Origin: Acidimicrobiales bacterium
Lineage (GTDB): Bacteria > Actinomycetota > Acidimicrobiia > Acidimicrobiales > DATDAH01
Direction of reading: 5' to 3'
DNA length: 64,000 bases
Assembly (NCBI GenBank): GCA_016794585.1
Contig: JAEUJM010000026.1
Location: 1,444-65,443, forward strand
Part shown: piece by piece, positions 1 to 64,000 of the stretch
Position numbering within the stretch: the stretch's first letter is position 1
Layout of the letters: each line of letters starts with the position of its first letter
The notes under the pieces: generated by a model
Told to the model about the DNA's origin: nothing
The model's input: the letters and a program-made list of their open reading frames with translations, nothing else
Databases searched by the model: none
Program-made: the position numbers and the translations under genes

Positions 1-917
1 AGAACGTCGAGGACCCGGTCATCTGGCGCTCGAACGGCACGCCCACCTTCCTCATCGCCAACGCGGTGGACGACGTCGACCTCGACATCACCCACGTCAT
101 CCGCGGCGAGGACCTGCTCTCCTCCACACCGAAGGTCATCCACCTGCGCATGGCCCTCGGCACCAGCGTGCTGCCGGTCTACGCCCACCTGCCCCTGCTG
201 GTGAACGCGCAGCGCCAGAAGCTCTCGAAGCGCCGCGACGACGTCGCCCTGTGGGACTACCGGGACAAGGGCTACCTGCCCGAGGCCATGGCCAACTACC
301 TCGCCCTGCTCGGGTGGGGACCGCCCGACGGCGTCGAGGTGCGGCCCATGGCCGAGATCATCGAGCGCTTCCGCCTCGAGGACATCACCAAGTCGGCGGC
401 GTTCTTCGACCTCAAGAAGCTCGACCACGTCAACGGCGAGTGGATGCGCGGACTCGCCGTCGACGACTTCGTCGAGCGCTGCGGGCCGGTGCTCGCCGAG
501 GGTCCCTGGCCGGCCGACGCCTTCGACGCATCCGAGTTCGCGGCCATCGCCCCACTCGTGCAGGAGCGCGTCACCACCCTCGCCGACGTGCCCGGTTACG
601 TCGACTGGCTGTTCCTCCCCGAGGCGCCCATCGACGAGGCCTCGTGGGAGAAGGCCATGGTCAAGGGGCCCGAGGCCGTCGGCATGCTCGACGACGCCAT
701 CGCCGCCTTCGCCGAGGCGGAGTGGACGGCCGAGGCGCTGCACGCCTGCCTGCTCGCCCTGGGCGAGGCCCGCGGCCTCAAGCTGGGCAAGGCGCAGGCG
801 CCGGTCCGAGTGGCCGTCACGGGCCGGACGGTGGGCCCGCCCCTGTTCGAGTCGTTGGAGCTGCTCGGCCGTGAGCGCACCCTCGAACGCTTGCGGGCGG
901 CTCGCAGCCGCCTGTGA
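1..917 (+). CDS. gltX: glutamate--tRNA ligase, C-terminal part (5' end outside window)
   Basis: Frame is open from the window edge (codons phased from nt 3). Class-I aaRS/GluRS core 'THVIRGEDLLSSTPK' is present. tRNA-Gln and tRNA-Glu lie downstream. Confidence 0.9.
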   Translation, partial: NVEDPVIWRSNGTPTFLIANAVDDVDLDITHVIRGEDLLSSTPKVIHLRMALGTSVLPVYAHLPLLVNAQRQKLSKRRDDVALWDYRDKGYLPEAMANYLALLGWGPPDGVEVRPMAEIIERFRLEDITKSAAFFDLKKLDHVNGEWMRGLAVDDFVERCGPVLAEGPWPADAFDASEFAAIAPLVQERVTTLADVPGYVDWLFLPEAPIDEASWEKAMVKGPEAVGMLDDAIAAFAEAEWTAEALHACLLALGEARGLKLGKAQAPVRVAVTGRTVGPPLFESLELLGRERTLERLRAARSRL

Positions 918-1588
918 GCCGCCGGTCGCACCGCTCGCCCCGCTGGCTGCGGGTGACCGTGCGGGTGGCGCTGGCCGCCGTGGCACTGGTCGGGCTCTAC
1001 CTGGCGGTCACCTTCGTCCAGGTCTGGTGGACCGCCCGCCAGGACGATGCCGCCGACGCGCAGGCCATCGTGGTGCTCGGGGCGGCGCAGTACGACGGCA
1101 CCCCCTCGCCGGTGTTCGAGGCCCGGCTGGACCACGCCCTCGAGCTCTACGAGCAGGGCCTCGCCCCCACCATCGTGGTGACGGGCGGCAACCAGCCCGG
1201 CGACCGCTTCACCGAGGCGGCCGCCGGCGCCAACTACCTCCTGGCCAACGGCGTGCCCGAGGAGGACATCCGGCGTGAGGTGGATGCCCACAACTCGTGG
1301 GAGTCGCTCGCCGCCGTGGCCCGCATCCTCGACGACGAGGGCGTGGAGGAGGTCATCCTCGTCTCCGACCCGTACCACTCGTACCGGGTGGGACAGATCG
1401 CCCGCGACCTCGGCATGACCCCCCACCTGTCGCCCACCCGCAGCAGCCCCGCCAGCGCCTTCAGCGAGTTCCGCTCGATGGTCCGCGAGACCCTCGCCGT
1501 GTCCGTCGGCCGTTTCGTCGGCTACCGCCGCCTGGTCCGCATCGACGACCAGGTCGGCCGCATCCGCGAAGGCGTCGGCCAGAACTGA
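914..1588 (+). CDS. DUF218 (YdcF/SanA/ElyC-like) protein with N-terminal membrane anchor
   Basis: GTG start overlaps the gltX stop (GTGA). One hydrophobic N-terminal helix, then 'IVVLGAAQYDG...IVVTGG...ILVSDPYH', typical of DUF218. Confidence 0.7.
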   Translation: MSRRSHRSPRWLRVTVRVALAAVALVGLYLAVTFVQVWWTARQDDAADAQAIVVLGAAQYDGTPSPVFEARLDHALELYEQGLAPTIVVTGGNQPGDRFTEAAAGANYLLANGVPEEDIRREVDAHNSWESLAAVARILDDEGVEEVILVSDPYHSYRVGQIARDLGMTPHLSPTRSSPASAFSEFRSMVRETLAVSVGRFVGYRRLVRIDDQVGRIREGVGQN

Positions 1589-1613
1589 CCCGCCGCCGAC
1601 CCGCCCAACCCAA

Positions 1614-1658
1614 GGTGGAGGCGACAGCATCCGGAATCCGGACGCTGTCGCCTCCACC
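1614..1658. repeat. 45-bp palindromic element, copy A (15-bp stem, loop ATCCGGAATCCGGAC)
   Basis: GGTGGAGGCGACAGC-atccggaatccggac-GCTGTCGCCTCCACC, 26 nt after the DUF218 stop. Near-identical copy at 2710..2754. Confidence 0.85.
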
Positions 1659-1735
1659 TCTGGTCAGACCCGCCCGTCGAACGTAGGGTCACATCGACTT
1701 CCCCCTGACAACGGCAACAGTCCCTGGGGGAATCC

Positions 1736-2701
1736 ATGTCGACGCTCGTCGATCAGGCCATCGAGGCCATTGCCAGCCGCCAGTGCGGCACCTTCACCCG
1801 CGCCGACGCCCTGGGCGTCGGCGGCACCAACTCCCTCGTGCACCGGCGGCTTCGCAGCGGTCGCTGGATCCACCTGGCACCGGGCGTCTACGGGCTCCCC
1901 GGAGTGGCACCCTCGTTCCAGCAGCGCCTGTGGGTCGCCGTGCACGCCGGGGGAGAGGATGCGGCGGTGTCCCATGAGTCCGCGGCGTCGGCTCGGTGGC
2001 TGACCACCTCCCTGCCCGATGACATCGAGGTGACGGTGCCTCACGGCCGCCACCCGGTGATCCCTGGAGTCGTCGTGCACCAGACCCGGGTCCTCGCCCC
2101 TGTTGATGTGGGTCGGGTGAAGGGCCTCCCGGTCACCACGGTGCCGCGCACCCTGGTGGACCTCGCTCCTCGGTTCGGGACGAAGCGCCTCGGACTCCTG
2201 CTCGATGAGGCGCTGAACGAGAAGAAGGCCACGATGGCCGACGTCCACCAGACGTTCGCGCGGCTGGCGGTCCCGGGTCGTCGCGGCATGCTGAGGCTCG
2301 CCTCCGTGCTGGACGCACGCGGCCCCGGGTACGTGCCGCCGGCGAGTGAGCTCGAGCGGGGGCTGTTCGAGGTCATCGAGCGGGCCGGCATCCCGGCACC
2401 GATCCGCCAGATGGAGCACCCCGGTCGGGCGGTGACCCGTGGGTGCGTCGACGCCGGATGGCGGCCGCCCCGTCTGATCATCGAGGCGGACGGCCGGCGC
2501 TGGCATACGAGGATCCAGGACCTGGCGAGGGACCACTGGCGGGATGCCGAGGCGCTTCGGGTCGGCTATGACACGCTCCGCCTGCTCTGGGAGAACATCA
2601 TGGGCGATCCCGAGGGGACGGCCTGTCTCGCCCGTGAGGTCTACGACCTGCGGTGCGAGCTCATGGCCGATGCTGCGCGAGGTCGGCTGGCGCGCAGCTA
2701 A
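1736..2701 (+). CDS. DUF559 (Vsr-like endonuclease fold) protein with AbiEi-like N-terminal wHTH
   Basis: N-terminus 'GTFTRADALGVG...RRLRSGRWIHLAPGVYGLPG' is AbiEi_4-like. C-terminus 'LIIEADGRRWHT...RDAEALRVGYDTLRLLWENI' is DUF559-like. Confidence 0.65.
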   Translation: MSTLVDQAIEAIASRQCGTFTRADALGVGGTNSLVHRRLRSGRWIHLAPGVYGLPGVAPSFQQRLWVAVHAGGEDAAVSHESAASARWLTTSLPDDIEVTVPHGRHPVIPGVVVHQTRVLAPVDVGRVKGLPVTTVPRTLVDLAPRFGTKRLGLLLDEALNEKKATMADVHQTFARLAVPGRRGMLRLASVLDARGPGYVPPASELERGLFEVIERAGIPAPIRQMEHPGRAVTRGCVDAGWRPPRLIIEADGRRWHTRIQDLARDHWRDAEALRVGYDTLRLLWENIMGDPEGTACLAREVYDLRCELMADAARGRLARS

Positions 2702-2709
2702 CGACACGA

Positions 2710-2754
2710 GGTGGAGGCGAGGGCTTCCGGAATCCGGACGCGCTCGCCTCCACC
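2710..2754. repeat. 45-bp palindromic element, copy B
   Basis: GGTGGAGGCGAGGGC-ttccggaatccggac-GCGCTCGCCTCCACC, 9 nt after the DUF559 stop. Same loop core as copy A; one stem pair covaries (C-G in A, G-C in B). Confidence 0.85.
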
Positions 2755-2821
2755 TCGATCGGTGGCCACCCATCCGGTTTCGGAATCCTGGCGGAGAGCC
2801 GCTAACCTCGGTCTCTCCCGT

Positions 2822-2893
2822 TCGGGGGTGGTGTAATCGGTAACACAGCTGGTTCTGGTCCAGTCGTTGGGGGTTCGAGTCCTCCCCCCCGAG
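2822..2893 (+). tRNA. tRNA-Gln (anticodon CTG)
   Basis: Hand-folded cloverleaf. Acceptor TCGGGGG/CCCCCGA, D stem GTGT/ACAC, anticodon stem GCTGG/CCAGT, loop TTCTGGT, T arm GGGGG-TTCGAGT-CCTCC. No encoded CCA. Confidence 0.85.
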
Positions 2894-2918
2894 CTTTACA
2901 AGGGCGCAAGGCGCCCAG

Positions 2919-4109
2919 TCAGACGCCGATCGGGTCGAGTTCGATCCTCACGGCCGAGGCCATCCGCGCCGCGGTGCTGCGGGCCTCCTCGAGCGTGGTC
3001 GCGCCGGCGATGCACACCGCGAGGCGGCGATGGCCCTCGCAGACGGGCTTGCCGAACAGCCGGACCTGAGAACCAGCTTCGGCGAGCGCTTCCTCCAGCC
3101 CCTCGAAACGGGGGACGCCGGTGCCGTCGCCGAGCAATGGCACGGACGCCGCCGGTTGGATGAGAGCGACCGGAGGCACGGGGAGACCGAGGATTGCCCG
3201 AGCGTGGAGCGCGAACTCGCTCATGTTCTGGCTGCCGAGGGTCACGAGGCCCGTGTCGTGCGGCCGAGGGCTCACCTCGCTGAAGATCACCTCGTCGCCC
3301 CGGACGAAGAGCTCGACCCCGAAGATGCCCCAGCCGCCCAGCCCGCCGACGACGGTCTTGGCCGCTTCCTGCGCCGACGCCCACGCCGCGTCGGACATCG
3401 CCGCCGGCTGCCACGACTCGCGGTAGTCGCCGTCGATCTGGCGGTGGCCCACCGGTGGGCAGCACTGGATGCCGTTCGCCGCCGACACGGTGAGCACGGT
3501 GATCTCGTAGTCGAAGTCGACGAAGCCTTCGACGATGCAGCGGCCTCCACCCGCTCGGCCGCCTTCTTGCGCGTTGGTCCACGCGCCGGCGATGTCGTCG
3601 TCGGATCGCAGGGTGCTCTGCCCGTGACCGCTGGACGAGACCACGGGCTTGATCACCGCAGGGAGACCGACCTCGGCCAAGGCGGCGCGAAGCTCGTCCT
3701 CGGTGTCGACGAACCGGTACGGCGACGTGGGCAGGCCGAGCTCCTCTGCGGCGAATCGGCGGATGCCCTCGCGGTTCATCGTGAGGTTCGCGGCGCGCGC
3801 GGTGGGTATGACGCGCTGCCCCTCGGCCTCGAGCTCCAGGAGCGTTGCGGTGGCGATGGCCTCGATCTCGGGGACGACGAGGTCGGGCCGCTCGAGCTCG
3901 ATCACCCGGCGCAGCTCGGCCCCGTCGAGCATCGAGAACACGTGGCTGCGGTGGGCGACCTGCATCGCGGGCGCGTCGGCGTAGCGGTCGCAGGCGATGA
4001 CCTCGCAACCAAGTCGCTGGAGCTCGATCACGACCTCCTTGCCGAGCTCGCCCGAGCCCAGCATGAGGACGCGCGTCGCGGAGGAGGAGAGTGGTGTGCC
4101 GATGCCCAT
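2919..4109 (-). CDS. purT: phosphoribosylglycinamide formyltransferase 2 (formate-dependent GAR transformylase)
   Basis: Colinear with the PurT N-terminus '[41 protein letters not shown]'. Start taken at the internal ATG (MGIGTPL), not the longest ORF. Confidence 0.9.
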
Positions 4110-4266
4110 GGTGAAGTCGTAGCGGAGTCTGGAGGCGATCTCCACTCGGTCGATCGGCGGACGTGTTCGTCCGGTCCACGAGGGGTACTGATTCGCACGG
4201 CAGGGGTGCGAATCGGTAGCTTCTGGCTAGGATCTCGGGTCCTCGCCCGAGCCCTGCAACAGCTCT

Positions 4267-4339
4267 GGCCCCATCGTCTAGAGGCCTAGGACACCACCCT
4301 CTCAAGGTGGCGACACGGGTTCGAATCCCGTTGGGGCTG
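4267..4339 (+). tRNA. tRNA-Glu (anticodon CTC)
   Basis: Hand-folded. Acceptor GGCCCCA/TGGGGCT, D stem GTCT/GGAC, anticodon stem CCACC/GGTGG, loop CTCTCAA, T arm ACGGG-TTCGAAT-CCCGT. Confidence 0.85.
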
Positions 4340-4346
4340 CAAAGGA

Positions 4347-4375
4347 AACTGACCTGCGGATACCGCAGGTCAGTT
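4347..4375 (+). terminator. 13-bp stem hairpin after tRNA-Glu
   Basis: AACTGACCTGCGG-ata-CCGCAGGTCAGTT. No U-tract. Confidence 0.5.
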
Positions 4376-4383
4376 CCGCGTCT

Positions 4384-4463
4384 GGGGGAGCCGTCGCCTG
4401 GCGGCGCCGGGGACACCACGCCTGTCTGATGGTGGCGACACGGGTTCGAATCCCGTTGGGCTG
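4384..4463 (+). pseudogene. decayed tRNA-Glu copy (intact 3' half, degenerate 5' half)
   Basis: 4431..4468 matches the 3' half of tRNA-Glu (4306..4345) except for two 1-nt deletions. The 5' part keeps only GGACACCAC and fragments. The acceptor stem cannot pair and the anticodon loop would be 11 nt. Confidence 0.6.
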
Positions 4464-4468
4464 CAAGG

Positions 4469-4496
4469 CAAGAACCCTGCTTCGGCAGGGTTCTTG
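4469..4496 (+). terminator. 12-bp stem hairpin after the tRNA-Glu relic
   Basis: CAAGAACCCTGC-ttcg-GCAGGGTTCTTG. Same position as hairpin 4347..4375 but an unrelated sequence. Confidence 0.5.
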
Positions 4497-4548
4497 TCGC
4501 GTCGGGGGGTGCCGTCGCCTGGCGGCTGCGTGGGACACTGGGGCGGCC

Positions 4549-6153
4549 ATGAGCGATCGAGCGACGCCCGCAGACGCCGAGGACGGCATGCCGGAGGGCA
4601 GTCGCCGCCTTCAGGTCCTGCTGGCCATGGCCATGTTCGTCCTGGTGGTGGACACGTCGCTGATGAACGTGTCCATCTCGGCGGTGATCGACGACCTCGA
4701 CACCACCGCCAGCGGGGTCCAGTCGGCCATCGCTCTCGAGGCCCTCGTGTCCGCCGCCTTCATCCTCATCAACTCGAAGATGGGCGACCTCATCGGCCGC
4801 AAGCGGGCCTACACCCTCGGCCTGATCGCCTACGCCCTCGGGGCGCTGGCCATGACGCTGGCGCAGAGCCTCACCGCCATCGTCATCTTCTGGGCGATCA
4901 TCGGTGGCCTCGGCGCCTCGCTCCTGCTCCCGGCCATGCAGTCGCTCATCCACGGCAACTTCACCGGCCGGGCCCAGAAGCAGGCCTACGCACTGGTGGG
5001 CGCCGCCGCCGCGATCGCCGCGGCGGTCGGGCCGCTCCTGGGCGGCTTCGTCACGACCTACCTCTCGTGGCGGGTCGGCTTCGCCCTCGAGGTCGTCATC
5101 ATCGGTGTGGTCCTCTCGCAGATCGGCCTGATCAGGGACGTGCCTTACACGGGGTCACGCAAGGTCGACGTCGTTGGCGCGGCGCTGTCGGTGGTCGGCA
5201 TGGGCGGCGTCGTGTTGGGCATCCTCGTCTGGCAGGAGGGTGGCGAGTTCGTCGTGCTGCTGGTCGCCGCGGGCGCCGTCGCCCTCGGATCGCTCGCCAG
5301 GTGGCTCGTGCGCCGCAAGCGACAGGGATCGGTGACACTGCTGGACCCGGACCTGTTCCACCATCCCAACTTCACCGCGGGTGTCTCGGCCCAGATGATG
5401 CAGCAGATCGCGCTGGGCGGCGTGATGATCGCGCTGCCGCTGTTCCTCCAGATGACGCTCGAGTACAACGCCATGAAGGCGGGCCTCTCGATGGCCCCGC
5501 TCTCACTGACGATGTTCGCCACCGCGGTCGTGGCCGGGAAACGGGCCGGCCGGCATCGCCCGGCGGTCATCGTGCGTGCCGGGTTCCTCCTGGCCTCGAT
5601 CGGGCTGGCCGCGATGATCCCGCTCGTGCCGAGGGTCGACAGCGGCTGGTACCTCGTGCTCCCGCTCGTGGCCGTCGGCTGCGGGTTCGGTCTGCTCGTC
5701 TCCCAACTCAACAACTACACGCTCGCCCCGATCGAGGACGATCGCATCAGCGAGGCCGCTGGCGTGAACTCGGCCTCCGGCAACTTCGGGCTCTCGTTCG
5801 GCCTGGCGGTGGCCGGTGGCGTCCTGCTGGCGGCACTCTCGTTCCGCTTCACCAATCAGGTGCAGGACAGCACCGTGATCCCGCCCGACCAGCAGGCACA
5901 GATCACTGCCGTCCTCGAGGACGATGCCGAGGTCATGAGCAACACCCAGCTCGACGCGCTGATCACCGAGGAGACACCGGAGGTCGAGGCCGCGGTGCTC
6001 GCCATCAACGACGACGCCCGAAACCTCTCGTTGCAGGTGGCGCTGCTCGTCCCCGTCCTCGCCGGCCTCCTCGGCCTGGCGAACTCGTTGCGCATGGTCA
6101 GGCTCCCCGACATCGTTCCGGCGGGCGACCTCGACGGCATGGACTTCGGCTGA
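4549..6153 (+). CDS. MFS transporter, DHA2 (EmrB/QacA-like, 14-TMS) type
   Basis: Start at ATG 4549 (MSDRATP). 'VLLAMAMFVLVVDTSLMNVSISAV' and 'GDLIGRKRAY' motif A are present. About 14 hydrophobic segments. Confidence 0.8.
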   Translation: MSDRATPADAEDGMPEGSRRLQVLLAMAMFVLVVDTSLMNVSISAVIDDLDTTASGVQSAIALEALVSAAFILINSKMGDLIGRKRAYTLGLIAYALGALAMTLAQSLTAIVIFWAIIGGLGASLLLPAMQSLIHGNFTGRAQKQAYALVGAAAAIAAAVGPLLGGFVTTYLSWRVGFALEVVIIGVVLSQIGLIRDVPYTGSRKVDVVGAALSVVGMGGVVLGILVWQEGGEFVVLLVAAGAVALGSLARWLVRRKRQGSVTLLDPDLFHHPNFTAGVSAQMMQQIALGGVMIALPLFLQMTLEYNAMKAGLSMAPLSLTMFATAVVAGKRAGRHRPAVIVRAGFLLASIGLAAMIPLVPRVDSGWYLVLPLVAVGCGFGLLVSQLNNYTLAPIEDDRISEAAGVNSASGNFGLSFGLAVAGGVLLAALSFRFTNQVQDSTVIPPDQQAQITAVLEDDAEVMSNTQLDALITEETPEVEAAVLAINDDARNLSLQVALLVPVLAGLLGLANSLRMVRLPDIVPAGDLDGMDFG

Positions 6154-6229
6154 GGTCGGCGGTCTCGCCACGCCGCCGGGAACGTCACACCCGCGTGACG
6201 GAAACGACGTTCTCCACTAGCGTGGCGGC

Positions 6230-6676
6230 GTGCCGAGCGTTCCCTTCGCCGACGACGTGTTCACCTGGCCGGCCGACGAGCCGCAGCTGATCGGTGGACG
6301 GTGCGCCGGCTGCGGGTCGGTGGCGTTCCCGCAACCGCCGTCGTGCGCCCGGTGCGGGTCGGTCGAGGTCGAGCGCCACCTGCTACCCCGGCAGGGGACG
6401 CTGTGGACGTTCACCACCCAGGGGTTCCTGCCCAAGGAGCCGTACGCGAGTGGCGAGACGATGGAGACCTTCCGGCCCTTCGGGGTCGGCATCGTCCAGT
6501 TGGGCGACGAGGTGCGGGTGGAGAGCCGGCTCACGGTGGCCGACCCGGAGGCGCTCGATTTCGGGATGGCCATGGAGCTGGTGGTGGTGCCGTTCCGCAC
6601 CGACGACGACGGCACCGAGGTCGTGACCTACGCGTTCGCCCCCGTCGAGTCCGCGAATGGAGAGGGGCAGTCGTGA
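6230..6676 (+). CDS. DUF35 protein (rubredoxin-like Zn ribbon + OB fold)
   Basis: 'CAGCGSVAFPQPPSCARCGS' CxxC...CxxC ribbon followed by an OB-fold-like region. Sits immediately upstream of a thiolase-like gene. Confidence 0.8.
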   Translation: MPSVPFADDVFTWPADEPQLIGGRCAGCGSVAFPQPPSCARCGSVEVERHLLPRQGTLWTFTTQGFLPKEPYASGETMETFRPFGVGIVQLGDEVRVESRLTVADPEALDFGMAMELVVVPFRTDDDGTEVVTYAFAPVESANGEGQS

Positions 6677-6764
6677 ACCGGCTCGTGAGGCTGCGGAGCG
6701 GAGCGGAGCAGCGGGTGGACCGAACCGGATCCCGAAGGGGGCCCGACGAAGGAGGGCCAAAGCG

Positions 6765-7913
6765 ATGAGCAACGACGTCGCCATCATCGGGGTGGGCCTT
6801 CACCCGTTCGGCCGCTTCGGCCCGAAGACCGCCATCGACATGGGCGCGGAGGCCATCCGAAACGCGCTGGCCGACGCCGGCGCCCAGTGGTCCGACGTGC
6901 AGTTCGCCTTCGGCGGCAGCTTCGAGGTGGACAACCCCGACGCGGTCACCAGCCGCCTCGGCCTCACCGGCATCCCCTTCATGGACGTCTACAACGGCTG
7001 CGCCACCGCGGCGACGGCGCTGCAGCTCACCGCCGATGGGATCCGCTCGGGCCAGTACGACCTGGGCGTCGCGGTCGGGATGGACAAGCACGACTCGGGG
7101 GCGTTCACGTCGGACCCGACCGACTACGCGGCGCCGCCCTGGTACGGCGAGATGGGGTACTTCCTCACCACCAAGTTCTTCGCCATGAAGATCAATCGCT
7201 ACATGCACGACCACGGCATCTCGCACGAGACCCTGGCCAGGGTGGCGGCCAAGAACTACCGCAACGGCGCGCTGAACCCGAACGCCTTCCGCCGCAAGCC
7301 CGTGTCCGAGGAGGACATCCTCGCCTCCCGGATGTTGAACTACCCGTTGACGCACTACATGTTCTGCGCGCCCGACGAGGGCGCCGCCGCGGTGGTGCTG
7401 TGCCGGGCCGACCAGGCCCACAGGTACACATCGACGCCGATCTACCTGCGGGCCACCGCCCTGCGCACCCGTCGCTACGGGGCGTTCGAGGTGCACGCCT
7501 CGTGGGCCGCGGTCGACCAGGAGCCGGCGCCGACGGTGTTCGCCTCGAAGGCGGCGTACGAGCAGGCGGGCATCGGGCCCGAGGACGTCGACGTGATCCA
7601 GCTCCAGGACACCGACGCCGGCGCCGAGGTGATCCACCTCGCCGAGAACGGCTTCTGCGCCGACGGCGACCAGGAGCGGCTGATCGCCGACGGGGCCACC
7701 GAGATCGCCGGCCCGCTGCCGACCAACACCGACGGCGGCCTCATCGCCAACGGCGAGCCCATCGGCGCCTCGGGCCTGCGCCAGGTCCACGAGCTCGTCC
7801 TGCAGCTCCGCGGCCAGGCCGGCGAGCGTCAGGTCGCGGGCGACCCCAAGGTCGGGTACGCCCAGCTCTACGGCGCCCCCGGCACCGCCGGCGTCTCCAT
7901 CCTCACGACGTGA
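6765..7913 (+). CDS. thiolase-like protein (SCP-x / lipid-transfer-protein type)
   Basis: Start at ATG 6765 after GAAGGAGGG. 'VAIIGVG.HPFGR', 'VYNGCATAATAL' and 'NTDGGLIANGEPIGASGLRQ' are present. Confidence 0.8.
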   Translation: MSNDVAIIGVGLHPFGRFGPKTAIDMGAEAIRNALADAGAQWSDVQFAFGGSFEVDNPDAVTSRLGLTGIPFMDVYNGCATAATALQLTADGIRSGQYDLGVAVGMDKHDSGAFTSDPTDYAAPPWYGEMGYFLTTKFFAMKINRYMHDHGISHETLARVAAKNYRNGALNPNAFRRKPVSEEDILASRMLNYPLTHYMFCAPDEGAAAVVLCRADQAHRYTSTPIYLRATALRTRRYGAFEVHASWAAVDQEPAPTVFASKAAYEQAGIGPEDVDVIQLQDTDAGAEVIHLAENGFCADGDQERLIADGATEIAGPLPTNTDGGLIANGEPIGASGLRQVHELVLQLRGQAGERQVAGDPKVGYAQLYGAPGTAGVSILTT

Positions 7914-8028
7914 GCGGGGCGGGTGGCCGTCGCACGGCGCGAGGCGAGGCCCACGCGCTGGTGGAAGAGTTGCTGCGCCGCGTCGAACGACCGGCCGACC
8001 GCGATGACGATCGACGGGAGACCCACTG

Positions 8029-9273
8029 ATGTCCGACAGCACCGTGACCCTGCTCGTGCCCCGTGCGGTGGTCGACATCGAGCTGGGCGAGGTCCTCGAG
8101 GGGGCCTGCATCCGGGTCGAAGGCGATCGGATCGCCGAGATCGGCTCGGACCGAAGCATCGGGTCCGACGCCGACGAGGTGGTCGAGCTCCCCGAGCTGA
8201 CGCTCCTCCCGGGCCTCATGGACATGGAGGTCGACCTCGTGCTCGGCGGCCCGGGCGCCGGCCTCACCGACCCCGTCGTGACCGACCCGGTGAAGATGTC
8301 GCTGCGGGCGACCGTGAACGCCCGGCGCACCCTGCACGCCGGGTTCACGACCGTGCGCAACCTCGGCCTCTTCGTGAAGACGGGCGGCTACCTGCTCGAC
8401 GTCGCCCTCAGCGAGGCGGTCGAAGCGGGCTGGATCGAGGGCCCCCGGATCGTGCCCGCCGGCCACGCCATCTGCGCCACCGGCGGCCACCTCGACCCGA
8501 GCGCCCAGAGCGGCCTCGCGCCGCACATGATGCCGCTGTCGGTCGAGGAGGGGATCGCCGACGGCGTCGACCAGGTGCGCAAAGCGGTGCGCTACCAGGT
8601 CAAGCACGGGGCGAAGCTGATCAAGTGCTGCGCCTCGGGAGGCGTCATCGCCTCGATGGGCCCACCGGGAGCCCAGCAGCTCTCCGACGACGAGCTCGCG
8701 GCCATCGCCGACGAGGCCCACCGGCGGGGCCTGAGGGTGGCGGCCCACTGCCACGGCGACGACGCCGTCAACGCGTGCATCGACGCCGGGATCGACTGCA
8801 TCGAGCACGGCTTCATGATCACGGAGCCGACCATCGAGCGCATGGTGGCCACGGGCACCTTCCTCGTGTCGACCAACGCCCTGGCCGAGAACTGGGACGT
8901 CTCGCGCCACCCGCCGGCGATGCAGGCCAAGGCGGCGGAGGTGTTCCCCAAGGCGAGGGAGTCGCTGTCCAAGGCGATCGAGGCCGGCGTGAAGATCGCC
9001 AGTGGCAGCGACGCGCCCGCGATCTGGCACGGCCGCAACGCCGAGGAGCTCGTGGTCCTGGTGAAGCGGGGGATGACGCCACTGCAGGCCATCCGGGCCG
9101 CCACGATGGTGAGCGCCGAGCTCATCGAGGCGCCCGACCTCGGCCGCCTCGCCCCGACGATGCTCGCCGACATCGTGGGCGTGCCGGGCGACCCCCTCGA
9201 CGACATCAGCGTGTGCCGCGACGTGGCCTTCGTCATGCAGGGCGGCCGGATCGCCAAGCGCCCCGTGGCGTAG
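8029..9273 (+). CDS. metal-dependent amidohydrolase family protein
   Basis: 'LLPGLMDMEVDL', 'KCCASGGV', 'AAHCHGDDAV...IEHG' and 'SGSDAP' are typical amidohydrolase_1 metal ligand stretches. Confidence 0.8.
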   Translation: MSDSTVTLLVPRAVVDIELGEVLEGACIRVEGDRIAEIGSDRSIGSDADEVVELPELTLLPGLMDMEVDLVLGGPGAGLTDPVVTDPVKMSLRATVNARRTLHAGFTTVRNLGLFVKTGGYLLDVALSEAVEAGWIEGPRIVPAGHAICATGGHLDPSAQSGLAPHMMPLSVEEGIADGVDQVRKAVRYQVKHGAKLIKCCASGGVIASMGPPGAQQLSDDELAAIADEAHRRGLRVAAHCHGDDAVNACIDAGIDCIEHGFMITEPTIERMVATGTFLVSTNALAENWDVSRHPPAMQAKAAEVFPKARESLSKAIEAGVKIASGSDAPAIWHGRNAEELVVLVKRGMTPLQAIRAATMVSAELIEAPDLGRLAPTMLADIVGVPGDPLDDISVCRDVAFVMQGGRIAKRPVA

Positions 9274-9301
9274 CGGTCCTAAGCGTGGCCCGGGCGAGTA
9301 T

Positions 9302-9316
9302 GAGAACAACGTTATG
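9302..9316. promoter_or_regulatory. operator-like palindrome site 1 (GAGAAC-AAC-GTTATG)
   Basis: Member of a 5-copy motif family. Overlaps a -10-like TATGAT. ATG 9327 lies 11 nt downstream, so the transcript may be leaderless. Confidence 0.55.
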
Positions 9317-9326
9317 ATCTGCGCCC

Positions 9327-10745
9327 ATGGCCCTCCGCCCACGTCTCGTGCCCCTCGCCGTCGTCGTGCTGCTCGTGCTCGGCGCCGCCGCCTGCTCGTC
9401 ACGCGGTGAGGACGCGGCCCAGGAGGGGAGCGGCTCGGCCACGACCACGAGCGCACCCTCTGGCGCCGACGGCGAGACGTTCGGCACGCAGCCCTCGCAC
9501 TGCAGCGAGAGCGACGACGCCGGTGACACGACGACGACCGAGGCCGGCGGCGGCTCCGAGGACGCGAGCCAGACCACCGGGGTGAGCGACGACGCCATCG
9601 CCATCGGCACGATCTCCGATCCGGGGTTCACCGGACAGCCCGGGCTCAACCAGGAGCTCTTCGACGCCGGCCAGGCCTTCGTCGAGTGGTGCAACAGCCA
9701 GGGCGGCATCAACGGTCGGCCCATCGAGCTCACCGAGTACGACGCGGCCATCTTCGACTACGCCGCCAAGGTCACCGAAGCCTGCGGTGAGGTGCTCGCC
9801 CTCGTCGGCGGCGGTGGTGCCCAGGACACGGAGTGGTCCTCGACCGGCCAGGAGTGCGGCCTCGTCGACATCGCCGCCTACGCGGCCACGCCGGAGAAGG
9901 GTGGCCCGGCCGGCAACGACAGCGTCATCGAGCGGCGCACCGTGCAGCCGGCTCCGAACCCGCAGGACCGCTTCCCGGTGGGCGACATCCGCCTGCTGGC
10001 CGAGGAGCACCCCGGCGCCCTCGACCGCGTCGGGATCATGTACGCCGACTTCGGCACCCTGATCACCATCGCCGACCGCACCGCCGAGGCCTACGAGCAG
10101 GTGGGCGCCACCATCGTCTCCGAGCAGTCCTACAACGTCACCGGTGAGGCCAACTGGGCGCCCTTCGTCCAGAACCTGAAGGACGACGGGGTCGAATGGC
10201 TCAACTTCGTCGGCGACGGCACCTTCCTGGCGCAGCTCCAGCAGGCCATGGCCGAGGCCGACTACTCACCCGAGGTCATCGCGCAGGACGCCAACTTCTA
10301 CGACCAGGGCTACCTGGACGCCGCCGGTGACGCGGCCGAGGGCACCTTCGTCCGGTCCTCGTTCGTCCCCTTCGAGGAAGCCGACGAGAACCCGGCCGTG
10401 CAGCAGTACATCGACCTCGTCGAGGGCATCGACGGCGAAGTGGCCCTCCTCGGGGCCCAGAGCATGTCCGCCTGGCTGCTCTTCACCCAGGCGGCGGACG
10501 CCTGCGACGACGCGGGCACCTTGACCCGCGACTGCCTGCTCGAGGAGGCGGCCTCGGTGACCGAGTGGGACGGCGGCGGGCTCCACGCCCCCACGAACCC
10601 CTCCGAGAACGAGAGCGCTTCCTGCGTCATCGTCATGCAGGTCCAGGACGGGACGTTCGTCCGCCACCAGCCCCAAGACGAGACCTTCGCCTGCGGCGAC
10701 GACTACATCGCGCAGCTCGAGGGCGACTTCACCTCGTCCGACTGA
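9327..10745 (+). CDS. Liv-type (Peripla_BP_6-like) substrate-binding lipoprotein, orphan
   Basis: Signal peptide + lipobox 'LGAAAC', S/T/D/G-rich linker, then 'IAIGTISD...WCNSQGGINGRPIEL...ALVGGG'. Confidence 0.75.
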   Translation: MALRPRLVPLAVVVLLVLGAAACSSRGEDAAQEGSGSATTTSAPSGADGETFGTQPSHCSESDDAGDTTTTEAGGGSEDASQTTGVSDDAIAIGTISDPGFTGQPGLNQELFDAGQAFVEWCNSQGGINGRPIELTEYDAAIFDYAAKVTEACGEVLALVGGGGAQDTEWSSTGQECGLVDIAAYAATPEKGGPAGNDSVIERRTVQPAPNPQDRFPVGDIRLLAEEHPGALDRVGIMYADFGTLITIADRTAEAYEQVGATIVSEQSYNVTGEANWAPFVQNLKDDGVEWLNFVGDGTFLAQLQQAMAEADYSPEVIAQDANFYDQGYLDAAGDAAEGTFVRSSFVPFEEADENPAVQQYIDLVEGIDGEVALLGAQSMSAWLLFTQAADACDDAGTLTRDCLLEEAASVTEWDGGGLHAPTNPSENESASCVIVMQVQDGTFVRHQPQDETFACGDDYIAQLEGDFTSSD

Positions 10746-10767
10746 ACCGGTCGGTACCCTTCGTCCC

Positions 10768-11382
10768 GTGACGGACGCCGCCGACGCAGAGGCCGTTGAC
10801 GACGCGCCGGCTCCCCTCACGCGGGACCGGCTGCTCGAGCTCGCCGGTCAGGTGTTCGCTGACGAGGGCTACGCCGCGGTGTCCGTGCGCGATCTCGCCC
10901 GGCGCTCGTCGCTGACCACCGGCGCGATCTACGCCCACTTCCTGAACAAGGCCGACCTGCTCGTCGAGGCCATCGACGCGCGGGTCGACGCCGGGGTCGA
11001 GGCGCCCCGGGACATCGAGACGACCTTCCGCGCCTACCTCGAGGGTGTGGGCCGGCGCTATCCGGAGCGGGCCCAGCTCCGGGCACTGCTCCTCGAGGGG
11101 GCCGCGGCGGCTCGAGGTGATGCCGCAGTCCGCGAGCGGCTCAACCGCGAGCAGGAGCGTCGGCTGGAGTCGTGGATCGTCGAGTACGAGGCGGCGCAGG
11201 GCTCGGGCGAACTCGACCCCGACGTCGACATGCGCGCCGCGGTGATGATGCTCTGGGCCATCGAGCTCGGGCTCGGGGTGCTCGAAGCGTTCGCGATCGA
11301 CGCCCCCGACCCGGAAGCGTGGGCCGACCTGACCCGGCGGTTCATCGAGTCCATCGAGGGACCGTCCGGCCGCTCGGGCTGA
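10768..11382 (+). CDS. TetR/AcrR family transcriptional regulator
   Basis: HTH 'GYAAVSVRDLARRSSLTTGAIYAHFLNKADLL'. Confidence 0.85.
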   Translation: MTDAADAEAVDDAPAPLTRDRLLELAGQVFADEGYAAVSVRDLARRSSLTTGAIYAHFLNKADLLVEAIDARVDAGVEAPRDIETTFRAYLEGVGRRYPERAQLRALLLEGAAAARGDAAVRERLNREQERRLESWIVEYEAAQGSGELDPDVDMRAAVMMLWAIELGLGVLEAFAIDAPDPEAWADLTRRFIESIEGPSGRSG

Positions 11383-11405
11383 GGACGGCGGGCTGGCCCG
11401 CCCTC

Positions 11406-11420
11406 CATAACATCGTTATC
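11406..11420. promoter_or_regulatory. operator-like palindrome site 2 (CATAAC-ATC-GTTATC)
   Basis: Same arms as the other sites, different 3-nt spacer. -10-like TATCCT; GTG 11429 is 9 nt downstream. Confidence 0.5.
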
Positions 11421-11428
11421 CTCGGCTC

Positions 11429-12199
11429 GTGGATCCCACGACGTTCTCCTCCCTGTTCGACATGTCCGGCCGCGTGGTCATCGTGACCGGCGGCACCCGG
11501 GGCATCGGCCGGGCCCTCGCCGAGGGCTACGCCTGTGCCGGCGCCACCGTCGTGGTGGCCAGCCGCAAGGCCGAGGCCTGCGCCGAGACCGAGGCCCACC
11601 TGCGTTCGCTCGGCGTGGATGCCCTCGGCGTGCCCACCCACCTCGGCGACCTCGACGACCTCCAGGCCCTCGTCGACCGCACGGTCGACGCCTTCGGGGG
11701 GATCGACGTGGTCGTCAACAACGCGGCCACGGCCCTCGCCCAGCCGATCGAGGACTACACGGTGGAGGCCTGGGAGAAGTCGCTCGACGTGAACCTCCGC
11801 GGTCCTGTCTTCCTCACCACCAAGGCCCTCCCGCACCTGAAGGCGAGCGAGCACGCCGCGGTGCTCAACATCCTCTCCGGCGCGGCGTTCATGTTCTCGC
11901 CCAACATCTCCCTCTACGCCACGGGCAAGGCCGGGCTGCTCGCCCACACGCGCTCGGCGGCGGCGGAGTTCGCCCCGTTCGGCATCCGCGTGAACGCCCT
12001 CGCCCCGGGCACGGTGAACACCGACATGGTGCGGGCGAACTCGCCCGACCGTCAGGAGATGATGAGCCAGATCATGCTGCTGAAGCGCATGGCCGGCCCC
12101 GATGAGATCGTCGGGCCCGCCCTCCTGCTCACCTCCGACGCCGGCAGCTTCATCACCGGCCAGGCCCTGCTCGTCGACGGCGGCATGGTGCCGCACTGA
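11429..12199 (+). CDS. SDR family oxidoreductase
   Basis: 'VVIVTGGTRGIGRA', 'NNAA' and 'YATGKAG' catalytic motif. Confidence 0.85.
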   Translation: MDPTTFSSLFDMSGRVVIVTGGTRGIGRALAEGYACAGATVVVASRKAEACAETEAHLRSLGVDALGVPTHLGDLDDLQALVDRTVDAFGGIDVVVNNAATALAQPIEDYTVEAWEKSLDVNLRGPVFLTTKALPHLKASEHAAVLNILSGAAFMFSPNISLYATGKAGLLAHTRSAAAEFAPFGIRVNALAPGTVNTDMVRANSPDRQEMMSQIMLLKRMAGPDEIVGPALLLTSDAGSFITGQALLVDGGMVPH

Positions 12200-12230
12200 C
12201 GGCCCGCTGCGCGGCGCCCGCCGGTGAACC

Positions 12231-14894
12231 TCAGATGGCCGCCCGGTCTGGGAGAAATTCGCCGACGGCGCAGGAGTAGCCCGCGGTGCCGGGGCCCTGC
12301 TCGTGGCGCTGCCCGTCGGGAAGGACGACGTCGGCGAAGGCGCCGGGCGGGACCTCGACGTCGAGGTCGAAGCGGCCGGTCTCGATCCGCCAGGCGGATC
12401 GGGCGCGGCCGCGCCGGCTGTCGTGGACCGCCTCCGCGTGGGTCAGGCCGCCCCCGGGCAGGGGCGCCACGGTGAAGCGCTCGTACGCGGGGTGGTCGGG
12501 GTCGGGCCGGAGCCCGGCGACGTGGCGGTGCAGGAAGGTGACGACGGCACCCTTGCTGTAGTGGTTGAGCGAGCCGTCGCCCTGGGCGTCGACGCCCTCC
12601 CAGTGCTCCCAGATCGTGGTCGCCCCGCGATCGACCATCGCCAACCACGACGGCGGCGTGTCCTGGAACAGGAGGCGGTAGGCGAGGTCGAGGTGGCCGT
12701 GGTCGGCCAGCACGGGCAGCAGGTACGGCGTGGCCAGGAACCCCGTGGTGAGATGGTCGCCGGCGGCGTGGACGAGCTCGGCGAGTCGGTCGGCCGTCGC
12801 CGCCCGCAGGTCGTCGGGGACGAGGTCGAACGCCAAGGCCCGCACCAGGTTCGGCTGCGTGTCCGGGGCGATCCGCCCGTCGTCGGCGATGAACTCTGCC
12901 CGCCATGCCGCGAGGCTGCGGTCGGCGAGCTCCCGGTAGCGCTCCGCCTCCTTGTAGCGGCCGAGGAGGCCGGCGATCTGGCCGAGCCGCCGGGCGGACA
13001 GGTGCAGGTAGGCCGTGGCCACGTCGGCGAGGTCGGCCTCCCGGGTGAAGACGGTGGTGGGATCCGAGTCGGGCTCGCACCACTCGCCCCAGTGGAAGCC
13101 GGTGTCCCAGAGGTACGTCTCGTGGTCGGCCGGCTCGGGTCGGCTCGCCGCTCGGGTCGGGTGGCGGTCGTTCGCGGCCGTCGTCGCCGCGAAGTCGACC
13201 CAGGCGGCCATCGAGTCGAACTGCTCGGTGAGGAACCGCTCGTCGCCGTACTCGACCCACATCTCCCAGGGCACGAGCACGGCAGCATCGCCCCAGCCAG
13301 AGGAACCGGTCATGAAGCGGGCGAGGTCGTGGTCGTACGCCGCAGGGCCGGCGGGGTCCGGCGTGAAGTTGGGGACGCGGCCGTCAGGCCACTGGTCGGC
13401 GCGCAGGTCGCGCAGCCATTTGGCCGAGAAGCCGGCCACGTCGTAGAGGAAGGCGGCCGTGGGGGCGAAGATCTGCCAGTCGCCGGTCCAGGGCGCCCGC
13501 TCGCGCTGCGGGCAGTCGGTGGGCACGTCGCAGGCGTTGTCCCGGAAGCTCCAGATGGCGGCCTCGTGCAGCCGCTCGAGGCGGTCGTCGCTGCACGAGA
13601 ACCAGCCCGTCCGCACGAGGTCGGTGTGGACCACGACACCGGTGACGTCGTCGGCGGTCAGGGGCGCCTCGTGGCCGTCGACCTGGACGTACTGGAAGCC
13701 GTGGGTCGTGTGCCGGGGCTCGAAGGTGTCCGTGGGCTCGCCGCGCGAGACGACCTGATCGACCTGGCCGGGCGACAGCGCCTCCTGCTTCATGAAGTCG
13801 AACGGCACCAGGTGGTCGAGGGTCACGCGGCCGGCCTCGTCGAGCATCTCCCCGTGGGTGAGCGTGGTCGTGGCGCCGGCGGGGCCGAGCGAGCTCAGGC
13901 GCACCCAACCGTTGATGTTCTGACCGAGGTCGACGACGTCGACCGCGCCGGCCCCGTCGCCGACCCGGGTCACCGAGAGGGGACGCAACTCCTCGGTCCG
14001 GCGCACCGGCGGCGCCGGCGAGGACGTCAACGTGGCGAAGCCGAGGTCGTCACGCGCCGCGCACGGCCGCCAGCCGTCGCGGTCGCCGAACCCCGGCGTC
14101 GACCACCCGTCCTGTCGGAGACGGAGGTCGGCGGCCTCGCCGTCGATGAGGTCGGCGCGCACGATCTCGCCGGTCGAGGACCGCCAGTCCGGCCCGGTGC
14201 CGACGACGACGCGGCCGCCGTCATCGAGCTCCACCACCACCTGGACGAGCAGCGCGACCTGCGATCCGAAGCAGTCGTGCTCACGGGTGAACCCGTTCTT
14301 GCCGCGGAACCACCCGTCGCTCAGTACGGCGCCGACGGCGTTCGGCCCGGGCCCGACCAGGTCGGTGAGGTCGTAGGTCTGGACGTCGAGGTTCGCCCGG
14401 TAGGCGGTCGACCCGGGTGCCAGCTCGATGTCGCCGGCGCGGCGGTTGTTCACGAACAGCTCGTACAGACCGTGCGCGGTGGCGTAGGCGCGGGCCCGGG
14501 CCACCGTGGCCTCGGCGGGCAGGTCGAAGGTGGCGCGCAGCAGTTGGGCCGGGCGCTCGCCCGCGGGGGCGACCTCACCCTCGGCAGGGGAGATCCACGA
14601 CGCGGACCAGTCGCTCGGGTGGAGCAGGCCCGTCTCCCACGTCGAGGTGTCCGACCAGTCGCTCTCACCGGCGTCGGTCCAGACCTTGACCTGCCACGTC
14701 ACGCTCTCCCCGGATCCGACCCCGGGGCCGGGCCAGGGGACCCCGATGTGTCGCTCACCCTCGATCCGGCCGGACTCCCACCCGTCGGCCCGGACGGCGA
14801 AGGCCTCCTGGCGCGCTGCGCCGGCGGGCAGCCACCAGGAGAGGCGCGGCGCCGCCACGGCGAGGCCCAGCGGTGCGACGAGGTGTTCGACCAT
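12231..14894 (-). CDS. alpha-L-rhamnosidase (GH78), apparently cytoplasmic
   Basis: 'DCPQRERAPWTGDWQ' and the overall GH78 domain order. Start taken at MVEHLVAPLG (ATG 14894). No signal peptide seen. Confidence 0.8.
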   Translation of the reverse strand: MVEHLVAPLGLAVAAPRLSWWLPAGAARQEAFAVRADGWESGRIEGERHIGVPWPGPGVGSGESVTWQVKVWTDAGESDWSDTSTWETGLLHPSDWSASWISPAEGEVAPAGERPAQLLRATFDLPAEATVARARAYATAHGLYELFVNNRRAGDIELAPGSTAYRANLDVQTYDLTDLVGPGPNAVGAVLSDGWFRGKNGFTREHDCFGSQVALLVQVVVELDDGGRVVVGTGPDWRSSTGEIVRADLIDGEAADLRLRQDGWSTPGFGDRDGWRPCAARDDLGFATLTSSPAPPVRRTEELRPLSVTRVGDGAGAVDVVDLGQNINGWVRLSSLGPAGATTTLTHGEMLDEAGRVTLDHLVPFDFMKQEALSPGQVDQVVSRGEPTDTFEPRHTTHGFQYVQVDGHEAPLTADDVTGVVVHTDLVRTGWFSCSDDRLERLHEAAIWSFRDNACDVPTDCPQRERAPWTGDWQIFAPTAAFLYDVAGFSAKWLRDLRADQWPDGRVPNFTPDPAGPAAYDHDLARFMTGSSGWGDAAVLVPWEMWVEYGDERFLTEQFDSMAAWVDFAATTAANDRHPTRAASRPEPADHETYLWDTGFHWGEWCEPDSDPTTVFTREADLADVATAYLHLSARRLGQIAGLLGRYKEAERYRELADRSLAAWRAEFIADDGRIAPDTQPNLVRALAFDLVPDDLRAATADRLAELVHAAGDHLTTGFLATPYLLPVLADHGHLDLAYRLLFQDTPPSWLAMVDRGATTIWEHWEGVDAQGDGSLNHYSKGAVVTFLHRHVAGLRPDPDHPAYERFTVAPLPGGGLTHAEAVHDSRRGRARSAWRIETGRFDLDVEVPPGAFADVVLPDGQRHEQGPGTAGYSCAVGEFLPDRAAI

Positions 14895-14943
14895 CAGGCG
14901 GGTCGGTGCAGGCACGAAAGCGCTCCGAGGTTCGGGAACAGTG

Positions 14944-14958
14944 GATAACAACGTTATC
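14944..14958. promoter_or_regulatory. operator-like palindrome site 3 (GATAAC-AAC-GTTATC, perfect)
   Basis: 50 nt upstream of the rhamnosidase ATG, in the divergent region shared with the ABC operon. Confidence 0.55.
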
Positions 14959-15011
14959 TGAGGTCGTTGCGTGCTGCGGGGTCGTCGGGGCGGCCCGACG
15001 GGCACGGCCGT

Positions 15012-15026
15012 CAGAACAACGTTATC
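15012..15026. promoter_or_regulatory. operator-like palindrome site 4 (CAGAAC-AAC-GTTATC)
   Basis: 68 nt from site 3. -10-like TATCTT facing the ABC operon. Confidence 0.5.
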
Positions 15027-15060
15027 TTTCTGTTGTCAGGCGCCGCCTGTCGGTTTATGT

Positions 15061-15082
15061 TTGATCGAACAGATTCGATCAA
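15061..15082. promoter_or_regulatory. perfect 9-4-9 inverted repeat TTGATCGAA-CAGA-TTCGATCAA
   Basis: Lies in the rhamnosidase/ABC divergent region. Shares the 12-mer TGATCGAACAGA with the rhaI/deoR divergent region (31136..31147). Confidence 0.55.
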
Positions 15083-15117
15083 CCGGCCGGAGCGGGCGGC
15101 CGGCAGGGGGGAACGCG

Positions 15118-17322
15118 TTGAGCCAGCCGGCCACCACCACCGACGAGGGAGCGCCGGGGCTCGCCGCCGGCATCCTCGAGCGGGAGGCCGAGCGCGAGGC
15201 GGCGGCCGCGGGGGAGCCGGTCCTGTTCGCCGACGACCTCCTGCCCGGCGTCGGCGGCCAGGAGCTGTCCTTTCGACAGGGCCTCGCCGTCGGCGGCCGC
15301 TTCACCTTCCTGGTGCTCCTCGCCCTGGTCGCGCTCGACGAGCTCGAAGGGGCCGCGCTCGGTGTGCTGGCGCCGGACATCCGCGACACCTTCGGCATGA
15401 GCAACGGCGCCATCGTGTTCCTGAGCGCCGCCGCGGGTGGGTTCCTGGTCCTCGGCGCCCTGCCCATGGGGATGCTGGCCGACCGCTTCAAGCGGGGGCC
15501 GATCATCGCGTGGGCGAACATCGCCTTCTCGGTGATGGTGTTCTGCTCCGGGCTGGCGGTGAACGCCTTCAGCCTCTTCTGGGCCCGGTTCGGCGTCGGC
15601 GTGGCGAAGGCCAACTCGCTGCCGGTGCACGGCTCGCTGATCGCCGACGCCTACCCGATCGGCATCCGCGGCCGGATCTCGTCGCTGCTCACCGCCTCCG
15701 CGCGGATCTCGGGAGCCCTGAGCCCGCTGATCGTGGGCGGGATCGCCGCGCTCGCCGGCGGCGTCGAGGGGTGGCGGTGGGCCTACTTCATCCTCGGCCT
15801 GCCCGTCGCGGTGGCCGCCGCCGTCGCCTTCCGCCTGCCGGAGCCACCTCGCGGCCAGTTCGAGATGGCCGATGTCCTCGGCGAGGTCATCGAGGACGAG
15901 CGCCCCGCCCCCGTCTCGGTCGAGGCCGCCTTCTCCCGCCTGATGCAGATCCGCACGCTGCGCACGGTCATCCTGGCCTTCGCGGCGATGGGCTTCGGGC
16001 TCTTCACCGGGCCGGTCCTGACGAACCTGTTCGTCGAGGAGCGCTACGGGCTCGACGCCCTCGAGCGGGGCCTGCTCGGCACCGTGGGCGGCGTCGCGCT
16101 GATCGCGGTGCTCCCCTTCGTGGGGCGCTACTACGACCGGCTCTACCGCCGGGACCCGTCGCGGGCCCTCGCCCTGATCGGCCTGCTCGTCCTCCCGGCC
16201 GCGTTGCTGACGCCGGTGCAGTACTTCATGCCGAACGCCGTCCTCTTCGCCATCGTGGGCCTCCCGCAGCTCGTCCTGCTGTCCACCGCGTTCGCGCTCG
16301 TCGGCCCGGTGTTGCAGTCGGTGGTGCCGTACCGGCTCCGCGGCCTCGGCTCGGCCCTCGGCGCGATCTACATCTTCTTCGTGGGTGCCACCGGCGGTGC
16401 GCTGCTCGCCGCGCTCCTGACGAACCTGTACGGCGTGCGGGCCGCGGTGCTCCTGCTCATGGTTCCCTCCACGCTCATCGGTGGGCTGCTCGTGCTGCGG
16501 AGCTCGACCTTCATCCGCAACGACCTCAGCCTCGTCGTCGAGGAGCTCCGCGAGGAGATGGCCGAGCACGAGCGGCAGCAGGCGGAACCCGACGGCATCC
16601 CCCTGCTGCAGGTCAACGACCTCGACTTCTCCTACGGGCCGGTCCAGGTGCTGTTCGACGTCGGGTTCGAGGTCCGGCGGGGCGAGGTGCTGGCCCTCCT
16701 GGGCACCAACGGCGCCGGGAAGTCCACGGTGCTCCGGGTGATCGCCGGCCTCGGCACCCCCAGCCGGGGCGTGGTGCGCCTCGGTGGCCGCAACATCACC
16801 TATGTCTCGCCGGAGCGGCGCAGCACCCTCGGCATCCACCTGCTCCAGGGCGGCAAGGGCGTGTTCCCCGACCTCTCGGTCCGCGACAACCTCGAGATGG
16901 CCGGCTTCGCCTACCGCCGGGACCATGTCGCCCTCGCCGCCAAGATCGAGCACGTCCTGGGGCTGTTCCCGGACCTCGCCGAGCGCCTCGACCAGCCGGC
17001 CGGCTCCCTGTCGGGCGGCCAGCAGCAGATGCTGGCGCTCGCCCTCGTGCTCCTGCACGACCCCGAGGTGCTCATCATCGACGAGCTGTCTCTCGGGCTG
17101 GCCCCGGTCGTCGTGCAACAGCTCCTCGAGGTCGTCGAGGCGCTCAAGGCCGAGGGCCTGACCATCGTGGTCGTCGAGCAGTCGCTCAACGTGGCCCTTG
17201 CCATCGCCGACCGGGCCGTGTTCATGGAGAAGGGCCAGGTGCGCTTCGAGGGCGTCGCCGCCGAGCTGGCCGAGCGCGACGACCTGGTGCGCGCCGTGTT
17301 CCTGGGCGCCGAGGGCGGCTGA
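15118..17322 (+). CDS. fusion protein: N-terminal 12-TMS MFS domain + C-terminal LivF-type ABC ATPase
   Basis: TTG start after GGGGGGA. MFS motif A 'GMLADRFKRGPII'. C-terminus carries Walker A 'GTNGAGKST', signature 'LSGGQQQ' and Walker B 'LIIDELSLGL'. Confidence 0.75.
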   Translation: MSQPATTTDEGAPGLAAGILEREAEREAAAAGEPVLFADDLLPGVGGQELSFRQGLAVGGRFTFLVLLALVALDELEGAALGVLAPDIRDTFGMSNGAIVFLSAAAGGFLVLGALPMGMLADRFKRGPIIAWANIAFSVMVFCSGLAVNAFSLFWARFGVGVAKANSLPVHGSLIADAYPIGIRGRISSLLTASARISGALSPLIVGGIAALAGGVEGWRWAYFILGLPVAVAAAVAFRLPEPPRGQFEMADVLGEVIEDERPAPVSVEAAFSRLMQIRTLRTVILAFAAMGFGLFTGPVLTNLFVEERYGLDALERGLLGTVGGVALIAVLPFVGRYYDRLYRRDPSRALALIGLLVLPAALLTPVQYFMPNAVLFAIVGLPQLVLLSTAFALVGPVLQSVVPYRLRGLGSALGAIYIFFVGATGGALLAALLTNLYGVRAAVLLLMVPSTLIGGLLVLRSSTFIRNDLSLVVEELREEMAEHERQQAEPDGIPLLQVNDLDFSYGPVQVLFDVGFEVRRGEVLALLGTNGAGKSTVLRVIAGLGTPSRGVVRLGGRNITYVSPERRSTLGIHLLQGGKGVFPDLSVRDNLEMAGFAYRRDHVALAAKIEHVLGLFPDLAERLDQPAGSLSGGQQQMLALALVLLHDPEVLIIDELSLGLAPVVVQQLLEVVEALKAEGLTIVVVEQSLNVALAIADRAVFMEKGQVRFEGVAAELAERDDLVRAVFLGAEGG

Positions 17323-17323
17323 C

Positions 17324-20188
17324 GTGGTCCTGGCCGCGGCGGGCTGGTTCACCCGCCAGCTGCTCTTCGACGGGTTCGTGGACGGGCTGGTCTACGGCCT
17401 CCTGGCCATGGGCATCGTGCTGGTCTATCGGGCCACGCGGGTCATCAACTTCGCGGTCGGCAACCTCGGTCTCGTCGGTGCCGCGCTGTTCGCGCTCATG
17501 GTGGTCCAGTACCGGTTCCCGTTCTGGATCGCCCTCGGTCTGGCCCTGCTCATCGGCACCGCCTTCGCTGCGGCGGTCGAACTCGCCGTCATCCGTCGGC
17601 TCTTCGACGCGCCCCGCGTCATCGTGCTCGTAGCGACCATCGGCATCGCGCAGCTCGCCCTCGCCGTCGTCACCGCCTTCCCCGACATCGAGGACCGCCG
17701 CGCCCGGTTCCCGTTGGCCATCGGTTCCGATCGCGAGATCGCCCAGATCCGGGTGACGGGCGCCCAGCTCGCCGTCCTCGTCGCCGTCCCCGTGGTGGCG
17801 CTCGGGCTCACGTGGGTCCTGAACCGGACCACGCTCGGCAAGACGGTCAAGGCCGCCGCGTCGAACCCCGATCTCTCGCGTCTCTCGGGGATCAACCCCA
17901 AGATCGTCTCCACCGGCGTGTGGGCCCTCGCCGGCCTGGTGGCGACCGTGTCGATGATCCTGATCGCGGGGGACGACGGTTCGGTGACGGACTTCGTCAC
18001 CCTGGGCCCGAACACGCTCGTGCGTGCATTGGCCGCGGCCGTCATCGCGGGCATGACCTCGTTCCGCCGGGCGCTGCTCGCCGGGGTCGTCCTCGGCGTC
18101 GTCCAGGCGCTGCTCGCGTTCAACTTCCTGGACCAGGTCGGCCTGATCGACTTCCTCGTGTTCCTGGCGGTGCTGGTGGCGGTGTTCTTCCAGAGCCGCC
18201 AGGGCGAGCCCGATCGCTCGGTGTTCTCGTTCACCCCCCGGGTCGCGCCGGTGCCCGAGCACCTGCGCGGCCTCTGGTGGGTCCGCCACCTCGACCGGCT
18301 CTTCCTCGTCGCGGCCGGCGTCGCGGCCGTCGCGCTGCCCCTCGTGGTGACCGCCCCCTCTCGGCACCTGCTCTACACGACGGTCCTGGCCTTCGCCCTG
18401 TGCGCGACGTCGTTGACCGTCCTGACCGGCTGGGCGGGCCAGCTCTCGCTCGGCCAGATGGCCTTCGCCGGCATCGGTGCGCTCACCGCCGCCGCCCTGA
18501 CGAGGGGGCTCGCCCTGCACTGGGGCGACCTGACCGTGATCGAGATCTACGCGATGCCGTTCGCGCTCTCGATCGTGATCGCCGGCCTCGTCACCGCGGT
18601 GCTGGCCGTGGCCATCGGCGCCGGCGCGCTCCGGGTCCGCGGCCTGCTGCTCGCCGTGACCACGTTCGCGTTCGGGCTGGCCGCCCAGCAGTACCTCTAC
18701 CGCCGGCCGCTCTTCGTCGGCGAGGGCGGCTCGACCGTCGCCTTCCCCCGTGGCGACCTCCTCGGCCTCGACCTGGCCTCGCAGCGCACCTACTACTACG
18801 TCGTGCTGGCGGTGCTGGCCCTCGCCCTCGCCGTGCTGGGCCGACTGCGGCGCAGCGGCATCGGACGCACCACCATCGCCGTCCGGGACAATGCGGACAC
18901 CGCCGCCGCCTACACCGTGCCGGCCGCCTCGACGAAGCTGCGGGCCTTCGCCATCGCCGGCGGGCTGGCCGGGATCGGCGGCGCCCTGCTCGCCGGCACC
19001 ATCCAGGCCGTCCCCTTCACCGAGCGGTTCTTCCGGGTGGAGGACTCGCTGGCCCTGGTCGCGATGGTCGTGATCGGCGGGCTGGGCTCTCTGAGCGGCG
19101 CGATTCTCGGGGCGATCTGGGTCGTCGGCCTCCCGGCCTTCTTCCCGCAGCAGGAGCTCGTCCCCCTCGTGACCTCCAGCGTGGGACTGCTCGTCCTGCT
19201 CCTCTACTTCCCGGGTGGGCTCGCTCAGATCGGCTACTCGACCCGTCGTGCCCTGCTGGCGTGGGTCGAGCAGCGGGTCCCGGCCCCGCCGCCGAAGTCG
19301 ACCCCCGCCCGACCGAGCCTCCACCGGGAGCGCGCGCGGCCGCCGGCCGGGGACACGCCCGCCGTCGGGCCCCTCGCGGCCACGGACGTGCGCGTCCGGT
19401 TCGGTGGGATCGCCGCGGTGGACGGCGCCTCGATCGAGGTGCGCGAAGGCGAGGTCGTCGGCCTCATCGGCACGAACGGCGCCGGCAAGTCCACCTTGAT
19501 GAACGCGATCGGTGGTTTCGTCCCCAGCACCGGCCGGGTGGAGATCCTCGGGCGGGACGTGTCCCGCCTCAGCGCCGCCAAGCGGGCGTCGCTGGGGCTC
19601 GGGCGCACCTTCCAGTCGGCCACCCTCTTCCCCGAGCTGACCGTGCGGGACGTGGTGCTCGTCGCGCTGGAAGCGCGGGGCCGCTCCCGACTGCTGGGCG
19701 CCGCCCTCGCGCTGCCCGCGGCCCGCCGCCGCGAGCGCACCGCGCGTGTCGAGGCGGCCGAGCTCATCGACTTCCTCGGGCTCGGCCGTTACGCGGATCG
19801 CTACGTGGCGGACCTGTCCACCGGCACGCGCCGCATCGTCGAGCTCGCCGGCCTGCTCGCCCTCGATGCCCGGCTGCTCTGCCTCGACGAGCCCACCGCG
19901 GGCGTGGCCCAGCGCGAGACCGAGGCCTTCGGCCAGGTCATCGGGGAGATCCGGGCCGAGCTCGGCGCCTCCGTGCTCCTCATCGAGCACGACATGCCCC
20001 TGATCATGGGCATCAGCGACCGCGTCTACTGCATGGAGGCGGGCCGGGTCATCGCCGAGGGCCCGCCCGCCGCCGTCCGCGAGGACCCGGCGGTGATCGC
20101 CAGCTACCTCGGGACCGACGAGCGCGCCATCGCCCGCAGCGGCGCCGCGGCCCCCTCGACCTCCTCCGTCCACGACCTCAGCACCTGA
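17324..20188 (+). CDS. triple fusion: LivH-like permease + LivM-like permease + LivG-type ABC ATPase
   Basis: GTG is 1 nt after the upstream stop. 'GLVYGLLAMGIVLVYRATRVINFA' is LivH-like and 'LTGWAGQLSLGQMAFAGIGA' is LivM-like. 'GTNGAGKST...LSTGTRR...LCLDEPTAG' is LivG-like. Confidence 0.8.
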   Translation: MVLAAAGWFTRQLLFDGFVDGLVYGLLAMGIVLVYRATRVINFAVGNLGLVGAALFALMVVQYRFPFWIALGLALLIGTAFAAAVELAVIRRLFDAPRVIVLVATIGIAQLALAVVTAFPDIEDRRARFPLAIGSDREIAQIRVTGAQLAVLVAVPVVALGLTWVLNRTTLGKTVKAAASNPDLSRLSGINPKIVSTGVWALAGLVATVSMILIAGDDGSVTDFVTLGPNTLVRALAAAVIAGMTSFRRALLAGVVLGVVQALLAFNFLDQVGLIDFLVFLAVLVAVFFQSRQGEPDRSVFSFTPRVAPVPEHLRGLWWVRHLDRLFLVAAGVAAVALPLVVTAPSRHLLYTTVLAFALCATSLTVLTGWAGQLSLGQMAFAGIGALTAAALTRGLALHWGDLTVIEIYAMPFALSIVIAGLVTAVLAVAIGAGALRVRGLLLAVTTFAFGLAAQQYLYRRPLFVGEGGSTVAFPRGDLLGLDLASQRTYYYVVLAVLALALAVLGRLRRSGIGRTTIAVRDNADTAAAYTVPAASTKLRAFAIAGGLAGIGGALLAGTIQAVPFTERFFRVEDSLALVAMVVIGGLGSLSGAILGAIWVVGLPAFFPQQELVPLVTSSVGLLVLLLYFPGGLAQIGYSTRRALLAWVEQRVPAPPPKSTPARPSLHRERARPPAGDTPAVGPLAATDVRVRFGGIAAVDGASIEVREGEVVGLIGTNGAGKSTLMNAIGGFVPSTGRVEILGRDVSRLSAAKRASLGLGRTFQSATLFPELTVRDVVLVALEARGRSRLLGAALALPAARRRERTARVEAAELIDFLGLGRYADRYVADLSTGTRRIVELAGLLALDARLLCLDEPTAGVAQRETEAFGQVIGEIRAELGASVLLIEHDMPLIMGISDRVYCMEAGRVIAEGPPAAVREDPAVIASYLGTDERAIARSGAAAPSTSSVHDLST

Positions 20189-20229
20189 TGCAGCACGTCA
20201 ACCACACCGTCCACCAGATCGGGAGTCCC

Positions 20230-21576
20230 ATGCGCAAGTACCTCGTCCTCGTCCTCGCCGGCGTGCTGCTGGCCGGCGCCTGCTCGGTCGGCGGCAGCGA
20301 CGACGACGCCGCCACGACCACCACGGCGGGGTCCGGCTCGGACAGCACCGCCACCACTGCGGCGACGGCCACGTTCCCGCCCGACGACCGCTCGACGGGG
20401 GTGACCGCCGACAGCATCAAGGTCGGCATCCCCTACGTCGACCTGGCCTCCCTCGGTGACGTCATCGACATCGACCACGGCGACTACGAGGCCGCGTACA
20501 CCGCGATCATCGACGACATCAACGCCGGCGGTGGCATCAACGGGCGCCAGATCGACCCGGTGTTCGCGCCTGTCCTGCCCGTCGGCACCGCGCCCGCCGA
20601 CGAGGCCTGCACCAAGCTGACCGAGGACGAGCAGGTCTTCGCCGTCGTCGGATTCGCCATCGACGACGCGCCGCTCTGCTACGTGAACGCACAGCACGAC
20701 ACCCCGCTCATCAACAGCGGTCCCATCACCGACGCCCGCCTCGCCGACGCCAAGGCCCCCTGGTTCAGCGTCGTGGCCAGCCAGGAGCGGGTGAACACGA
20801 CGCTGATCGACGCGTTCGCCGCCGACGGGGTGTTCGACGACGCCACCGTCGGCGTCGTCGCCATCCCCGAGGACCAGGCGACCATGGACGACGTGACCGT
20901 GCCCGCGTTGGAGGATGCCGGGGTGACCGTCGCGGACACGGCGGTGATCGACGCGCCCGCCGACGACCAGGCCGCCGCGCAACAGCAGGTGGGCGTCATC
21001 GCGGAGCGCTTCGACGCTGCGGGCATCGACACCGTCGTCACGGTCGGCAACGCCGGCCTGCCGACCGCGCAGGGCTTCGAGGTGACGGACTACCGCCCGC
21101 GCCTGGTCGGGACCGGGTTCGAGTCGCTCGCCACGTACGTCGGTGGCGAGGCCGGCTTCGACGAGACCGTCATCGCCGACGCAATCACCGGCGGCTACGC
21201 GACGTCGGGCGTCCAGGCCGACGAGCAGGACATGCAGGAGTGCGCCGGCCTCGTGGAGGAAGCGACCGGGACGACGCTGCCCGACCCCGCCGACATCGAG
21301 GCCGGCGATCCCGAGCCCTATGTCTCGGTCTTCGCGGCGTGCCTCCAGCTCGGCCTTTTCGAGGCGATCGCCACCGCCGCCGGCGATGACCTCAACAACG
21401 GCACCTTCGGCCAGGCCGGCTACGACCTCGGCGAGGTCGACCTCCCCGGCGACGGTGGGGGCTCGACCTACGGGCCCGACTCGCTCGACGGCGACATGCC
21501 GATCTACCTGTTGCGCTTCGACGCCGACGCCGGCCGGTTCGTCAGCGACACCGAGGCCACCCCCACCGACGGCTAG
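20230..21576 (+). CDS. Liv-type substrate-binding lipoprotein (cognate to the fused ABC system)
   Basis: ATG after GGGAG. Lipobox 'LLAGAC'. 'IKVGIPYVDL...INAGGGINGRQIDPV...FAVVG'. Confidence 0.8.
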   Translation: MRKYLVLVLAGVLLAGACSVGGSDDDAATTTTAGSGSDSTATTAATATFPPDDRSTGVTADSIKVGIPYVDLASLGDVIDIDHGDYEAAYTAIIDDINAGGGINGRQIDPVFAPVLPVGTAPADEACTKLTEDEQVFAVVGFAIDDAPLCYVNAQHDTPLINSGPITDARLADAKAPWFSVVASQERVNTTLIDAFAADGVFDDATVGVVAIPEDQATMDDVTVPALEDAGVTVADTAVIDAPADDQAAAQQQVGVIAERFDAAGIDTVVTVGNAGLPTAQGFEVTDYRPRLVGTGFESLATYVGGEAGFDETVIADAITGGYATSGVQADEQDMQECAGLVEEATGTTLPDPADIEAGDPEPYVSVFAACLQLGLFEAIATAAGDDLNNGTFGQAGYDLGEVDLPGDGGGSTYGPDSLDGDMPIYLLRFDADAGRFVSDTEATPTDG

Positions 21577-21682
21577 CGCGCACGGCCGCTGCCGCCGACC
21601 CTCGGGCGAGGGCCGGCGGCGGCCGCCCTCGTCGGAGGGGTCGGGTCCGTTGACGGGCCGACAGCGCTCCTGGCGACCGGTC

Positions 21683-21697
21683 GATAACAACGTTATG
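21683..21697. promoter_or_regulatory. operator-like palindrome site 5 (GATAAC-AAC-GTTATG)
   Basis: 96 nt upstream of the WS/DGAT start. Its last 3 nt are the ATG of a 33-codon ORF that ends ATGA-overlapped with WS/DGAT. Confidence 0.5.
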
Positions 21698-21792
21698 GTG
21701 ACGCCGAAGGGGCCGTCCCCGGGGGGAAGAAGCGACGTGGGTCATCGAGGTGTCGTCCATCGGGAGCACGCGGACGTGTTGCGCAGGTCCCG

Positions 21793-23118
21793 ATGATCCG
21801 GCTCGACGGTCCCGACCTCTTCCAGCTGCACCAGGAGCGCCCCGACCAGCCCACGCACACGCTCAAGGTCGCGCTGCTCGAGCGGGCGGTGGACGATGCG
21901 GCCGTCGACGCCTGGGCGGCCGAACGGCTGACCGGGCTCCCGCCGATGCGCTGGGTGCTCGCCGGGCCCCGCTGGGCCCGTCCGGTGCTGGTCGACGGTG
22001 GTCCGCCGAACCTCGCCCACCACGTCAACCACGCAGCCCTGCCCGGGCCGGGTGGGGAGGCCGAGCTCCGCGCCGCACTGGCAACGCTGTGCGCGGGGCC
22101 GCTCGACCGCGCCGAGCCGCTGTGGCACCTCACCCACCTCACCGGCCTGGCCGGCGGGCGGAGTGCCTTGGTGTTCCAGGTCCACCACCTGCTCGCCGAC
22201 GGCGCCGCGAGCGTCGCGCTCTGGGAGGCACTCGCCGACGGGTCGGCGGCGCCCGTCGCTCCGGCGGCACAAGGTGCCGCCTCGCCGTCCCGGGCACAGG
22301 ACGCACTCCGGGCCGGCGCGGGGGATCTCGTGAAGCTGCCTGGTCGGGTGGGTCGTTTCCTGGGCGCCTCCCGCCGCCAGGTCGCGGACGCCGAGCACGG
22401 CCCCGCCCAGGTGTTCGCCGGCCCGATGACCTCCTTCAACGGCCCGCCCGAGGCGGCGCGCGCCTGCGCCTTCGCGACCCTGGCGCTGCCGGACCTGCAG
22501 GCGGTCCGAGCCGCGAGCGGCGCCACCCTCACCCAGGTCTTCCTCACCGTTGCCGGCGGGGCCATCCGGCGTCTCCTGGTCGAACGTGGTGAGACCCCCG
22601 ACGCCGGGCTCACCGCCACCGTGCCGACCGCGCTCCCGGACCGCAGGCACGACTACGGCAACGCGGTGACGACGCTCTACGTGGCGCTGCACTCCGAGAT
22701 CGAGGGTCCGGCGGCCCGCCTCCGAGCGGTCGGGGCCAGCCTCGGAGCGACCCGCGGCGCCACCGACGTCGACCCGCGCGTCCTGCCGGACCTCCAGCGC
22801 TACCCCCGCCTCTACGGCGGTCTCGTCAGCTCGATGGAGTGGGTGGCCGCCCGCAAGGGCCGTCCGGCGTACAACGTCATCGTGTCGAGCGTCCGCGGGC
22901 CGCAGCCGTTCTCGCTCATGGGTGTCCCGGTGGTCGAGCTGCGCTCGCTCGGCCCGCTGTCGGGGCACCTCGGCCTCAACCTGACGGGGTGGAGCTACGG
23001 CGACGACTTCATGGTCGGCATCCACAGCACCGCCTCGGCCGGCGCCGACCTCGATCGGCTCGCGGCGCTCCTCACCGACGAGTTGGACGCGCTCCGACGA
23101 GAGGTCGGCACCGCATGA
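21793..23118 (+). CDS. wax ester synthase/diacylglycerol acyltransferase (WS/DGAT) family protein
   Basis: Active-site motif 'HHLLADG' (HHxxxDG) and overall length. Confidence 0.8.
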   Translation: MIRLDGPDLFQLHQERPDQPTHTLKVALLERAVDDAAVDAWAAERLTGLPPMRWVLAGPRWARPVLVDGGPPNLAHHVNHAALPGPGGEAELRAALATLCAGPLDRAEPLWHLTHLTGLAGGRSALVFQVHHLLADGAASVALWEALADGSAAPVAPAAQGAASPSRAQDALRAGAGDLVKLPGRVGRFLGASRRQVADAEHGPAQVFAGPMTSFNGPPEAARACAFATLALPDLQAVRAASGATLTQVFLTVAGGAIRRLLVERGETPDAGLTATVPTALPDRRHDYGNAVTTLYVALHSEIEGPAARLRAVGASLGATRGATDVDPRVLPDLQRYPRLYGGLVSSMEWVAARKGRPAYNVIVSSVRGPQPFSLMGVPVVELRSLGPLSGHLGLNLTGWSYGDDFMVGIHSTASAGADLDRLAALLTDELDALRREVGTA

Positions 23119-23146
23119 CCGTCGGGGCGCAGGGGGAAGCGGCGTC

Positions 23147-24184
23147 GTGAAGGTGCTCGTCACGGGGGCATCGGGCTTCGTCGGGGCCCACAGCGCGGCG
23201 GCGTTACAGGCCGACGGGCACGAGCTGCGGCTCCTCGTCCGCAGCCGGGACAAGGCCCGCCGCATCGGCGCCGCCGTGGGAGTGACGGATCCCGAGCTGG
23301 TCGACGGCGACATCACCGACGCCGCCTCGGTCCGGGCGGCGCTCACCGGTTGCGACGCCGTGCTCCACGCCGCCGGGGCGGTGTCGGTCGAGCGCAAGCA
23401 CGCCGCCGAGTCGCTCGCGGTCAACCAGGCCGGCGCCGAGCACGTCCTCCGCGAAGCCGCCGAGCTCGGGCTGGCCCCGATCGTGCACGTCTCGAGCACC
23501 AGCGCCCTGGCGCCGGGTGCCGGCCCGTTGCGGATCGACGCGCCGGTCGCGGAGAGCGTCGGCTACGCCGCCTCCAAGGCGGCCGCCGAGCACGTGGCCC
23601 GAGAGCTCCAAGCGAGAGGCGCGCCGCTGCACATCACCTACCCCGCGGGGATCGTCGGCCCCGCCGCCGGCGAGGCATTGGGGGAGACGTCGCGCGGCAT
23701 GGCCCGCTTCGTCGCCGGTGGCTTGCTGCCCACCCGGCATGCCTCGCTGTCGGTCATCGACGTCCGTGACGTCGCCGAGATCCACCGACGGCTGCTGGCC
23801 GGCATGGCGACCCCCGAGCAGCGGGTGATGTGCGGAGGGACCCGGCTGAGGATGGTCGACCTACAGCGCGAGGTGGGCGCGCTGACCGGGCGTCGTTACC
23901 CGATCGCGCCGCTGCCGCCGGCGGCCCTCCGCGGCATGGGCCGGGCCGTGGACCGGCTCGCCGCCCGGCTCCCCATGGAGCCGGCCCTCACCGAGGAGGC
24001 GATGACCCTCATCACCGAGTGGCAGGGCACCGAGGACAACGCCCGCACCGGGCTCGGCGTCACGTACCGACCGATCGCCGAGACCCTCGAGACCGCACTC
24101 GACGCCTGGCTGGCCGCCGGGCTGCTGACCACCCGCCAGCGGGGCACACCCCGCCGGCCCGACTCCAAGAGGAGCACCCCATGA
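23147..24184 (+). CDS. NAD-dependent epimerase/dehydratase (extended SDR) family protein
   Basis: 'MKVLVTGASGFVGAH' Rossmann motif and 'YAASKAAAE' catalytic YxxxK. Confidence 0.8.
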   Translation: MKVLVTGASGFVGAHSAAALQADGHELRLLVRSRDKARRIGAAVGVTDPELVDGDITDAASVRAALTGCDAVLHAAGAVSVERKHAAESLAVNQAGAEHVLREAAELGLAPIVHVSSTSALAPGAGPLRIDAPVAESVGYAASKAAAEHVARELQARGAPLHITYPAGIVGPAAGEALGETSRGMARFVAGGLLPTRHASLSVIDVRDVAEIHRRLLAGMATPEQRVMCGGTRLRMVDLQREVGALTGRRYPIAPLPPAALRGMGRAVDRLAARLPMEPALTEEAMTLITEWQGTEDNARTGLGVTYRPIAETLETALDAWLAAGLLTTRQRGTPRRPDSKRSTP

Positions 24185-24696
24185 CCGCAGTCGACCAGCC
24201 CGACCAGCCCGACCAGACAGGTCGCGCCGCCGAGGTCCAGGCCGCGCTCGAGCACTACCTCGCGGTGCGCGAGCGACTCGACCGCGGCGAGGGCGACTGG
24301 GCCGAGTTCGCCGAGATGTTCACCGAGAACGCCGTGTTCGTCGACTGCGCCTGGGGGCGGGTCGAGGGCCGCGACGCCATCGCGCAGATGTTCCGGGAGG
24401 CGATGCCCGGCGTCGACTTCACCTTTCCCGTCGACTTCAGTGCCGTCAATGGCGACTGGATCATGGTGAAGTGGCGCCAGGTGCTCCCGGGCACGCGACC
24501 CGACGGACGGCCCTACGAGCAGTCGGCGGTGTCGACCATCCGGTACGCCGGCGACGGCCTCTTCGACTACGAGGAGGACCTGCTCAACATGGTCCACGCC
24601 ATGGAGGACGTGGTCGAGTCCGGGTGGCAGCCGGGCCCGGACTTCACCGCGCCCCCGCCGAACCCGAACCGGGACTTCAGCCCGCCGCCGCGCTGA
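24181..24696 (+). CDS. NTF2/SnoaL-like domain protein
   Basis: ATGA overlap with the upstream gene. The pattern 'FTENAVFVD...GRDAI..MF...DWIMVKW' fits a SnoaL-like fold. Confidence 0.6.
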   Translation: MTAVDQPDQPDQTGRAAEVQAALEHYLAVRERLDRGEGDWAEFAEMFTENAVFVDCAWGRVEGRDAIAQMFREAMPGVDFTFPVDFSAVNGDWIMVKWRQVLPGTRPDGRPYEQSAVSTIRYAGDGLFDYEEDLLNMVHAMEDVVESGWQPGPDFTAPPPNPNRDFSPPPR

Positions 24697-25903
24697 CCGT
24701 CAGCAGCTGGGCGTCGAGATCGTCCACCGTGGCGGCGCCGAGCAGGCTCATGGTGCGGACCACGTCGGCGTGGAACCACTCGAGGACGCGGTCGACGCCG
24801 CGTTCGCCGGCCGCGCCGAGGCCGTAGAGGTAGGCCCGGCCGGCCATGGCCGCGGTGGCGCCGGCGGCGACGGCCTTGACGATGTCGCTCCCACGGCGGA
24901 CACCGCCGTCACAGATCACCTCGGTGCGGTTGCCGACGGCGTCGGCCACGGGAGCGACGAGGGGGAAGGTGGCGGGCGCTCCGTCGAGCTGTCGTCCGCC
25001 GTGGTTGGAGAGGGCGACCGCGTCGACGCCCCGCTCGGCGGCGAGGACCGCGTCCTCGACGCCCTGGATGCCCTTGACCACGATGGGCCCGTCCCAGATC
25101 GTGCGGAGCCAGTCGATGTCCTCCCACGAGAGGGTGGGGTCGAACTGGGCGTTGATGTAGTCGGAGAGCGTGACGGGTGAGGCGCCGTCGCCCACGCCGC
25201 GACCGACCACGTTGGCGAAGCGGATGGGCTCGCCCCGAACGAAGTCCAGGGTCCAGCCGGGGTGGCGGGCACCGTCGAGGATGGTCCCCGGGCCGATCAT
25301 CGGGGGCAGGGAGAACCCTCGGCGGACGTCCCGCTCGCGACGGCCGAACACGGCGGTGTCCACCGTGAGCACCAGCGCCTCGTAGCGGGCGGCGGCGGCC
25401 CGCTCGACCATCTCCTGCACGAGGCCGCGGTCGCGCCAGGCGTAGACCTGGAACCAGAGCCGCCCGTCGCTCACGGCCCGCACCTCCTCGATGGAGCGGG
25501 TGCTGAGCGTGGACAGCGTGTACGGGACGCCGGCGCGTTCCGCGGCGCGGGCGACGGCGAGCTCGCCGTCGGGGTCGGCGATGCGGGTGAACCCGGTGGG
25601 GGCGAGGACCAGCGGCAGTGCCGCGTCACGACCGAGGATCGTGGCGGCCGGGTCGACCCGCTCGATGCCCCGGAGGACCCGGGGCCGGAAGGCCACGTCG
25701 GCGAACGCCTGCTGGTTGGCGGCCATGGTGTGTTCGTCCTCGGCGCCGCCGTCGATGTAGTCGAACACCCCACCCGGCAGGCGCCGCCGGGCGATGCGGC
25801 GCAGGTCGGCCACCGACGCCGCCCTGGCCAGGCGGCGCTCGAGCCGGTCGGTCTCGACCCGCTTGAAGCGGATCACCGAGCGCAGGGTCTCGATCGTCCT
25901 CAC
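24677..25903 (-). CDS. FMN-dependent alpha-hydroxy-acid dehydrogenase (L-lactate dehydrogenase LldD-like)
   Basis: GTGA overlap with the rhaB stop. 'GVFDYIDGGAEDE' and 'SNHGGRQLDGAPAT' are present. Confidence 0.85.
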   Translation of the reverse strand: MRTIETLRSVIRFKRVETDRLERRLARAASVADLRRIARRRLPGGVFDYIDGGAEDEHTMAANQQAFADVAFRPRVLRGIERVDPAATILGRDAALPLVLAPTGFTRIADPDGELAVARAAERAGVPYTLSTLSTRSIEEVRAVSDGRLWFQVYAWRDRGLVQEMVERAAAARYEALVLTVDTAVFGRRERDVRRGFSLPPMIGPGTILDGARHPGWTLDFVRGEPIRFANVVGRGVGDGASPVTLSDYINAQFDPTLSWEDIDWLRTIWDGPIVVKGIQGVEDAVLAAERGVDAVALSNHGGRQLDGAPATFPLVAPVADAVGNRTEVICDGGVRRGSDIVKAVAAGATAAMAGRAYLYGLGAAGERGVDRVLEWFHADVVRTMSLLGAATVDDLDAQLLTVSAAAG

Positions 25904-27261
25904 GACGGGTCGTACCGCCGGAGCGGGGTGGAGGCGGCGATCTGGGCCCGGATGTCGTCGAGGCCCGCGGGCAGGGCGCCGGCGGCGCGGGCCTGGACGA
26001 CGACGTTGCCGAGGGCGGTGGCCTCGACGGGGCCCGCGATCACCGGGCGGCCGGTGGCCTCCGCGGTGAGTCGGCAGAGCAGCTCGTTCTGAGCGCCGCC
26101 GCCGACGACGTGGACGACGTCGATCTCGCGCCCGGCGATGCGGACGGCGTCCTCGAGGGTGCGGGCGTAGCCGTCGGCCAGCGAGTCGAGGATGCAGCGG
26201 ACGGTCTGCGGCGGGTCGAGGTCGGCGCCGCCCACGGCGGTGGCGATGCGCTCCGGCATGCCGCCCGGGGGGATGAAGGCGGGGTCGTCGACGTCGATGC
26301 GGGGCCCGCCGGCGGGGAGGGCGGCGGCGGCGGCCAGCAGCGCGTCGAGGTCGTCGCGGGGCCACTCCCGGAGGCACTCCTGGAGCAGCCAGAGCCCACC
26401 CACGTTGCGCAGGAACCGCGTGCGCCCGTCCACCCCGGCCTCGTTCGTGAAGTTGGCCGCCCGGGCCGCCTCGGTGAGCACCGGCTGGTCGAGCTCGAGG
26501 CCGACGAGCGACCACGTGCCGCTGGCGATGTACGCGAAGCGGTCGGTGGTGGCTGGCACGCCGACGACCGCGGAGGCGGTGTCGTGCGAGCCGACGGTGA
26601 CCACCGGCGTGCCGTCCGCCGTCGTGCCCCGCCGCGCCCCGGGTGGCTGCAGCGGGGGGAGCAGCGAGGCCGGGACCCCCATCCGGTCCAGGAGCTCGGC
26701 CGACCAGTCGCGAGCGCGGGCGTGGAGCAGCCCGGTGGTCGAGGCGTTCGTGACCTCGGTGCCGAGGTCGCCGGTCAGCCAGTAGGCGAGCAGGTCGGGG
26801 ATCAGGAGCAGGTGGGCGGCCCGACCCCAGAGGGGTCCGCGCTGCTCGGCGGCAAGCTGGTAGATCGTGTTGAAGGGCAGGAACTGGAGTCCGTTGACGG
26901 CGAAGAGCTCGTCGGGCGGGATGCGGCGGTGGACGTCGTCGATGACGTCGGCGGTGCGGTCGTCCCGGTAGGCGACCGGGTCGGCGAGGAGCTCGCCGTC
27001 GGCGTCGAGCAGCCCGTAGTCGACCGCCCAGGTGTCGATGCCGATCGACGCCGCCTCGGGGACCAGGGCGAGCCCGGCCTGCACCTCGGCGTGGAGGCGG
27101 CGGATGTCCCAACGCAGGTGCCCGTCCCGCTCGACCACCCCGTTGGGGAAGCGGTGCCGCGCCTCCAGCTCGATCCGACCGTCCTCGTGCACGGTCCCGG
27201 CCATGACCCGTCCGCCCGACGCCCCGAGGTCGACCGCGGCGAGGACGCAGATCTCGCTCAC
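25900..27261 (-). CDS. rhaB: rhamnulokinase (FGGY family)
   Basis: Start at GTG 27261 (VSEICVLAAVDLGASGGRV). FGGY motifs and rhamnose-gene context. Confidence 0.85.
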   Translation of the reverse strand: MSEICVLAAVDLGASGGRVMAGTVHEDGRIELEARHRFPNGVVERDGHLRWDIRRLHAEVQAGLALVPEAASIGIDTWAVDYGLLDADGELLADPVAYRDDRTADVIDDVHRRIPPDELFAVNGLQFLPFNTIYQLAAEQRGPLWGRAAHLLLIPDLLAYWLTGDLGTEVTNASTTGLLHARARDWSAELLDRMGVPASLLPPLQPPGARRGTTADGTPVVTVGSHDTASAVVGVPATTDRFAYIASGTWSLVGLELDQPVLTEAARAANFTNEAGVDGRTRFLRNVGGLWLLQECLREWPRDDLDALLAAAAALPAGGPRIDVDDPAFIPPGGMPERIATAVGGADLDPPQTVRCILDSLADGYARTLEDAVRIAGREIDVVHVVGGGAQNELLCRLTAEATGRPVIAGPVEATALGNVVVQARAAGALPAGLDDIRAQIAASTPLRRYDPS

Positions 27262-27508
27262 GCCGGGACCAGTGCGGGGGCGCGAAGAACAGACAAAGGC
27301 GCTTTCGAGGGAGCGCAGCACGCAGCCGGTCGACCTCGACCCCCGTGGCCACGTTCCGTGACCGAAGGCCGCCGCGACAGGGCCGGGCGACCACCGCCGA
27401 CCTGTTCTTTGACGGGTTGACCGCGCCATGCGCCGGCGCCGTCAAGTGGACAAAGAACGAGAGTGCGGCCCGATGGGTGACCACCGTGCGTGGTGAAGGG
27501 GCGAACCC

Positions 27509-27790
27509 GGCCGCCGATCGGTTCAACGACCCCTTGAAGAGCAGCTGTTCGGCCCGCAACCGAGCGCGCGGGGTTGCCGCCGACCGGCGCCGGGTGCGCC
27601 TGGCTGTCGTCGGTCGGGGCCGAGGGCGCAGGGCTGCCGCCGACTGGCGCCACGTCGCCTTCGAAAGCAGCTCTTCCGCTTGGCCGCAAGCGGGCCGAGC
27701 TGCCGCCGACCGGCGCCACGACCCCTTCAAGAGCCGCTCCTCCGCCCAGCACCGAGCGAATCGAGCCGCCGCCGACGAACCTCGGCCGCG
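27509..27790. repeat. tandem repeat array, about 4.5 units of 66/60/66/66 bp, inside the 625-bp rhaEW-rhaB spacer
   Basis: The anchor GCCGCCGA(C/T) recurs at 27510, 27576, 27636, 27702 and 27768. Units share CTGCCGCCGACYGGCGCCACG...CCTTCRAARAGCNGCTCYTCCGC. More degenerate units extend toward 27280. Confidence 0.85.
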
Positions 27791-27886
27791 GGAGCCCCCG
27801 ATCCGGGACCACGGTGACGGCGTGGACGGCGTCAGCGTTTCGCCGGAAGCAGGACCCGGGCGCCATCGTGACCGCCGGCACGATCG

Positions 27887-29914
27887 TCAGCGGAGGAAGG
27901 CGGCGGCGACGCCGGCGTCGACCGGAATCAGCAGGCCGGTGGTGTGGCTGAACTCGTCGGAGCAGATCGCCGTGACGGCGCTGGCCACGTGCTCGGGCAG
28001 CACCTCGCGCTTGAGGATCGTGCGCTGGGCGTAGAAGGCGCCGAGCTCGTCCTCGGGCACCCCGTAGACCGCAGCCCGCTGGGCCCCCCAGCCGCTGGCG
28101 AAGATGCCGCTGCCCTGCACCACGCCGTCGGGGTTGATGCCGTTGACCCGGATGCCGTGCTCGCCCAGCTCGGCGGCGAGGAGGCGCACCTGGTGGGCCT
28201 GGTCCGCCTTGGTGGCGCTGTAGGCGATGTTGTTCGGGCCGGCGAAGATCGCGTTCTTGGAGGCGATGTAGACGATGTCGCCGCCGAGTCCCTGGTCGAC
28301 CATCGCCCGGGCGGCGGCCTGCGCCACCAGGAAGCTGCCCTTGGCCATCACGTCGTGCTGGCGGTCCCAGTCGGCCTCGGTGGTCTCGAGCAGCGGCTTG
28401 GAGACGGACAGGCCGGCGTTGTTGACCACCAGGTCGACACCACCGAAGGCCAGGACGGTGGCGTCGACCGCCGCCCGCACGGCGTCGGCGTCGGTCACGT
28501 CCACGGCGACCCCGACGGCCACGTCGGTCGAGCCGAGCTCGGCGGCCACCGCCGCGGCCTGGTCGGCGTCGAGGTCGGCGATGACGACGCACGCACCGTC
28601 GGCGGCGAGGCGGGCGGCGATGGCCCGGCCGATGCCGCTGGCCGCACCGGTGACGAGCGCGATCCGGCCGGCGTGGCGCTTCGGCTTCGGCAGGCGCCGG
28701 AGCTTGGCCTCCTCGAGGGCCCAGTACTCGATGCGGAACTTCTCGGCCTCGCTGATCGGGGTGTAGGTGGATACCGACTCGGCGCCCCGCATCACGTTGA
28801 TGGCGTTGACGTAGAACTCGCCGGCGACGCGGGCGGTCTGCTTGTTGGCGCCGTACGAGAACATGCCGACGCCCGGCACCAGGATGATCGAGGGGTCCGC
28901 GCCCCGCATCGCCGGCGAGTCGGGGGCGGCGTGGTGCTCGTAGTAGGCGGTGTACTCCGCCCGGTACCGCTCGTGGAGGGCGACGAGCTCGTCCTCGGTG
29001 CTGCCGGCGGGGACCACGAGCGGCTTGATCTTCGTGCGCAGGAAGTGGTCGGGGCAGGAGGTGCCGAGGGCGACCAGCCCGTCGAGCTTCTCGCGTGACA
29101 GGAAGTCGAGGACCACGTCGGTGTCGGTGAAGTGCCCGACCACCCGCTGGTCGCGCGAGGCGATCGCGCGGAGGCGCGGCGCCAGCCGGGCCGCCTCGGC
29201 CCGGCGGTGCTCGGGCGACCGCGGAGCGCGCACGGTCACGACGGGCCCGAACGGCTCGGCGTCGCCGTGCGCGTCGAGGTGGGCCTGGGCGGTGTCGATG
29301 ATCCACCGGCTGTTGGCCTCGGCCTCGTCGCTGGTCGCCCCCCAGGCGGTGATGCCGTGCCCGCCGAGGATCACGCCGATCGCCTCCGGGTGGGCGTCGT
29401 GCACGGCGGCGATGTCGAGCCCGAGCTGGAAGCCCGGCCGGCGCCACGGCACCCACACGACCCGGTCGCCGTAGATCTCCTTGGTGAGCTGCTCCCCGTC
29501 GGCCGCCGTGGCGATGGCGATGCCGGCGTCGGGGTGCAGGTGGTCGACATGGGCGGCGGTGACCAGCCCATGCATGGCCGTGTCGATGGACGGCGCCGCG
29601 CCGCCCTTGCCGTGGCAGCAGAAGTCGAACGCCGCCACCATCTCGTCCTCGTGCTCCTCACCCCGGTACACGTCGACGAGGGCGCGCATGCGGTCGAGGC
29701 GCAGGACCGCGAGGCCGTCCTCGGTGAGGGTGCCGAGGTCGCCGCCGGAGCCCTTCACCCAGAGCAACTCGACGTCGGCGCCCGTGGCGGGGTCGCGGTC
29801 GACGCCCTTGGCCGAGGTGTTGCCGCCGGCGTAGTTGGTCGTGGTCGGGTCGGCGCCGAGCCGGTTCGACCGGGCGAGGAGCGCCTCGACCTGGGGGTGC
29901 GCCACGGTGCTCAC
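27887..29914 (-). CDS. rhaEW: bifunctional rhamnulose-1-phosphate aldolase / short-chain dehydrogenase (lactaldehyde dehydrogenase)
   Basis: Start at GTG 29914 (VSTVAHPQVEALL), overlapping the rhaI stop (GTGA). N-terminal class-II aldolase-like half plus C-terminal SDR 'ALVTGAASGIGRA'. Confidence 0.85.
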   Translation of the reverse strand: MSTVAHPQVEALLARSNRLGADPTTTNYAGGNTSAKGVDRDPATGADVELLWVKGSGGDLGTLTEDGLAVLRLDRMRALVDVYRGEEHEDEMVAAFDFCCHGKGGAAPSIDTAMHGLVTAAHVDHLHPDAGIAIATAADGEQLTKEIYGDRVVWVPWRRPGFQLGLDIAAVHDAHPEAIGVILGGHGITAWGATSDEAEANSRWIIDTAQAHLDAHGDAEPFGPVVTVRAPRSPEHRRAEAARLAPRLRAIASRDQRVVGHFTDTDVVLDFLSREKLDGLVALGTSCPDHFLRTKIKPLVVPAGSTEDELVALHERYRAEYTAYYEHHAAPDSPAMRGADPSIILVPGVGMFSYGANKQTARVAGEFYVNAINVMRGAESVSTYTPISEAEKFRIEYWALEEAKLRRLPKPKRHAGRIALVTGAASGIGRAIAARLAADGACVVIADLDADQAAAVAAELGSTDVAVGVAVDVTDADAVRAAVDATVLAFGGVDLVVNNAGLSVSKPLLETTEADWDRQHDVMAKGSFLVAQAAARAMVDQGLGGDIVYIASKNAIFAGPNNIAYSATKADQAHQVRLLAAELGEHGIRVNGINPDGVVQGSGIFASGWGAQRAAVYGVPEDELGAFYAQRTILKREVLPEHVASAVTAICSDEFSHTTGLLIPVDAGVAAAFLR

Positions 29915-31077
29915 GCCCCCCAGCCGGCCTGGGCGCCGCCGACCCGCTCGGCCGCGATCCGCTCGGCGTACCCCGAGGCCGCGTAGGCGGCCATCGGGTC
30001 GGCGGGCAGCCCCCGACCGGAGCGCCACTCGGCGAGGTCGCCGCGCACGTCGGTGTAGAACGCGTCCATCAGGACCTCGTTCCCCGCCAGCACGTCGCCG
30101 GCCGACTCCGCGTCGGCGAGTGCCGACCGGTCCACGAGCAGGGCCCGGGCGGTCATCTCCTGGACGTTCAGCACGGAGCGGATCTGGCCCGGGATCTTGG
30201 CCTCGATGTTGTGGCACTGGTCGAGCATGAAGCTCACCTCGCTGTCCACGTCGTAGCCGCCGCCGCGCACCACCTCGAACAGGATGCGGAAGAGCTGGAA
30301 GGGGTCGGCGGCCCCGACGATCAGGTCGTCATCGGCGTAGAAGCGGGAGTTGAAGTCGAACGCCCCCAGCCGACCGAGGCGCAGCAGCTGCATCACGATG
30401 AACTCGATGTTCGTGCTGGGTGCGTGGTGACCGGTGTCCAGGCACACCACCGCCCGCTCGCCCAGGGCCAGGCACTGCACGTAGGCGGTGCCCCAGTCGG
30501 GCACGTCGGTGGCGTAGAAGGCGGGCTCGAAGAGCTTGTACTCGAGGACGAGGCGCTGGTCGTCCCCGAGGCGCTCGTAGACCCGGGCCAGCGAGTCGGC
30601 CAGGCGGTCCTGGCGGTCCCGCAGGTCGCCCTGGCCCGGGTAGTTCAGCCCGTCCGGCAGCCAGACCTTCAGGTCGCGCGAGCCGGTCACGTCCATGATG
30701 TCCACGCACTCGAGGCAGTGGGCGAGGGCCTTGGCCCGCACCCTCTCGTCGGCGTGGCAGAGCGACCCGAGCTTGTAGTCGTCGTCCTGGAACGTGTTCG
30801 TGTTGATGGTGCCGAGGCGCACGCCGCGGTCGGCGGCGTGCCGGGCCAGGTCGTCGTAGTCGTCCACGCGGTCCCACGGGATGTGCAGCGCGACCGACGG
30901 GGCCAGGCCGGTGTGGCGGTGGACCTCAGCGGCGTCGGCGACCTTCTCGTACGGGTCGCGGGGCACCCCCGCCTGGGCGAACACCTTGAACCGGGTGCCT
31001 GAGTTCCCGAAGGCCCACGACGGCAGCTCGATGGCCTGATGCTCCAGGTCGGCGCTGATGTCTGCGAAGGTGGCCAT
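29911..31077 (-). CDS. rhaI: L-rhamnose isomerase (TIM-barrel, Streptomyces/P. stutzeri type)
   Basis: Start at ATG 31077 after GGGAGGG. 'ELPSWAFGNSGTRFKVF' is present. Confidence 0.85.
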   Translation of the reverse strand: MATFADISADLEHQAIELPSWAFGNSGTRFKVFAQAGVPRDPYEKVADAAEVHRHTGLAPSVALHIPWDRVDDYDDLARHAADRGVRLGTINTNTFQDDDYKLGSLCHADERVRAKALAHCLECVDIMDVTGSRDLKVWLPDGLNYPGQGDLRDRQDRLADSLARVYERLGDDQRLVLEYKLFEPAFYATDVPDWGTAYVQCLALGERAVVCLDTGHHAPSTNIEFIVMQLLRLGRLGAFDFNSRFYADDDLIVGAADPFQLFRILFEVVRGGGYDVDSEVSFMLDQCHNIEAKIPGQIRSVLNVQEMTARALLVDRSALADAESAGDVLAGNEVLMDAFYTDVRGDLAEWRSGRGLPADPMAAYAASGYAERIAAERVGGAQAGWGA

Positions 31078-31111
31078 GTCCCTCCCGAGGTCCTCGACGA
31101 GGCTTGCCCCG

Positions 31112-31147
31112 TGTTCTATCTTTGGAATACTCACATGATCGAACAGA
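31112..31147. promoter_or_regulatory. inverted repeat TGTTCTATC-N16-GATCGAACA (+GA) in the rhaI/deoR divergent region
   Basis: 8/9 complementary arms. The right arm is part of the 12-mer TGATCGAACAGA, also found at 15062..15073. Confidence 0.5.
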
Positions 31148-31178
31148 GCCGGTCAAGGGATGCTCGAAGGGAGGCCCG

Positions 31179-31940
31179 ATGGCGACGGTGAGTGGCACGT
31201 TGGCGGCGGAGGACCGACTCGCATGGATCGCCGACCGGCTCACCGCCGACGGGGCGGTCACCATCACGGCCGCAGCTGAGGCGCTCGGCGTGAGTGAGAT
31301 GACGATCCGGCGGGACCTCGAGGAGCTCGAGGAGCGCGGCACCGCCCGCCGCGTCCGGGGCGGCGCTCGAGCCCTGGGGCCCGAGCCCTTCGCCGAGCGC
31401 ACGCAGACCAACGCCAAGGCCAAGGGCAGGATCGCCGCGAAGCTCGCCCCACTGGTGCCCACCCGGGGCGCCGTCGCCTTCGACGCGTCGTCCACCGTGA
31501 TGCGCCTCGCCGCCCTGCTGGGTGACGCGCGGGACCTCACCGTCCTCACGAACGGGCTCGACACCTTCGGCGCGCTCAACGGCCTCCCGGGGGTCGAGCC
31601 CCTGCTCACCGGCGGCCGCCTCGAGCCGCGGACCGGCAGCCTCGTCGGCCCGCTCGCGTTCCGGACCGCCTCGCAGATGTCGGTCCAGGCGTTCTTCGCC
31701 TCCGCCGCCGCCGTCTCTCCGGACCGCGGCGCGCTCGAGTCGACGCTCGAAGAGGCCGAGGTCAAGCGGGCGATCGCGGCCGGCGCCGAGCGGGTGATCG
31801 TCGCCGTCGACGCCAGCAAGCTGGGGCGTCAGGCAGTGGCCGTGGGGCTGCAGTGGGAGCAGATCGACGTGCTCGTCACCGACCTCGATCCCGACGACGA
31901 CCGGCTGGCGCCCTATCGGGAGCTGGCCGAGCTCCTCTGA
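31179..31940 (+). CDS. DeoR family transcriptional regulator (candidate rhamnose regulator)
   Basis: Start at ATG 31179 after GGGAGG. HTH 'ITAAAEALGVSEMTIRRDLEELE' plus a DeoR C-terminal sensor domain. Divergent from rhaI. Confidence 0.85.
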   Translation: MATVSGTLAAEDRLAWIADRLTADGAVTITAAAEALGVSEMTIRRDLEELEERGTARRVRGGARALGPEPFAERTQTNAKAKGRIAAKLAPLVPTRGAVAFDASSTVMRLAALLGDARDLTVLTNGLDTFGALNGLPGVEPLLTGGRLEPRTGSLVGPLAFRTASQMSVQAFFASAAAVSPDRGALESTLEEAEVKRAIAAGAERVIVAVDASKLGRQAVAVGLQWEQIDVLVTDLDPDDDRLAPYRELAELL

Positions 31941-33724
31941 CCCGGCGCCGCGGCGACGAGGCCGTGGGGGGTCTTCTCCCAGAGGTCGGGCTTGGCCACG
32001 AGGTGCCAGATGGCCCGCCACGAGGCGTACGAGTGCAGCAGCCAGTACAGGGGCAGGAGCAGGGCGTACACGGCGAGGCCCCGCTGGCGCTGGCGACCGG
32101 CGATGGCGTGCACCGCGATCATCGAGCCGAACCCGAGCGCGAAGGCCACCAGGTTGAGCGTCTGGAGCGTCGGCGGGATGTGCAGCCAGCTCACGCTGCC
32201 GCCGAGGAACGTGAACAGCCAGAAGGCCCAGACGACCGAGCTGGCCAGGTAGAGCGCCGGCGTGCCGAGGACCAGCAGGAGGAGGCACAGGGTGCCCCGC
32301 AGGCCCGTGGCCCGGGTGAAGCGGACCGGGTGGCGTGAATGCACGAGGTAGGTGACCATGTAGCCCTTGATCCACCGGGTGCGCTGGCGGATCCACGGCC
32401 CCGTCCTGCTGCACGCCTCCTCCATGGTGGTGGAGGGGTTGGCCGCCACCTTGTAGCCGAGGGCGGTCGCCCGCAGCCCGAGGTCGGCGTCCTCGGTGAC
32501 GTTGTGCGGGTCCCAGCCGCCGAGCTCGCGGAGGACCTCGGTGCGGAAGTGGTTGGACGATCCGCCGAGGGGGATCGGGAGGTGCAGCCGGTCGAGGCCC
32601 CGCAGCATGTAGGTGAACCAGAACGAGTACTCCAGGGTGAACATCCGGGTCAGGAGGTTCTCCTCGGCGTTGTGGTAGTTGAGCCGGCACTGGATGCAGG
32701 CGACCTCGTCGCCGCTCGCCCGGAACTGGGCGACGACGTCCCGGAGCTGTTGGAGGTGGGGGACGTCCTCGGCGTCGTAGATGGCCAGGAACTCGCCGCG
32801 GGCGAAGTCGAGGCCCACGTTGCAGGCCTTGGGCTTGGTCCGGGGCGAGCTGGTGGGGACCAGGATCATGTGCACACCGTCGGGCGCCGCCGTGGCCCGG
32901 AAGGCGTCGATCGTGTCCTGGTCGTCCTCTTCGAGCAGGAGCAGGATCTGGAGCTTCTCGGTGGGGTAGTCGATGCCGCCCAGGTTGTCGATGAGCTGCT
33001 GGGTGATTCCCGCCTCGCGGTAGGCGGGGACGAGCAGGGTGTAGAGGGGGAGATCCTCGTCGGGGATCCGGGGGGCGGTCGGCGTCTCGTCGCCTCGGCG
33101 GTGGCGGGGAGCACACAGGGCGACCACCACCTTGAACATGGCCGCGGCGAGGAAGACGAGGTTGGTCGCGGTCAGGGCCACGATGGCCGTCCCGTTGGGC
33201 CACAGGAGCAGGGCGCCGAGGGTCACGACCACGATGAGCCCGATGCCGATGAGCTGGCGGGAGCGCCAGGGGTGGGCGGCCGAGAGCTCGCCCTGGTGCT
33301 CGGCCAGGCCGTCGGTGGCCTCGGCCACGATCCGGGCCCGGTACTCCTCGAGGACCACGTGCTCGATGTCCCAGTCGGTGGTGATGAGGTTGGTGACCGA
33401 CGGGGCGTCGAGGCGCCGGGCGACCTCGGCCAGGCGGTCGTCGCCGAGCGGTGCAACCGACGCGATGGCGATCGCTCCTCCGGCTCCGTCCCGGTCGGCG
33501 TCGAGGCGACGCCAGGGCACCCACTGCTCGGCGACGAGCAGGTGGTGGTCGAGGCCGGCGAACAGCGTCGGCTCGGGTGGTTCGGCCAGGAGGTCGACGA
33601 GGTCGAGGCCGGCACGCTCGGCCACGCGGGCCTGTTGGTCCCGGCGGGAGCCGGGGGTGACCGCCGCGGTGGTCGGCGCGCCCACGGGGCCGCCGGCGGG
33701 GGTGCCGGCGGGGGTGCTGGTCAC
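31913..33724 (-). CDS. family-2 glycosyltransferase, processive synthase type, with N-terminal GspE-N (T2SSE_N)-like domain
   Basis: GTGA overlap with the upstream gene. 'YDAED', 'TEDADL' and 'RQRTRWIKG' (QxxRW) are present. Multiple TM helices flank the GT domain. N-terminus 'LLVAEQWVPWRR...IAIASVAPLGDDRLAEVARRL...TDWDIEHVVLEEY'. Confidence 0.8.
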   Translation of the reverse strand: MTSTPAGTPAGGPVGAPTTAAVTPGSRRDQQARVAERAGLDLVDLLAEPPEPTLFAGLDHHLLVAEQWVPWRRLDADRDGAGGAIAIASVAPLGDDRLAEVARRLDAPSVTNLITTDWDIEHVVLEEYRARIVAEATDGLAEHQGELSAAHPWRSRQLIGIGLIVVVTLGALLLWPNGTAIVALTATNLVFLAAAMFKVVVALCAPRHRRGDETPTAPRIPDEDLPLYTLLVPAYREAGITQQLIDNLGGIDYPTEKLQILLLLEEDDQDTIDAFRATAAPDGVHMILVPTSSPRTKPKACNVGLDFARGEFLAIYDAEDVPHLQQLRDVVAQFRASGDEVACIQCRLNYHNAEENLLTRMFTLEYSFWFTYMLRGLDRLHLPIPLGGSSNHFRTEVLRELGGWDPHNVTEDADLGLRATALGYKVAANPSTTMEEACSRTGPWIRQRTRWIKGYMVTYLVHSRHPVRFTRATGLRGTLCLLLLVLGTPALYLASSVVWAFWLFTFLGGSVSWLHIPPTLQTLNLVAFALGFGSMIAVHAIAGRQRQRGLAVYALLLPLYWLLHSYASWRAIWHLVAKPDLWEKTPHGLVAAAPGQRSSASSR

Positions 33725-35307
33725 GGTGCGTCCTGAGATCGGTAGATCACGACGGGCCCGAACTCGGCGGCGACGTCGAACCCGTCGAGCAGGTCCGGGT
33801 CTGCAGCGAGGGCCTGGCCGACCTGGTCGTCGGGATTGCCCTGGTCCACGAACACGTGGGTCACGCCGCCGGGGTCGCGCAGGGTCTCGTCCCAGTCGCG
33901 GCTGAACGGCGCCACCACGTCGTCGAGGCCGGCGCCGATCACCGGCAGCATCGGGTTCACCGAGTCGTCGACGAGCACCCGTCCGCCACCGAGGTCTCGC
34001 TCGAGCCACTCGGCCGCCGCCCACTGGTCGTCGCCGGCCTGGCGCTGTTCGAGGGCCTCCTCGACGACGCCGACCTCGCGCCAGCCCGGCACGACGGCGA
34101 GCGCCACGAACGGGGCCGCCGCGAGCCCGAGGGCGACCACCCGCCGCCACCAGACGGCGCCACCGACCGCGGCGAGGGCGGTGGCGGCGAGGACGGCGAG
34201 GCCCGGGAACACCGCGGCGCCGTAGCGCAGGTTGAAGATCGACTCACCGGCCGCGTCGCCGAACCGGAGCGCGACCTGGCCGGTGAAGAGGGACCACACG
34301 TAGAACACCACGGGGGTGGCGGTGAGGACCAGCACGAGGGCCAGGACCCGCCCCGGCGGCCGGGCCCGCTCGTCACGGCGCCGGGCCCGGATCGCCAGCA
34401 CCACGAGTCCGGCGAGAGCGCCCACCAGGGTGACCCAGCCGAGGGCGATCCAGGCGCTGCGGAGGAAGGTCCCGACCGAGGCGGGCAGGTCGCCCTGGTC
34501 GGGGAGCAGTCCCTGGTCGGCCAGCACCTGCTGCTGGGCCTGGGCGCTGTAGCGCCCCCGCTGGAACTCGAGCGGGTCGCCGAAGTTCACCCAGTTGAAC
34601 CACAGCCACCACAGCGCCGCGCCGAGCGGCGGCGCCGCGAAGCAAAGCGTCATCTTCCCCGCGTAGCGGCGGGAGCCCCAGCGCCGCCACGACATCACCG
34701 CGATGCAGAGCGCCCACACCAGCGCGAAGGCCCAGCCGTCGTAGCGGGCGAGCACGGCCAGTGCCGCGGGGCCACCGCAGTAGAGGGCCATCTCACCGCC
34801 GCTGTAGGGCTTCTCCCGCACCGCCCAGTGCACGAGCGCCGCCGCGGTGAGCAGAACCGCGGCGTAGAGCACGGGTTCGGCGAAGGCCGACGTGTGCAGG
34901 AAGAGGATCGTGGGGTTCGTGACGTAGAGGACGACCACGACCAGCCCGGCGAAGCGGGCGTCCCGGTTGAGGACGGTGGTGACGTGCCAGAGGGCGGCCG
35001 CCTCGACGGCGAGGCAGGCCGCGCCCACGAGGGCGCCCGCCCACCCGCTCGTCCAGAGGGCGTCGAGGGCCGAGAACGGGGCGAGCAGCAGGTGCTGGAG
35101 TGGCAGCCAGACCGTGCCGAGCTGGACCAGCCCGCGGTTGGGCCCGTCGACGAGGCGACGGGCGATGGTCAGGTGCGAGCGGGTGTCGGCGTACAGCAGC
35201 TGCAGACCCTGGTGCGAGACCCACCACGTCGCCAACAGGGCGACGGCGGCGGCGCCGACCGCGACCCGTCGGAGATCGGCCGCCGTCCGATCGTCGCTCG
35301 CGCCCAT
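33721..35307 (-). CDS. polytopic membrane protein, GT-C-like (ArnT/PMT_2-like) putative glycosyltransferase with C-terminal extracytoplasmic domain
   Basis: About 11-12 hydrophobic segments. Conserved acidic first loop 'YADTRSH'. Soluble C-terminal ~110 aa. Translationally coupled to the GT2 gene. Confidence 0.5.
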   Translation of the reverse strand: MGASDDRTAADLRRVAVGAAAVALLATWWVSHQGLQLLYADTRSHLTIARRLVDGPNRGLVQLGTVWLPLQHLLLAPFSALDALWTSGWAGALVGAACLAVEAAALWHVTTVLNRDARFAGLVVVVLYVTNPTILFLHTSAFAEPVLYAAVLLTAAALVHWAVREKPYSGGEMALYCGGPAALAVLARYDGWAFALVWALCIAVMSWRRWGSRRYAGKMTLCFAAPPLGAALWWLWFNWVNFGDPLEFQRGRYSAQAQQQVLADQGLLPDQGDLPASVGTFLRSAWIALGWVTLVGALAGLVVLAIRARRRDERARPPGRVLALVLVLTATPVVFYVWSLFTGQVALRFGDAAGESIFNLRYGAAVFPGLAVLAATALAAVGGAVWWRRVVALGLAAAPFVALAVVPGWREVGVVEEALEQRQAGDDQWAAAEWLERDLGGGRVLVDDSVNPMLPVIGAGLDDVVAPFSRDWDETLRDPGGVTHVFVDQGNPDDQVGQALAADPDLLDGFDVAAEFGPVVIYRSQDAP

Positions 35308-35493
35308 GCCGCTCGTTCGCCCTCGCTGACCGTTCCGTCACGCCGGTGCGCACGCGCCGCCGACGACGGTGAACGTAGCCCCGTGGTTGCACCCGACCGG
35401 GGATGCCCCGACGGCGACGACCTTGGCGCCGAGGTGCCCTTCCGGGCGTCACTCGGTGCGTCCGGTACGAGGGCGCCGGTGGGTCGAAGCGGC

Positions 35494-36036
35494 CTACCGC
35501 TCGGGAGGATCCGGTGGGAGCGAGGCGAGGATGGCGTCGGCGGCGGCATCGGGGCCGAGCGCGGCGGTGTCGACGACGAGGTCCGCCACGGACTCGTAGA
35601 GCGCCGAGCGGTCGTCGGCCATCGCGGCGAGGTCGGCGGCCGGGTCCGCGCCGATGAGCGGCCGGTGGTCGCCGGCGTGCACCCGCTCGCCGAGCACGGT
35701 GGGGTCCGCCCGCAACCAGACGACGTGGGCTGCGCCGAGCGCCTCGCGCACCGCGGGGTCGAGGATGACCCCGCCGGGCGCGGCCACCACGACGTCGCCA
35801 CGGCGCAGCGCGGCCAGCACCTCTGCGCTCTCGAGGCTGCGATACGCGGCCTCGCCCCCGTCTTCCCAGAGCTCGCGCACGGTCTTGCCGGTCCGGGCGG
35901 TGATGGCGACGTCGACGTCGACCAGCTCGCGGCCGGTGGCCTCGGCGAGGCGGCCGCCCACGGTGGACTTCCCCGCCCCCATCAGGCCGACGAGCACGAG
36001 GGGGGTGGTGGGGGGCAGCACGGCGTCCACGTTCAC
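35494..36036 (-). CDS. aroK: shikimate-kinase-like P-loop kinase
   Basis: GTG 36036. 'LVGLMGAGKSTVGGRLA...LVDVDVAI...APGGGVILD'-type motifs. Not in an aro operon context. Confidence 0.65.
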   Translation of the reverse strand: MNVDAVLPPTTPLVLVGLMGAGKSTVGGRLAEATGRELVDVDVAITARTGKTVRELWEDGGEAAYRSLESAEVLAALRRGDVVVAAPGGVILDPAVREALGAAHVVWLRADPTVLGERVHAGDHRPLIGADPAADLAAMADDRSALYESVADLVVDTAALGPDAAADAILASLPPDPPER

Positions 36037-36147
36037 AGACCACCGGGCCCGTCGCCAACGCCGCCTGGTGGGACCTAGGCCGCCGGGTGTCGGCCTTGGC
36101 CATCGCGTGGGCGACCTATCCTGCGCGACCGACGAAGGGGGAGCGCC

Positions 36148-37446
36148 ATGTGGGACTTCGAGACCGAGCCCGAGTTCCAGGAGAAGCTGGACTGGGCCGA
36201 CGAATTCGTGCGCGAGGAGGTCGAGCCCCTCGACCACATCTGGCGGGGCCTCGAGTTCACGCCGCTCGACGACGTGCGCCGCCGTGCCATCGACCCGCTG
36301 AAGCAGGAGGTGCGCCGCCAGAAGCTGTGGGCGACCCACCTCGGGCCCGAGCTCGGCGGCGAGGGGTACGGGCAGCTCAAGCTCTCGCTTCTGAACGAGA
36401 TCCTGGGCCGCTCCTCGTGGGCCCCGATCGTGTTCGGCTGCCAGGCCCCCGACACCGGCAACGCCGAGATCATCGCCCACTACGGCACGCCCGAGCAGAA
36501 GGAGCGCTACCTGCGCCCGCTGCTCGAGGGCGAGCTGTTCTCCTGCTACTCGATGACCGAGCCCCACGCCGGCGCCGACCCCACGATGTTCACCACCCGG
36601 GCCGAGAAGGACGGCGACGAGTGGGTGATCAACGGCTGGAAGTTCTTCTCCTCGAACGCCAACACGGCGGCCTTCCTGATCGTGATGGTGGTGACCAACC
36701 CCGACGTCAGTGCCTACAACGGCATGTCCATGTTCCTGGTCCCGACCGACACCCCGGGCGTCAACATCGTGCGCAACGTCGGCCTCGGCGGCGAGGCCGA
36801 GGACGAGGGCTCGCACGCCCTCATCCACTACGAGGACGTGCGGGTCCCCGAGGAGGCGCTGCTCGGCGGGGAGGGCCAGGCCTTCGCCATCGCCCAGACC
36901 CGTCTCGGCGGCGGGCGCATCCACCACGCCATGCGGACCATCGGCATGGCCCGCAAGGCCATGGACATGATGTGCGAGCGGGCCCTCAGCCGTGAGACGC
37001 AGGGCAGCCTCCTCGCCGACAAGCAGTTCGTGCAGGGCTACATCGCCGACTCGTACGCCCAGCTCACGCAGTTCCGCCTGCTCACGCTCTACACGGCGTG
37101 GTCCATCGACAAGCACAACGACTACCGCAAGGTGCGCAAGGACATCGCCACGGTGAAGGTCGTGATGCCCCAGGTGCTGCACGACATCGCCTGGCGGGCC
37201 ATGCAGGTCCACGGCGCCCTCGGCGTCAGCAACGAGATGCCGTTCCCCGGGATGCTGCTGGCGGCCAGCATCATGGGTCTCGCCGACGGGCCCACCGAGG
37301 TGCACAAGGTGACCGTCGCCCGCCAGGTGCTGCGCGACCACCGGCCCAGCGACGACCTCTGGCCGACCGGGCACCTGCCCAAGCTGCGCGAGGCGGCCCG
37401 GGCCAAGTACGCCGAGTTCCTGGAGATGGAGGTGGGGAACCTGTGA
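36148..37446 (+). CDS. acyl-CoA dehydrogenase family protein
   Basis: Full-length ACAD. 'YSMTEPHAGADP' and the C-terminal 'EVHKVTVARQVL' helix region are present. Confidence 0.85.
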   Translation: MWDFETEPEFQEKLDWADEFVREEVEPLDHIWRGLEFTPLDDVRRRAIDPLKQEVRRQKLWATHLGPELGGEGYGQLKLSLLNEILGRSSWAPIVFGCQAPDTGNAEIIAHYGTPEQKERYLRPLLEGELFSCYSMTEPHAGADPTMFTTRAEKDGDEWVINGWKFFSSNANTAAFLIVMVVTNPDVSAYNGMSMFLVPTDTPGVNIVRNVGLGGEAEDEGSHALIHYEDVRVPEEALLGGEGQAFAIAQTRLGGGRIHHAMRTIGMARKAMDMMCERALSRETQGSLLADKQFVQGYIADSYAQLTQFRLLTLYTAWSIDKHNDYRKVRKDIATVKVVMPQVLHDIAWRAMQVHGALGVSNEMPFPGMLLAASIMGLADGPTEVHKVTVARQVLRDHRPSDDLWPTGHLPKLREAARAKYAEFLEMEVGNL

Positions 37447-38510
37447 GCGACGAGCCGACGAGCGACGAGCCGACACTGGACGACCCGAGCCTCGAGCGCC
37501 TGGCCGCCTGGATGGACGCCCAGGGCCTGGGCCCGGCGGGCGCTCCCCTCGAATGGGGCTTCGTCTCCGGGGGCTCGCAGAACGAGATCTACGAGATCCG
37601 TCGTGGTGACCTCCACGGCGCCCTTCGCATCCCGCCGACCACCGCGCCGGAGAGCCGCGACGACGGCATCCTGCGCGAGTGGCGCATCATCGAGGCCCTC
37701 GACGGCACCGACGTGCCCCACACCGAGGCCATCGCGGTCTGCACCGACAAGGCCGTGCTCGGCCGCACCTTCTACCTGATGGGATTCGTCGACGGGTGGT
37801 CGCCGATGGGGCTGTCCGGGGGCAAGCCGTGGCCGGCACCCTTCGACGCCGACCTCGAGGCCAAGCGGGGCCTCGCGTTCCAGTTGGCCGAGGGCATCGC
37901 CCTGCTCGGTCGGGTGGACTGGCGGGCCAAGGGCCTCCAGGACCTCGGTCGCCCCGACGGCTTCCACGAGCGCCAGGTGGACCGGTGGACGGGCTTCCTC
38001 GAGCGCATCAAGGGTCGGGAGCTCTCGGGCCTCGACGAGGCGTCGGCGTGGTTGCGGGCGCACAAGCCCCTCGACTTCGTGCCTGGCCTCATGCACGGCG
38101 ACTACCAGTTCGCCAACGTCATGTTCTGCCACGGCGCGCCGGCGCGGATGGCGGCCATCGTCGACTGGGAGATGGGCACGGTCGGCGACCCCAAGCTCGA
38201 CCTCGCGTGGATGCTCCAGGGCTGGCCCGAGGACACCAGCGCACCCGAGGCCGCCACCTCGGGCTACGTCGATCTCCAGCACATGCCGTCGCGCGACGAG
38301 ATGGCGGCCCACTGGTCCGAGGTGGCCGATCGTCAGGTCGACGACCTCGACTACTACCTCGTGCTGGCCAAGTGGAAGCTCGCCATCGTCTTGGAGCAGG
38401 GCTTCCAGCGCGCCGGTGTCGACCCGAAGCTCCAAGCCTTCGGACCCATCGTGTTGGACCTGATGGCCGGCGCCGCCGAGCTGGCCGAGACCACGGACTA
38501 CGGCTCGTGA
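37443..38510 (+). CDS. phosphotransferase (APH / choline-kinase-like) family protein
   Basis: GTGA overlap with the ACAD stop. Brenner motif 'LMHGDYQFANVMF' and 'IVDWEMGTVGDP'. Confidence 0.8.
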   Translation: MSDEPTSDEPTLDDPSLERLAAWMDAQGLGPAGAPLEWGFVSGGSQNEIYEIRRGDLHGALRIPPTTAPESRDDGILREWRIIEALDGTDVPHTEAIAVCTDKAVLGRTFYLMGFVDGWSPMGLSGGKPWPAPFDADLEAKRGLAFQLAEGIALLGRVDWRAKGLQDLGRPDGFHERQVDRWTGFLERIKGRELSGLDEASAWLRAHKPLDFVPGLMHGDYQFANVMFCHGAPARMAAIVDWEMGTVGDPKLDLAWMLQGWPEDTSAPEAATSGYVDLQHMPSRDEMAAHWSEVADRQVDDLDYYLVLAKWKLAIVLEQGFQRAGVDPKLQAFGPIVLDLMAGAAELAETTDYGS

Positions 38511-38625
38511 GCCGGGTGCGCCCCGCGTCCACCGTGACGCCGGAGTGTGAGGCTGCGCCGCCGAGCGGCGCAGCGCCGATCGACGAGCCGGGCCCTGAAG
38601 GGGCACCGACGAAGGGAGTACGAGG

Positions 38626-39405
38626 ATGAGCGAGACCGACGAGCTGGTGGTGGAGCGGCGGGGCCCGGTGCTGGTGGCCCGGCTCAACCGACCGGACGCC
38701 CGCAACTCCCTCAACGCTTCGCTGTTCCGGGCCATCGGCGCCGCGGTGCTCGAGGCCGAGACCGACCCCGACCTGCGGGTGCTGGTGCTCACCGGGACGG
38801 GCGACCGGGCCTTCTGCGCGGGCATGGACCTCGCCGCCTTCGCCGCCGGCGAGCAGGTCGGCGTCGGCGACGACCCCGAGACCAAGGCCGGCAACCGCCT
38901 CATGGCCGGCGACGTGTCGGTCCCGCTGATCGGGGCCGCCAACGGCGCCGCCGTGGGCGGGGGCCTCGAGCTGCTCCTCGGCTGTGACCTCATCGTGGCC
39001 TCGGCGGACGCCCGGTTCGGGCTTCCCGAGGTGAAGCGGGGGCTGTTCCCCGGCGGTCGGGGCACGTTCCTCCCGCTGCGGGTGCCGCTCGGCCTCGCCC
39101 TCGAGATGCTGCTCACCGGAGACCTCGTCGACGCGGCCCGTGCCTACGAGATCGGCCTCGTCAACCGGGTCGTGCCCGCCGACGACGTGCTGACCGCCGC
39201 CATCGATCTCGCCGAGCGCATCGGGGCCAACGGCCCTCTGGGCGTCGCCGCGGTCAAGGAGATCGCCCGCCTCGTCCTGGTCGACACCGAGCAGGCCAAC
39301 GCCCGTCAGCGCCACTGGCAGAAGGTGGTCTTCTCCAGCGGGGACGCCAAGGAGGGGGCCACCGCCTTCGTGGAGAAGCGCGCCCCGGTCTGGAAGGGTC
39401 GCTGA
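38626..39405 (+). CDS. enoyl-CoA hydratase/isomerase (crotonase) family protein
   Basis: 'FCAGMDL' and 'AANGAAVGGGLELLLGCDL' oxyanion-hole motifs. Confidence 0.85.
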   Translation: MSETDELVVERRGPVLVARLNRPDARNSLNASLFRAIGAAVLEAETDPDLRVLVLTGTGDRAFCAGMDLAAFAAGEQVGVGDDPETKAGNRLMAGDVSVPLIGAANGAAVGGGLELLLGCDLIVASADARFGLPEVKRGLFPGGRGTFLPLRVPLGLALEMLLTGDLVDAARAYEIGLVNRVVPADDVLTAAIDLAERIGANGPLGVAAVKEIARLVLVDTEQANARQRHWQKVVFSSGDAKEGATAFVEKRAPVWKGR

Positions 39406-39407
39406 CG

Positions 39408-40391
39408 GTGCGGGCGGCCTGGTGCCCTGCGTGGGGGCCGCCCCAGGTCGTCACCGTCGAGGAGCGCCCCTCGCCCGACCTCGGCCCTGGCCAGGTGCGG
39501 GTGGGCGTCACCGCCGCCGCGGTGAACTTCCCCGACGTGCTGCTCGTCGCGGGGGAGTACCAGATCAAGGTGCCACCGCCGTTCGTCCCCGGCAGCGAGT
39601 TCGCCGGGACGGTGGTGGAGGTCGCCTCCGACGTCTCCTCACCGGCGGTGGGGGAGCGGGTCTTCGGCACCGGGCTCGTGGGCGCCTTCGCCGAGCAGGT
39701 CGTGGTCGGAGCCTCCGCGGTCACCCGGATCCCCGACGGTGTGGCCGAGGCCGACGCGGCCGCTTTCGGCGTCGCCCACCGGACCGCCTGGCACACGCTG
39801 CGTTCGGTGGCCGAGGTGCAGGCGGGCGACGAGGTGATCGTGCTGGGTGCCGGTGGCGGTGTGGGCCTGGCCACGGTGCAGCTCGCGGCACACCTCGGGG
39901 CGACGGTCACCGCCGTGGCCTCGTCGCCCGAGAAGCTGGCCGCCGCCCGGAGCGAGGGCGCCACCCGGCTGATCGACCACCGGGCCGGCGACCTGCGCCA
40001 GGCCCTGCGTGGGGCGCTCCCCGACGGCGCCGACGCGGTGATCGACCCGGTCGGCGGCGATCTCGCCGAGCCGGCGCTCCGGGCCCTGCGCTACGGCGGC
40101 CGCTTCGTCGCCGTGGGCTTCGCCTCGGGGACCATCCCCCGGGTGCCCCTCAACCTCGTCCTGCTCAAGGGCAGCCAGATCCGGGCCTTCGAGTTCCTCT
40201 CCTTCATGGTCAACCAGCCCGAGGACGCCGCCCGCAACGAGGCCGAGCTGCTCGACCTGCTTGCCGCCGGGAGGGTCGTGCCCCACATCGGGGCGCGGTT
40301 CCCCCTCAGCCGGGCCGCTGACGCCCTGGCGCTCGTCGGCGGGGGCGGCGCCGTGGGCAAGGTCGTGGTCGACGTGGCGCCGTCGCCCTGA
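39408..40391 (+). CDS. NADPH:quinone oxidoreductase-like MDR (zinc-independent) protein
   Basis: 'VNFPDVLLVAGEYQ', 'PFVPGSEFAG' and 'VLGAGGGVGLA'. Confidence 0.8.
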   Translation: MRAAWCPAWGPPQVVTVEERPSPDLGPGQVRVGVTAAAVNFPDVLLVAGEYQIKVPPPFVPGSEFAGTVVEVASDVSSPAVGERVFGTGLVGAFAEQVVVGASAVTRIPDGVAEADAAAFGVAHRTAWHTLRSVAEVQAGDEVIVLGAGGGVGLATVQLAAHLGATVTAVASSPEKLAAARSEGATRLIDHRAGDLRQALRGALPDGADAVIDPVGGDLAEPALRALRYGGRFVAVGFASGTIPRVPLNLVLLKGSQIRAFEFLSFMVNQPEDAARNEAELLDLLAAGRVVPHIGARFPLSRAADALALVGGGGAVGKVVVDVAPSP

Positions 40392-40535
40392 CCGCGCCCG
40401 ACCACCCGTCGGTCGGTCATCCGCGATCCGGTCGGGCGGCGGCGGTACCGCGCCATCGCGACCCCCGCTACCGTGCGGTGCCCGTCCTCGGCGTCCGGCC
40501 GAGCGCGGCATCTGATCGAGACCGGGGGACCCCAC

Positions 40536-43064
40536 ATGGCTGACGTCGAGGCGCTCGTCGCCGCACTGACGCTCGAGGAGAAGGCGGCGCTGACCGCCGG
40601 TGCGGACATGTTCTCGCTGGTCGGCGTCGACCGGGTCGGGATCCCGCAGGTCAACGTGACCGACGGGCCCTCCGGGGCCCGTGGCCTCAGCTACCCGGGG
40701 GCCGGCGGAGCGGCGTCGAGCTGCCTGCCGTGCGGGTCGGCCGTCGGGGCCACGTGGGACCCGGCCGTGGCCGAGGCCCTCGGCGAGCTGGTGGGGCGCG
40801 AGGCCTTCGAGCGGGGGTGCCGAGGCCTGCTGGCGCCCACGGTCAACCTGCACCGCCACCCGTTCGCCGGCCGCAACTTCGAGTGCTACTCCGAGGATCC
40901 CCTCCTGTCGGGCAAGCTCGCCGCCGCCTACGTGCGCGGGGTCCAGGGCAACGGGGTCTTCGCCACGGTCAAGCACTTCGTGGCCAACGAGGCCGAGTTC
41001 GAGCGCATGACCATGAGCTCCGACGTCGACGACCGGGCCCTGCGCGAGCTCTACCTCGTGCCCTTCGAGCTGGCGGTCAAGGAGGGTGGCGCCCTCGGGA
41101 TCATGACCTCCTACAACCGGCTCAACGGGAGCTGGCTCACCGAGCAGCAGGCCCTGCTCGTCGACCTCCTCCGCGACGAGTGGGGCTTCGAGGGCCTGGT
41201 CATGACCGACTGGTTCGCCGTGGCGAGCACGGAGACGTCGCTGCGGTCCGGGCTCGACCTGGAGATGCCGGCGCCGGCACGGGCCCTCGGCGCTGTCGTG
41301 GGCGAGGCGGTGGCCGACGGGCGCGTGCCCGAAGCCGACCTCGACGCCGCCGTCGCCCGACTCCTCCATGCGCTCGACCGGATCGGCGCCCTCGACGAGC
41401 CCACCCCGCCGCTCGTCCCCAAGCCGCCCACCGCGGCGGACGTCGACCTGCTGCGACGCGCCGCCGCCGACGCCTGCGTGCTGTTCACCAACGACGGGCT
41501 GCTCCCGATCGAACCGACGGCGGTACCGCGGGTGGCCGTCATCGGCGAGCCCGCGGTGTCCGCCTGCATCGTCGGCGGTGGCTCCGCCCAGGTCGTCCAG
41601 CATCCGCAGACGAGCGCGCTGGACGCCCTCACCACCGCGCTCGGCGACGGCGTGGAGGTCACCTACGCCCGGGCACTGGAGATCGGCCGCTCGGCCGCCG
41701 TGCTCGGCACGTCGGTCCTGCCCGCTCCCGACGGGTTCACGTTCGAGCGCTTCGCCGGCGAGGCCTTCGAGGGCGAGGTGGTCGAGCGGGGCGGGCTCGA
41801 CGAGCTGCGGAAGATGGTGATCCGCCTCGGCCAGCCCGAGGGGGAGGACGAGCGGTGGACGATGCGCATCACGGGCACGGTCGTGCCTGCGGTGACCGGC
41901 CGCTTCCAGCTCTCGCTCGCCCAGGTCGGCACGTCCCGGGTGTACCTCGACGACGAGCTCGTGCTCGACGGGGTGGAGGACCCGCCACCGCGAGGCGGAA
42001 CCGACTTCTTCGGCTACGCCAGCCTCGACAAGGTCACCGAGGTCGAGGTCACCGCCGGCACACCGATCGCCGTGCGGGTCGACTACTTCTACCGGGGCTC
42101 GGGCATGGCCGGGGTGCGGGTCGGGTTCCGGACCGCCGACGCCGATGCGCTGCTGGCCGAGGCGGTGGCCACCGCGGCCGAGGCCGATGTGGCGGTGGTG
42201 TTCGTCGGCACGAACCAGGAGTGGGAGTCCGAAGGCCACGACCGCCGCGACTTCTCCCTGCCACGCGGTCAGGACGACCTCGTCCGCCGCGTGCTCGCCG
42301 CCAACCCCCGCACCGCCGTCGTCGTCAACGCCGCCTCGCCGGTGGACCTGCCGTGGGTCGACGACGTCCCGGCCACCCTCCAGTGCTGGTTCGGCGGCCA
42401 GGAGCTCGGCCCGGCGATCGCCGACGTGCTGACGGGCGCGGCCGAACCGGGTGGGCGCCTGCCCACGACGTACCCCGAGCGGGTCGAGCACTCGCCCTCG
42501 CACGACAACTTCCCCGGCGAGAACGGCCATGTCCGCTACGGCGAGGGCGTCTTCCTGGGCTACCGCGGCTTCGACCACCGGGCCGTCACGCCACGGTTCC
42601 CGTTCGGCCACGGCCTCGGCTACACGACCTTCTCCCTCGGGGAGCCGGAGCTCTCGTCGCCGACCTTCGAGCCGGGTGGCACGCTCACCATCTCGGTGCC
42701 GATCACCAACACCGGGTCGCGGGCCGGCGCCGAGGTCGTCCAGCTCTACGTCGCTCCCGGATCGGCCCGCCTCGCCCGTCCGCCCAAGGAGCTCAAGGCC
42801 TTCGCCAAGGTGCGCCTGGCGCCGGGCGAGTCCCGCACGGTCGAGCTCGTGCTCGACGACCGCGCCTTCGCCTACTGGGACCCCGGCGAGCCCGATGGTG
42901 ACGTCGTCGCCGAGCGCCTCGGCGACATGCTCGGGGCGCAGCAGCGCGCCGAGCGGCGCGCTCCCGGGTGGCAGGTCGACCCGGGGACCTACGCGCTCCT
43001 GGTGGGCCGCTCGGCCGGCGACCTGCCCGCACAGCTGACCGTGGAGATCCCCGAGCCGAGCTGA
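40536..43064 (+). CDS. GH3 beta-glucosidase
   Basis: ATG 40536. 'GIPQVNVTDGPSGAR', 'KHFVANE', 'VMTDWFA' (nucleophile region) and a C-terminal Fn3-like 'VVQLYV...KELKAFAKV'. No signal peptide seen. Confidence 0.85.
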   Translation: MADVEALVAALTLEEKAALTAGADMFSLVGVDRVGIPQVNVTDGPSGARGLSYPGAGGAASSCLPCGSAVGATWDPAVAEALGELVGREAFERGCRGLLAPTVNLHRHPFAGRNFECYSEDPLLSGKLAAAYVRGVQGNGVFATVKHFVANEAEFERMTMSSDVDDRALRELYLVPFELAVKEGGALGIMTSYNRLNGSWLTEQQALLVDLLRDEWGFEGLVMTDWFAVASTETSLRSGLDLEMPAPARALGAVVGEAVADGRVPEADLDAAVARLLHALDRIGALDEPTPPLVPKPPTAADVDLLRRAAADACVLFTNDGLLPIEPTAVPRVAVIGEPAVSACIVGGGSAQVVQHPQTSALDALTTALGDGVEVTYARALEIGRSAAVLGTSVLPAPDGFTFERFAGEAFEGEVVERGGLDELRKMVIRLGQPEGEDERWTMRITGTVVPAVTGRFQLSLAQVGTSRVYLDDELVLDGVEDPPPRGGTDFFGYASLDKVTEVEVTAGTPIAVRVDYFYRGSGMAGVRVGFRTADADALLAEAVATAAEADVAVVFVGTNQEWESEGHDRRDFSLPRGQDDLVRRVLAANPRTAVVVNAASPVDLPWVDDVPATLQCWFGGQELGPAIADVLTGAAEPGGRLPTTYPERVEHSPSHDNFPGENGHVRYGEGVFLGYRGFDHRAVTPRFPFGHGLGYTTFSLGEPELSSPTFEPGGTLTISVPITNTGSRAGAEVVQLYVAPGSARLARPPKELKAFAKVRLAPGESRTVELVLDDRAFAYWDPGEPDGDVVAERLGDMLGAQQRAERRAPGWQVDPGTYALLVGRSAGDLPAQLTVEIPEPS

Positions 43065-43116
43065 CCTGCGCCGGGTCCCGCCCGCGGCGCCGGCGACGAG
43101 CGGGCATGCTCTCGGC

Positions 43117-44085
43117 GTGTTCCTGATGCGCTTCGACCTGCGGGCCCCCGGGCCCACCCCGCCGGCCGACCTCTACGCCACCGCCCTCGACATGGCGACG
43201 TGGGGTGAGCAGAACGGTTGCCTCGCCGTCGTGCTCTCCCAGCACCATGCCTCCGACGACGGCTACCTGCCCTCGCCCCTTGTCATGGCCGCCGCCATCG
43301 CGGCGCGCACGTCGACGGTGCCGATCAGCATCGCCGCGCTGCTCCTCCTCATGTACGACCCCGTGAAGCTGGCCGAGGACCTCAACGTGCTCGACCACCT
43401 GTCGCGGGGACGGGTGGCACCGACGATCGGGCTCGGCTACCGGCCCGAGGAGTTCGCCATGTTCGGCGTCGACCCGTCGGCGCGTGGCGCCGAGATGGAG
43501 GAGCGCCTCGCCGTCCTCCAGCGGCTGCTCGCCGGCGAGACCGTCACGTGGCGGGGACGCACCGCCACCGTGCGGCCGGGTCCCTACACCGAGGGCGGGA
43601 TGCGCCTGTCCTACGGCGGAGGCACGCCCGCCGCCGCCCGCCGTGCCGCCCGCTTCGGGCTCGACTTCATCGGCGAGGCCGACCGGCCCGACCTGGCCGA
43701 CGCCCATGCCGCGGAAGCCGAGCGGGTCGGGCGGACGCCAGGCGCGTGCCTGGTCCCGTCCAAGGCGTCACCCAGCTCCGTCTTCGTGGCCGAGGACGTC
43801 GACGCCGCCTGGGCCGCCATGGGCCCGCACCTGCTCCACGACGCCCAGGCCTACGGGGCCTGGCTGGGTGACGACCACGACGCCGTCACCCGGTCCCGGG
43901 CCACGACGGTCGACGAGCTGCGGGCCGAGAACGGCAGCTACCGCATCGTCACCCCCGAAGAGGCGGTCGCCCTGGTCCACGCCAACGGCTACCTGGGCCT
44001 CCAGCCGCTGTGCGGCGGCCTCGACCCCGACCTCGCCTGGTCGTCCCTCCACCTCATCGCCGACGAGGTCATGCCCAACCTCTGA
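43117..44085 (+). CDS. LLM-class (luciferase-like) flavin-dependent oxidoreductase
   Basis: 'DPVKLAEDLNVLDHLSRGRV..GLGYR' is typical of the LLM family. The start may be 43117 or ATG 43126. Confidence 0.75.
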   Translation: MFLMRFDLRAPGPTPPADLYATALDMATWGEQNGCLAVVLSQHHASDDGYLPSPLVMAAAIAARTSTVPISIAALLLLMYDPVKLAEDLNVLDHLSRGRVAPTIGLGYRPEEFAMFGVDPSARGAEMEERLAVLQRLLAGETVTWRGRTATVRPGPYTEGGMRLSYGGGTPAAARRAARFGLDFIGEADRPDLADAHAAEAERVGRTPGACLVPSKASPSSVFVAEDVDAAWAAMGPHLLHDAQAYGAWLGDDHDAVTRSRATTVDELRAENGSYRIVTPEEAVALVHANGYLGLQPLCGGLDPDLAWSSLHLIADEVMPNL

Positions 44086-44106
44086 CCCCGCCTAGCATCC
44101 GGCGCT

Positions 44107-44898
44107 ATGGCAGACGATCGCCCTGAGCTCACCACCCTCCTCCTGGAGGCCGCCGACGGGGTGGCCACCGTCACGCTGAACCGCCCCGAGGTCTACAACG
44201 CCTTCAACCCGGCCATGGTGGAGGAGCTCGCCTCGGTGTGGCAGTGGGCGAAGACCGCCGACGACGTGCGGGCCCTGGTGATCACCGGCGCCGGCGAGAA
44301 GGCGTTCTGCACGGGCATCGACCGCACCGACGTCGAGTTCGCCTACGACGTGTTCACCTACGAGGACCCGGGCAAGCTCCTCGGCCCCAAGAGCCAAGGC
44401 CTCTGGAAGCCGGTGATCGCCGCGGTCAACGGCATGGCCTGCGGCGGTGCCTTCTACTTCCTGGGCGAGGCCGACGTGATCCTCGCGGCAGAGCACGCCA
44501 CCTTCTTCGACCCCCACGTCACCTACGGGATGGTCGCCGCCTACGAGCCCATCCTCCTGCTGCGACGCATGCCCTTCGGCGACGTGCTGCGCATGGCCCT
44601 CACCGGGGTGCACGAGCGCCTGAGCGCCGGCAAGGCCGAGGAGCTCGGCCTCGTCAGCGAGGTGGTGGCCGCCGACGAGCTGGCCGGCGCCGCCCACCAG
44701 CTGGCCGCCACCATCGCCTCCCAGCCGGCGCTGGCCGTGCAGGCCACCCTGCGCACGCTGTGGGCGGCCAAGGACCTGCCCATCAACCAGGCCACCGAGC
44801 TGGGCAACGTGTTCCTCCAGATCGGCACGTCGGTCGACGCCCTCAACGAGGGCCAGGAGGTCTTCAAGGGCGGCCGCATCGAACCCCGCATCCGCTGA
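44107..44898 (+). CDS. enoyl-CoA hydratase/isomerase family protein
   Basis: 'VTLNRPEVYNAF', 'FCTGID' and 'AVNGMACGGAFYFLGEADV'. Confidence 0.8.
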   Translation: MADDRPELTTLLLEAADGVATVTLNRPEVYNAFNPAMVEELASVWQWAKTADDVRALVITGAGEKAFCTGIDRTDVEFAYDVFTYEDPGKLLGPKSQGLWKPVIAAVNGMACGGAFYFLGEADVILAAEHATFFDPHVTYGMVAAYEPILLLRRMPFGDVLRMALTGVHERLSAGKAEELGLVSEVVAADELAGAAHQLAATIASQPALAVQATLRTLWAAKDLPINQATELGNVFLQIGTSVDALNEGQEVFKGGRIEPRIR

Positions 44899-44915
44899 CC
44901 TGCGGGTGCGGAGGC

Positions 44916-45716
44916 TCAGGAGGCGGGGAGGAGCGCGAGCAGCCAGTCGGCCAGCTCGTCGACGCCCTCGCCGGTCTTCGCCGACGTCAGCAGCATCGCC
45001 GCACCGGGGTGCACGCCCTCGAGGTTGGCCTCGAACCGGGCGAGGTCCACGTCGAGGTGGGGGAGCAGGTCGACCTTGTTCACCGCGACGAGGTCGGCGG
45101 ACCGGAACATCACCGGGTACTTGAGGGGCTTCTCCTCGCCCTCGGTGGGCGAGAAGACCATGAGGCGGGCGTCCTCGCCGACGTCGAACTCGGCGGGACA
45201 CACGAGGTTGCCGACGTTCTCGATGAGCACCAGGTCGAGGTCGTCGAGGGGGAGGCGTTCGAGCGCCGAGCGGACCATCGTCGCGTCGAGGTGGCACTCG
45301 CCTCCGAAGCCGGCGGAGGTGTTCACCAAGGCCACGGGAACGCCGGCGGCGGCGAGGCGGTCGGCGTCGAGCGCGGTCTCGATGTCGCCCTCGACCACGC
45401 CGATGCGGGCGCGGCCCTCGAGGCGGTGGGCCAGCTCGACCAGCAGGGCCGTCTTCCCCGCGCCCGGCGACGACATCACGTTCACCACCCGCACGCCGTG
45501 CGACGCGAAGTCGGCGCGGTTGGCCGCCGCGGTGCGGTCGTTCTCCCCGAGGATGTGCTCGAGCACCTCCACCCGCAGGCCCCCGGTCGTGTAGCCCGAG
45601 TGGTCGCCGACGTCGCGGCCCTCGGCGTCATGCGCGTGGCCGGCGTGTTCGTGGTCCTCGTCGCCGTGATCGTGCTCGTGGACGGTGCCGTCGGCGTGGG
45701 CGTGGAAGCGTCCCAT
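44916..45716 (-). CDS. hypB: hydrogenase nickel-incorporation GTPase HypB (His-rich N-terminus)
   Basis: 'HAHADGTVHEHDHGDEDHEHAGHAHD' His-rich stretch, 'SSPGAGKT' P-loop, 'ENVGNLVCP' and 'NKVDL'. Confidence 0.9.
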   Translation of the reverse strand: MGRFHAHADGTVHEHDHGDEDHEHAGHAHDAEGRDVGDHSGYTTGGLRVEVLEHILGENDRTAAANRADFASHGVRVVNVMSSPGAGKTALLVELAHRLEGRARIGVVEGDIETALDADRLAAAGVPVALVNTSAGFGGECHLDATMVRSALERLPLDDLDLVLIENVGNLVCPAEFDVGEDARLMVFSPTEGEEKPLKYPVMFRSADLVAVNKVDLLPHLDVDLARFEANLEGVHPGAAMLLTSAKTGEGVDELADWLLALLPAS

Positions 45717-45719
45717 GGC

Positions 45720-46055
45720 TCAGGCGTCCACCAGCTCGAGTGAGCGCACCAGCAGCTCCTCGCCGCTCGTAAGGGTCACGTCGGTCGACCCGCACGGGCA
45801 GCGGAGCACGGCGGTGTCGAGCTCGGTGGACTCGCCGCAGGCGTCGCAGCGGACCACCAGGGGGACGTGGTTCACCTCGAGCACCGAGCCGGCCAGCGGG
45901 GTGTCGGCCACGACCAGCTCCCATGAGTACTGCAGCGTCTCGGGCACCACCTGGCGGAGGTGGCCGACGTCGATGCGCACGATCTCGACGGGGCGACCTT
46001 CCGCGTGCTGCTCGACGATCCCGGCGATCGCCGCGCAGATCGACAGCTCGTGCAC
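45720..46055 (-). CDS. hypA: hydrogenase maturation nickel metallochaperone HypA
   Basis: GTG 46055 gives 'VHELSICAAI' (canonical MHELS N-terminus). CxxC...CxxC 'CDACG...CPCG' is present. Confidence 0.85.
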   Translation of the reverse strand: MHELSICAAIAGIVEQHAEGRPVEIVRIDVGHLRQVVPETLQYSWELVVADTPLAGSVLEVNHVPLVVRCDACGESTELDTAVLRCPCGSTDVTLTSGEELLVRSLELVDA

Positions 46056-46293
46056 GGTCCGAACGTTACCCACGACCTCGCACGACCGGTGCCGCCTGGT
46101 GGGCGCACGGCGGTGCGCCGCCGCCCTTGCCTCCGTCGGGCAGCCGAGGTGGAGGCGGTCGCGCGACCGACTGCTCGCCGCCCGTTCCCTCCGTCGGCAC
46201 CGAGCCCCTGGCTGGCGGGGCGGGCGGTCCGTCAGGCGGGCGGTCGCTCCGGGTGAGCGCGGTAGGTTGGGGTCCTCCGGAGGATGCGTGGCC

Positions 46294-49017
46294 ATGGTCG
46301 ACTCGGGAACAACGTGTCGTGATCCGGGCGCCGGGACTCCGGGCACGGTCGTCCGCCAGCACTGGCGCATCACCGGCGTGGTGCAGGGCGTCGGGTTCCG
46401 GCCCCACGTCCACCGGCTCGCCTCGGCGCTCGACCTGGTCGGGACCGTGGCCAACGAGGACGCCGCGGTGGTCATCGACGTGCAGGGCCCGCCCGATCGG
46501 GTCGCCGAGTTCGGTCACCGGGTGCGGGCCGACGCGCCCCCGTTGGCTCGGATCGAGCGGGCCGAGGCGGTCGCCGCCACCCCCGTCGAGGGCGTGGAGG
46601 GCTTCCGCATCGTGTCCTCGCGCCGTCAGAAGAGGCAGGCCGGCGCCGCTCCCGCCGCCTGTCTCGTTGACGGCCCTGGCGGCGTGGCTGACGTCGGCCG
46701 GCCGCCGGTCGGCCGGTCCCGTCCGGGCGGGTCCCGCGTCGAGGTGGTCACGTCGCCGCCGGTCTTCGTGGCGCCGGACGTCGGCACCTGCCCCGCCTGC
46801 CTGGCGGAGGTGCTCGACCCGACCGACCGCCGCTACCGACACCCTTTCGCCAACTGCACCGACTGCGGCCCGCGCTACACGGTGATCCGGGACCTGCCCT
46901 ACGACCGTCCGGCGACGACGATGGCGGGCTTCGCGATGTGTGCGTCGTGCGCCGCCGAGTACGCCGACCCGGCCGACCGCCGCTACCACGCCCAGCCCGT
47001 GAGCTGCCCGGACTGCGGTCCGCAGCTGGCCTTCGAGGGGCTGGCTCGAAGCGGCGGGGCCGAGGCGCCGGAGCCGACTCAGATCGAGAACGGGCGTCCG
47101 GCGGCCGAAGGCGGCGCCGGTGGCGACGATCGAGGCGCGGAGCCGCGGGTCTCGGGCACCGACGCCGCGCTCGCCGCGGCGCCGCTGGCCTCGGGTACCG
47201 GCGCCGCCGATCGAGGCACCGTGCCGCGGGTCTCGGGCACCGACGCCGTGCTCGCCGCGGTGCAGGCCACGCTCGCCGCCGGCGGGATCGTCGCGCTCAA
47301 GGGCCTCGGCGGCTACCACCTCGTGTGCGACGCCACCCGACCCGACGCGGTGCGCCTCCTGCGCGAGCGCAAGGGGCGGGGCGACAAGCCCTTCGCGGTG
47401 ATGGTGCCCGACCTCGACGCGGCCCGGGCGCTGGCGGACCTCACCGACGACGAGGCGGCGGCGCTGGCCGACCCCGCCCGTCCCATCGTGCTGGCCCGGC
47501 GCCGCCCCGACTCGGGCCTCGCCGCCGAGGTCGCGCCCGGCAACCCGATGGTCGGTGTGCTCCTCGCCTACACGCCGCTGCACCACCTGCTGTTCCGGCC
47601 CGTCCCCGGCCACGCCACCGTCCCTCCCCGGGTGCTGGTGGCCACGTCCGGCAACCGGGCCGACGAGCCGATCTGCTTCGACGACGACGAGGCCCGGGTC
47701 CGCCTCGGCGACCTGGCCGACGCCTTCTGCACCCACGACCGGCCCATCGAGGTGCCGTGCGACGACTCCGTGGTGCGCCGGGTCGCCGGCCGGATCCAAC
47801 CCGTGCGGCGGGCGCGGGGCTTCGCCCCCGTCCCGCTCGCCCTGCCGTTCGAGGTCCCGCCCACCCTCGCCGTCGGCGGGGAGCTGAAGAACACCTTCTG
47901 TCTCGCCGCCGGAAGCCACGCCTGGGTCAGCCCCCACATCGGCGACATGGGCAACCTCGAGACCATGGAGGCGTTCGAGCGCAGCGTCGAGGCGCTCACC
48001 CGCATGGTCGGCGTCGAGCCCGAGGTCGTGGCCGCCGACGCCCATCCCGGCTACCTCAGCCGGCGCTGGGCGGTCGCCCACTTCGGCGACGCCGTCGTGG
48101 AGGTGCAGCACCACCACGCCCACGTCGCCTCGGTCATGGCCGAGCACGGCCTCGACGGCAGCCGGCCCGTCCTCGGCGTCGCCTTCGACGGCACGGGCCA
48201 CGGCTGGGCGGCGGACGGATCGGCCCAGGCCTGGGGCGGCGAGATCCTGCTCGCCGACCACGGCCACGCCGAGCGGGTCGGCCACCTCCGCCCTCTCCCG
48301 CTCCCGGGGGGCGACGCCGGCGTGCGCAACCCGTGCCGGGTGGCGGTGGCCTACCTCGAGGCCCTCGGCATCGACCCCGGTCCCACCCAGCCCGCGGTGC
48401 TGGCCTGCGACGAGGTCGAGCTCGGTGTGGTGCGCCGCCAGGTGGCCCGCGACGTCGGCTGTCTGGCGACGACGAGCATGGGGCGCCTGTTCGACGTGGT
48501 GGCCTCGCTGCTCGGGGTCCGCCACCGGGTGAGCTACGAGGCGCAGGCCGCCATCGAGCTGGAGGCGCTGGCCCAGCGGGGGCGATCCGGTGCGGTGCGC
48601 CTCGGTTTCGCCCGGAGCGGCGACGGGGTGATCGACCCCGCCCCGGTGCTCGCCGACCTCGTGGATGCCGTGGGGCGGGGCGTGCCCGTGGCCGACCTCG
48701 CCCTGGCCTTCCACCTCGCCGTCGCCGCCGCCGTGGTCGACGCGGTCGACGCGTTCACCCATGCGCCCGACGCCGCCGGAGCCACCGCCACCACGGAGGC
48801 CGCCGTCCCGGCGCCGCCGCCCGTCGCGCTGACCGGCGGCGTGTTCCAGAACGACCTGCTGGCGACGGCCACCCGTGCCGCTCTCGCCGCCGCGGGCCAC
48901 GAGGTGCTGGTCCACGGGCTCGTCCCGGCCAACGACGGCGGCCTGTCCCTCGGCCAGGCGGTTGTCGCCGGCCGGCGCTCGGTCGGAGCAGGACAACGAC
49001 GACAGGAAGGGGCCTGA
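46294..49017 (+). CDS. hypF: carbamoyltransferase HypF (with extra linker segments)
   Basis: Acylphosphatase domain 'ITGVVQGVGFRPHV'. Two Zn-finger pairs 'CPAC..CTDCGPRY' and 'CASC..CPDCGP'. YrdC-like 'KGLGGYHLVCDA' and a Kae1-like C-terminus. Confidence 0.9.
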   Translation: MVDSGTTCRDPGAGTPGTVVRQHWRITGVVQGVGFRPHVHRLASALDLVGTVANEDAAVVIDVQGPPDRVAEFGHRVRADAPPLARIERAEAVAATPVEGVEGFRIVSSRRQKRQAGAAPAACLVDGPGGVADVGRPPVGRSRPGGSRVEVVTSPPVFVAPDVGTCPACLAEVLDPTDRRYRHPFANCTDCGPRYTVIRDLPYDRPATTMAGFAMCASCAAEYADPADRRYHAQPVSCPDCGPQLAFEGLARSGGAEAPEPTQIENGRPAAEGGAGGDDRGAEPRVSGTDAALAAAPLASGTGAADRGTVPRVSGTDAVLAAVQATLAAGGIVALKGLGGYHLVCDATRPDAVRLLRERKGRGDKPFAVMVPDLDAARALADLTDDEAAALADPARPIVLARRRPDSGLAAEVAPGNPMVGVLLAYTPLHHLLFRPVPGHATVPPRVLVATSGNRADEPICFDDDEARVRLGDLADAFCTHDRPIEVPCDDSVVRRVAGRIQPVRRARGFAPVPLALPFEVPPTLAVGGELKNTFCLAAGSHAWVSPHIGDMGNLETMEAFERSVEALTRMVGVEPEVVAADAHPGYLSRRWAVAHFGDAVVEVQHHHAHVASVMAEHGLDGSRPVLGVAFDGTGHGWAADGSAQAWGGEILLADHGHAERVGHLRPLPLPGGDAGVRNPCRVAVAYLEALGIDPGPTQPAVLACDEVELGVVRRQVARDVGCLATTSMGRLFDVVASLLGVRHRVSYEAQAAIELEALAQRGRSGAVRLGFARSGDGVIDPAPVLADLVDAVGRGVPVADLALAFHLAVAAAVVDAVDAFTHAPDAAGATATTEAAVPAPPPVALTGGVFQNDLLATATRAALAAAGHEVLVHGLVPANDGGLSLGQAVVAGRRSVGAGQRRQEGA

Positions 49018-49018
49018 C

Positions 49019-49285
49019 ATGTGCCTCGGCATCCCCGGGAAGATCCTGGCCATCCGTGACGACCGGGGCACCCCGATGGCCACGGCGGACTTCGGGGGCG
49101 TGACCAAGGACGTCTGCCTGGCGTACGTGCCCGAGGCCGAGGTGGGGGACTACACGATCGTGCACGCCGGGTTCGCCATCACCCGCCTCGACGAGGCCGC
49201 CGCGCTCGAGACCCTGGCCATGATGGACGAGCTCGGCGTCATCGACGAGGAGCTCGGCGGCGAGAGCGAGGGGTCCGCCCCGTGA
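49019..49285 (+). CDS. hypC: hydrogenase assembly chaperone HypC
   Basis: Canonical 'MCLGIPG' N-terminus. ATG overlaps the hypF stop region. Confidence 0.9.
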
Positions 49286-50394
49286 AGTACCTCGACGAGT
49301 TCGGCGACCCGGACCGTGCCCGCCGGCTGGTGGCCGAGATCCACGCCGCCACCACCCGCCCGTGGTCGGTCATGGAGGTGTGCGGCGGCCAGACCCACGC
49401 CATCCTCCGCCACGGCATCGACCAGCTGCTGCCGGCCGAGATCGAGCTCGTCCACGGCCCGGGCTGCCCGGTGTGCGTCACCCCGCTGGAGATGATCGAC
49501 CGGGCCCTGCTGATCGCGGCGCGACCCGAGGTCACGTTCTGCTCGTTCGGGGACATGCTCCGCGTGCCGGGCAGCGCCGGCGACCTGTTCACCGTGAAGG
49601 CGGCGGGCGGCGACGTGCGGGTCGTCTACTCACCCCTCGACGCGGTGGCCATCGCCGAGGCCGAGCCCGACCGCGAGGTGGTCTTCTTCGGTGTGGGCTT
49701 CGAGACGACGGCGCCGGCCAACGCCATGGCGGTGGTGCAGGCCCACGACCGCGGCCTGGCCAACTTCTCGGTGCTCGCGAGCCATGTGCTGGTGCCGCCC
49801 GCCATCGAGGCGCTGATGGCGTCGGGCACCAGCCGGGTCGACGGCTTCCTCGCCGCCGGTCACGTGTGCACGGTGATGGGCACCCACCAGTACGCGCCGC
49901 TCGCGGCGCGCTACCGGGTCCCCATCGTGGTCACCGGCTTCGAGCCCCTGGACGTGCTCGACGGCATCCGCCGTTGCGTGGTGCAGCTCGAGGCGGGCCG
50001 GGCCGAGGTGGAGAACGCCTACCCCCGCGCGGTGACGGCCGAGGGCAACCAGCCCGCCCAGGAGGTACTGGCCTCGGTGTTCGAGGTCTGCGACCGGCCG
50101 TGGCGGGGCATCGGGACCATCCCCGCCAGCGGTTGGCGCCTGCGCGCCGAGTACGCCGACCACGATGCCGAGCGCCGTTTCGACGTCGGCGCGTTCGTGG
50201 TGGAGGAGCCCGCCGCCTGCCGGGCCGGCGAGGTCCTCCAGGGGCTCATCAAGCCGGACGAGTGCGAGGCCTTCGGGGCAACGTGCACGCCGCGCACCCC
50301 GCTCGGGGCGACGATGGTGTCGAGCGAGGGGGCCTGCGCCGCCTACTTCCGGTACCGGCGGTCGGGATCGCCGGCGGCGTTGCGCGGTGGGTGA
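49282..50394 (+). CDS. hypD: hydrogenase formation protein HypD
   Basis: 'MEVCGGQTH', 'GPGCPVCV' and 'GFETT' motifs. GTGA overlap with hypC. Confidence 0.9.
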
Positions 50395-51523
50395 GAGAGC
50401 GGTGGGTGAGACAGGAGTGGGTGAGTCCGAGGCAGGAGGTTCCGGAGCGGACGAGCGCCTCGACCTCGAGGGCTGGACCTGCCCGCTCCCCCTGCGCGAC
50501 CACGACCGCATCGTGCTCGGGCACGGCGGTGGCGGGGTCCTGTCCGGCGAGCTGATCGAGCACCTCTTCCTGCCCGCCTTCGGCGAGGCCGCCGCCGCGG
50601 CGACGCCCACCGACTCCGCCGTGCTCGAACTGGGCGCCGTCGCCGGCGGCGGCCGGCTCGCCTTCACCACCGACAGCTACGTCGTGCAGCCGCTGTTCTT
50701 CCCCGGCGGCGACATCGGCGACCTCGCCGTCAACGGCACCGTCAACGACCTCGCCATGAGCGGCGCAGTCCCGATCGCACTCTCGACCGCGTTCGTCCTC
50801 GAGGAGGGTCTCGAGCTGGATGTCCTGGGCCGGGTGGCCACCTCGATGGGCCGGGCCGCCACGGCGGCCGGTGTGCAGCTCGTCACCGGTGACACCAAAG
50901 TGGTGGAGCGGGGGCACGGCGACGGCCTCTACGTGACCACCGCCGGCGTGGGCCTCGTCCCGGCCGGGGTGGACCTGCGCCCCGAGCGCATCCGTCCCGG
51001 GGACGCGGTGATCGTGAGCGGGCCGATCGGCCGCCACGGCGTCGCCGTCCTCAGCGTCCGCGAGGGCCTCGAGTTCGGCACGCAGCTGGTCTCCGACACG
51101 GCCCCGCTGAACGGGGTCGTGGCCGAGATGGTGCGGGCCGCCGGACCCCACCTCCACGCGCTCCGGGACCTGACCCGTGGCGGACTGGCCGCCTCGCTCA
51201 CCGAGCTGGCGGCGACCGCCGGCGTCGGGATCTCGCTCACCGAGTCCGCGATCCCCGTGCCCGAGGAGGTGCGGGCGGCCTGTGGCTTCCTCGGGCTCGA
51301 CCCGATCCACGTGGCCAACGAGGGCACCCTGGTCGCCTTCGTGGCGCCTGAGGGGGTCGACGACGTCCTCGCGGCCATGGCCGCCACCGACATCGGCCGC
51401 CACGCGGTGGTCGTCGGACAGGTCCGGGACGAGCGCCCCGGCGTCGTCCTGGCCCGCACGACGCTCGGCGCCACCCGGATCATCGACCGCCCCCTCGGGG
51501 AGCAACTGCCCCGCATCTGCTGA
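50387..51523 (+). CDS. hypE: hydrogenase expression/formation protein HypE (start ambiguous: GTG 50387, 50402 or 50417)
   Basis: AIR-synthase-like fold and the invariant C-terminus 'PRIC'. Three in-frame GTGs created by a 15-bp x3 repeat. Confidence 0.85.
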
Positions 51524-52375
51524 TCAGTGGCAGGCCTCGAGGTACTCCTCGAGCTGGCGGCGGAGGGCGCCCTCGGCCGGGAGCTCGATCGGGATGACGG
51601 GTCCGTCGTCGAGGCGGAGCTCGGCCACGAAGACGAAGGTCTTCTTGCTCTCGGTCAGCGCGTGGGAGTCGCAGCGGGAGGCGTTGAAGACGACGTCGAC
51701 CGAGGCCTGGTTCTCGGCGGCGTCGAGGGCGAGGCTCGGGTGACCGCCGCCGACGGCGGACAGGTTGATGACCACGCTGCTGCGCACCAGTTCGATGTCG
51801 AGCGTGTGGTCGGGCTGGAGGCGGTCGACGTCGAGGGTGGTGCCGACGGCGAGCTCGCCCGCCGGTCGTAGATCGTCCTCGCCCCAGGTGATGGCGAAGG
51901 CGTCGTGCACCCGGCGCTCGAGGCACTGGCGCTCGTTGAGCACGGCGAGGGCGTCACTCGGCTCCGCCAGCGGGATCCGCCGGGGCTCGCCGGCGATGGT
52001 GAGGACGACGGCGCTCGCGGCGTCGCCGGCGGGCGGGCAGCGGGCGTCGCCGAAGTCGACGGGGATGGCGACCGCCCGGCCGGGGACGAGGCTCGAGTGG
52101 CGCTCCTGCGGATCGACCTGCTCGAAGGTGGGGAGGTCCAGCTGGAGGGCCTCGACGTCGATCGGTTGGTCCCCGTCGTTGCGCAGCACGAGCTTCAGCT
52201 GGTGCTGGAGCTCGAACAGGCGCGACCGCAGGATCTCGGCGTGGATCGGCGGCGCCGCCGACTCCTCGGGGGAGGCGTCGCTCCCGCACGCGCCCGCGCC
52301 GAGGCCGAGCACCCCGCCCAGGAGGAGCAGCGCGACGACCCGACGCACCCCCGCAGTCTGACCTGCCCGGTCCAC
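51524..52375 (-). CDS. lipoprotein of unknown function
   Basis: Signal peptide + lipobox 'GLGAGAC'. No family recognised. Starts 10 nt downstream of the DUF35::thiolase gene. Its stop abuts the hypE stop (TGATCA). Confidence 0.5.
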   Translation of the reverse strand: MDRAGQTAGVRRVVALLLLGGVLGLGAGACGSDASPEESAAPPIHAEILRSRLFELQHQLKLVLRNDGDQPIDVEALQLDLPTFEQVDPQERHSSLVPGRAVAIPVDFGDARCPPAGDAASAVVLTIAGEPRRIPLAEPSDALAVLNERQCLERRVHDAFAITWGEDDLRPAGELAVGTTLDVDRLQPDHTLDIELVRSSVVINLSAVGGGHPSLALDAAENQASVDVVFNASRCDSHALTESKKTFVFVAELRLDDGPVIPIELPAEGALRRQLEEYLEACH

Positions 52376-52385
52376 CGCCGCTCGG

Positions 52386-54020
52386 TCAGGCGTCGGCGGA
52401 CTGGAGGAGCAGGACGCCCGACGGGGTGCCGCCGCCGCTGGTGACCACGGCGGTGCGGGCGTCGGCCACCTGGCGCTCGCCGGCCTCGCCCCGGAGCTGG
52501 GCGACGGCCTCGTAGAGGAAGCCGAAGCCGTGGGTGCGACCTTCGGAGAGCTGGCCGCCGTGGGGGTTGACGGGCAGGTCGCCGTCGAGGGCGATGCGCC
52601 GGCCGCCGTCGAGCCAGTCCTTGGCCTCGCCGATGCCGCAGAAGCCGAGCGCTTCGAGCCACGAGATGGCGTTGAAGCTGAAGCCGTCGTAGAGCAGGGC
52701 GACGTCGACGTCGGCGGCGGTGAGCGAGGTGCGGCTCCAGAGGTGGGCGCTCTGGCCGAGCACCTGGGGCTCGTGGGTGACGGTGTCCTGGTCCCACGAG
52801 ATGCGCTCGAGGATCTGGGTTCCCGCCGCCTCGATGCGCACGGGGGGCTGGGCCAGGTCGTCCGCGGTCTCCGCCGCCGACACCACCAACGCGATCGACG
52901 CGTCGCAGGGGACGTCGCAGTCGTACAGGCCGAAGGGCGTGGTGATCATGCGGGCCGACAGGTAGTCGTCCATGGTCATCGGGTCGCGGTAGATGGCGGC
53001 GGGGTTGCGGCCGGCGTTGGCCCGGTCGTTCACCGCGATGTGGCCGAACACCTCACGGGTCGCCCCATAGCGGTGGAGGTACTGGCTGGCGTTGAGGGCG
53101 ATCCAGTTGGCCGCCGACATCGCCCCGAACGGCGCCCGCCACTCGGTGAACGGGCCCGACACCCGCCCCGCGCCTCCCTGGTGGAGACCCCACGAGGCGT
53201 AGGTGGTCTCCCACACCGTGCGGAACACGAGCACGTGGCGGCACAGGCCGCCGGCGACGGCCAGCATGGCGGCGATCACGGCGCCGCCGGGGCCCGGGAG
53301 CTCGCCGCCGCCGTTGTGCCAGGTGGGGTGCAGGCGCAGGGCCTCCTCGACGGCCATGACGCCCCCTTCGCTCATGCCCATGGGCCCGGGCCCGGGGTAG
53401 GTGGACAAGCCGTCGATGTCGTCGAGGGTGAGGCCGGCGTCGGCCACGGCGGCCTGGCAGGCGTCCATGGTGAGCGAGAGCGGGTCGACCATCTGGCGCC
53501 GGCCGATGGCGGACCGCCCGATGCCGGTGATGGCGCTGGCGTGCTCGTAGCGGTGGTCGCCCAGCGGCGCTCGGGGCGTCGGCCGCCGCGGTTCGGGCAC
53601 CCGGTCCACCGGGTCGTCCTCACCGGGGGAGGCCGGCGCGAAGAGCGGCAGCCAGACGTCGTCCTGTGCCTCGAACTGCACCTGGACCACCTGGCCGACG
53701 TGCACCTCGTCGGGCTCGCAGCCGACGACGTTGGTGGTGAGGTGGACACCAGGGGCGTCGTGCAGGGCGACGTTGGCCACCGCGTAGGGCGGGGCGAAGC
53801 CGGGGAGCCACTGCTGGTGGTTGACGGTGGCGCCGATGACCGTCGCCCGACCGGACACCACCGTCGGCGTCCACGCACGGCTGCGGCACTCGGGGCAGAT
53901 CGGCGCCGGCGGGTGGACGAACGCCTGGCAGTCGTCGCAGCGCTGGACGCGCAGCTGTCCGTCCGCCCCCGACGTCCAGAACCACTCGTTCATCGGTGTC
54001 AGCTGCGGCAGCGGTCGCAC
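52386..54020 (-). CDS. fusion protein: N-terminal DUF35 (Zn ribbon + OB) + C-terminal thiolase-like (SCP-x type) domain
   Basis: 'CDDCQAFVHPPAPICPECRS' ribbon + OB region (aa ~10-130), then a thiolase-like body ending 'NPHGGQLSEGRTHGFG'. Confidence 0.8.
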   Translation of the reverse strand: MRPLPQLTPMNEWFWTSGADGQLRVQRCDDCQAFVHPPAPICPECRSRAWTPTVVSGRATVIGATVNHQQWLPGFAPPYAVANVALHDAPGVHLTTNVVGCEPDEVHVGQVVQVQFEAQDDVWLPLFAPASPGEDDPVDRVPEPRRPTPRAPLGDHRYEHASAITGIGRSAIGRRQMVDPLSLTMDACQAAVADAGLTLDDIDGLSTYPGPGPMGMSEGGVMAVEEALRLHPTWHNGGGELPGPGGAVIAAMLAVAGGLCRHVLVFRTVWETTYASWGLHQGGAGRVSGPFTEWRAPFGAMSAANWIALNASQYLHRYGATREVFGHIAVNDRANAGRNPAAIYRDPMTMDDYLSARMITTPFGLYDCDVPCDASIALVVSAAETADDLAQPPVRIEAAGTQILERISWDQDTVTHEPQVLGQSAHLWSRTSLTAADVDVALLYDGFSFNAISWLEALGFCGIGEAKDWLDGGRRIALDGDLPVNPHGGQLSEGRTHGFGFLYEAVAQLRGEAGERQVADARTAVVTSGGGTPSGVLLLQSADA

Positions 54021-54188
54021 GATCCCTCCCCGGGGGCCGGGCCGGCGGGCCGGGGCAGGAGGCCTGGCGTGACGTCGGCGTCAGAAACGGCGCGGACCCT
54101 ACCACCGGCATCGTGGGCGAAACGGGCGAGAGTTGACGTGACTGTTAGAGGCCTCTACGGTCCCAGCGACTTCGGGGGAAGGGAACCC

Positions 54189-54959
54189 ATGGATCCACAG
54201 GGACGTGCAGCGATCGTCACCGGCGGCGCCGGTGGGCTCGGGGGCGCCACCGTGCGCCACCTGGCCGAGGTGGGCTACGGCGTGGTCGTGTTCGACCGCG
54301 ACGCCGAGCGGGCGGAGGCACTGGCCACCGAGCTCGGCGACCGGGCCCGGTTCGCCACCGGCGACGTGAACGACGACGACGCCGTCGCCGGGGCCATCGC
54401 CGCCGGTGGCGAGCTCGGCACCCTCTCACTGGTGGTCAACGTCGCCGGCGGCGGGGTCGGTGGGGGCCGCACGGTCGGCCGTGACGGCACCCCCCACGAC
54501 AAGGCCAGCTTCACCGGCACGATGGAGATGAACGCGTTCGGCACCTTCAACGTGTCCCGCCTGGCGGCCGCGGCCATGGCCGCCAACGAGCCCACCGAAG
54601 AGGGCGAGCGCGGCGTCATCGTCAACACCGCGTCCATCGCCGGCATGGAGGGTCAGACCGGCCAGTTGGCCTACGGCACCGCCAAGGCCGCCATCCTCGG
54701 CATGACCCTGCCCATGGCCCGTGACCTCTCGCCCCTCGGCATCCGGGTGTGCGCCATCGCCCCCGGCACCATGGGCACCCCGCTGATGTTGAGCGTCCCC
54801 GAGCAGATGCGCGAGAAGCTGGAGGAGGGCATCCAGTTCCCGAAGCGCATGGGCAAGCCCGAGGAGTTCGCCCTCCTCGTCGAGTCCATCGCCCGCAACC
54901 CCTACCTCAACGGCGAGAACATCCGCCTCGACGGCGCCCTGCGCTTCCCGCCGAAGTAG
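54189..54959 (+). CDS. SDR, 3-hydroxyacyl-CoA dehydrogenase type-2 (HSD10-like)
   Basis: ATG after GGGGGAAGGGAA. '[15 protein letters not shown]', 'NTASIAG' and 'YGTAKAA'. Confidence 0.8.
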
Positions 54960-54967
54960 GCACGGCC

Positions 54968-55798
54968 GTGCTGAAGGTCGACCACCTCGTCGCCGGCCTC
55001 GCCCTCGAGCCGACCGGCCCCGACCGCTACCGCGCCCCCGAGGTCGAGACCGGCCACGAGGTCATCTTCGGCGGCCAGTTGCTGGCCCAGTCGCTGGTGG
55101 CGGCCTCGATCGGCCACGAGGGCAAGCGGGCCAAGACCATCCACACCGTGTTCGCCCGGGGTGCGGCGCCGGGCACACCCCTGGACGTCGCGGTCGAGAC
55201 GATGCACGGGGGTCGCGCCTTCGCCAGCAGCACCGTGACCATCAGCCAGGGCGACCGCCTCTGCACCCGCTCGCTGGTGCTGCTCACCGCCGACGAGCCC
55301 GACTTCATCCACCACGCCGACCCGGCCCCGACCGTGGGCGCACCACCGGAGACCCCCGCCTCGGGTGGCCCCGACGAGTGGCAGGTGCAGATCGTCGGCG
55401 ACGTCGACATCTCGGACCCCGAGCTCACGGGCCCGGCCGAGCTCGACGTCTGGACCCGCTTCCCCGGCGCCCCCGACGACCTGCTCACCGCGCAGGCGGT
55501 GCTGGCCTTCGCCTCGGACGGGTTCCTCATCGGCACGGCCATGCGCCCCCACGCCGGCGTCGGCCAGTCCCAGGCCCACGACACCCTGGCCACGGGCGTG
55601 GTCAGCCACACCCTCACCTTCCACGAGCCCTTCCCCGCCGACGACTGGCTGCTGCTCGCGCACCGCAGCCCCCACGCCGGCCACGGGCGCAGCTACGGCC
55701 GCGCCGACGTCTTCACCCCCGCCGGCGCCCTCGTGGCGTCCTACGTCCAGGACGCCATGTTGCGCCCCATGCCCGCCAAGGACCCGGGCCGTGGCTGA
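54968..55798 (+). CDS. acyl-CoA thioesterase II (TesB-like, double hot-dog)
   Basis: 'FGGQLLAQSLVAA', 'HTLTFHEP' and 'GRADVFTPAGALVASYVQDAM'. Confidence 0.8.
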   Translation: MLKVDHLVAGLALEPTGPDRYRAPEVETGHEVIFGGQLLAQSLVAASIGHEGKRAKTIHTVFARGAAPGTPLDVAVETMHGGRAFASSTVTISQGDRLCTRSLVLLTADEPDFIHHADPAPTVGAPPETPASGGPDEWQVQIVGDVDISDPELTGPAELDVWTRFPGAPDDLLTAQAVLAFASDGFLIGTAMRPHAGVGQSQAHDTLATGVVSHTLTFHEPFPADDWLLLAHRSPHAGHGRSYGRADVFTPAGALVASYVQDAMLRPMPAKDPGRG

Positions 55799-55800
55799 CG

Positions 55801-55885
55801 GGCGCCCCACTCCGGACGTTCTGGCACCGGATTTCGGTGCCAGAACGCGCCCTCTCCTCGCAAAGGACCCGAACCGTGGCTGACG
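55801..55885. repeat. 85-bp insert: 62-nt core with 13-bp-stem hairpin plus the second copy of a 23-nt junction duplication
   Basis: Direct repeats at 55778..55800 and 55863..55885 (21/23 identical). Hairpin CGTTCTGGCACCG-gattt-CGGTGCCAGAACG at 55817..55847. Confidence 0.8.
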
Positions 55886-57054
55886 CCGTCATCGTCTCGA
55901 CCGCCCGCACCGCCATCGGCACCGCCTTCAAGGGCTCGCTGAACGACGTCGACGGGCTCGAGCTCGCCACCAAGGCGGTCGCCGAGGCGGTGGCCCGCTC
56001 GGGCATCGATCCCACCCGGGTCGACGACATCGTCCTCGGGGAGGCCCTCTACGGCGGCGGTGACCTCGCCCGCTACGCCGCCACCGAGCTGGGCATGGAC
56101 AACGTCCCCGGCGTGGCCCACAACCGCCACTGCGCCTCCGGCCTCGCCGCGGTCGCCACCGCTGCCGGCACGATCCGCTCGGACATGGACCGCATCGTGG
56201 TCGCCGGCGGCGTCCAGGCGTCGTCCACCTCGCCCCGGTCCATGCGGCGCGTGCCGGGCACCGACGACTGGGACGAGTGGATGTCGCCCACCCACCGCAA
56301 CACCCCCGAGGCCCCCAACCTCGACATGTCCATCACTGTGGGCTGGAACGCCGCGGTGGAGGCCGGCCTCACCCGGGAGGACCTCGACGCCTGGGCCCTG
56401 CGCTCGCACCAGCGGGCCGTCGCCGGCATCGACAGCGGCGCCTTCGCGGAGGAGATCTTCCCGATCGAGGTGACCCGGCGTGACGGCACCACCTCCACCT
56501 TCGAGGTCGACGAGCACCCCCGCCGGGACACCAGCGCCGAGCGCCTCGCCGGCCTGAAGGTGCTGCACCCCGAGATCGAGGGCTTCAGCATCACCGCCGG
56601 CAACGCCGCCGGCATGAACGACGGCGCCGCCGCTCTCGTGCTCGCCGCCGGCGACCTGGCCGAGGCCGAGGGCCTCGAGGCCCTCGCCACCATCCGCTCC
56701 TGGGCGTCGGTCGGCGTTGCCCCGGCCCGCACGGGGATGGCCCCCATCGACGCCATCCCGAAGGCCCTCGACCGGGCCGGCCTGACCGTCGCCGACGTCG
56801 ACCTCTTCGAGATCAACGAGGCCTTCGCCTCGGTTCCCGTCGCCACCTGCAAGGCCCTCGGCCTCGACGAGGACATCGTCAACGTCCTCGGCAGCGGCTG
56901 CAGCCTCGGCCACCCGATCGCCATGACCGGTGCCCGCATGATCATCACCATGGTCCACGAGCTGCGCCGCCGGGGTGGCGGCACCGGCGTGGCCGCCATG
57001 TGCGCCGGCGGCGGCATGGGCAGCGCCGTCGTGTTCGACGTCGCCGCGCCCTGA
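55876..57054 (+). CDS. acetyl-CoA C-acyltransferase (thiolase I/II type)
   Basis: GTG 55876. 'VIVSTARTAIGTAFKGSL', 'NRHCASGL' (Cys nucleophile) and 'GCSLGHPIAMTGAR...CAGGGMG'. Confidence 0.85.
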   Translation: MADAVIVSTARTAIGTAFKGSLNDVDGLELATKAVAEAVARSGIDPTRVDDIVLGEALYGGGDLARYAATELGMDNVPGVAHNRHCASGLAAVATAAGTIRSDMDRIVVAGGVQASSTSPRSMRRVPGTDDWDEWMSPTHRNTPEAPNLDMSITVGWNAAVEAGLTREDLDAWALRSHQRAVAGIDSGAFAEEIFPIEVTRRDGTTSTFEVDEHPRRDTSAERLAGLKVLHPEIEGFSITAGNAAGMNDGAAALVLAAGDLAEAEGLEALATIRSWASVGVAPARTGMAPIDAIPKALDRAGLTVADVDLFEINEAFASVPVATCKALGLDEDIVNVLGSGCSLGHPIAMTGARMIITMVHELRRRGGGTGVAAMCAGGGMGSAVVFDVAAP

Positions 57055-57083
57055 CCCGCCGTCCGCACCCGACACCAACGACC

Positions 57084-57128
57084 GAGCCACGACCCACCGA
57101 GCCACGACCCACAGAGCCACGACCGACC
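57084..57128. repeat. 15-bp tandem repeat x3 (GAGCCACGACCCA-NN) inside a T-depleted spacer
   Basis: Copies start at 57084, 57099 and 57114. The spacer 57055..57263 contains only 4 T in 209 nt on the + strand. Confidence 0.8.
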
Positions 57129-57263
57129 GACGAGCACCGAACCACCGAAACGGCCCGACGCAGCGGCCGAGGCTCCCGGCCCTGGCGCCACGAGCACCAC
57201 CGATCGAACCGCAGCACGCACACCGACCGACCGAACGAACGCACGAACCGAGGGGGACGCCCG

Positions 57264-58739
57264 ATGGGCTACGAGGACCGACTGCTGATCGACGGCGAGC
57301 TGGTGGCGGCCGAGGGCGGCCGCACCTTCGCCACCCTGGACCCGGCGACCGGCCAGGTCATCTGCGAGCCGGCCGACGCGTCGGTCGCCGACGCCGACCG
57401 CGCCATCGGCGCCGCCCGCCGGGCCTTCGACGACACGGACTGGGCGGGCAACCGCGAGCTGCGCCTGCGTTGCCTGCGCCAGCTCCACGAGGCCCTCGTG
57501 GCCCAGGCCGAGGAGCTGCGCCCGCTGATCGTCGCCGACGTGGGCGCCCCCGTCATGCTCACCCACGACGGGCCCCAGCAGGACACCCCGGTGGCGATGA
57601 TCAACTGGTACGCCGACCTGCTCGAGCGCTACGAGTTCACCGAGGACCTCGGCACCGCGCTCGTCCGGGGCGCCGACCACCGCCGCTGGGTCGAGCGCGA
57701 GCCGGTGGGCGTGGCCGCCGCGATCGTCCCGTACAACTACCCGCTGCAGATCACGCTGGCGAAGCTCGTCCCCGCCCTCGCCGCGGGCTGCACCGTGGTG
57801 TGCAAGGGCGCCCCGCAGACCCCGCTGGTCACGAACTTCCTGGGCCGCCTCATCGCCGAGCACACCGACATCCCCGCCGGCGTCGTCAACATGATCACCG
57901 ACTCGGGCACCGACGTCGCCGTCGCCCAGTCGCTCACCACCGACCCCCGGGTCGACATGGTCACCTTCACCGGCTCCACCCCGACCGGCCGGCGCATCAT
58001 GGCCGCGGCCAGCGCCACCGTGAAGAAGGTGTTCCTCGAGCTCGGCGGCAAGTCCGCCTTCATCGTCCTCGACGACGCCGACCTCGGCCTCTCGGCCATG
58101 CTCGCCGGCTTCACCATCTGCTCTCACGCCGGCCAGGGGTGTGCCATCACGACCCGCCTGCTCGTGCCGGCCTCGAAGTACGACGAGGCGGTCGAGCAGA
58201 CCGCGGCGATCATGGCCGGCGTCCCCTACGGCGACCCGACCGACCCGGGGATGATGATGGGCCCGCTCGTGAGCGAGGCCCAGCGCCAGAAGGTCGACGC
58301 CTACGTGCAGAGCGCGGTCGCCGAGGGCGGCCGGGTCGTGCTCGGCGGCAAGGTGCCCGAGCACCTGCCCGACGGCTTCTTCTACGAGCCCACCCTGATC
58401 GCCGGCGTCGGCCCCGACGCCAAGATCAACCAGGAGGAGGTCTTCGGGCCGGTCCTCACGGTGTTGGCGTACGACGGCGACGACGACGCCGTGGCCATCG
58501 CCAACGACTCGGTGTTCGGCCTGTCTGCCACCGTGGTCAGCAGCGACGACGACCACGCCACCGCGGTGGCCCGGCGCCTGCGCACCGGCACGGTCAGCGT
58601 CAACGGGGGCATGTGGTACGCCCCCGACTGCCCCTTCGGGGGCTACAAGCAGTCCGGCATCGGCCGGGAGATGGGGGTGGCCGGCTTCGAGGAGTACCTC
58701 GAGACCAAGACCCTCGCGATCCCGGTGGCGTCGGCGTGA
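57264..58739 (+). CDS. NAD(P)-dependent aldehyde dehydrogenase
   Basis: ATG after GAGGGGGA. 'FLELGGKSA' and 'HAGQGCAITTR' (catalytic Cys). Confidence 0.85.
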   Translation: MGYEDRLLIDGELVAAEGGRTFATLDPATGQVICEPADASVADADRAIGAARRAFDDTDWAGNRELRLRCLRQLHEALVAQAEELRPLIVADVGAPVMLTHDGPQQDTPVAMINWYADLLERYEFTEDLGTALVRGADHRRWVEREPVGVAAAIVPYNYPLQITLAKLVPALAAGCTVVCKGAPQTPLVTNFLGRLIAEHTDIPAGVVNMITDSGTDVAVAQSLTTDPRVDMVTFTGSTPTGRRIMAAASATVKKVFLELGGKSAFIVLDDADLGLSAMLAGFTICSHAGQGCAITTRLLVPASKYDEAVEQTAAIMAGVPYGDPTDPGMMMGPLVSEAQRQKVDAYVQSAVAEGGRVVLGGKVPEHLPDGFFYEPTLIAGVGPDAKINQEEVFGPVLTVLAYDGDDDAVAIANDSVFGLSATVVSSDDDHATAVARRLRTGTVSVNGGMWYAPDCPFGGYKQSGIGREMGVAGFEEYLETKTLAIPVASA

Positions 58740-58848
58740 GAGCAGGGCCGCGGCACGCCGCGGATGGGGAGCGACTACGCTCCGGCCCCAGTGAGTGCAA
58801 TGCTCTCACTGGGGAAGAACCACGTTTCCACTGGGGGAAGGAATCCAC

Positions 58849-60258
58849 ATGAGGTCCACGTCCACGAAGCGCTGGCGCTTCCTGATCGCCCTGCTCTGCG
58901 CCGGGACCCTCGTGGTCGCCGCATCGTGCAGCAACTCGGGCGACGACGAGTCCAGCAGCGACACCACCGAGGCCGACTCGGGCTCGACCGACACCACCGC
59001 GGCAGGCGGTGACGAGCCGGTCTCGGTCGACCAGCCCGGCGTGACCGACGAGGAGATCCGCTTCTCCGCCCTCGGCACCCAGGCCAACAACCCGCTCGGC
59101 ACCTGTGTGCTCGACTGCTACACCGACGGCATCCGGGCCTACTTCGCGTACAAGAACGCCGAGGGTGGCGTCCACGGCCGCGACCTCGTGCTCGACGACG
59201 GCGACATCCTCGACGACGAGCTGTCCAACAACCAGGCGCGCGCCCTCGAGATCATCTCGGACAACGACACCTTCGCCACGTTCAGCGCCACCCAGGTGGC
59301 CTCGGGATGGGGTGACCTCCACGAGGCCGGCATCCCGCTCTACGTCTGGCAGATCCACCCGGCCGAGACCGAGGGTCGGGAGGGCATCTTCGGCCAGCGC
59401 GAGACGGTGTGCATCGAGTGCACCTCGCGCGCGGTCGCCCTGCTCGCCCAGGAGGCGGAGGCCACCCAGGTGGCTGCCCTCGGCTACGGCGTGAGCGAGA
59501 ACTCCGCCCAGTGCGCGGAGGCGGCGGGCGAGACGATCGAGCTCTACGCCGACGACATCGGCGGGGACGTCGAGGTCGCCTACGTGAACAGCGATCTCGC
59601 CTTCGGCCTGCCGAACGGCATCGGCCCCGAGGTCACGGCGATGAAGAACGCCGGCGTGGACTTCGTCGTGGGCTGCATCGACCTCAACGGCATGAAGTCG
59701 CTGGCCCAGGAGATGGAGCGCCAGGGCATCAACGACGACGTCACGATGTACCACACCAACACCTACGACCAGGCCTTCGTGGCCGAGGCCGACCCGCTGT
59801 TCGAGGGCGACCTCATCGGGGCCCAGTTCCGGCCCTTCGAGGCCGAGTCGGCCGGCTCCAACCTCGACCTCTACCACGAGTGGATGGCCGAGACCGGCGC
59901 CGAGGAGTCCGAGCTGGCCATGGTCGGCTGGATCAACGCCGACGAGGCGGTCACCGGCCTCGAGCTGGCCGGTGCCGACTTCAGCCGGGAGAGCGTGATC
60001 GACGCCCTCAACGAGGTCACCGACTACACCGCCGGCGGCCTCGTGCCCGACATCGACTGGACCCGCCAGCACTCCGCTCCCACCCAGGACGATCTGGCCA
60101 CCCACGGGCCCGCCCTCGACTGCCTGGCCTTCGTCAAGGTGGTCGACGCCGAGTTCGAGGTGCAGGGCGACCCCGAGGCGCCCTGGCAGTGCTGGTCCGG
60201 CGAGAACCGGGACTGGTCCGACCCGGAGGCCACCAACTTCACCGCCGACGGCGAGTAG
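58849..60258 (+). CDS. Liv-type substrate-binding lipoprotein, orphan
   Basis: ATG 58849 after GGAAGG. Lipobox 'VAASC', D/S/T-rich linker, then 'IRFSALGTQ...NAEGGVHGRDLVL'. Confidence 0.75.
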   Translation: MRSTSTKRWRFLIALLCAGTLVVAASCSNSGDDESSSDTTEADSGSTDTTAAGGDEPVSVDQPGVTDEEIRFSALGTQANNPLGTCVLDCYTDGIRAYFAYKNAEGGVHGRDLVLDDGDILDDELSNNQARALEIISDNDTFATFSATQVASGWGDLHEAGIPLYVWQIHPAETEGREGIFGQRETVCIECTSRAVALLAQEAEATQVAALGYGVSENSAQCAEAAGETIELYADDIGGDVEVAYVNSDLAFGLPNGIGPEVTAMKNAGVDFVVGCIDLNGMKSLAQEMERQGINDDVTMYHTNTYDQAFVAEADPLFEGDLIGAQFRPFEAESAGSNLDLYHEWMAETGAEESELAMVGWINADEAVTGLELAGADFSRESVIDALNEVTDYTAGGLVPDIDWTRQHSAPTQDDLATHGPALDCLAFVKVVDAEFEVQGDPEAPWQCWSGENRDWSDPEATNFTADGE

Positions 60259-60282
60259 CCGCCGGCCGCAGATCCGGATGCA

Positions 60283-60312
60283 GCGGGGCGGCGCCTTCGG
60301 GCGCCGCCCCGC
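60283..60312 (+). terminator. 13-bp GC stem hairpin after the binding-protein gene
   Basis: GCGGGGCGGCGCC-ttcg-GGCGCCGCCCCGC, 24 nt after the stop. No U-tract. Confidence 0.55.
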
Positions 60313-60464
60313 TCGCGTCCGGCGGGCGCCCCGTCGCGCACGGGGTGCAATCGGACGCCGCCGCCGAGGCGGACGTCGAGTGGTCGGGTGGGAGATGACG
60401 GGGTCGCTACCTCCGTGGTGGTCGGGCGAGGGATGTGGACGTGGAACGAGAGGAATGAGGATCG

Positions 60465-61286
60465 ATGGCGAGTGACGTGATCGTGGTGGTCGGGGTCGGC
60501 GGGATGGGCGGGCCGCTCGCCCGTCGGCTCGGGCTGGGGCGGACGGTGCTCCTGGCCGACTTCTCCGCTGAGCTGCTCGCCGACACGGCGGCGGCGCTGG
60601 CGGGGGAGGGGCACGCCGTCGAGACCCGCGAGCTCGACGTGTCCGACGCCGCCTCCGTGGCGGCGCTGGCGGCCGCGGCCGACGGGCTGGGCCCGGTGCG
60701 CACGCTGGTCCACACCGCCGGCGTCTCACCGGTGCAGGCGCCCGCCGACCGCGTCATGGCGGTCGACCTGCTCGGCGCCGCGCTCGTCCTCGACGCCTTC
60801 GGCCCGGTGATGGTGCCGGGCGGCGCCGGTGTCGTGATCTCGTCCATGTCCGCGGCGCTGGTGGGCTCGCTCGGGGCCGAGGTCGAGGCCTCCATCGCCA
60901 CAACGCCGACCGCCGAGCTCCTGGCGATCCCCGCGGTGGCGGAGATGGCCGCCGGCGACCCCGGCTTCGCCTACGCCTTCGCCAAGCGAGCGGTGCAGAT
61001 CCTCGTGGCCAAGGCCAGCGTCCCGTGGGGTCGTCGTGGCGCCCGGGTCAACAGCATCAGCCCCGGGGTGATCGCCACGTCCATGGGCCAGGCCGAGCTC
61101 GACGGCCCCCACGGCGATGGCATGCGGGCCATGGTGGCCATGTCGGGCACCGCCCGTCTGGGGACCCCCGACGACATCGCCGCCGCCGCCGAGTTCCTGC
61201 TCTCCGAGCGGGCGTCGTTCATCACCGGCACGGATCTCCTCGTCGACGGCGGCGTGGTCGCCGCCGTCCGCACCCCCACCACCTGA
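60465..61286 (+). CDS. SDR family oxidoreductase
   Basis: 'VIVVVGVGGMGGPLA' and 'YAFAKRA'. Confidence 0.8.
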   Translation: MASDVIVVVGVGGMGGPLARRLGLGRTVLLADFSAELLADTAAALAGEGHAVETRELDVSDAASVAALAAAADGLGPVRTLVHTAGVSPVQAPADRVMAVDLLGAALVLDAFGPVMVPGGAGVVISSMSAALVGSLGAEVEASIATTPTAELLAIPAVAEMAAGDPGFAYAFAKRAVQILVAKASVPWGRRGARVNSISPGVIATSMGQAELDGPHGDGMRAMVAMSGTARLGTPDDIAAAAEFLLSERASFITGTDLLVDGGVVAAVRTPTT

Positions 61287-61346
61287 GTCGTTCTCGAGGC
61301 AATCGCGCGCGGTGGGCGCGCGTCATTGCCTCGGGTTCGGCGTCGC

Positions 61347-62717
61347 TCAGCCTCGGAGGGCGGCGTCGGGGCGGGCGATGCCGAGGTTCTCGCGGAGCGT
61401 GGCGCCCGTGTACTCGGTGCGGAAGACGCCGCGGCGCTGGAGCTCGGGGACCACGAGGCGCACCATGTCCTCGTAGGCGCCGGGGGTGTGGGTGGCGGCG
61501 ATGACGAAGCCGTCGCAGGCGCCGCCGTCGAACCACTCGTGCATCTGATCGGCCACCTCGGTGGCGGTGCCCACGAAGCGGGGGCCCTGGAGCAGAGTGG
61601 CCCGGTGGCCGGCGAGGTCGCGGAGGGTGATGGTGTCGCCGCCGATGTGCTGGCGCAGGTTCTGCACGAGGCCCCGGATGCCCGACACCGAGGCGATGAG
61701 CTCGTCGGTGATGGGATCGTCGAGGCCCATGTCCGAGAAGTCGTGGTTCATGAGCTCGGAGAGCAGTGTCAGCGAGGCGATCGGGTCGACGAGGTCGTTC
61801 AGGAAGTGCTGCTCGCGCTCGAGGGCCTGGCCGTGGGACTCGCCCACCACCGTGTACACCATCGGGCACATCTTCACGGACTGCGGGTCGCGCCCCGTGG
61901 CGCCGATGCGCTCCTTCTGGTCGGCGTAGTGGGCCTTGGCGATGTCGATGTCGGGGTCGCCCATGAAGATGAGCTCGGCCCAGCGGGCGGCGAAGTCCCG
62001 ACCCCGGCCCGAGGAGCCCGCCTGGAGCAGCACTGGCCGGCCTTGCGGGCCGCGGGGCACGGTGAGCGGACCCCGGGTGGAGTACCACGTACCGTCGTAG
62101 TCGAGCTCGTGGACCTTGTCGGGGTCGGCGAAGTAGCCGGCCTCTCGGTCGAGGACGAGGGCGTCGTCCTCCCAGGTGTCCCACAGCCCGGTGGTGGCCT
62201 CGAGGAACTCGTCGGCCCGGTCGTAGCGCTCGTCATGGGCGATGTGCTCGCGCAGGCCGTAGTTCTGGGCCTCGCTGTCGTTGACCGAGGTGACCACGTT
62301 CCACGCGGCGCGGCCGTTGGTGAGGTGGTCGAGGGTGGCGAAGGTCCGGGCCACGTGGAAGGGGGAGTAGTAGGTCGTGGAGTAGGTGGCGCCGAGGCCG
62401 ATCGACCGGGTGGCGCCGGCGATGATGCCGAGCACGACCGAGAGGTCGAGCTTCACCGGCCGGGCGCCGACGCGGACCGCCTCGGCCACCGAGCCGGCGT
62501 AGATGCCGGGCATGGCCAGGCGGTCGTCGAAGAACATGACGTCGAAGCAGCCCTCTTCGAGGGTGCGGCCGAGCTTCTGGTAGTAGCTCGCGTCGAGGAA
62601 GCCGTGCTCGGTGGAGGCGTGGCGCCACGAGCCGGCGTACACCGTCGAGCTGCCCGCCTGCATGAAGCCGACCAGCGCCATCTGCCGCTTGGCGCTGGTG
62701 GTGGTGGCGTTGCCCAT
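61347..62717 (-). CDS. LLM-class flavin-dependent monooxygenase, NtaA/SnaA/DszA subfamily
   Basis: 'FDVMFFDDRLA', 'TLDHLTNGRAAWNVVTS' and a length of ~456 aa. Confidence 0.85.
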   Translation of the reverse strand: MGNATTTSAKRQMALVGFMQAGSSTVYAGSWRHASTEHGFLDASYYQKLGRTLEEGCFDVMFFDDRLAMPGIYAGSVAEAVRVGARPVKLDLSVVLGIIAGATRSIGLGATYSTTYYSPFHVARTFATLDHLTNGRAAWNVVTSVNDSEAQNYGLREHIAHDERYDRADEFLEATTGLWDTWEDDALVLDREAGYFADPDKVHELDYDGTWYSTRGPLTVPRGPQGRPVLLQAGSSGRGRDFAARWAELIFMGDPDIDIAKAHYADQKERIGATGRDPQSVKMCPMVYTVVGESHGQALEREQHFLNDLVDPIASLTLLSELMNHDFSDMGLDDPITDELIASVSGIRGLVQNLRQHIGGDTITLRDLAGHRATLLQGPRFVGTATEVADQMHEWFDGGACDGFVIAATHTPGAYEDMVRLVVPELQRRGVFRTEYTGATLRENLGIARPDAALRG

Positions 62718-62889
62718 CGTCCCCTCCCGACTGGGTGAGAACGGCGCTCTCGCCCAGGTAGAGTGGCACTATACACCCCCGGCTGGCAGCCTCACCACGG
62801 TCGCCGACCCCACCACCACCGATCGCCGTGAGCTTCGCCGACCTTGGGAAAGGCGCGGGCCCGCCCCGCCGAGCTGCGGGGGCCGCTCG

Positions 62890-63603
62890 CTAGGCGCGGA
62901 TGCCGAGGAAGACCATGTCCCACGCCTCGGCGGCGGCATCGGCGTCCTCGCGGACCGGCGTGCCGCTGATGGTCAGCGAGAACGCGGTGAAGCTGATGGC
63001 CTGGATGACGATGCCGGCGATCTGGCGGTGGGGGATGCCCTCGCGGAGCTTGCCCGCCGCGGCCGCCTCGTCCATGAGCTCCTCGAGGAGGCCCACCAGC
63101 GGGACGTAGGCCCGCGACGCCTCTTTGGGGTGGCCGGTGAGCAGCTGCTGGGCGAACTCGGCCATCACCGGCGCGGGGACCTGCGTGGGCACCTTCTTCG
63201 GCGCTTTGCCTTTGGGCACCGGACGGCACAGGTCGTAGTACTCGGTGACGAAGCGCTCGAGACGGGCGAGCGGCTCGGTCTCCTCGTCGACCTTGGTGCG
63301 CAGGAGCACGGCGGTGCTGCGCACGGACTCCTCGAACAGCGCCAGCAGCAACTCGTACTTGCCGGCGAAGTACTGGTAGAAGCTGCGCAGCGACTGGCCG
63401 GAGCGCTCGACGACCTCCTGGACCGTGAACTCCTTGTCGTGGTCCTCGGCCATGAGCTCGATGGCGGCGTCGAGGAAGCGCTGCACGCGTGCCTCGGCCC
63501 GCACCCGGGCGGGATCGAGGGAGCGGGCCACCGCTTGCTCACGCCAGGTGGGGGTCTCGTCACCGCCGGCGTCGCCCACCGTCTCGTCCGCGCTCATGGG
63601 CAC
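62890..63603 (-). CDS. TetR/AcrR family transcriptional regulator
   Basis: HTH 'FTVQEVVERSGQSLRSFYQYFAGKYELL'. Start is GTG 63603 or ATG 63597. Confidence 0.85.
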   Translation of the reverse strand: MPMSADETVGDAGGDETPTWREQAVARSLDPARVRAEARVQRFLDAAIELMAEDHDKEFTVQEVVERSGQSLRSFYQYFAGKYELLLALFEESVRSTAVLLRTKVDEETEPLARLERFVTEYYDLCRPVPKGKAPKKVPTQVPAPVMAEFAQQLLTGHPKEASRAYVPLVGLLEELMDEAAAAGKLREGIPHRQIAGIVIQAISFTAFSLTISGTPVREDADAAAEAWDMVFLGIRA

Positions 63604-63613
63604 AGAAGGTACT

Positions 63614-63684
63614 ACTCACCAGCGAGAAGAACGATCTTCTCCAAGTGAGTGAACGCTCGCAATCGGGTGAGAACTGCCTTCTCA
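63614..63684. promoter_or_regulatory. two palindromes with shared GAGAA/TTCTC half-sites upstream of the TetR gene
   Basis: ACTCAC-cagc-GAGAAGA-acga-TCTTCTC-caa-GTGAGT at 63614..63650, and TGAGAA-ctgcc-TTCTCA at 63668..63684. Confidence 0.5.
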
Positions 63685-63712
63685 ATCGGGAGCGGCGCCG
63701 CCGCTCAGCCTC

Positions 63713-64000
63713 TCAGGGCTTGAGGCCGAGGACGCAGTCCATGGACGCTGGCCCGCTGTCGGGGACGCGGGGCTGGCGCCACACCTCGACGGGGAACGAC
63801 GCCGTCATCAGCGAGTTGCAGAGCTGCAGCAGGCGGGTGGCGTCCTCGGGGAGGGCGTTGATGTCGAGGGCGTCGAGGTGGTCCAGCGCCGCCTCGAGGC
63901 GGGGGAAGGCGGCGTCGTAGAACGCCTGGAGCTCGTCCATGGTGCTGGCGATGCGCTTGTCGTAGCGCTCGTCCTCGGTGGGCAGGCACCAGTCGGCGAA
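63713..64000 (-). CDS. hypothetical protein, C-terminal part (5' end outside window)
   Basis: Frame is open to the window edge ('FADWCLPTEDERYDKRIASTMDELQAFYDAAF...'). G/C-rich third positions. No family recognised. Confidence 0.45.
   Translation of the reverse strand, partial: FADWCLPTEDERYDKRIASTMDELQAFYDAAFPRLEAALDHLDALDINALPEDATRLLQLCNSLMTASFPVEVWRQPRVPDSGPASMDCVLGLKP

Follow-up and report, generated by a model that had tools for sequence, protein, structure and literature searches.

TetR-family repressors typically bind operators of about 15 bp as a single homodimer (PMC9210681), and several described systems bear on the one presented here. BioQ of Corynebacterium glutamicum is a TetR-type repressor of biotin genes with the operator TGAAC-N3-GTTAC (quoted in PMC9210681). 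KstR of Mycobacterium, also of the TetR type, represses a large lipid and cholesterol catabolic regulon through the 14-bp motif TnnAACnnGTTnnA (PMC1995591). To these can be added TetR/tetO itself and GusR, a TetR repressor of E. coli and Salmonella that responds to glucuronides.

Here we describe a 15-bp dyad of 6-3-6 form, with the consensus GATAAC-RWY-GTTATC, that occurs five times over 12.4 kb within a 64-kb stretch of DNA from an uncultured member of the Acidimicrobiales. This whole stretch is referred to below as the window. In operator architecture, BioQ and KstR appear to be the closest known systems. Like BioQ, the locus combines a TetR-family repressor with an odd-spaced palindrome that has an AAC-N3-GTT core; the BioQ operator, too, is about 13 to 15 bp long, has been described with a single homodimer and serves several local transcription units. 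The outer half-site differs, however, being TGAAC in BioQ and (G/C)ATAAC here, as do the genes concerned (biotin genes as opposed to binding proteins, SDR, GH78, an ABC transporter and WS/DGAT) and the host (Corynebacteriales as opposed to Acidimicrobiia). With spacing and AAC/GTT core in common, but with other outer bases and no biotin genes among the targets, the dyad does not fit the BioQ regulon.

KstR is likewise a TetR-type repressor whose half-sites have AAC...GTT cores, and it acts at many lipid-catabolic promoters, including those of thiolase/DUF35-type, SDR and acyl-CoA enzymes. The half-sites are phased differently, being set 2 nt apart in KstR and 3 nt apart here, and all five sites and the 81 related matches described below have the 3-nt form. 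The TetR protein of the window is not an orthologue of Rv3574/KstR, to whose chains it is only marginally similar (24.9 bits, E = 1.5e-4, residues 18-126), and no steroid ring-degradation genes were found in the 64-kb window. TetR/tetO offers the general pattern of one homodimer on a promoter-overlapping palindrome of roughly 15 bp, with autoregulation, control of an adjacent transporter gene and ligand-induced derepression (general knowledge and PMC9210681). Its operator sequence is unrelated to the dyad, its two operators lie in a single divergent region whereas five are spread over the locus here, and it controls a drug efflux pump rather than mostly metabolic targets. GusR is among the best structural matches of the window TetR (TM 0.64-0.71) and also has a glycoside hydrolase and a transporter under its control, but identity is just 23-24%, with no known likeness of operators and no sign of a common ligand pocket.

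Results

Five copies of the dyad in the window

The earlier note had reported five 15-mers, and each was found where it had been placed, with the sequence given (Table 1). With a PWM that was built with orthologous sites included, the five score 25.4 to 28.4 bits, compared to 15.5 and 10.2 bits for the next-best matches in the window and to maxima of mostly 7.5 to 14 bits, with one at 19, in 20 shuffles. Shuffled sequence would yield 0.02 to 0.34 sites, and the core AAC-N3-GTTAT gives 8 strand-matches in the 64 kb where 0.02 are expected (100 dinucleotide shuffles). The remark that the pentamer was noticed only at these positions proved correct as well: GTTAT occurs on the plus strand in five places, all of them sites, and ATAAC in three of those, so that every copy of either pentamer in the 64 kb falls within a site. 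No copy of the dyad is present in the 50 kb of the window beyond the cluster, and comparison of the flanks of the five copies revealed no similarity among them.

Table 1. Putative operator sites and genes of the cluster, in window coordinates.
Feature	Coordinates	Strand	Remarks
Site 1, GAGAACAACGTTATG	9302..9316	.	Overlaps -10 box TATGAT (9313-9318); ATG of SBP-TetR operon 10 nt downstream
Site 2, CATAACATCGTTATC	11406..11420	.	Overlaps -10 box TATCCT (11417-11422)
Site 3, GATAACAACGTTATC	14944..14958	.	Perfect 6-3-6 palindrome; 28 nt upstream of GH78 GTG 14915 (minus strand)
Site 4, CAGAACAACGTTATC	15012..15026	.	Overlaps TATCTT; ~90 nt upstream of MFS-ABC operon start
Site 5, GATAACAACGTTATG	21683..21697	.	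Overlaps TATGGT; 95 nt upstream of WS/DGAT ATG 21793
Possible weak sixth site, GGAAACGACGTTCTC	6200..6214	.	Just upstream of TAGCGT and GTG of DUF35-thiolase-amidohydrolase genes
Lipoprotein solute-binding protein (Peripla_BP_6)	9327..10745	+	First in SBP-TetR operon; L001 orthologue 90% identity, same site upstream
TetR-family regulator, proposed binder	10768..11382	+	PF00440; TetR fold (AF2); homologues co-occur with motif
Short-chain dehydrogenase (SDR)	11429..12199	+	With TetR, most consistently linked target
GH78 alpha-L-rhamnosidase	12231..14915	-	GTG 14915 start by homology; alternative ATG 14894
Transporter operon	15118..21576	+	Orthologous pairs in L056, L065, L070
MFS+LivF-like ATPase fusion	15118-17322	+	Transporter operon
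LivH/M permease+LivG ATPase fusion	about 17198-20188	+	Transporter operon
Second Peripla_BP_6 binding protein	20215-21576	+	Transporter operon
WS/DGAT acyltransferase	21793-23118	+	Paired with epimerase/reductase; unit 21793..24184
NAD-dependent epimerase/reductase	23147-24184	+	Follows WS/DGAT; pair syntenic in L001, L008, L066
DeoR regulator	about 31104-31940		9.5 kb from site 5

The labels that had been proposed for the genes (Peripla_BP_6, TetR, SDR, GH78, MFS+ABC-ATPase, LivHM+LivG, second binding protein, WS/DGAT and DeoR) were all borne out. Homology with the loci L003 and L063 makes the GTG the most likely start of GH78. The MFS-ABC hybrid transporter is unusual. The possible sixth site at 6200..6214 scores 10.2 bits only, inside the noise of the shuffles; a near-identical GGAAACGCCGTTCTC stands at the equivalent place in L001, a close relative in which the flanks are partly conserved too, and its status as a site is uncertain.

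Promoter geometry and predicted leaderless starts

A -10-like hexamer had been claimed for every site. It is present at sites 1, 2, 4 and 5 (Table 1), but the plus strand of site 3 contains no TANNNT; read on the GH78 strand, that site includes the hexamer TAACGT. Overlap of a TANNNT with the right arm of the motif is seen in the window and in L001, L008, L046, L050, L053 and L066. The close start codons noted for sites 1 and 2 lie 10 nt and 8 nt past the motif, and the same range of 8 to 10 nt recurs in L001, L008, L046 and L050. At both sites TANNNT ends 6 to 8 nt before the start, too close for a Shine-Dalgarno sequence to fit in: TATGAT ends at 9318 ahead of the ATG at 9327, and TATCCT ends at 11422, with the SDR GTG at 11429 exactly 7 nt past it. 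Leaderless-type geometry is also found in L001, L008, L046 and L050. Judged by this spacing, leaderless mRNAs from sites 1 and 2 are plausible.

The role of site 4 at the MFS-ABC operon is less clear, as ~90 nt separate it from the start codon (~15118) and it is followed by a distinct sigma-70-like promoter and by another, unrelated palindrome, which lies between site 4 and the operon start.

The TetR protein

The product of 10768-11382 has an N-terminal TetR-type HTH (PF00440 TetR_N, E = 7e-13, residues 22-67), and its AF2 model (mean pLDDT 87.6, pTM 0.80, 10 helices) has the two-domain, all-helical TetR fold, the C-terminal domain being that for ligand binding and dimerisation. The top Foldseek matches listed from the PDB are all TetR-family or same-fold regulators, e.g., EthR, KstR2 and AvaR1, and these structural neighbours bind diverse ligands. 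By sequence, the best match among solved structures is GusR (6ayh, 6ayi; E = 2.8e-11). The HTH segment is nearly invariant in homologues of at least 60% identity, and one homologue, P0051, carries the JGI name 'cholesterol catabolism regulator'.

The motif across TetR-homologue loci

For comparison we assembled 80 loci with homologues of this TetR, 20 kb each and 1.3 Mb in all, labelled nearly throughout as Acidimicrobiia or unclassified Actinomycetota MAGs. They contain 81 PWM matches compared to about 2 in shuffles, a ~40-fold excess, and their density peaks less than 2 kb from TetR (p = 5e-8); about half of the matches are more than 2 kb from TetR, and about 30 of the 80 loci are without any match. 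The earlier note had asked how densely the motif occurs in genic and intergenic sequence. Only 10 of the 81 matches are coding-like, as opposed to 67% of random positions (p = 2e-24), which places 88% of them, versus 33% of random positions, outside coding-like sequence. A strong site (16 bits or more, no farther than 2.5 kb away) accompanies 11 of the 12 TetR genes of at least 55% identity, and the variant AGTAACAGCGTTATG is present at the twelfth locus, upstream of TetR by about 110 nt. At 41-55% identity, only 19-44% of homologues have a nearby site of at least 16 bits, and many have degenerate variants only.

Conservation upstream of orthologues, the other check that had been suggested, is apparent in the SBP-TetR promoters of 8 genomes and the SDR promoters of 11, in both of which the motif is the sole invariant block in otherwise diverged sequence. 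The position of site 1 is kept in L001, L003, L005, L007, L063, L076 and L006 as the invariant block A.AACAACGTTATG, and the region upstream of the L001 SDR contains a 15-mer identical to site 2. Orthologues of GH78 and MFS-ABC have the motif as well, the former within a divergent upstream region (L003, L007, L063, L002) and the latter as an upstream TATAACAACGTTGTC that overlaps TAGCGT (L065, L070). In L001 and L066, an SDR carrying the site is followed directly by WS/DGAT-epimerase. In the distant genomes L046 and L050, SDR and TetR are divergent and the site occupies the short stretch between them, at 16-37 nt from the matched part of SDR and 11-23 nt from that of TetR. The site also accompanies TetR where the downstream gene has changed, e.g., to a TauD dioxygenase in L003, L004, L007 and L063. 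The association of the motif with SDR is about as consistent as that with TetR, and further putative targets in other genomes are Amidohydro_2, SnoaL_4 and a 343-aa family without a Pfam match. Because the loci are mostly MAGs of related families, some of this conservation reflects common ancestry.

Discussion

The sites are real and well above chance; they are promoter-proximal, are conserved upstream of orthologues and track the TetR lineage through rearrangements. As far as sequence comparison can tell, the dyad, a short inverted repeat placed upstream of SBP-TetR and four neighbouring units and kept in orthologous loci, is most likely the operator at which the TetR-family product of 10768-11382 acts as a repressor. 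That one dimeric repressor, with this TetR as the obvious candidate, regulates the five units had been proposed in the earlier note, and comparative genomics supports it through co-occurrence, promoter conservation and the density of matches near TetR. Neither the comparison of genic with intergenic density nor that of orthologous promoters refutes the proposal.

We infer that TetR physically binds the dyads, that it does so as a dimer, that it represses and does not activate, that transcription starts are leaderless, and what kind of ligand is involved. Each dyad would be bound by one TetR homodimer, and, since every dyad overlaps or adjoins a promoter's TANNNT hexamer (-10), the bound repressor would block RNA polymerase. 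Repression would extend to the solute-binding protein together with TetR itself, to the SDR, to the GH78 rhamnosidase, to the MFS-ABC/LivHMG/SBP transporter operon and to WS/DGAT with the epimerase. The first of these would amount to autoregulation through site 1, since TetR begins 22 nt after the SBP gene. A small molecule at the C-terminal domain, plausibly a lipid-like or glycosidic pathway substrate or intermediate, would release the repressor.

The dyad could instead belong to another transcription factor encoded elsewhere, a global or pathway regulator of which TetR is merely a target. The many matches at more than 2 kb from TetR would fit such a factor, as would the wider regulon of other genomes with its Amidohydro_2, SnoaL_4 and 343-aa family members. 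TetR, however, is the sole regulator consistently present, with homologues of DeoR and of the second TetR of the window in 2 of the 80 loci each, and the site both fills the short SDR/TetR gap in L046 and L050 and follows TetR when the neighbour changes. Nor is the motif ubiquitous, given the 20-kb loci without a match and its absence from the window's 50 kb beyond the cluster, and we consider an unlinked regulator unlikely. It is less probable still, and indeed very improbable, that the motif belongs to the core promoter, for instance as the sequence recognised by an alternative sigma factor. A TANNNT invariably overlaps or adjoins it, its spacing to leaderless start codons is fixed, and its GAAC and CGTT resemble ECF -35 and -10 cores. 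Yet GAAC and CGTT are separated by 2-3 nt, where ECF promoters have roughly 16-17 nt, and the -10 register varies, with TATGAT lying in the dyad, TACCCT past it, and TAACCT or TAACGT as part of the left arm. Strong two-fold symmetry, perfect at site 3 and conserved at symmetric positions in the 81 matches, also speaks against a core promoter element.

DeoR, which the earlier note had named for testing, would tie GH78 to the rhamnose catabolic genes by binding the dyad. These genes are functionally related and the DeoR gene is within 9.5 kb of site 5, but in the 64-kb window no copy of the dyad lies anywhere close to DeoR or the rha genes, and the scarcity of DeoR homologues among the loci leaves this alternative without support. 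Another palindrome, TGATCGAA-CAGA-TTCGATCA, common to the DeoR/rhaI intergenic region and the GH78/ABC region, is a better candidate for DeoR, whose binding to the dyad we hold to be extremely unlikely. An inverted repeat that is short, AT-rich and found repeatedly between genes might also be a chance repeat, a REP/MITE-like mobile repeat, an RNA hairpin or a terminator, with no regulatory role. This is effectively refuted, and its probability is close to nil: shuffles rule out chance, the flanks are dissimilar, hairpin stability does not exceed that of shuffled sequence (z -1.8 to +1.0) and there is no T-tract, and the copies lie upstream rather than downstream of genes, in positions kept across genomes despite diverged flanks.

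As a TetR-operator arrangement, the locus represents an ordinary, already known type of gene switch. A further proposal, which is speculative and rather doubtful, is that the pair is the master switch of a lineage-wide, undescribed regulon in uncultured Acidimicrobiia (Microthrixaceae, Iamiaceae and Acidimicrobiaceae). Such a regulon would couple Liv-type/MFS-ABC capture and GH78 cleavage to WS/DGAT neutral-lipid storage and elsewhere add a conserved group of enzymes (Amidohydro_2, SnoaL_4, TauD and the 343-aa family), with the operator doubling as a leaderless -10 element, sometimes bidirectional. If this is true, the lineage-wide regulon would offer a way to approach how Microthrix-like wastewater bacteria accumulate lipid.

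Five operator-like dyads in the window

The earlier note had described five 15-bp dyads of the GATAAC-N3-GTTATC type, and each is present in the window with the sequence and position claimed for it. The G+C content of the window is 72.6%. GWTAAC-N3-GTTATC with at most two mismatches occurs in five places only (ten strand-matches), compared to 0.34 matches expected from shuffles, and the core AAC-N3-GTTAT gives 8 strand-matches where shuffles predict 0.02. On the + strand of the window, GTTAT is confined to sites 1 to 5, as had been noticed by eye, and ATAAC to three of them. With a symmetric position weight matrix (PWM) built from the five window sites and sites from orthologous loci, these five score 25.4 to 28.4 bits, while the next-best window matches reach 15.5 and 10.2 bits and the best scores in 20 shuffles are mostly 7.5 to 14 bits. 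The five-site observation is confirmed and lies far beyond chance.

Gene order around the five dyads, with genes called from Pfam and NCBIfam scans of the window
Feature	Position	Strand	Remark
DUF35/ChsH2-type OB protein	6230-6676	+	
SCP-x-type thiolase	6657-7913	+	
Amidohydrolase	8029-9273	+	
Site 1	9302		
Peripla_BP_6 lipoprotein (SBP)	9327-10745	+	
TetR	10768-11382	+	begins 22 nt past preceding stop codon
Site 2	11406		
SDR	11429-12199	+	
GH78 rhamnosidase	12231-14915	-	
Site 3	14944		
Site 4	15012		
MFS + LivF-like ATPase fusion	15118-17322	+	
LivH/M + LivG fusion	about 17198-20188	+	
Second Peripla_BP_6 protein	20215-21576	+	
Site 5	21683		
WS/DGAT	21793-23118	+	
NAD-dependent epimerase/reductase	23147-24184	+	
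Rhamnose catabolic genes and DeoR regulator	25.9-31.9 kb		

The dyads overlap or adjoin candidate -10 hexamers. TANNNT hexamers were found, as proposed, at sites 1, 2, 4, and 5, and at site 3 the GH78 strand carries TAACGT 28 nt ahead of the GTG start, which was chosen by homology with loci L003 and L063 (L numbers denote the homologous loci described below). The end of TATGAT at site 1 is 9 nt from the ATG and that of TATCCT at site 2 is 7 nt from the SDR GTG, leaving no space for a ribosome-binding site at either. A possible further site, GGAAACGACGTTCTC (6200-6214), lies 15 nt upstream of the GTG of the DUF35-thiolase-amidohydrolase genes, closely followed by TAGCGT. Its score of 10.2 bits is at noise level, and we retain it as possible because its position is conserved in L001, where a near-identical sequence (5142-5156) is found at the equivalent place; this could reflect a sixth operator of low strength or just promoter DNA conserved between close relatives.

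Among the gene products, the two transporter fusions are unusual in make-up. In one, an MFS_1 membrane domain (residues 76-421) is fused with a LivF/UrtE-like ABC ATPase, in the other a LivH/LivM double permease with a LivG-like ATPase, and orthologues of the pair are present in L056, L065, and L070 at 61-70% identity. Elsewhere in the window, a hydrogenase-maturation-type cluster (44916-51523) encodes a CobW/HypB-like GTPase, a 1110-aa HypF carbamoyltransferase, and a HypE-like AIR-synthase-related protein.

Co-occurrence of the dyad with the TetR lineage

A search of one genome per species with an alignment of 31 TetR homologues yielded 80 loci, nearly all of which carry the label Acidimicrobiia or unclassified Actinomycetota MAG; their TetR proteins are 39-82% identical. 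Their 1.3 Mb contain 81 matches of at least 16 bits to a PWM derived from the window, compared to about 2 in shuffles, and 42 of these are no more than 2 kb from the TetR, a zone that accounts for 24% of the sequence (p = 5e-8). Density is highest 1-2 kb upstream of the TetR gene and in the first 1-kb bin beyond its end, the upstream peak marking the start of a two-gene operon whose last gene is the TetR; none of the 81 matches falls inside the TetR gene itself. The intergenic placement remarked on in the window holds for the 80 loci as well, with a coding-like context for 10 of the 81 matches versus 67% of random positions (p = 2e-24). Where the TetR is at least 55% identical, a site scoring 16 bits or more is found within 2.5 kb in 11 of 12 loci, and in the remaining locus the variant AGTAACAGCGTTATG precedes the TetR by about 110 nt. 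For more distant homologues the share with a nearby site drops to 19-44%, and many of their loci contain forms that are still recognisable, for example GATAYC-N3-GTTATA and TGTAAC-N3-GTTATC.

Conservation upstream of orthologues, which the earlier note had made a test of its claim, is borne out by footprinting. Ahead of the SBP-TetR operon, the block A.AACAACGTTATG is all that eight genomes have in common, the flanks having diverged, and upstream of the SDR TA(A)C...GTTA(T) alone stays invariant or almost so across eleven genomes, with the bases after the motif usually completing a TANNNT hexamer (TATCCT, TATGGT, TATCGT, TATCAT, or TATCTT).

The dyad also accompanies these genes through rearrangement. 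L046 and L050, whose TetR is 45-47% identical, have the SDR and TetR genes in divergent orientation with the dyad between them, at 16-37 nt from the SDR match and 11-23 nt from that of the TetR, as is classical for TetR regulators. In L003, L007, and L063 a single dyad is shared by the GH78 orthologue and an SBP-TetR operon divergent from it. The form GATAACCTCGTTCTC adjoins a start codon in L003, L004, L007, L063, and L076, where the left arm supplies the -10 box TAACCT; it comes after the TetR in L004, L063, and L076, and in L003 the downstream gene is, by Pfam, a TauD-family dioxygenase, not an SDR. The dyad of the MFS-ABC orthologues in L065 and L070 overlaps TAGCGT. In L001 and L066, WS/DGAT-epimerase genes immediately follow the site-bearing SDR; in L001, the closest relative, SDR, WS/DGAT, and epimerase are contiguous (10675-13822), whereas in the window the GH78 gene and transporter operon (about 9.5 kb, 12231-21576) are interposed between SDR and WS/DGAT, bringing two dyads of their own, with another copy ahead of WS/DGAT. 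Dyad targets in other genomes include Amidohydro_2, SnoaL_4, and TauD proteins and an unannotated family (343 aa, with copies of about 345-370 aa) that has the N-terminal signature LRPVAPPRV..Y.D..YE. This family, which has no significant Pfam match, is among the commonest neighbours of the TetR lineage (37 of 80 loci, e.g., L008 at about 10600-11630 on the - strand); the dyad immediately precedes 14 of the 37 copies, and the family was not found in the window.

The TetR and competing readings of the dyad

A protein of an Acidimicrobiales MAG matches the TetR at 100% identity, and the AF2 model of the TetR shows a confident TetR fold. In the 31-homologue alignment the HTH segment is nearly invariant among homologues at least 60% identical; the recognition helix varies little, and the motif core is constant too. 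Solved relatives, rejected as a guide to operator or ligand, gave only generic TetR matches, from which no ligand can be deduced: the best, GusR, PfmR, and AvaR1, are all at most 25% identical, GusR having TM 0.64-0.71 and 23-24% identity. The ScbR-family model gives 65 bits, short of its cutoff of 150.

The dyad resembles the BioQ operator, TGAAC-N3-GTTAC, in its AAC-N3-GTT architecture; according to PMC9210681, a single homodimer binds the BioQ operator, and TetR regulators typically have operators about 15 bp long. It differs in spacer from the KstR motif, TnnAACnnGTTnnA, whose spacer is 2 nt (PMC1995591). The window TetR is not a KstR orthologue, as KstR structures match at only 24.9 bits. 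Given this low match and the different spacer, the name "cholesterol catabolism regulator" (KstR) assigned by JGI to P0051, a homologue 73% identical to the window TetR, is probably an over-annotation. A full-text literature search with the motif string returned primer sequences only, nothing relevant.

Two other regulators encoded in the window might bind the dyad, but homologues of the DeoR occur in only 2 of the 80 loci, and the second TetR (62890-63603, - strand), 20% identical to the first, likewise has homologues in 2. A candidate extra site at 63627, AAGAACGATCTTCTC, was rejected, the core G being replaced by C. It belongs to a different 6-3-6 dyad, RAGAAC-N3-CTTCTC, with copies at 63627-63641 (AAGAAC-GAT-CTTCTC) and 63669-63683 (GAGAAC-TGC-CTTCTC), 24 and 66 nt upstream of the second TetR gene, which adjoins a luciferase-like monooxygenase gene; this dyad is probably the second TetR's own operator. 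An unrelated perfect palindrome, TGATCGAA-CAGA-TTCGATCA (15062-15081), lies between site 4 and the start of the ABC operon, directly after a sigma-70-like promoter, TTGTCA-17-TATGTT (15033-15061). The sole other near-match in the window (31136-31155), with the first 12 nt in common, is in the divergent rhaI/DeoR intergenic region. The palindrome is a possible DeoR (RhaR-like) operator, in which case the GH78/transporter region would be dually controlled; a conserved DeoR operator it is not, since none of the 80 loci contains it, not even the two that have DeoR homologues.

An RNA element was considered and rejected: the hairpins of the dyad do not exceed shuffled sequence in stability, and Rfam at the gathering threshold reports two tRNAs only in the whole window. 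A terminator scan of 9000-22000 gave no terminator-like sites. The five copies have unrelated flanks, making a mobile repeat unlikely, and a pure promoter element, suggested by the overlapping -10 hexamers, is argued against by the two-fold symmetry and the variable -10 register relative to the dyad.

Proposed regulation and implications

That the dyad is the operator of the TetR is the reading with most support and, in our judgement, probable, and the one-repressor interpretation of the earlier note is supported as far as sequence comparison reaches. A TetR homodimer would bind the 15-bp 6-3-6 operator overlapping the -10 region and repress five local promoters, that of its own operon among them, until a ligand released it. 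The pair would thereby constitute a new, uncharacterised TetR repressor/operator system in an uncultured lineage. As speculation, its target set points to a compound of lipid-like or glycosidic nature that is taken up and processed.

Because the mechanism would be a textbook TetR-type switch, with no surprise, its general significance is limited. For this previously uncharacterised region of an uncultured Acidimicrobiales genome, a motif, a probable regulator, and a putatively co-regulated gene set can now be assigned, and the dyad can serve as a probe for rebuilding the regulon in other Acidimicrobiia MAGs, aiding their annotation. Co-regulation would tie together genes that annotation alone would leave apart, namely two orphan Liv-type binding proteins, the MFS-ABC hybrid transporter, the GH78 rhamnosidase, the SDR, and the wax-ester/TAG synthase, and suggests that they may form a single uptake-processing-storage pathway for a lipid-like or glycosidic substrate.

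Follow-up and report, generated by a model that had tools for sequence, protein, structure and literature searches.

What is a 625-nt stretch of DNA doing between two genes of a rhamnose operon, when in spacer-free relatives the start of the second gene lies 2 nt past the stop of the first? And how does this second gene stay translated? We addressed these questions in a window of 64 kb with about 73% G+C, the window being the whole stretch of DNA that was analysed. On its minus strand, rhaI, rhaEW, rhaB and a gene for an FMN-dependent dehydrogenase (lld) follow one another, and this order on one strand is also kept in relatives. A gene for a DeoR-family regulator lies divergently, from 31179. 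The rhaEW gene has a GC3 of 0.98 and is 72–85% identical to its orthologues (80+ loci). It ends with a TGA at 27889–27887, and the gap from this stop to the GTG of rhaB is 625 nt, exactly as the original prediction claimed. The best explanation of the gap is a lineage-specific minisatellite insert that encodes no protein and sits on the stop-start junction of two coupled rhamnose genes. It resembles the MIRUs (mycobacterial interspersed repetitive units) and contains a proposed relay ORF, and we consider this reading probable. The features discussed below are collected in Table 1.

Table 1. Features of the rhamnose operon, of the insert and of the related junction array (window positions, unless a locus of a relative, L with a number, is named)
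Feature	Position	Strand or junction	Description
rhaI	29911..31077	minus	
rhaEW	27887..29914	minus	Fusion of a class II aldolase domain and a short-chain dehydrogenase domain; Pfam Aldolase_II and adh_short
Whole insert	27262..27886	minus	From rhaEW stop to rhaB start; 625 nt; non-coding, lineage-specific
5' segment of insert	27777..27886	minus	Holds the ATG of the bridging ORF (27866–27864); only the first ~25 nt matched in L094
Core tandem array	27519..27776	minus	Four units; from TRF, repeat search, unit HMM and the 30-nt period of L094
U1	27776–27711	minus	66 nt
U2	27710–27645	minus	66 nt
U3	27644–27585	minus	60 nt; aligns with two 30-nt units of L094
U4	27584–27519	minus	66 nt
Local hairpin	27404..27458	minus	A+T-rich outer arms GTTCTTTG / CAAAGAAC
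Bridging (proposed relay) ORF	27258..27866	minus	202 codons; stops on the rhaB start codon, the two sharing GTGA
rhaB	25900..27261	minus	Rhamnulokinase, FGGY family; Pfam FGGY_N and FGGY_C; GTG start at 27261
lld	24677..25903	minus	FMN-dependent dehydrogenase (lactate/lactaldehyde-type); Pfam FMN_dh
Second array	L094 5011–5269 (also L095, L096)	rhaB-lld junction	259 nt; 60 nt x 3.8
Second array, start only	L082 7360–7462; ends of L083–L085		All four contigs stop inside the array

In the insert, the core of four tandem units is followed on its 3' side by a unique tail of about 250 nt. A tandem-repeat check with TRF revealed a period of 66 nt at 27633–27776 (score 169), and a repeat search returned three 82-nt copies that are 71–72% identical to the reference copy. 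The unit HMM matched three full units at E values of 1e-16 to 1e-18, the same units having gone into the model. Each 66-nt unit is composed of a 30-nt part and a 36-nt part. The original prediction had described an anchor, GCCGCCGAY, that recurs at 27510, 27576, 27636, 27702 and 27768. We find all of these occurrences on the plus strand with the spacing 66/60/66/66. The motif has 41 matches in the G+C-rich window, and the other 36 correspond to about 0.15 expected per 267 nt. The three small dyads described within the units are likewise present, though imperfect. Further, weaker units toward 27280 are unsupported, because the unit HMM finds none beyond the array in the direction of rhaB. It has no match below 27519, and the region below the array contains only one 27-nt match, of 70% identity, at 27394–27420.

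Neither blastn nor the unit HMM detected a further copy of the unit or the spacer elsewhere in the 64-kb window, and in the fetched loci of relatives the unit was found nowhere except in L094/L095. No copy of the spacer was found in plasmids, or in a scan of JGI metagenomes with a conserved 31-base pattern from the tail. We also considered a derivation of the spacer from the GGG motif of rhaB. This was rejected, as only a trivial match of 17–19 nt to GCCGCCGCCGAC was seen.

For comparison, we collected relatives of rhaB from the genomes of 80 species, and four closer lineages came from the contigs of public read-set assemblies. The closest species genomes belong to Acidimicrobiia (Acidimicrobiaceae MAGs and Desertimonas), with rhaB identities of about 70% and at most 72%. 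Among the 88 loci holding both genes, the rhaEW-rhaB gap measures −13 to 89 nt in 77, 129–270 nt in five and 396 nt in two (L094 and L095). In the remaining four (among them L062, L068 and L074), an extra gene of about 1.45 kb occupies the junction. The four closest lineages share 88–92% identity with the window in rhaB. Three of them are empty (L081, 92%; L082, 89%; L086, 88%), with CGC-TGA-CC-(A/G)TG-GCC spanning a 2-nt gap, and the fourth, L094, is filled (L094/L095, about 89–90%). The empty TGA-CC-ATG is also the outgroup state, and a precise deletion of the insert would restore the insert-free junction TGACCATG. The comparison of filled and empty junctions shows the spacer to be an insertion into a junction whose ancestral form is TGA-CC-ATG.

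The 396-nt spacer of L094/L095 aligns with that of the window from U3 on and has the same unique tail. It contains one 66-nt and two 30-nt units, and the window contains three 66-nt units and one 60-nt unit. Over the shared part the two spacers are 74.8% identical (25% divergence), and their alignment contains five 1-nt indels as well as one of 6 nt. Differences by codon position of the ORF number 23/41/34. In rhaB, the window and L094 differ by 6.8% at first positions, 4.6% at second and 20.5% at third. The divergence of the spacer is thus close to that of rhaB third positions and is spread over the phases, and therefore the spacer changes at about the rate of synonymous sites, with the frame ignored.

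Two lineages with about 89% nucleotide identity in rhaB contain different numbers of 66-nt units (three versus one). The three samples of the L094 population are identical wherever their contigs cover the arrays; the L096 contig is without the repeat part of the rhaEW-rhaB junction (j1). These comparisons show that the insert evolves at the neutral rate, and that whole units are gained and lost between lineages.

Each close lineage is made up, mosaic-like, of stretches shared with different others, and because of this a clean tree of gain and loss cannot be drawn. What the alignments do show is an insert that appears as present or absent among mutually mosaic lineages. We notice a patchy similarity in rhaB between L094 and L082, with 2–4 differences per 150 nt at about 4550–4850 of L094 and about 20 per 150 nt at the 5' end. 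Such patchiness indicates recent recombination among these lineages.

How, then, is rhaB translated behind the insert? It has no Shine-Dalgarno (SD) sequence: its SD duplex amounts to −2.2 kcal/mol, compared with −8 to −12.7 kcal/mol for window genes with a clear SD. A minus-strand ORF bridges the spacer, and its outline agrees with the original prediction in that 202 codons run from an ATG 20 nt past the rhaEW stop to a GTGA on the rhaB start. This ATG has only a weak SD-like pairing of −5.7 kcal/mol, and the TGA lies over the rhaB start simply because a serine codon, AGC or AGT, comes after the start codon; both points tell against a relay. The bridging ORF of L094 runs in another frame of the homologous sequence.

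The 2-nt arrangement of the spacer-free relatives suits coupling of rhaEW and rhaB by termination and reinitiation. With 625 nt inserted and no SD before rhaB, an ORF that carries ribosomes is the simplest way in which rhaB could be kept translated. The missing SD, together with a bridging ORF in both versions of the spacer in different frames, points to a ribosome relay. We regard relay translation of rhaB as plausible, and the evidence for it as suggestive, not strong.

Under the proposed mechanism, the insert would be transcribed within the operon mRNA, there being no convincing promoter or terminator inside it. Ribosomes that end rhaEW would restart at the ATG 20 nt downstream, cross the insert in the open frame and stop on the GTGA that holds the start of rhaB. 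The relay would thereby keep rhaB translated in spite of its having no SD of its own, and the relay peptide itself would be functionless. As the units are multiples of three, slippage or unequal recombination could change their number and the frame would stay open. An architecture of this kind has also been put forward for the MIRUs of mycobacteria.

On the other hand, the insert may be a neutral local duplication without any relay, that is, tolerated junk. Here rhaB would initiate independently, either SD-less or from an internal or leaderless transcript, and the open frame would be a by-product of 73% G+C and the copying of a stop-free unit. Stop codons are indeed not depleted. The original prediction had noted that several frames on both strands are open, and three of them are so throughout (sense 0, sense 2 and antisense 2), but this openness is unremarkable: the six frames hold 12 stops, and dinucleotide-preserving shuffles give 9.3 ± 2.6. 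An ORF with such end points occurs in 5.9% of shuffles for the window and 11.4% for the L094 spacer (6–11% per spacer), numbers that concern two homologous and not independent spacers and come from shuffling, which destroys repeats, where a copied stop-free unit spreads openness. For the short 259-nt array of L094, chance alone would be expected to yield a bridging ORF (P = 0.79).

The neutral rate of spacer divergence also agrees with a neutral duplication. Since no other copy of the unit was found in the 64 kb or in the relatives' loci, a local duplication without the character of a family fits equally well. Against it stand four observations. The rhaB gene is SD-less, whereas clear SDs are the rule for the well-defined genes of the window. 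No sigma-70-like promoter was found in the spacer. Reading the sequence before the rhaB GTG at leaderless distance, we found no suitably spaced TANNNT-like −10 element. Finally, the bridging ORF is present in both of the diverged and mutually frameshifted spacers. Weighing these points, we think a neutral duplication without relay rather unlikely, yet an alternative to be taken seriously.

A regulatory role is less probable still, and we rate it as a slim chance. In such a case, the repeats or the hairpin would be the target of a regulator, whether the DeoR-type RhaR or some other one, or the insert would contain an internal promoter or an element of RNA processing or stability, and rhaB-lld would be uncoupled from rhaI-rhaEW. 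Acidimicrobiia and Parafrankia relatives that have a DeoR-type regulator share the motif TGTGAG-N14-nACA upstream of rhaI. In the window, the putative operator for this rhamnose regulator is located upstream of rhaI at 31112–31135 (TGTGAGTATTCCAAAGATAGAACA). We built an operator weight matrix from the relatives, with the window's own site left out. It ranks 31112–31135 first at 34.6 bits, and nothing in the spacer exceeds −3.6 bits, at rank 276. The unit dyads are not retained in the L094 unit, and the nearest relatives (L081, L082, L086) have no spacer at all. The original prediction's array of regulator-binding dyads is thus not borne out for the DeoR protein.

At the RNA level, the array and the tail fold no better than shuffles (z −0.5 and −0.6), one weak terminator-like site is found in the spacer compared with 0.5 expected, and Rfam gave only chance-level matches (E of at least 2.8, far under the gathering scores). 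In favour of a regulatory insert is the hairpin at 27404–27458. Its A+T-rich arms are kept in L094, whereas the interior differs, and the 8-mer of the arm has two copies in the window, both in the hairpin (0.13 expected). The hairpin RNA reaches −33.6 kcal/mol with a z of −3.5, but the L094 version has a z of only −1.1. A MIRU-containing intergenic region, that of senX3-regX3, has been reported to have promoter activity (PMC4213456), which likewise favours regulation.

The next best region by the DeoR-type matrix is a cluster of A+T-rich palindromic sites at 15048–15085 (TGTTTGATCGAACA...TTCGATCA), in the divergent gap 14859–15117. This cluster could be the operator of some other regulator.

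The possibility that ORF 27866..27258 encodes a functional repeat peptide rich in Gly, Ala, Pro and Arg is very unlikely and already largely refuted. Its appeal lies in the 202 open codons, the ATG and the coupled GTGA end, and in a weak coding-like G+C signal, one phase reaching 0.9 but only over 27890–27740. The original prediction rightly stated that coding was not demonstrated. Its rough counts had placed the third-position G+C of the open frames below that of the rhaB start, and our values bear out the lower level: the phases of the spacer range from 0.53 to 0.93, compared with 0.97–1.00 at third positions of the flanking genes, whose GC2 is about 0.45. The spacer therefore has no GC3 signature. 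Differences between units are even by phase (6/5/6, 7/5/6 and 7/6/9), so no third-position excess exists among units, nor is there one between the orthologous spacers. The five 1-nt indels relative to L094 and the different open frame of L094 likewise argue against a protein, and the gene would be missing from the closest relatives.

No homologue of the 202-codon ORF was found among 5.8 billion clustered proteins with a word-indexed search. An exhaustive search of 1.84 billion representatives returned a sole match, P0121, a spurious hit to an unrelated repetitive ORF, and Pfam had no match in any of the three fully open frames. The spacer does not encode a conserved protein. We also considered an extension of rhaB up to an ATG at 27429. 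It was rejected because the added stretch shows no sign of coding and the corresponding ATG of L094 is out of frame with rhaB.

That the insert is the decayed remnant of a gene once present between rhaEW and rhaB is suggested by the ~1.45-kb extra gene in four of the 88 loci, but this is highly improbable, given the lack of Pfam matches in its three fully open frames, the short chance-level blastn matches of the spacer to the relatives' loci (those four included), the TGA-CC-ATG junction in outgroups and close relatives, and the tandem array at its core.

Of the three alternatives in the original prediction, the MIRU/VNTR-like array is thus the best supported, and the repeat mini-protein and the DeoR dyad array are not. 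Close relatives are filled or empty, the two filled lineages differ in unit number, and both keep a bridging ORF.

Is the insert an isolated event? A second array occurs in relatives at the next junction of the operon, rhaB-lld. The junction is empty in the window (25900–25903), in L081 and in L086, where the two genes overlap by 4 nt (GTGA), and it holds the 60-nt array in L094 and L082. The second array has CGTGA on both flanks. It is bridged by an ORF of 88 codons, which runs from the GTGA of the rhaB stop to the GTGA of the lld start. Contigs of four independent assemblies break within it. The similarity of the two junction arrays is not above that of shuffles.

The two arrays have several properties in common. 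Every period is divisible by three (66, 60 and 30 nt at rhaEW-rhaB and 60 nt at rhaB-lld). At the three filled junctions the downstream protein has a new N-terminus with Ser as residue 2 (GTG-AGC or ATG-AGT). The 12-mer CCGGCGTGAGCG is common to the 3' ends of inserts, at 27255–27266 in the window and at 5262–5273 of L094 (rhaB-lld), but it is just a hint, because it is common enough in G+C-rich DNA (six matches at one mismatch or fewer, versus 4.1 expected).

Counting as hints the periods, the TGA contexts, Ser2, CCGGCGTGAGCG and the assembly breaks, we speculate that both arrays could belong to a clade-specific class of frame-preserving minisatellite inserts. Members of such a class would sit at tight NTGA or TGA-NN-ATG junctions of coupled genes, and each would bring a downstream start codon and a relay ORF. 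The class would be an Acidimicrobiia analogue of MIRUs that arose independently of mycobacteria. This extension is tentative, and we would not at present expect it to hold.

We compared the insert with known systems, foremost the MIRUs (Supply et al., 1997), for which we relied on the summaries in PMC12548453 and PMC3184786. According to these sources, MIRU units are 40–100 bp long and a genome has about 40–50 loci; MIRUs insert at start codons and have an internal ORF coupled at −4, as reviewed in PMC12548453. The insert shares much of this anatomy. Its direct tandem units of 66/60 nt fall inside the 40–100 bp range, and the spacer lies between co-directional genes of a predicted single operon, on the start codon of the downstream gene. 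Both filled (window, L094/L095) and empty (L081, L082, L086) sites exist, and the unit number changes between lineages. An internal co-directional ORF overlaps the downstream start at −4, as it does in both arrays of L094.

There are also differences. Instead of Mycobacterium, the host is an Acidimicrobiia-like actinobacterium, and the array comes with some 250 nt of unique tail. The second junction array of the relatives is unrelated in sequence. Apart from this array and its homologue in L094/L095, no copy of the unit was seen in about 64 kb or in the relatives' loci. At the MIRU density of roughly one locus per 100 kb, the window should hold just 0.6 or so more, which gives this search little power. 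Membership of the MIRU family is not claimed, because the host differs, the likeness was judged by anatomy, and dispersal, a defining trait, is unseen in about 64 kb. On this comparison the insert is best described as a MIRU-like operon-junction minisatellite in an Acidimicrobiia-like genome, and its novelty is modest, not radical.

Other kinds of repetitive DNA were compared as well. Non-coding satellites in bacterial intergenic regions are generally known (PMC6749651). Like the intergenic minisatellites or VNTRs described there, the insert is a non-coding tandem repeat with a unit of 10–200 nt and a copy number that differs in related genomes. In contrast to them, it lies inside an operon and exactly on a stop-start junction, its periods are without exception divisible by three, and the bridging ORF is retained. 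The REP/BIME palindromes of enterobacteria likewise occupy non-coding DNA between the cistrons of operons, and one local hairpin is present here. However, the direct tandem repeat dominates in our case, the hairpin is single-copy and the window contains no dispersed family. An identity as REP/BIME, a dispersed palindrome of many copies, was rejected, since the one hairpin has arms that recur nowhere else in the window. A MITE was rejected as well: no terminal inverted repeat is found among 22 inverted pairs, and all that the two flanks have in common is TGA(C/G), itself the functional stop/start context. The bridging ORF itself resembles the relay or 'delivery' short ORFs (PMC12548453), whose product is irrelevant and which overlap the start of an SD-less gene by NTGA, but the candidate here has 202 codons, mostly repeats.

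If the relay is true, the locus would be an independent, non-mycobacterial case of repetitive DNA that has entered an operon with translational coupling intact, in which an ORF is kept open for the ribosome and not for its peptide. If the insert is mere neutral junk, the finding would be ordinary. For annotation, the 202-codon ORF should not be taken as a gene, and rhaB should not be started at the ATG at 27429. The locus could be used to mark length polymorphism in this uncultured group, and the arrays account for the breaks of short-read assemblies at these junctions in related populations.

The window holds other gaps and repeats. The second largest same-strand gap in our rough gene map, at 1589–2116, measures 528 nt, and no long-period repeat was found in it. 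A C/A-rich gap of 209 nt at 57055–57263, between thiolase-like and aldehyde dehydrogenase-like genes, contains short tandem repeats of 15 nt x 3.3 (ACCGAGCCACGACCC) and 27 nt x 1.9. At 47115–47284, an 81-nt tandem repeat with a nested 39-nt period lies in an 879-codon gene on the plus strand (46378..49017) that is supported by GC3, and this repeat appears to be coding, not intergenic.

Follow-up and report, generated by a model that had tools for sequence, protein, structure and literature searches.

What has happened at the junction of two neighbouring operon genes where a strong hairpin lies between two copies of the same start/stop overlap, and can translation still pass from the first gene to the second? 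The junction lies in a 64,000-nucleotide stretch of an Acidimicrobiales MAG (hereafter the window, to which all coordinates refer). Upstream is a tesB-like acyl-CoA thioesterase II gene (54968..55798, plus strand; 276 aa; Pfam PF13622, PF20789 and PF02551), which ends at TGA 55796-55798 and whose product is 100% identical to P0001 ('MAG: thioesterase family protein [Acidimicrobiales bacterium]'). Downstream is a thiolase gene of the acetyl-CoA acetyltransferase family (55876..57054, plus strand; 392 aa; PF00108 and PF02803) that starts at GTG 55876-55878. The thiolase N-terminus MADAVIVSTART is kept in every orthologue and the gene order tesB-thiolase is the same in all relatives.

A pair of direct repeats brackets the space between the genes. 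It was initially described as 23 nt long (AAGGACCCGGGCCGTGGCTGACG at 55778-55800 and AAGGACCCGAACCGTGGCTGACG at 55863-55885, 21/23 identical), and 100 shuffles of the window gave no comparable repeat pair. The repeat is longer than first noted, since 39 nt with 82% identity can be aligned between 55762-55800 and 55847-55885 (both on the plus strand), with a period of 85. Copy 1 is the original junction at the tesB 3' end, with a single-copy equivalent in the related loci L009 and L209; it holds an orphan Shine-Dalgarno sequence (AAGGA, 55778-55782), an orphan GTG (55791-55793) and the working tesB stop. Copy 2 is a duplicated tesB 3' end that translates as KDPNRG*, and contains the working Shine-Dalgarno sequence (AAGGA, 55863-55867), the thiolase GTG and an orphan TGA (55881-55883). 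Copy 1 is joined to the hairpin by a left linker (55801..55816, plus strand) that is homologous across the filled alleles described below. From the orphan GTG a bridging or relay ORF of 30 codons (55791..55883, plus strand) runs to the orphan TGA, which overlaps the thiolase start. An alternative frame of 172 codons (55365-55883) is open here, and the relay ORF forms its last part. Repeats, hairpin, tesB stop, thiolase GTG and ORF had all been placed by a first-pass annotation, and each is present exactly as given there. That annotation spoke of a palindromic insert, which is true of the hairpin and not of the insert as a whole, since the palindromic part of the 85-nt period is 31 nt only.

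The hairpin itself (55817..55847, no strand assigned) pairs perfectly over a 13-bp stem around the loop GATTT, arranged as CGTT-CTGGCACCG-GATTT-CGGTGCCAG-AACG, and folds with -26 kcal/mol (z = -6.2 compared to shuffles). Its strong folding and its position in an operon spacer are what would be expected of a terminator, attenuator or protein operator that evolved in place, with the repeats derived from a local tandem duplication. A scan of 54500-57300 found no terminator-like site, however, and the hairpin is followed by AACGCGCCC. The lack of a U-tract excludes an intrinsic terminator. Rfam returned no family match, only chance miRNA and snoRNA matches. Two further candidates were dropped on inspection: a sigma-54-like site (TGGCAC-N5-TTCG), of which the -12 element misfits, and an integron attC site, of which the core-site order is reversed. 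The host phylum is not known to have sigma-54.

Orthologous junctions were gathered by exact-protein look-ups with TesB and thiolase homologues and by a scan of the GTDB species genomes with a TesB alignment, upon which a script placed both codons of the junction, TesB stop and thiolase start, in each locus. The exact-protein look-up with the window thiolase gave no match and orthologues were reached via TesB. Empty sites with one GTGGCTGA overlap were found in L009, the closest GTDB genome, with nucleotide identities to the window of 91% for tesB and 94% for thiolase, and in L209/L210, two independent Logan assemblies. Their junction reads ...GCAAAGGACCC(C/G)AACC[GTGGCTGA]CGCCGTCATC. The outgroup L014 (~80% nucleotide identity) has a single ATGGCTGA overlap, and the more distant L031 and L064 have GTGA or ATGA overlaps. 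Single overlaps in relatives, outgroup and distant genomes thus indicate that the overlap is the ancestral state, in agreement with the earlier proposal that the element sits in an ancestral coupled tesB/thiolase junction, for which single-junction alleles had been named as the thing to look for.

The filled sites are diverse. The window and L212/213 share a 77-nt spacer with a short, singlet palindrome. A 44-nt doublet is found in spacers of 101 nt (L005-8), 113 nt (L010, L216) and 154 nt (L003/4, L214), whereas L215 has an altered palindrome in a 112-nt spacer. Three alleles have no palindrome: L002 (89 nt, tandem junction units), L211 (389 nt) and L217-220 (44 nt). Alignment shows that L002, as the only allele, has at least two junction units in tandem; tandem duplication of the junction therefore occurs without any palindrome, and this is a point in favour of a hairpin evolved in place next to plain tandem duplication; Tandem Repeats Finder detected micro-repeats only in the spacers of L002 and L211. 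The palindrome-bearing alleles represent one insertion, because the linkers on both sides are homologous. The doublet of the L005, L010 and L003 spacers reads CTGGCACCGGAT(T/C)TCGG(G/T)G(C/T)CAGG(G/A)CACCGA(A/G)ATCCGGTGCCAG, and the 23-nt core of the window corresponds to this 44-nt doublet minus 21 nt, deleted between two GGTGCCAG repeats. In L212 the hairpin has decayed (-14 kcal/mol, z -1.4), so the hairpin itself does not appear to be clearly selected at the tesB-thiolase locus.

Neighbour joining of tesB plus thiolase, with bootstrapping, groups the two empty-site genomes in a clade (99% bootstrap) that is nested among the filled alleles, with L005 basal (99%). Judged by this tree the sampled empty sites are derived, since they are nested inside a clade of filled sites. 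The simplest and likeliest history of these empty sites is one gain, followed by precise loss when the flanking repeats recombined; alternatively, alleles may have spread by recombination. The empty junction has GCA-AAG, like the non-coding copy 2, whereas copy 1 has GCC-AAG, which fits a cross-over product, if only as weak evidence.

That the downstream repeat stems from tesB can be seen in the right flank, from element to thiolase start, which is similar to the 3' end of tesB in the window and likewise in L010 and L003 (p<=0.001 by shuffling). Translated, copy 2 gives ...AKDPNRG*, and KDPNRG* is the TesB C-terminus of the relatives P0002, P0003 and P0006. The L003 copy of ~70 nt has L003-specific bases in common with its own tesB, which points to re-duplication or gene conversion at a later time in that lineage. 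The left linker was also considered as a decayed thiolase 5' end and showed no similarity (p = 0.23-0.78). Since the ancestral thiolase Shine-Dalgarno sequence lies inside tesB, only an insertion that duplicates the junction would be expected to leave both genes intact.

The palindrome is not restricted to this locus. An exact-pattern scan of JGI metagenomes identified the family in at least 120 contigs, beside unrelated genes. Its usual form is a 44-nt doublet, CTGGCACCGGAT-N20-ATCCGGTGCCAG, with flanks CGWW and WWCG; among the matches listed, 83/136 have a length of exactly 44 nt, and four copies lie on a single 6-kb contig, L111. None of the four genes beside these clustered copies encodes a transposase. 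Family forms range from 44 to 52 nt, next to the 31-nt hairpin of the window copy, with z = -6.2 to -9.5, and some subfamilies are nested in larger inverted repeats. The 12-nt ends are conserved, while the inner stem is variable and covaries: at one inner-stem pair, 46 sequences have GC and 26 have CG, and the covariation score was reached by 0/500 shuffles. The two expectations by which the first-pass annotation could be judged, empty-site alleles and further copies of the palindrome at unrelated loci, have both been borne out. Copies mostly lie 6-60 nt 3' of stop codons and, where both neighbours could be classified (n=48 copies), 16 are found between convergent and 5 between divergent genes.

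A covariance model was built from 77 family copies, with the window copy left out. It scored the window copy at 36 bits (E=2e-8), as the sole match in 64 kb, and upon screening of 1.4 Mb of Acidimicrobiales loci detected copies in L010, L012, L013 (2), L014 (3), L015 and L214, all confined to the clade with at least 71% TesB identity. The second L013 locus carries the 44-nt doublet, and variant ends CTGGCTCCCGAT/ATCGGGAGCCAG occur in that same clade. Going by these sequences, the family belongs to uncultured, Microthrixaceae-like Acidimicrobiales. No family copy was found in PLSDB plasmids, GenBank phages or IMG/VR, a search of the literature by sequence yielded unrelated primers only, and the searched literature did not contain the family, which appears to be undescribed so far. 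A weak kinship had been suggested with elements at 1614 and 2710, by means of the 8-mer TCCGGACG. This does not stand: the 8-mer occurs 3 times where 12 are expected and is not conserved in the orthologous copies. The hairpins at 1608-1664 and 2707-2757 were rejected as kin, the family model giving 1608-1664 a score of 6.6 bits (E ~9). With the same palindrome beside so many unrelated genes, and with three family copies elsewhere in L014, of which the own tesB-thiolase junction is empty, a locus-specific hairpin evolved in place is very improbable. A dispersed palindrome that entered the junction is preferred.

We then have to ask whether the bridging ORF matters. It could be accidental, an open frame in GC-rich DNA inherited from one lucky insertion, with thiolase translated from its own duplicated Shine-Dalgarno sequence. 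Random window stretches of 28-41 codons are indeed open 67-75% of the time, and the AAGGA of copy 2 is intact, 8 nt before the GTG. The different alleles of the locus are more informative. The ORF from the orphan GTG ends on the thiolase-overlapping TGA at periods (spacer plus 8 nt) of 85 (two alleles), 97, 109, 121 and 397 nt, the last with a relay of 134 codons, and all six distinct lengths (52, 85, 97, 109, 121 and 397) are in the one frame class that is required. Where indels are not a multiple of three they are paired: L005 differs from the window by a +1 indel on the left that is matched by +2 on the right. Two alleles fall outside the class and both have independent replacement relays. 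L003 and L214 (period 162) have a two-ORF chain of GTGGCTGA, 43 codons, ATGA, 13 codons and ATGGCTGA, and in L215, which has lost the orphan GTG, a new ATG 4 nt past the tesB stop opens a 39-codon ORF in the right frame to the same TGA. Only the L217-220 allele, with its 44-nt spacer, has no relay, and in this respect it favours an accidental ORF.

A relay chain is thus present in 8/9 spacer alleles, with 1.8 expected when the spacer interior is shuffled and the frame randomised; the probability of the length classes alone is ~0.045 and those of the two replacement relays are ~0.08 and 0.015 at their own length, values that overstate independence because the alleles share ancestry. Because of the compensating indels the reading frame through the palindrome differs between alleles, and the sequence of the relay peptide is not conserved. 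This is compatible with an accidental ORF and means that only the act of translation could matter. It also bears on whether the ORF might encode a functional micropeptide, for which one could point to a Shine-Dalgarno sequence and start copied from a real gene start and to an ORF that is kept open. The peptides of the alleles are wholly different, though, their lengths vary from 30 to 134 codons and their common part is the C-terminal AKDPNRG only, a by-product of the duplication. Of all explanations considered we give a micropeptide the least credence.

Copies of the family at unrelated loci provide a further comparison. Thirteen copies lie between co-directional genes and have a start codon that overlaps or adjoins the upstream stop, with an ORF that enters the element. 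In 10/13 the stop of that ORF overlaps the downstream start, in the form of GTGA, ATGA, TGATG or GTGGCTGA, whereas frameshift controls in which 1 or 2 nt were deleted from the loop gave 3/13 and 2/13. Gene calls in these metagenomic contigs, based on GC3, are crude. Periods at the coupled loci lie between 44 and 227 nt. The same relay architecture recurs in L147, and L111 and L133 come from two genomes in which the element occupies one and the same junction, with in-frame periods of 86 and 227 nt. Short duplicated junctions are seen in L147 (9 nt), L156 (12-13 nt) and L127 (8 nt). Together with the frame class and the replacement relays, these loci argue that the bridging ORF is probably not due to chance and support, at the level of sequence, the earlier suggestion that coupling is handed over the insert; an accidental ORF we consider unlikely.

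Across the family as a whole there is no consistent long target duplication, and flanking-repeat scores are overall not above controls. Where flanking repeats are seen they measure 6-13 nt elsewhere in the family and 33-39 nt at the tesB-thiolase locus. As most copies lack a long flanking repeat, the 33-39-nt duplication is not a regular target-site duplication.

Like bacterial MITEs such as Correia, ERIC and RUP, the element is a multicopy, non-coding sequence that forms a hairpin and has both filled and empty sites, and some MITEs carry ORFs or expression signals (PMC3184786). MITEs, however, consist of terminal inverted repeats around a core and show a target duplication of fixed length, while the family described here reaches only 52 nt; without such a duplication it does not qualify as a canonical MITE. 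Rickettsia palindromic elements (RPEs), in the description given by PMC3733652, resemble it in that they are palindromes that survive in translated sequence with the frame kept open, but differ in that they sit in frame in protein genes and join the protein, whereas we find a separate mini-cistron between genes.

Structurally the family seems closest to REP/REPIN elements (PMC3116915, PMC3733652). These are likewise short (21-65 bp), GC-rich, imperfect, dispersed extragenic palindromes with a bias to gene 3' ends and convergent pairs, and their usual unit is an inverted doublet that folds into one long hairpin (PMC3116915; PMC3733652; PMC3184786). The window and L212 copies resemble decaying remnants, as do the REP singlets in the REPIN model (PMC3116915). 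A/T pairs at the first two stem positions and loops of 4-5 nt are shared with the CGTC-tagged REP families. In contrast, the family has no GTAG or CGTC tag, its flanks being C-G-W-W and W-W-C-G, and for REPs no systematic bridging by ORFs that overlap starts and stops is known. REPs are also associated with a RAYT (Y1) transposase, and among the four genes of L111 there is no transposase. The word 'Actinobacteria' is absent from the text of the 2013 REP survey.

The first-pass annotation had called the insert MIRU-like. MIRUs (Supply et al. 1997, as summarised in PMC3184786) are operon spacer units with ORFs that overlap the flanking genes, and with filled and empty sites. The likeness includes a unit of 40-100 bp between co-transcribed genes (here with a period of 85 nt), filled and empty sites in relatives and a host from the same phylum, Actinomycetota. 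It extends to a small ORF, the ends of which overlap the upstream stop (here the tesB TGA) and the downstream start (here the thiolase GTG). As they are summarised there, on the other hand, MIRUs form tandem arrays, that is minisatellites, are known from Mycobacterium with tetranucleotide direct repeats and are not 20-bp perfect hairpin doublets, whereas the window has a single unit in which Tandem Repeats Finder detects no array, in an Acidimicrobiales MAG, with a relay made of duplicated host junction plus palindrome. MIRUs are not known to carry the CTGGCACCGGAT palindrome. The term seems apt as a functional analogy, but membership of the MIRU family, compared by description, fails on tandem organisation and host.

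The explanation that in our opinion accounts best for these observations, and which we hold to be probable, is that a dispersed REP/REPIN-like palindrome entered the ancestral overlap, that the junction was duplicated and that a relay ORF restores coupling. In the ancestral state the thiolase start overlapped the tesB stop as GTGGCTGA, with the thiolase Shine-Dalgarno sequence inside tesB. Along with the insertion, a stretch of at least 33-39 nt at the 3' end of tesB would have been copied, including the Shine-Dalgarno sequence and the 8-nt start/stop overlap. The upstream copy continues to end tesB, now with an orphan Shine-Dalgarno sequence plus GTG, and the downstream copy continues to start thiolase, now with an orphan TGA. 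Since the orphan GTG is in frame with the orphan TGA, ribosomes could, on completing tesB, re-initiate, cross the hairpin and reach the thiolase start. Re-initiation after termination at the tesB TGA is envisaged at the orphan GTG, which shares its Shine-Dalgarno sequence, its spacing and its first codons with the real thiolase start. On their way the relay ribosomes would unfold the hairpin, and their termination at the thiolase GTG would re-create coupling. Translation of the spacer probably neutralises the operon polarity or termination that a strong hairpin or an untranslated C-rich spacer would cause, which may be the selective reason for keeping the relay. Later events appear to have acted via the flanking repeats, with precise loss giving the empty sites and gene conversion or re-duplication giving the L003 allele, and a 21-nt slippage deletion to have produced the singlet hairpin of the window.

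What appears new, as far as these sequences go, is that a family resembling REP/REPIN elements has relay ORFs of the MIRU type together with a junction duplication of unusual length. With it the Acidimicrobiia gain a REP/REPIN-like family, in a clade of which the bacteria are abundant in wastewater and soil. The element breaks metagenome assemblies, with many contigs ending in it, which matters for binning of this clade. The tesB-thiolase locus provides a natural series of one insertion, from ancestral overlap via insertion with junction duplication to decay, re-duplication and precise loss, and nine alleles of this locus together with about a dozen unrelated loci give statistical evidence for maintained translation across an intercistronic repeat. 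The old, untested idea from MIRUs that repeat-borne ORFs preserve coupling is thereby turned into a testable prediction. More tentatively, and as a possibility we rate well below the explanation of this one locus, the family may as a whole be adapted to operons: it would preferentially enter, or survive only at, start/stop overlaps (GTGA, ATGA, TGATG or GTGGCTGA), duplicate the junction and make its own relaying mini-cistron. If true, it would be a mobile 'translational coupler', would suggest a general rule for the tolerance of selfish hairpins in polycistronic mRNAs and would form a mechanistic link of REP/REPIN-type elements with MIRUs.

Two of the tesB-thiolase junction alleles that lack the palindrome stand out. 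The first (locus L002, 2490-2718) consists of at least two diverged tandem units, each of about 97-110 nt, comprising a junction plus spacer and opening with GTGG(C/T)TGA, and the units are chained in frame. The contig stops within the array. It is the allele that most resembles a mycobacterial interspersed repetitive unit. The second (locus L211, 2361-2749) has a spacer of 389 nt that contains 4.7 copies of the 9-nt micro-repeat CGGCGCTGA and is nevertheless a single open relay ORF of 134 codons, running from the stop of the upstream gene to the start of the downstream gene.

In more distant Acidimicrobiales the tesB-thiolase spacer measures 80-260 nt and contains a highly conserved motif, approximately GTTGCAAyGrCGTTCTCnnnnnGCGAGTATATGsTTCACrnGTGACGrCGGGCACA, which is missing from the clade of the window. 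It is found, among other loci, at L016:2545-2717, L021:10838-11049, L024:10829-10906, L029:885-1071, L037:7804-7910 and L049:10838-10948. In appearance it resembles either an RNA leader or a promoter/operator.

The window also contains a pair of long, almost identical palindromes (1608-1664 and 2707-2757) with the pattern AGGTGGAGGCGA...TCCGGAATCCGGA...TCGCCTCCACCT. Two plus-strand ORFs that follow one another (914-1588 and 1736-2701) each have one of these palindromes directly 3' of their stop codon. Membership of the dispersed CTGGCACCGGAT family was ruled out, given a score of 6.6 bits with the covariance model of that family (R1), and no copy was identified in any of the 220 fetched loci. 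They may form a terminator pair or represent another small repeat family.

Many copies of the CTGGCACCGGAT family are nested in a common larger element, which is about 90-140 nt long and has GCGGATAGGCC...GGCCTATCCGC as its outer inverted repeats; outside it the sequences differ between copies. A separate subfamily shows GAATCTCAC...GTGACC motifs 10-30 nt beyond the core. The element breaks assemblies, as shown by the many contigs that stop inside a family copy; one of these is L001, which comes from the same strain as the window. These observations concern metagenome contigs L095, L097, L106, L116, L122, L167 and L170, among others.

Some family copies may overlap coding sequence. The loop of the element at L145:1414-1457 holds the probable start codon (ATGA) of the downstream gene, by which the right arm of the palindrome would encode its first residues (MTPKSGART...). 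At L100:3654-3697 and L104:6491-6534 an ORF of 355 or 246 codons, respectively, with its start codon at the upstream stop, passes straight through the element. These two copies may be N-terminal extensions or in-frame intragenic insertions, the latter reading likening them to the in-frame intragenic copies of Rickettsia palindromic elements.
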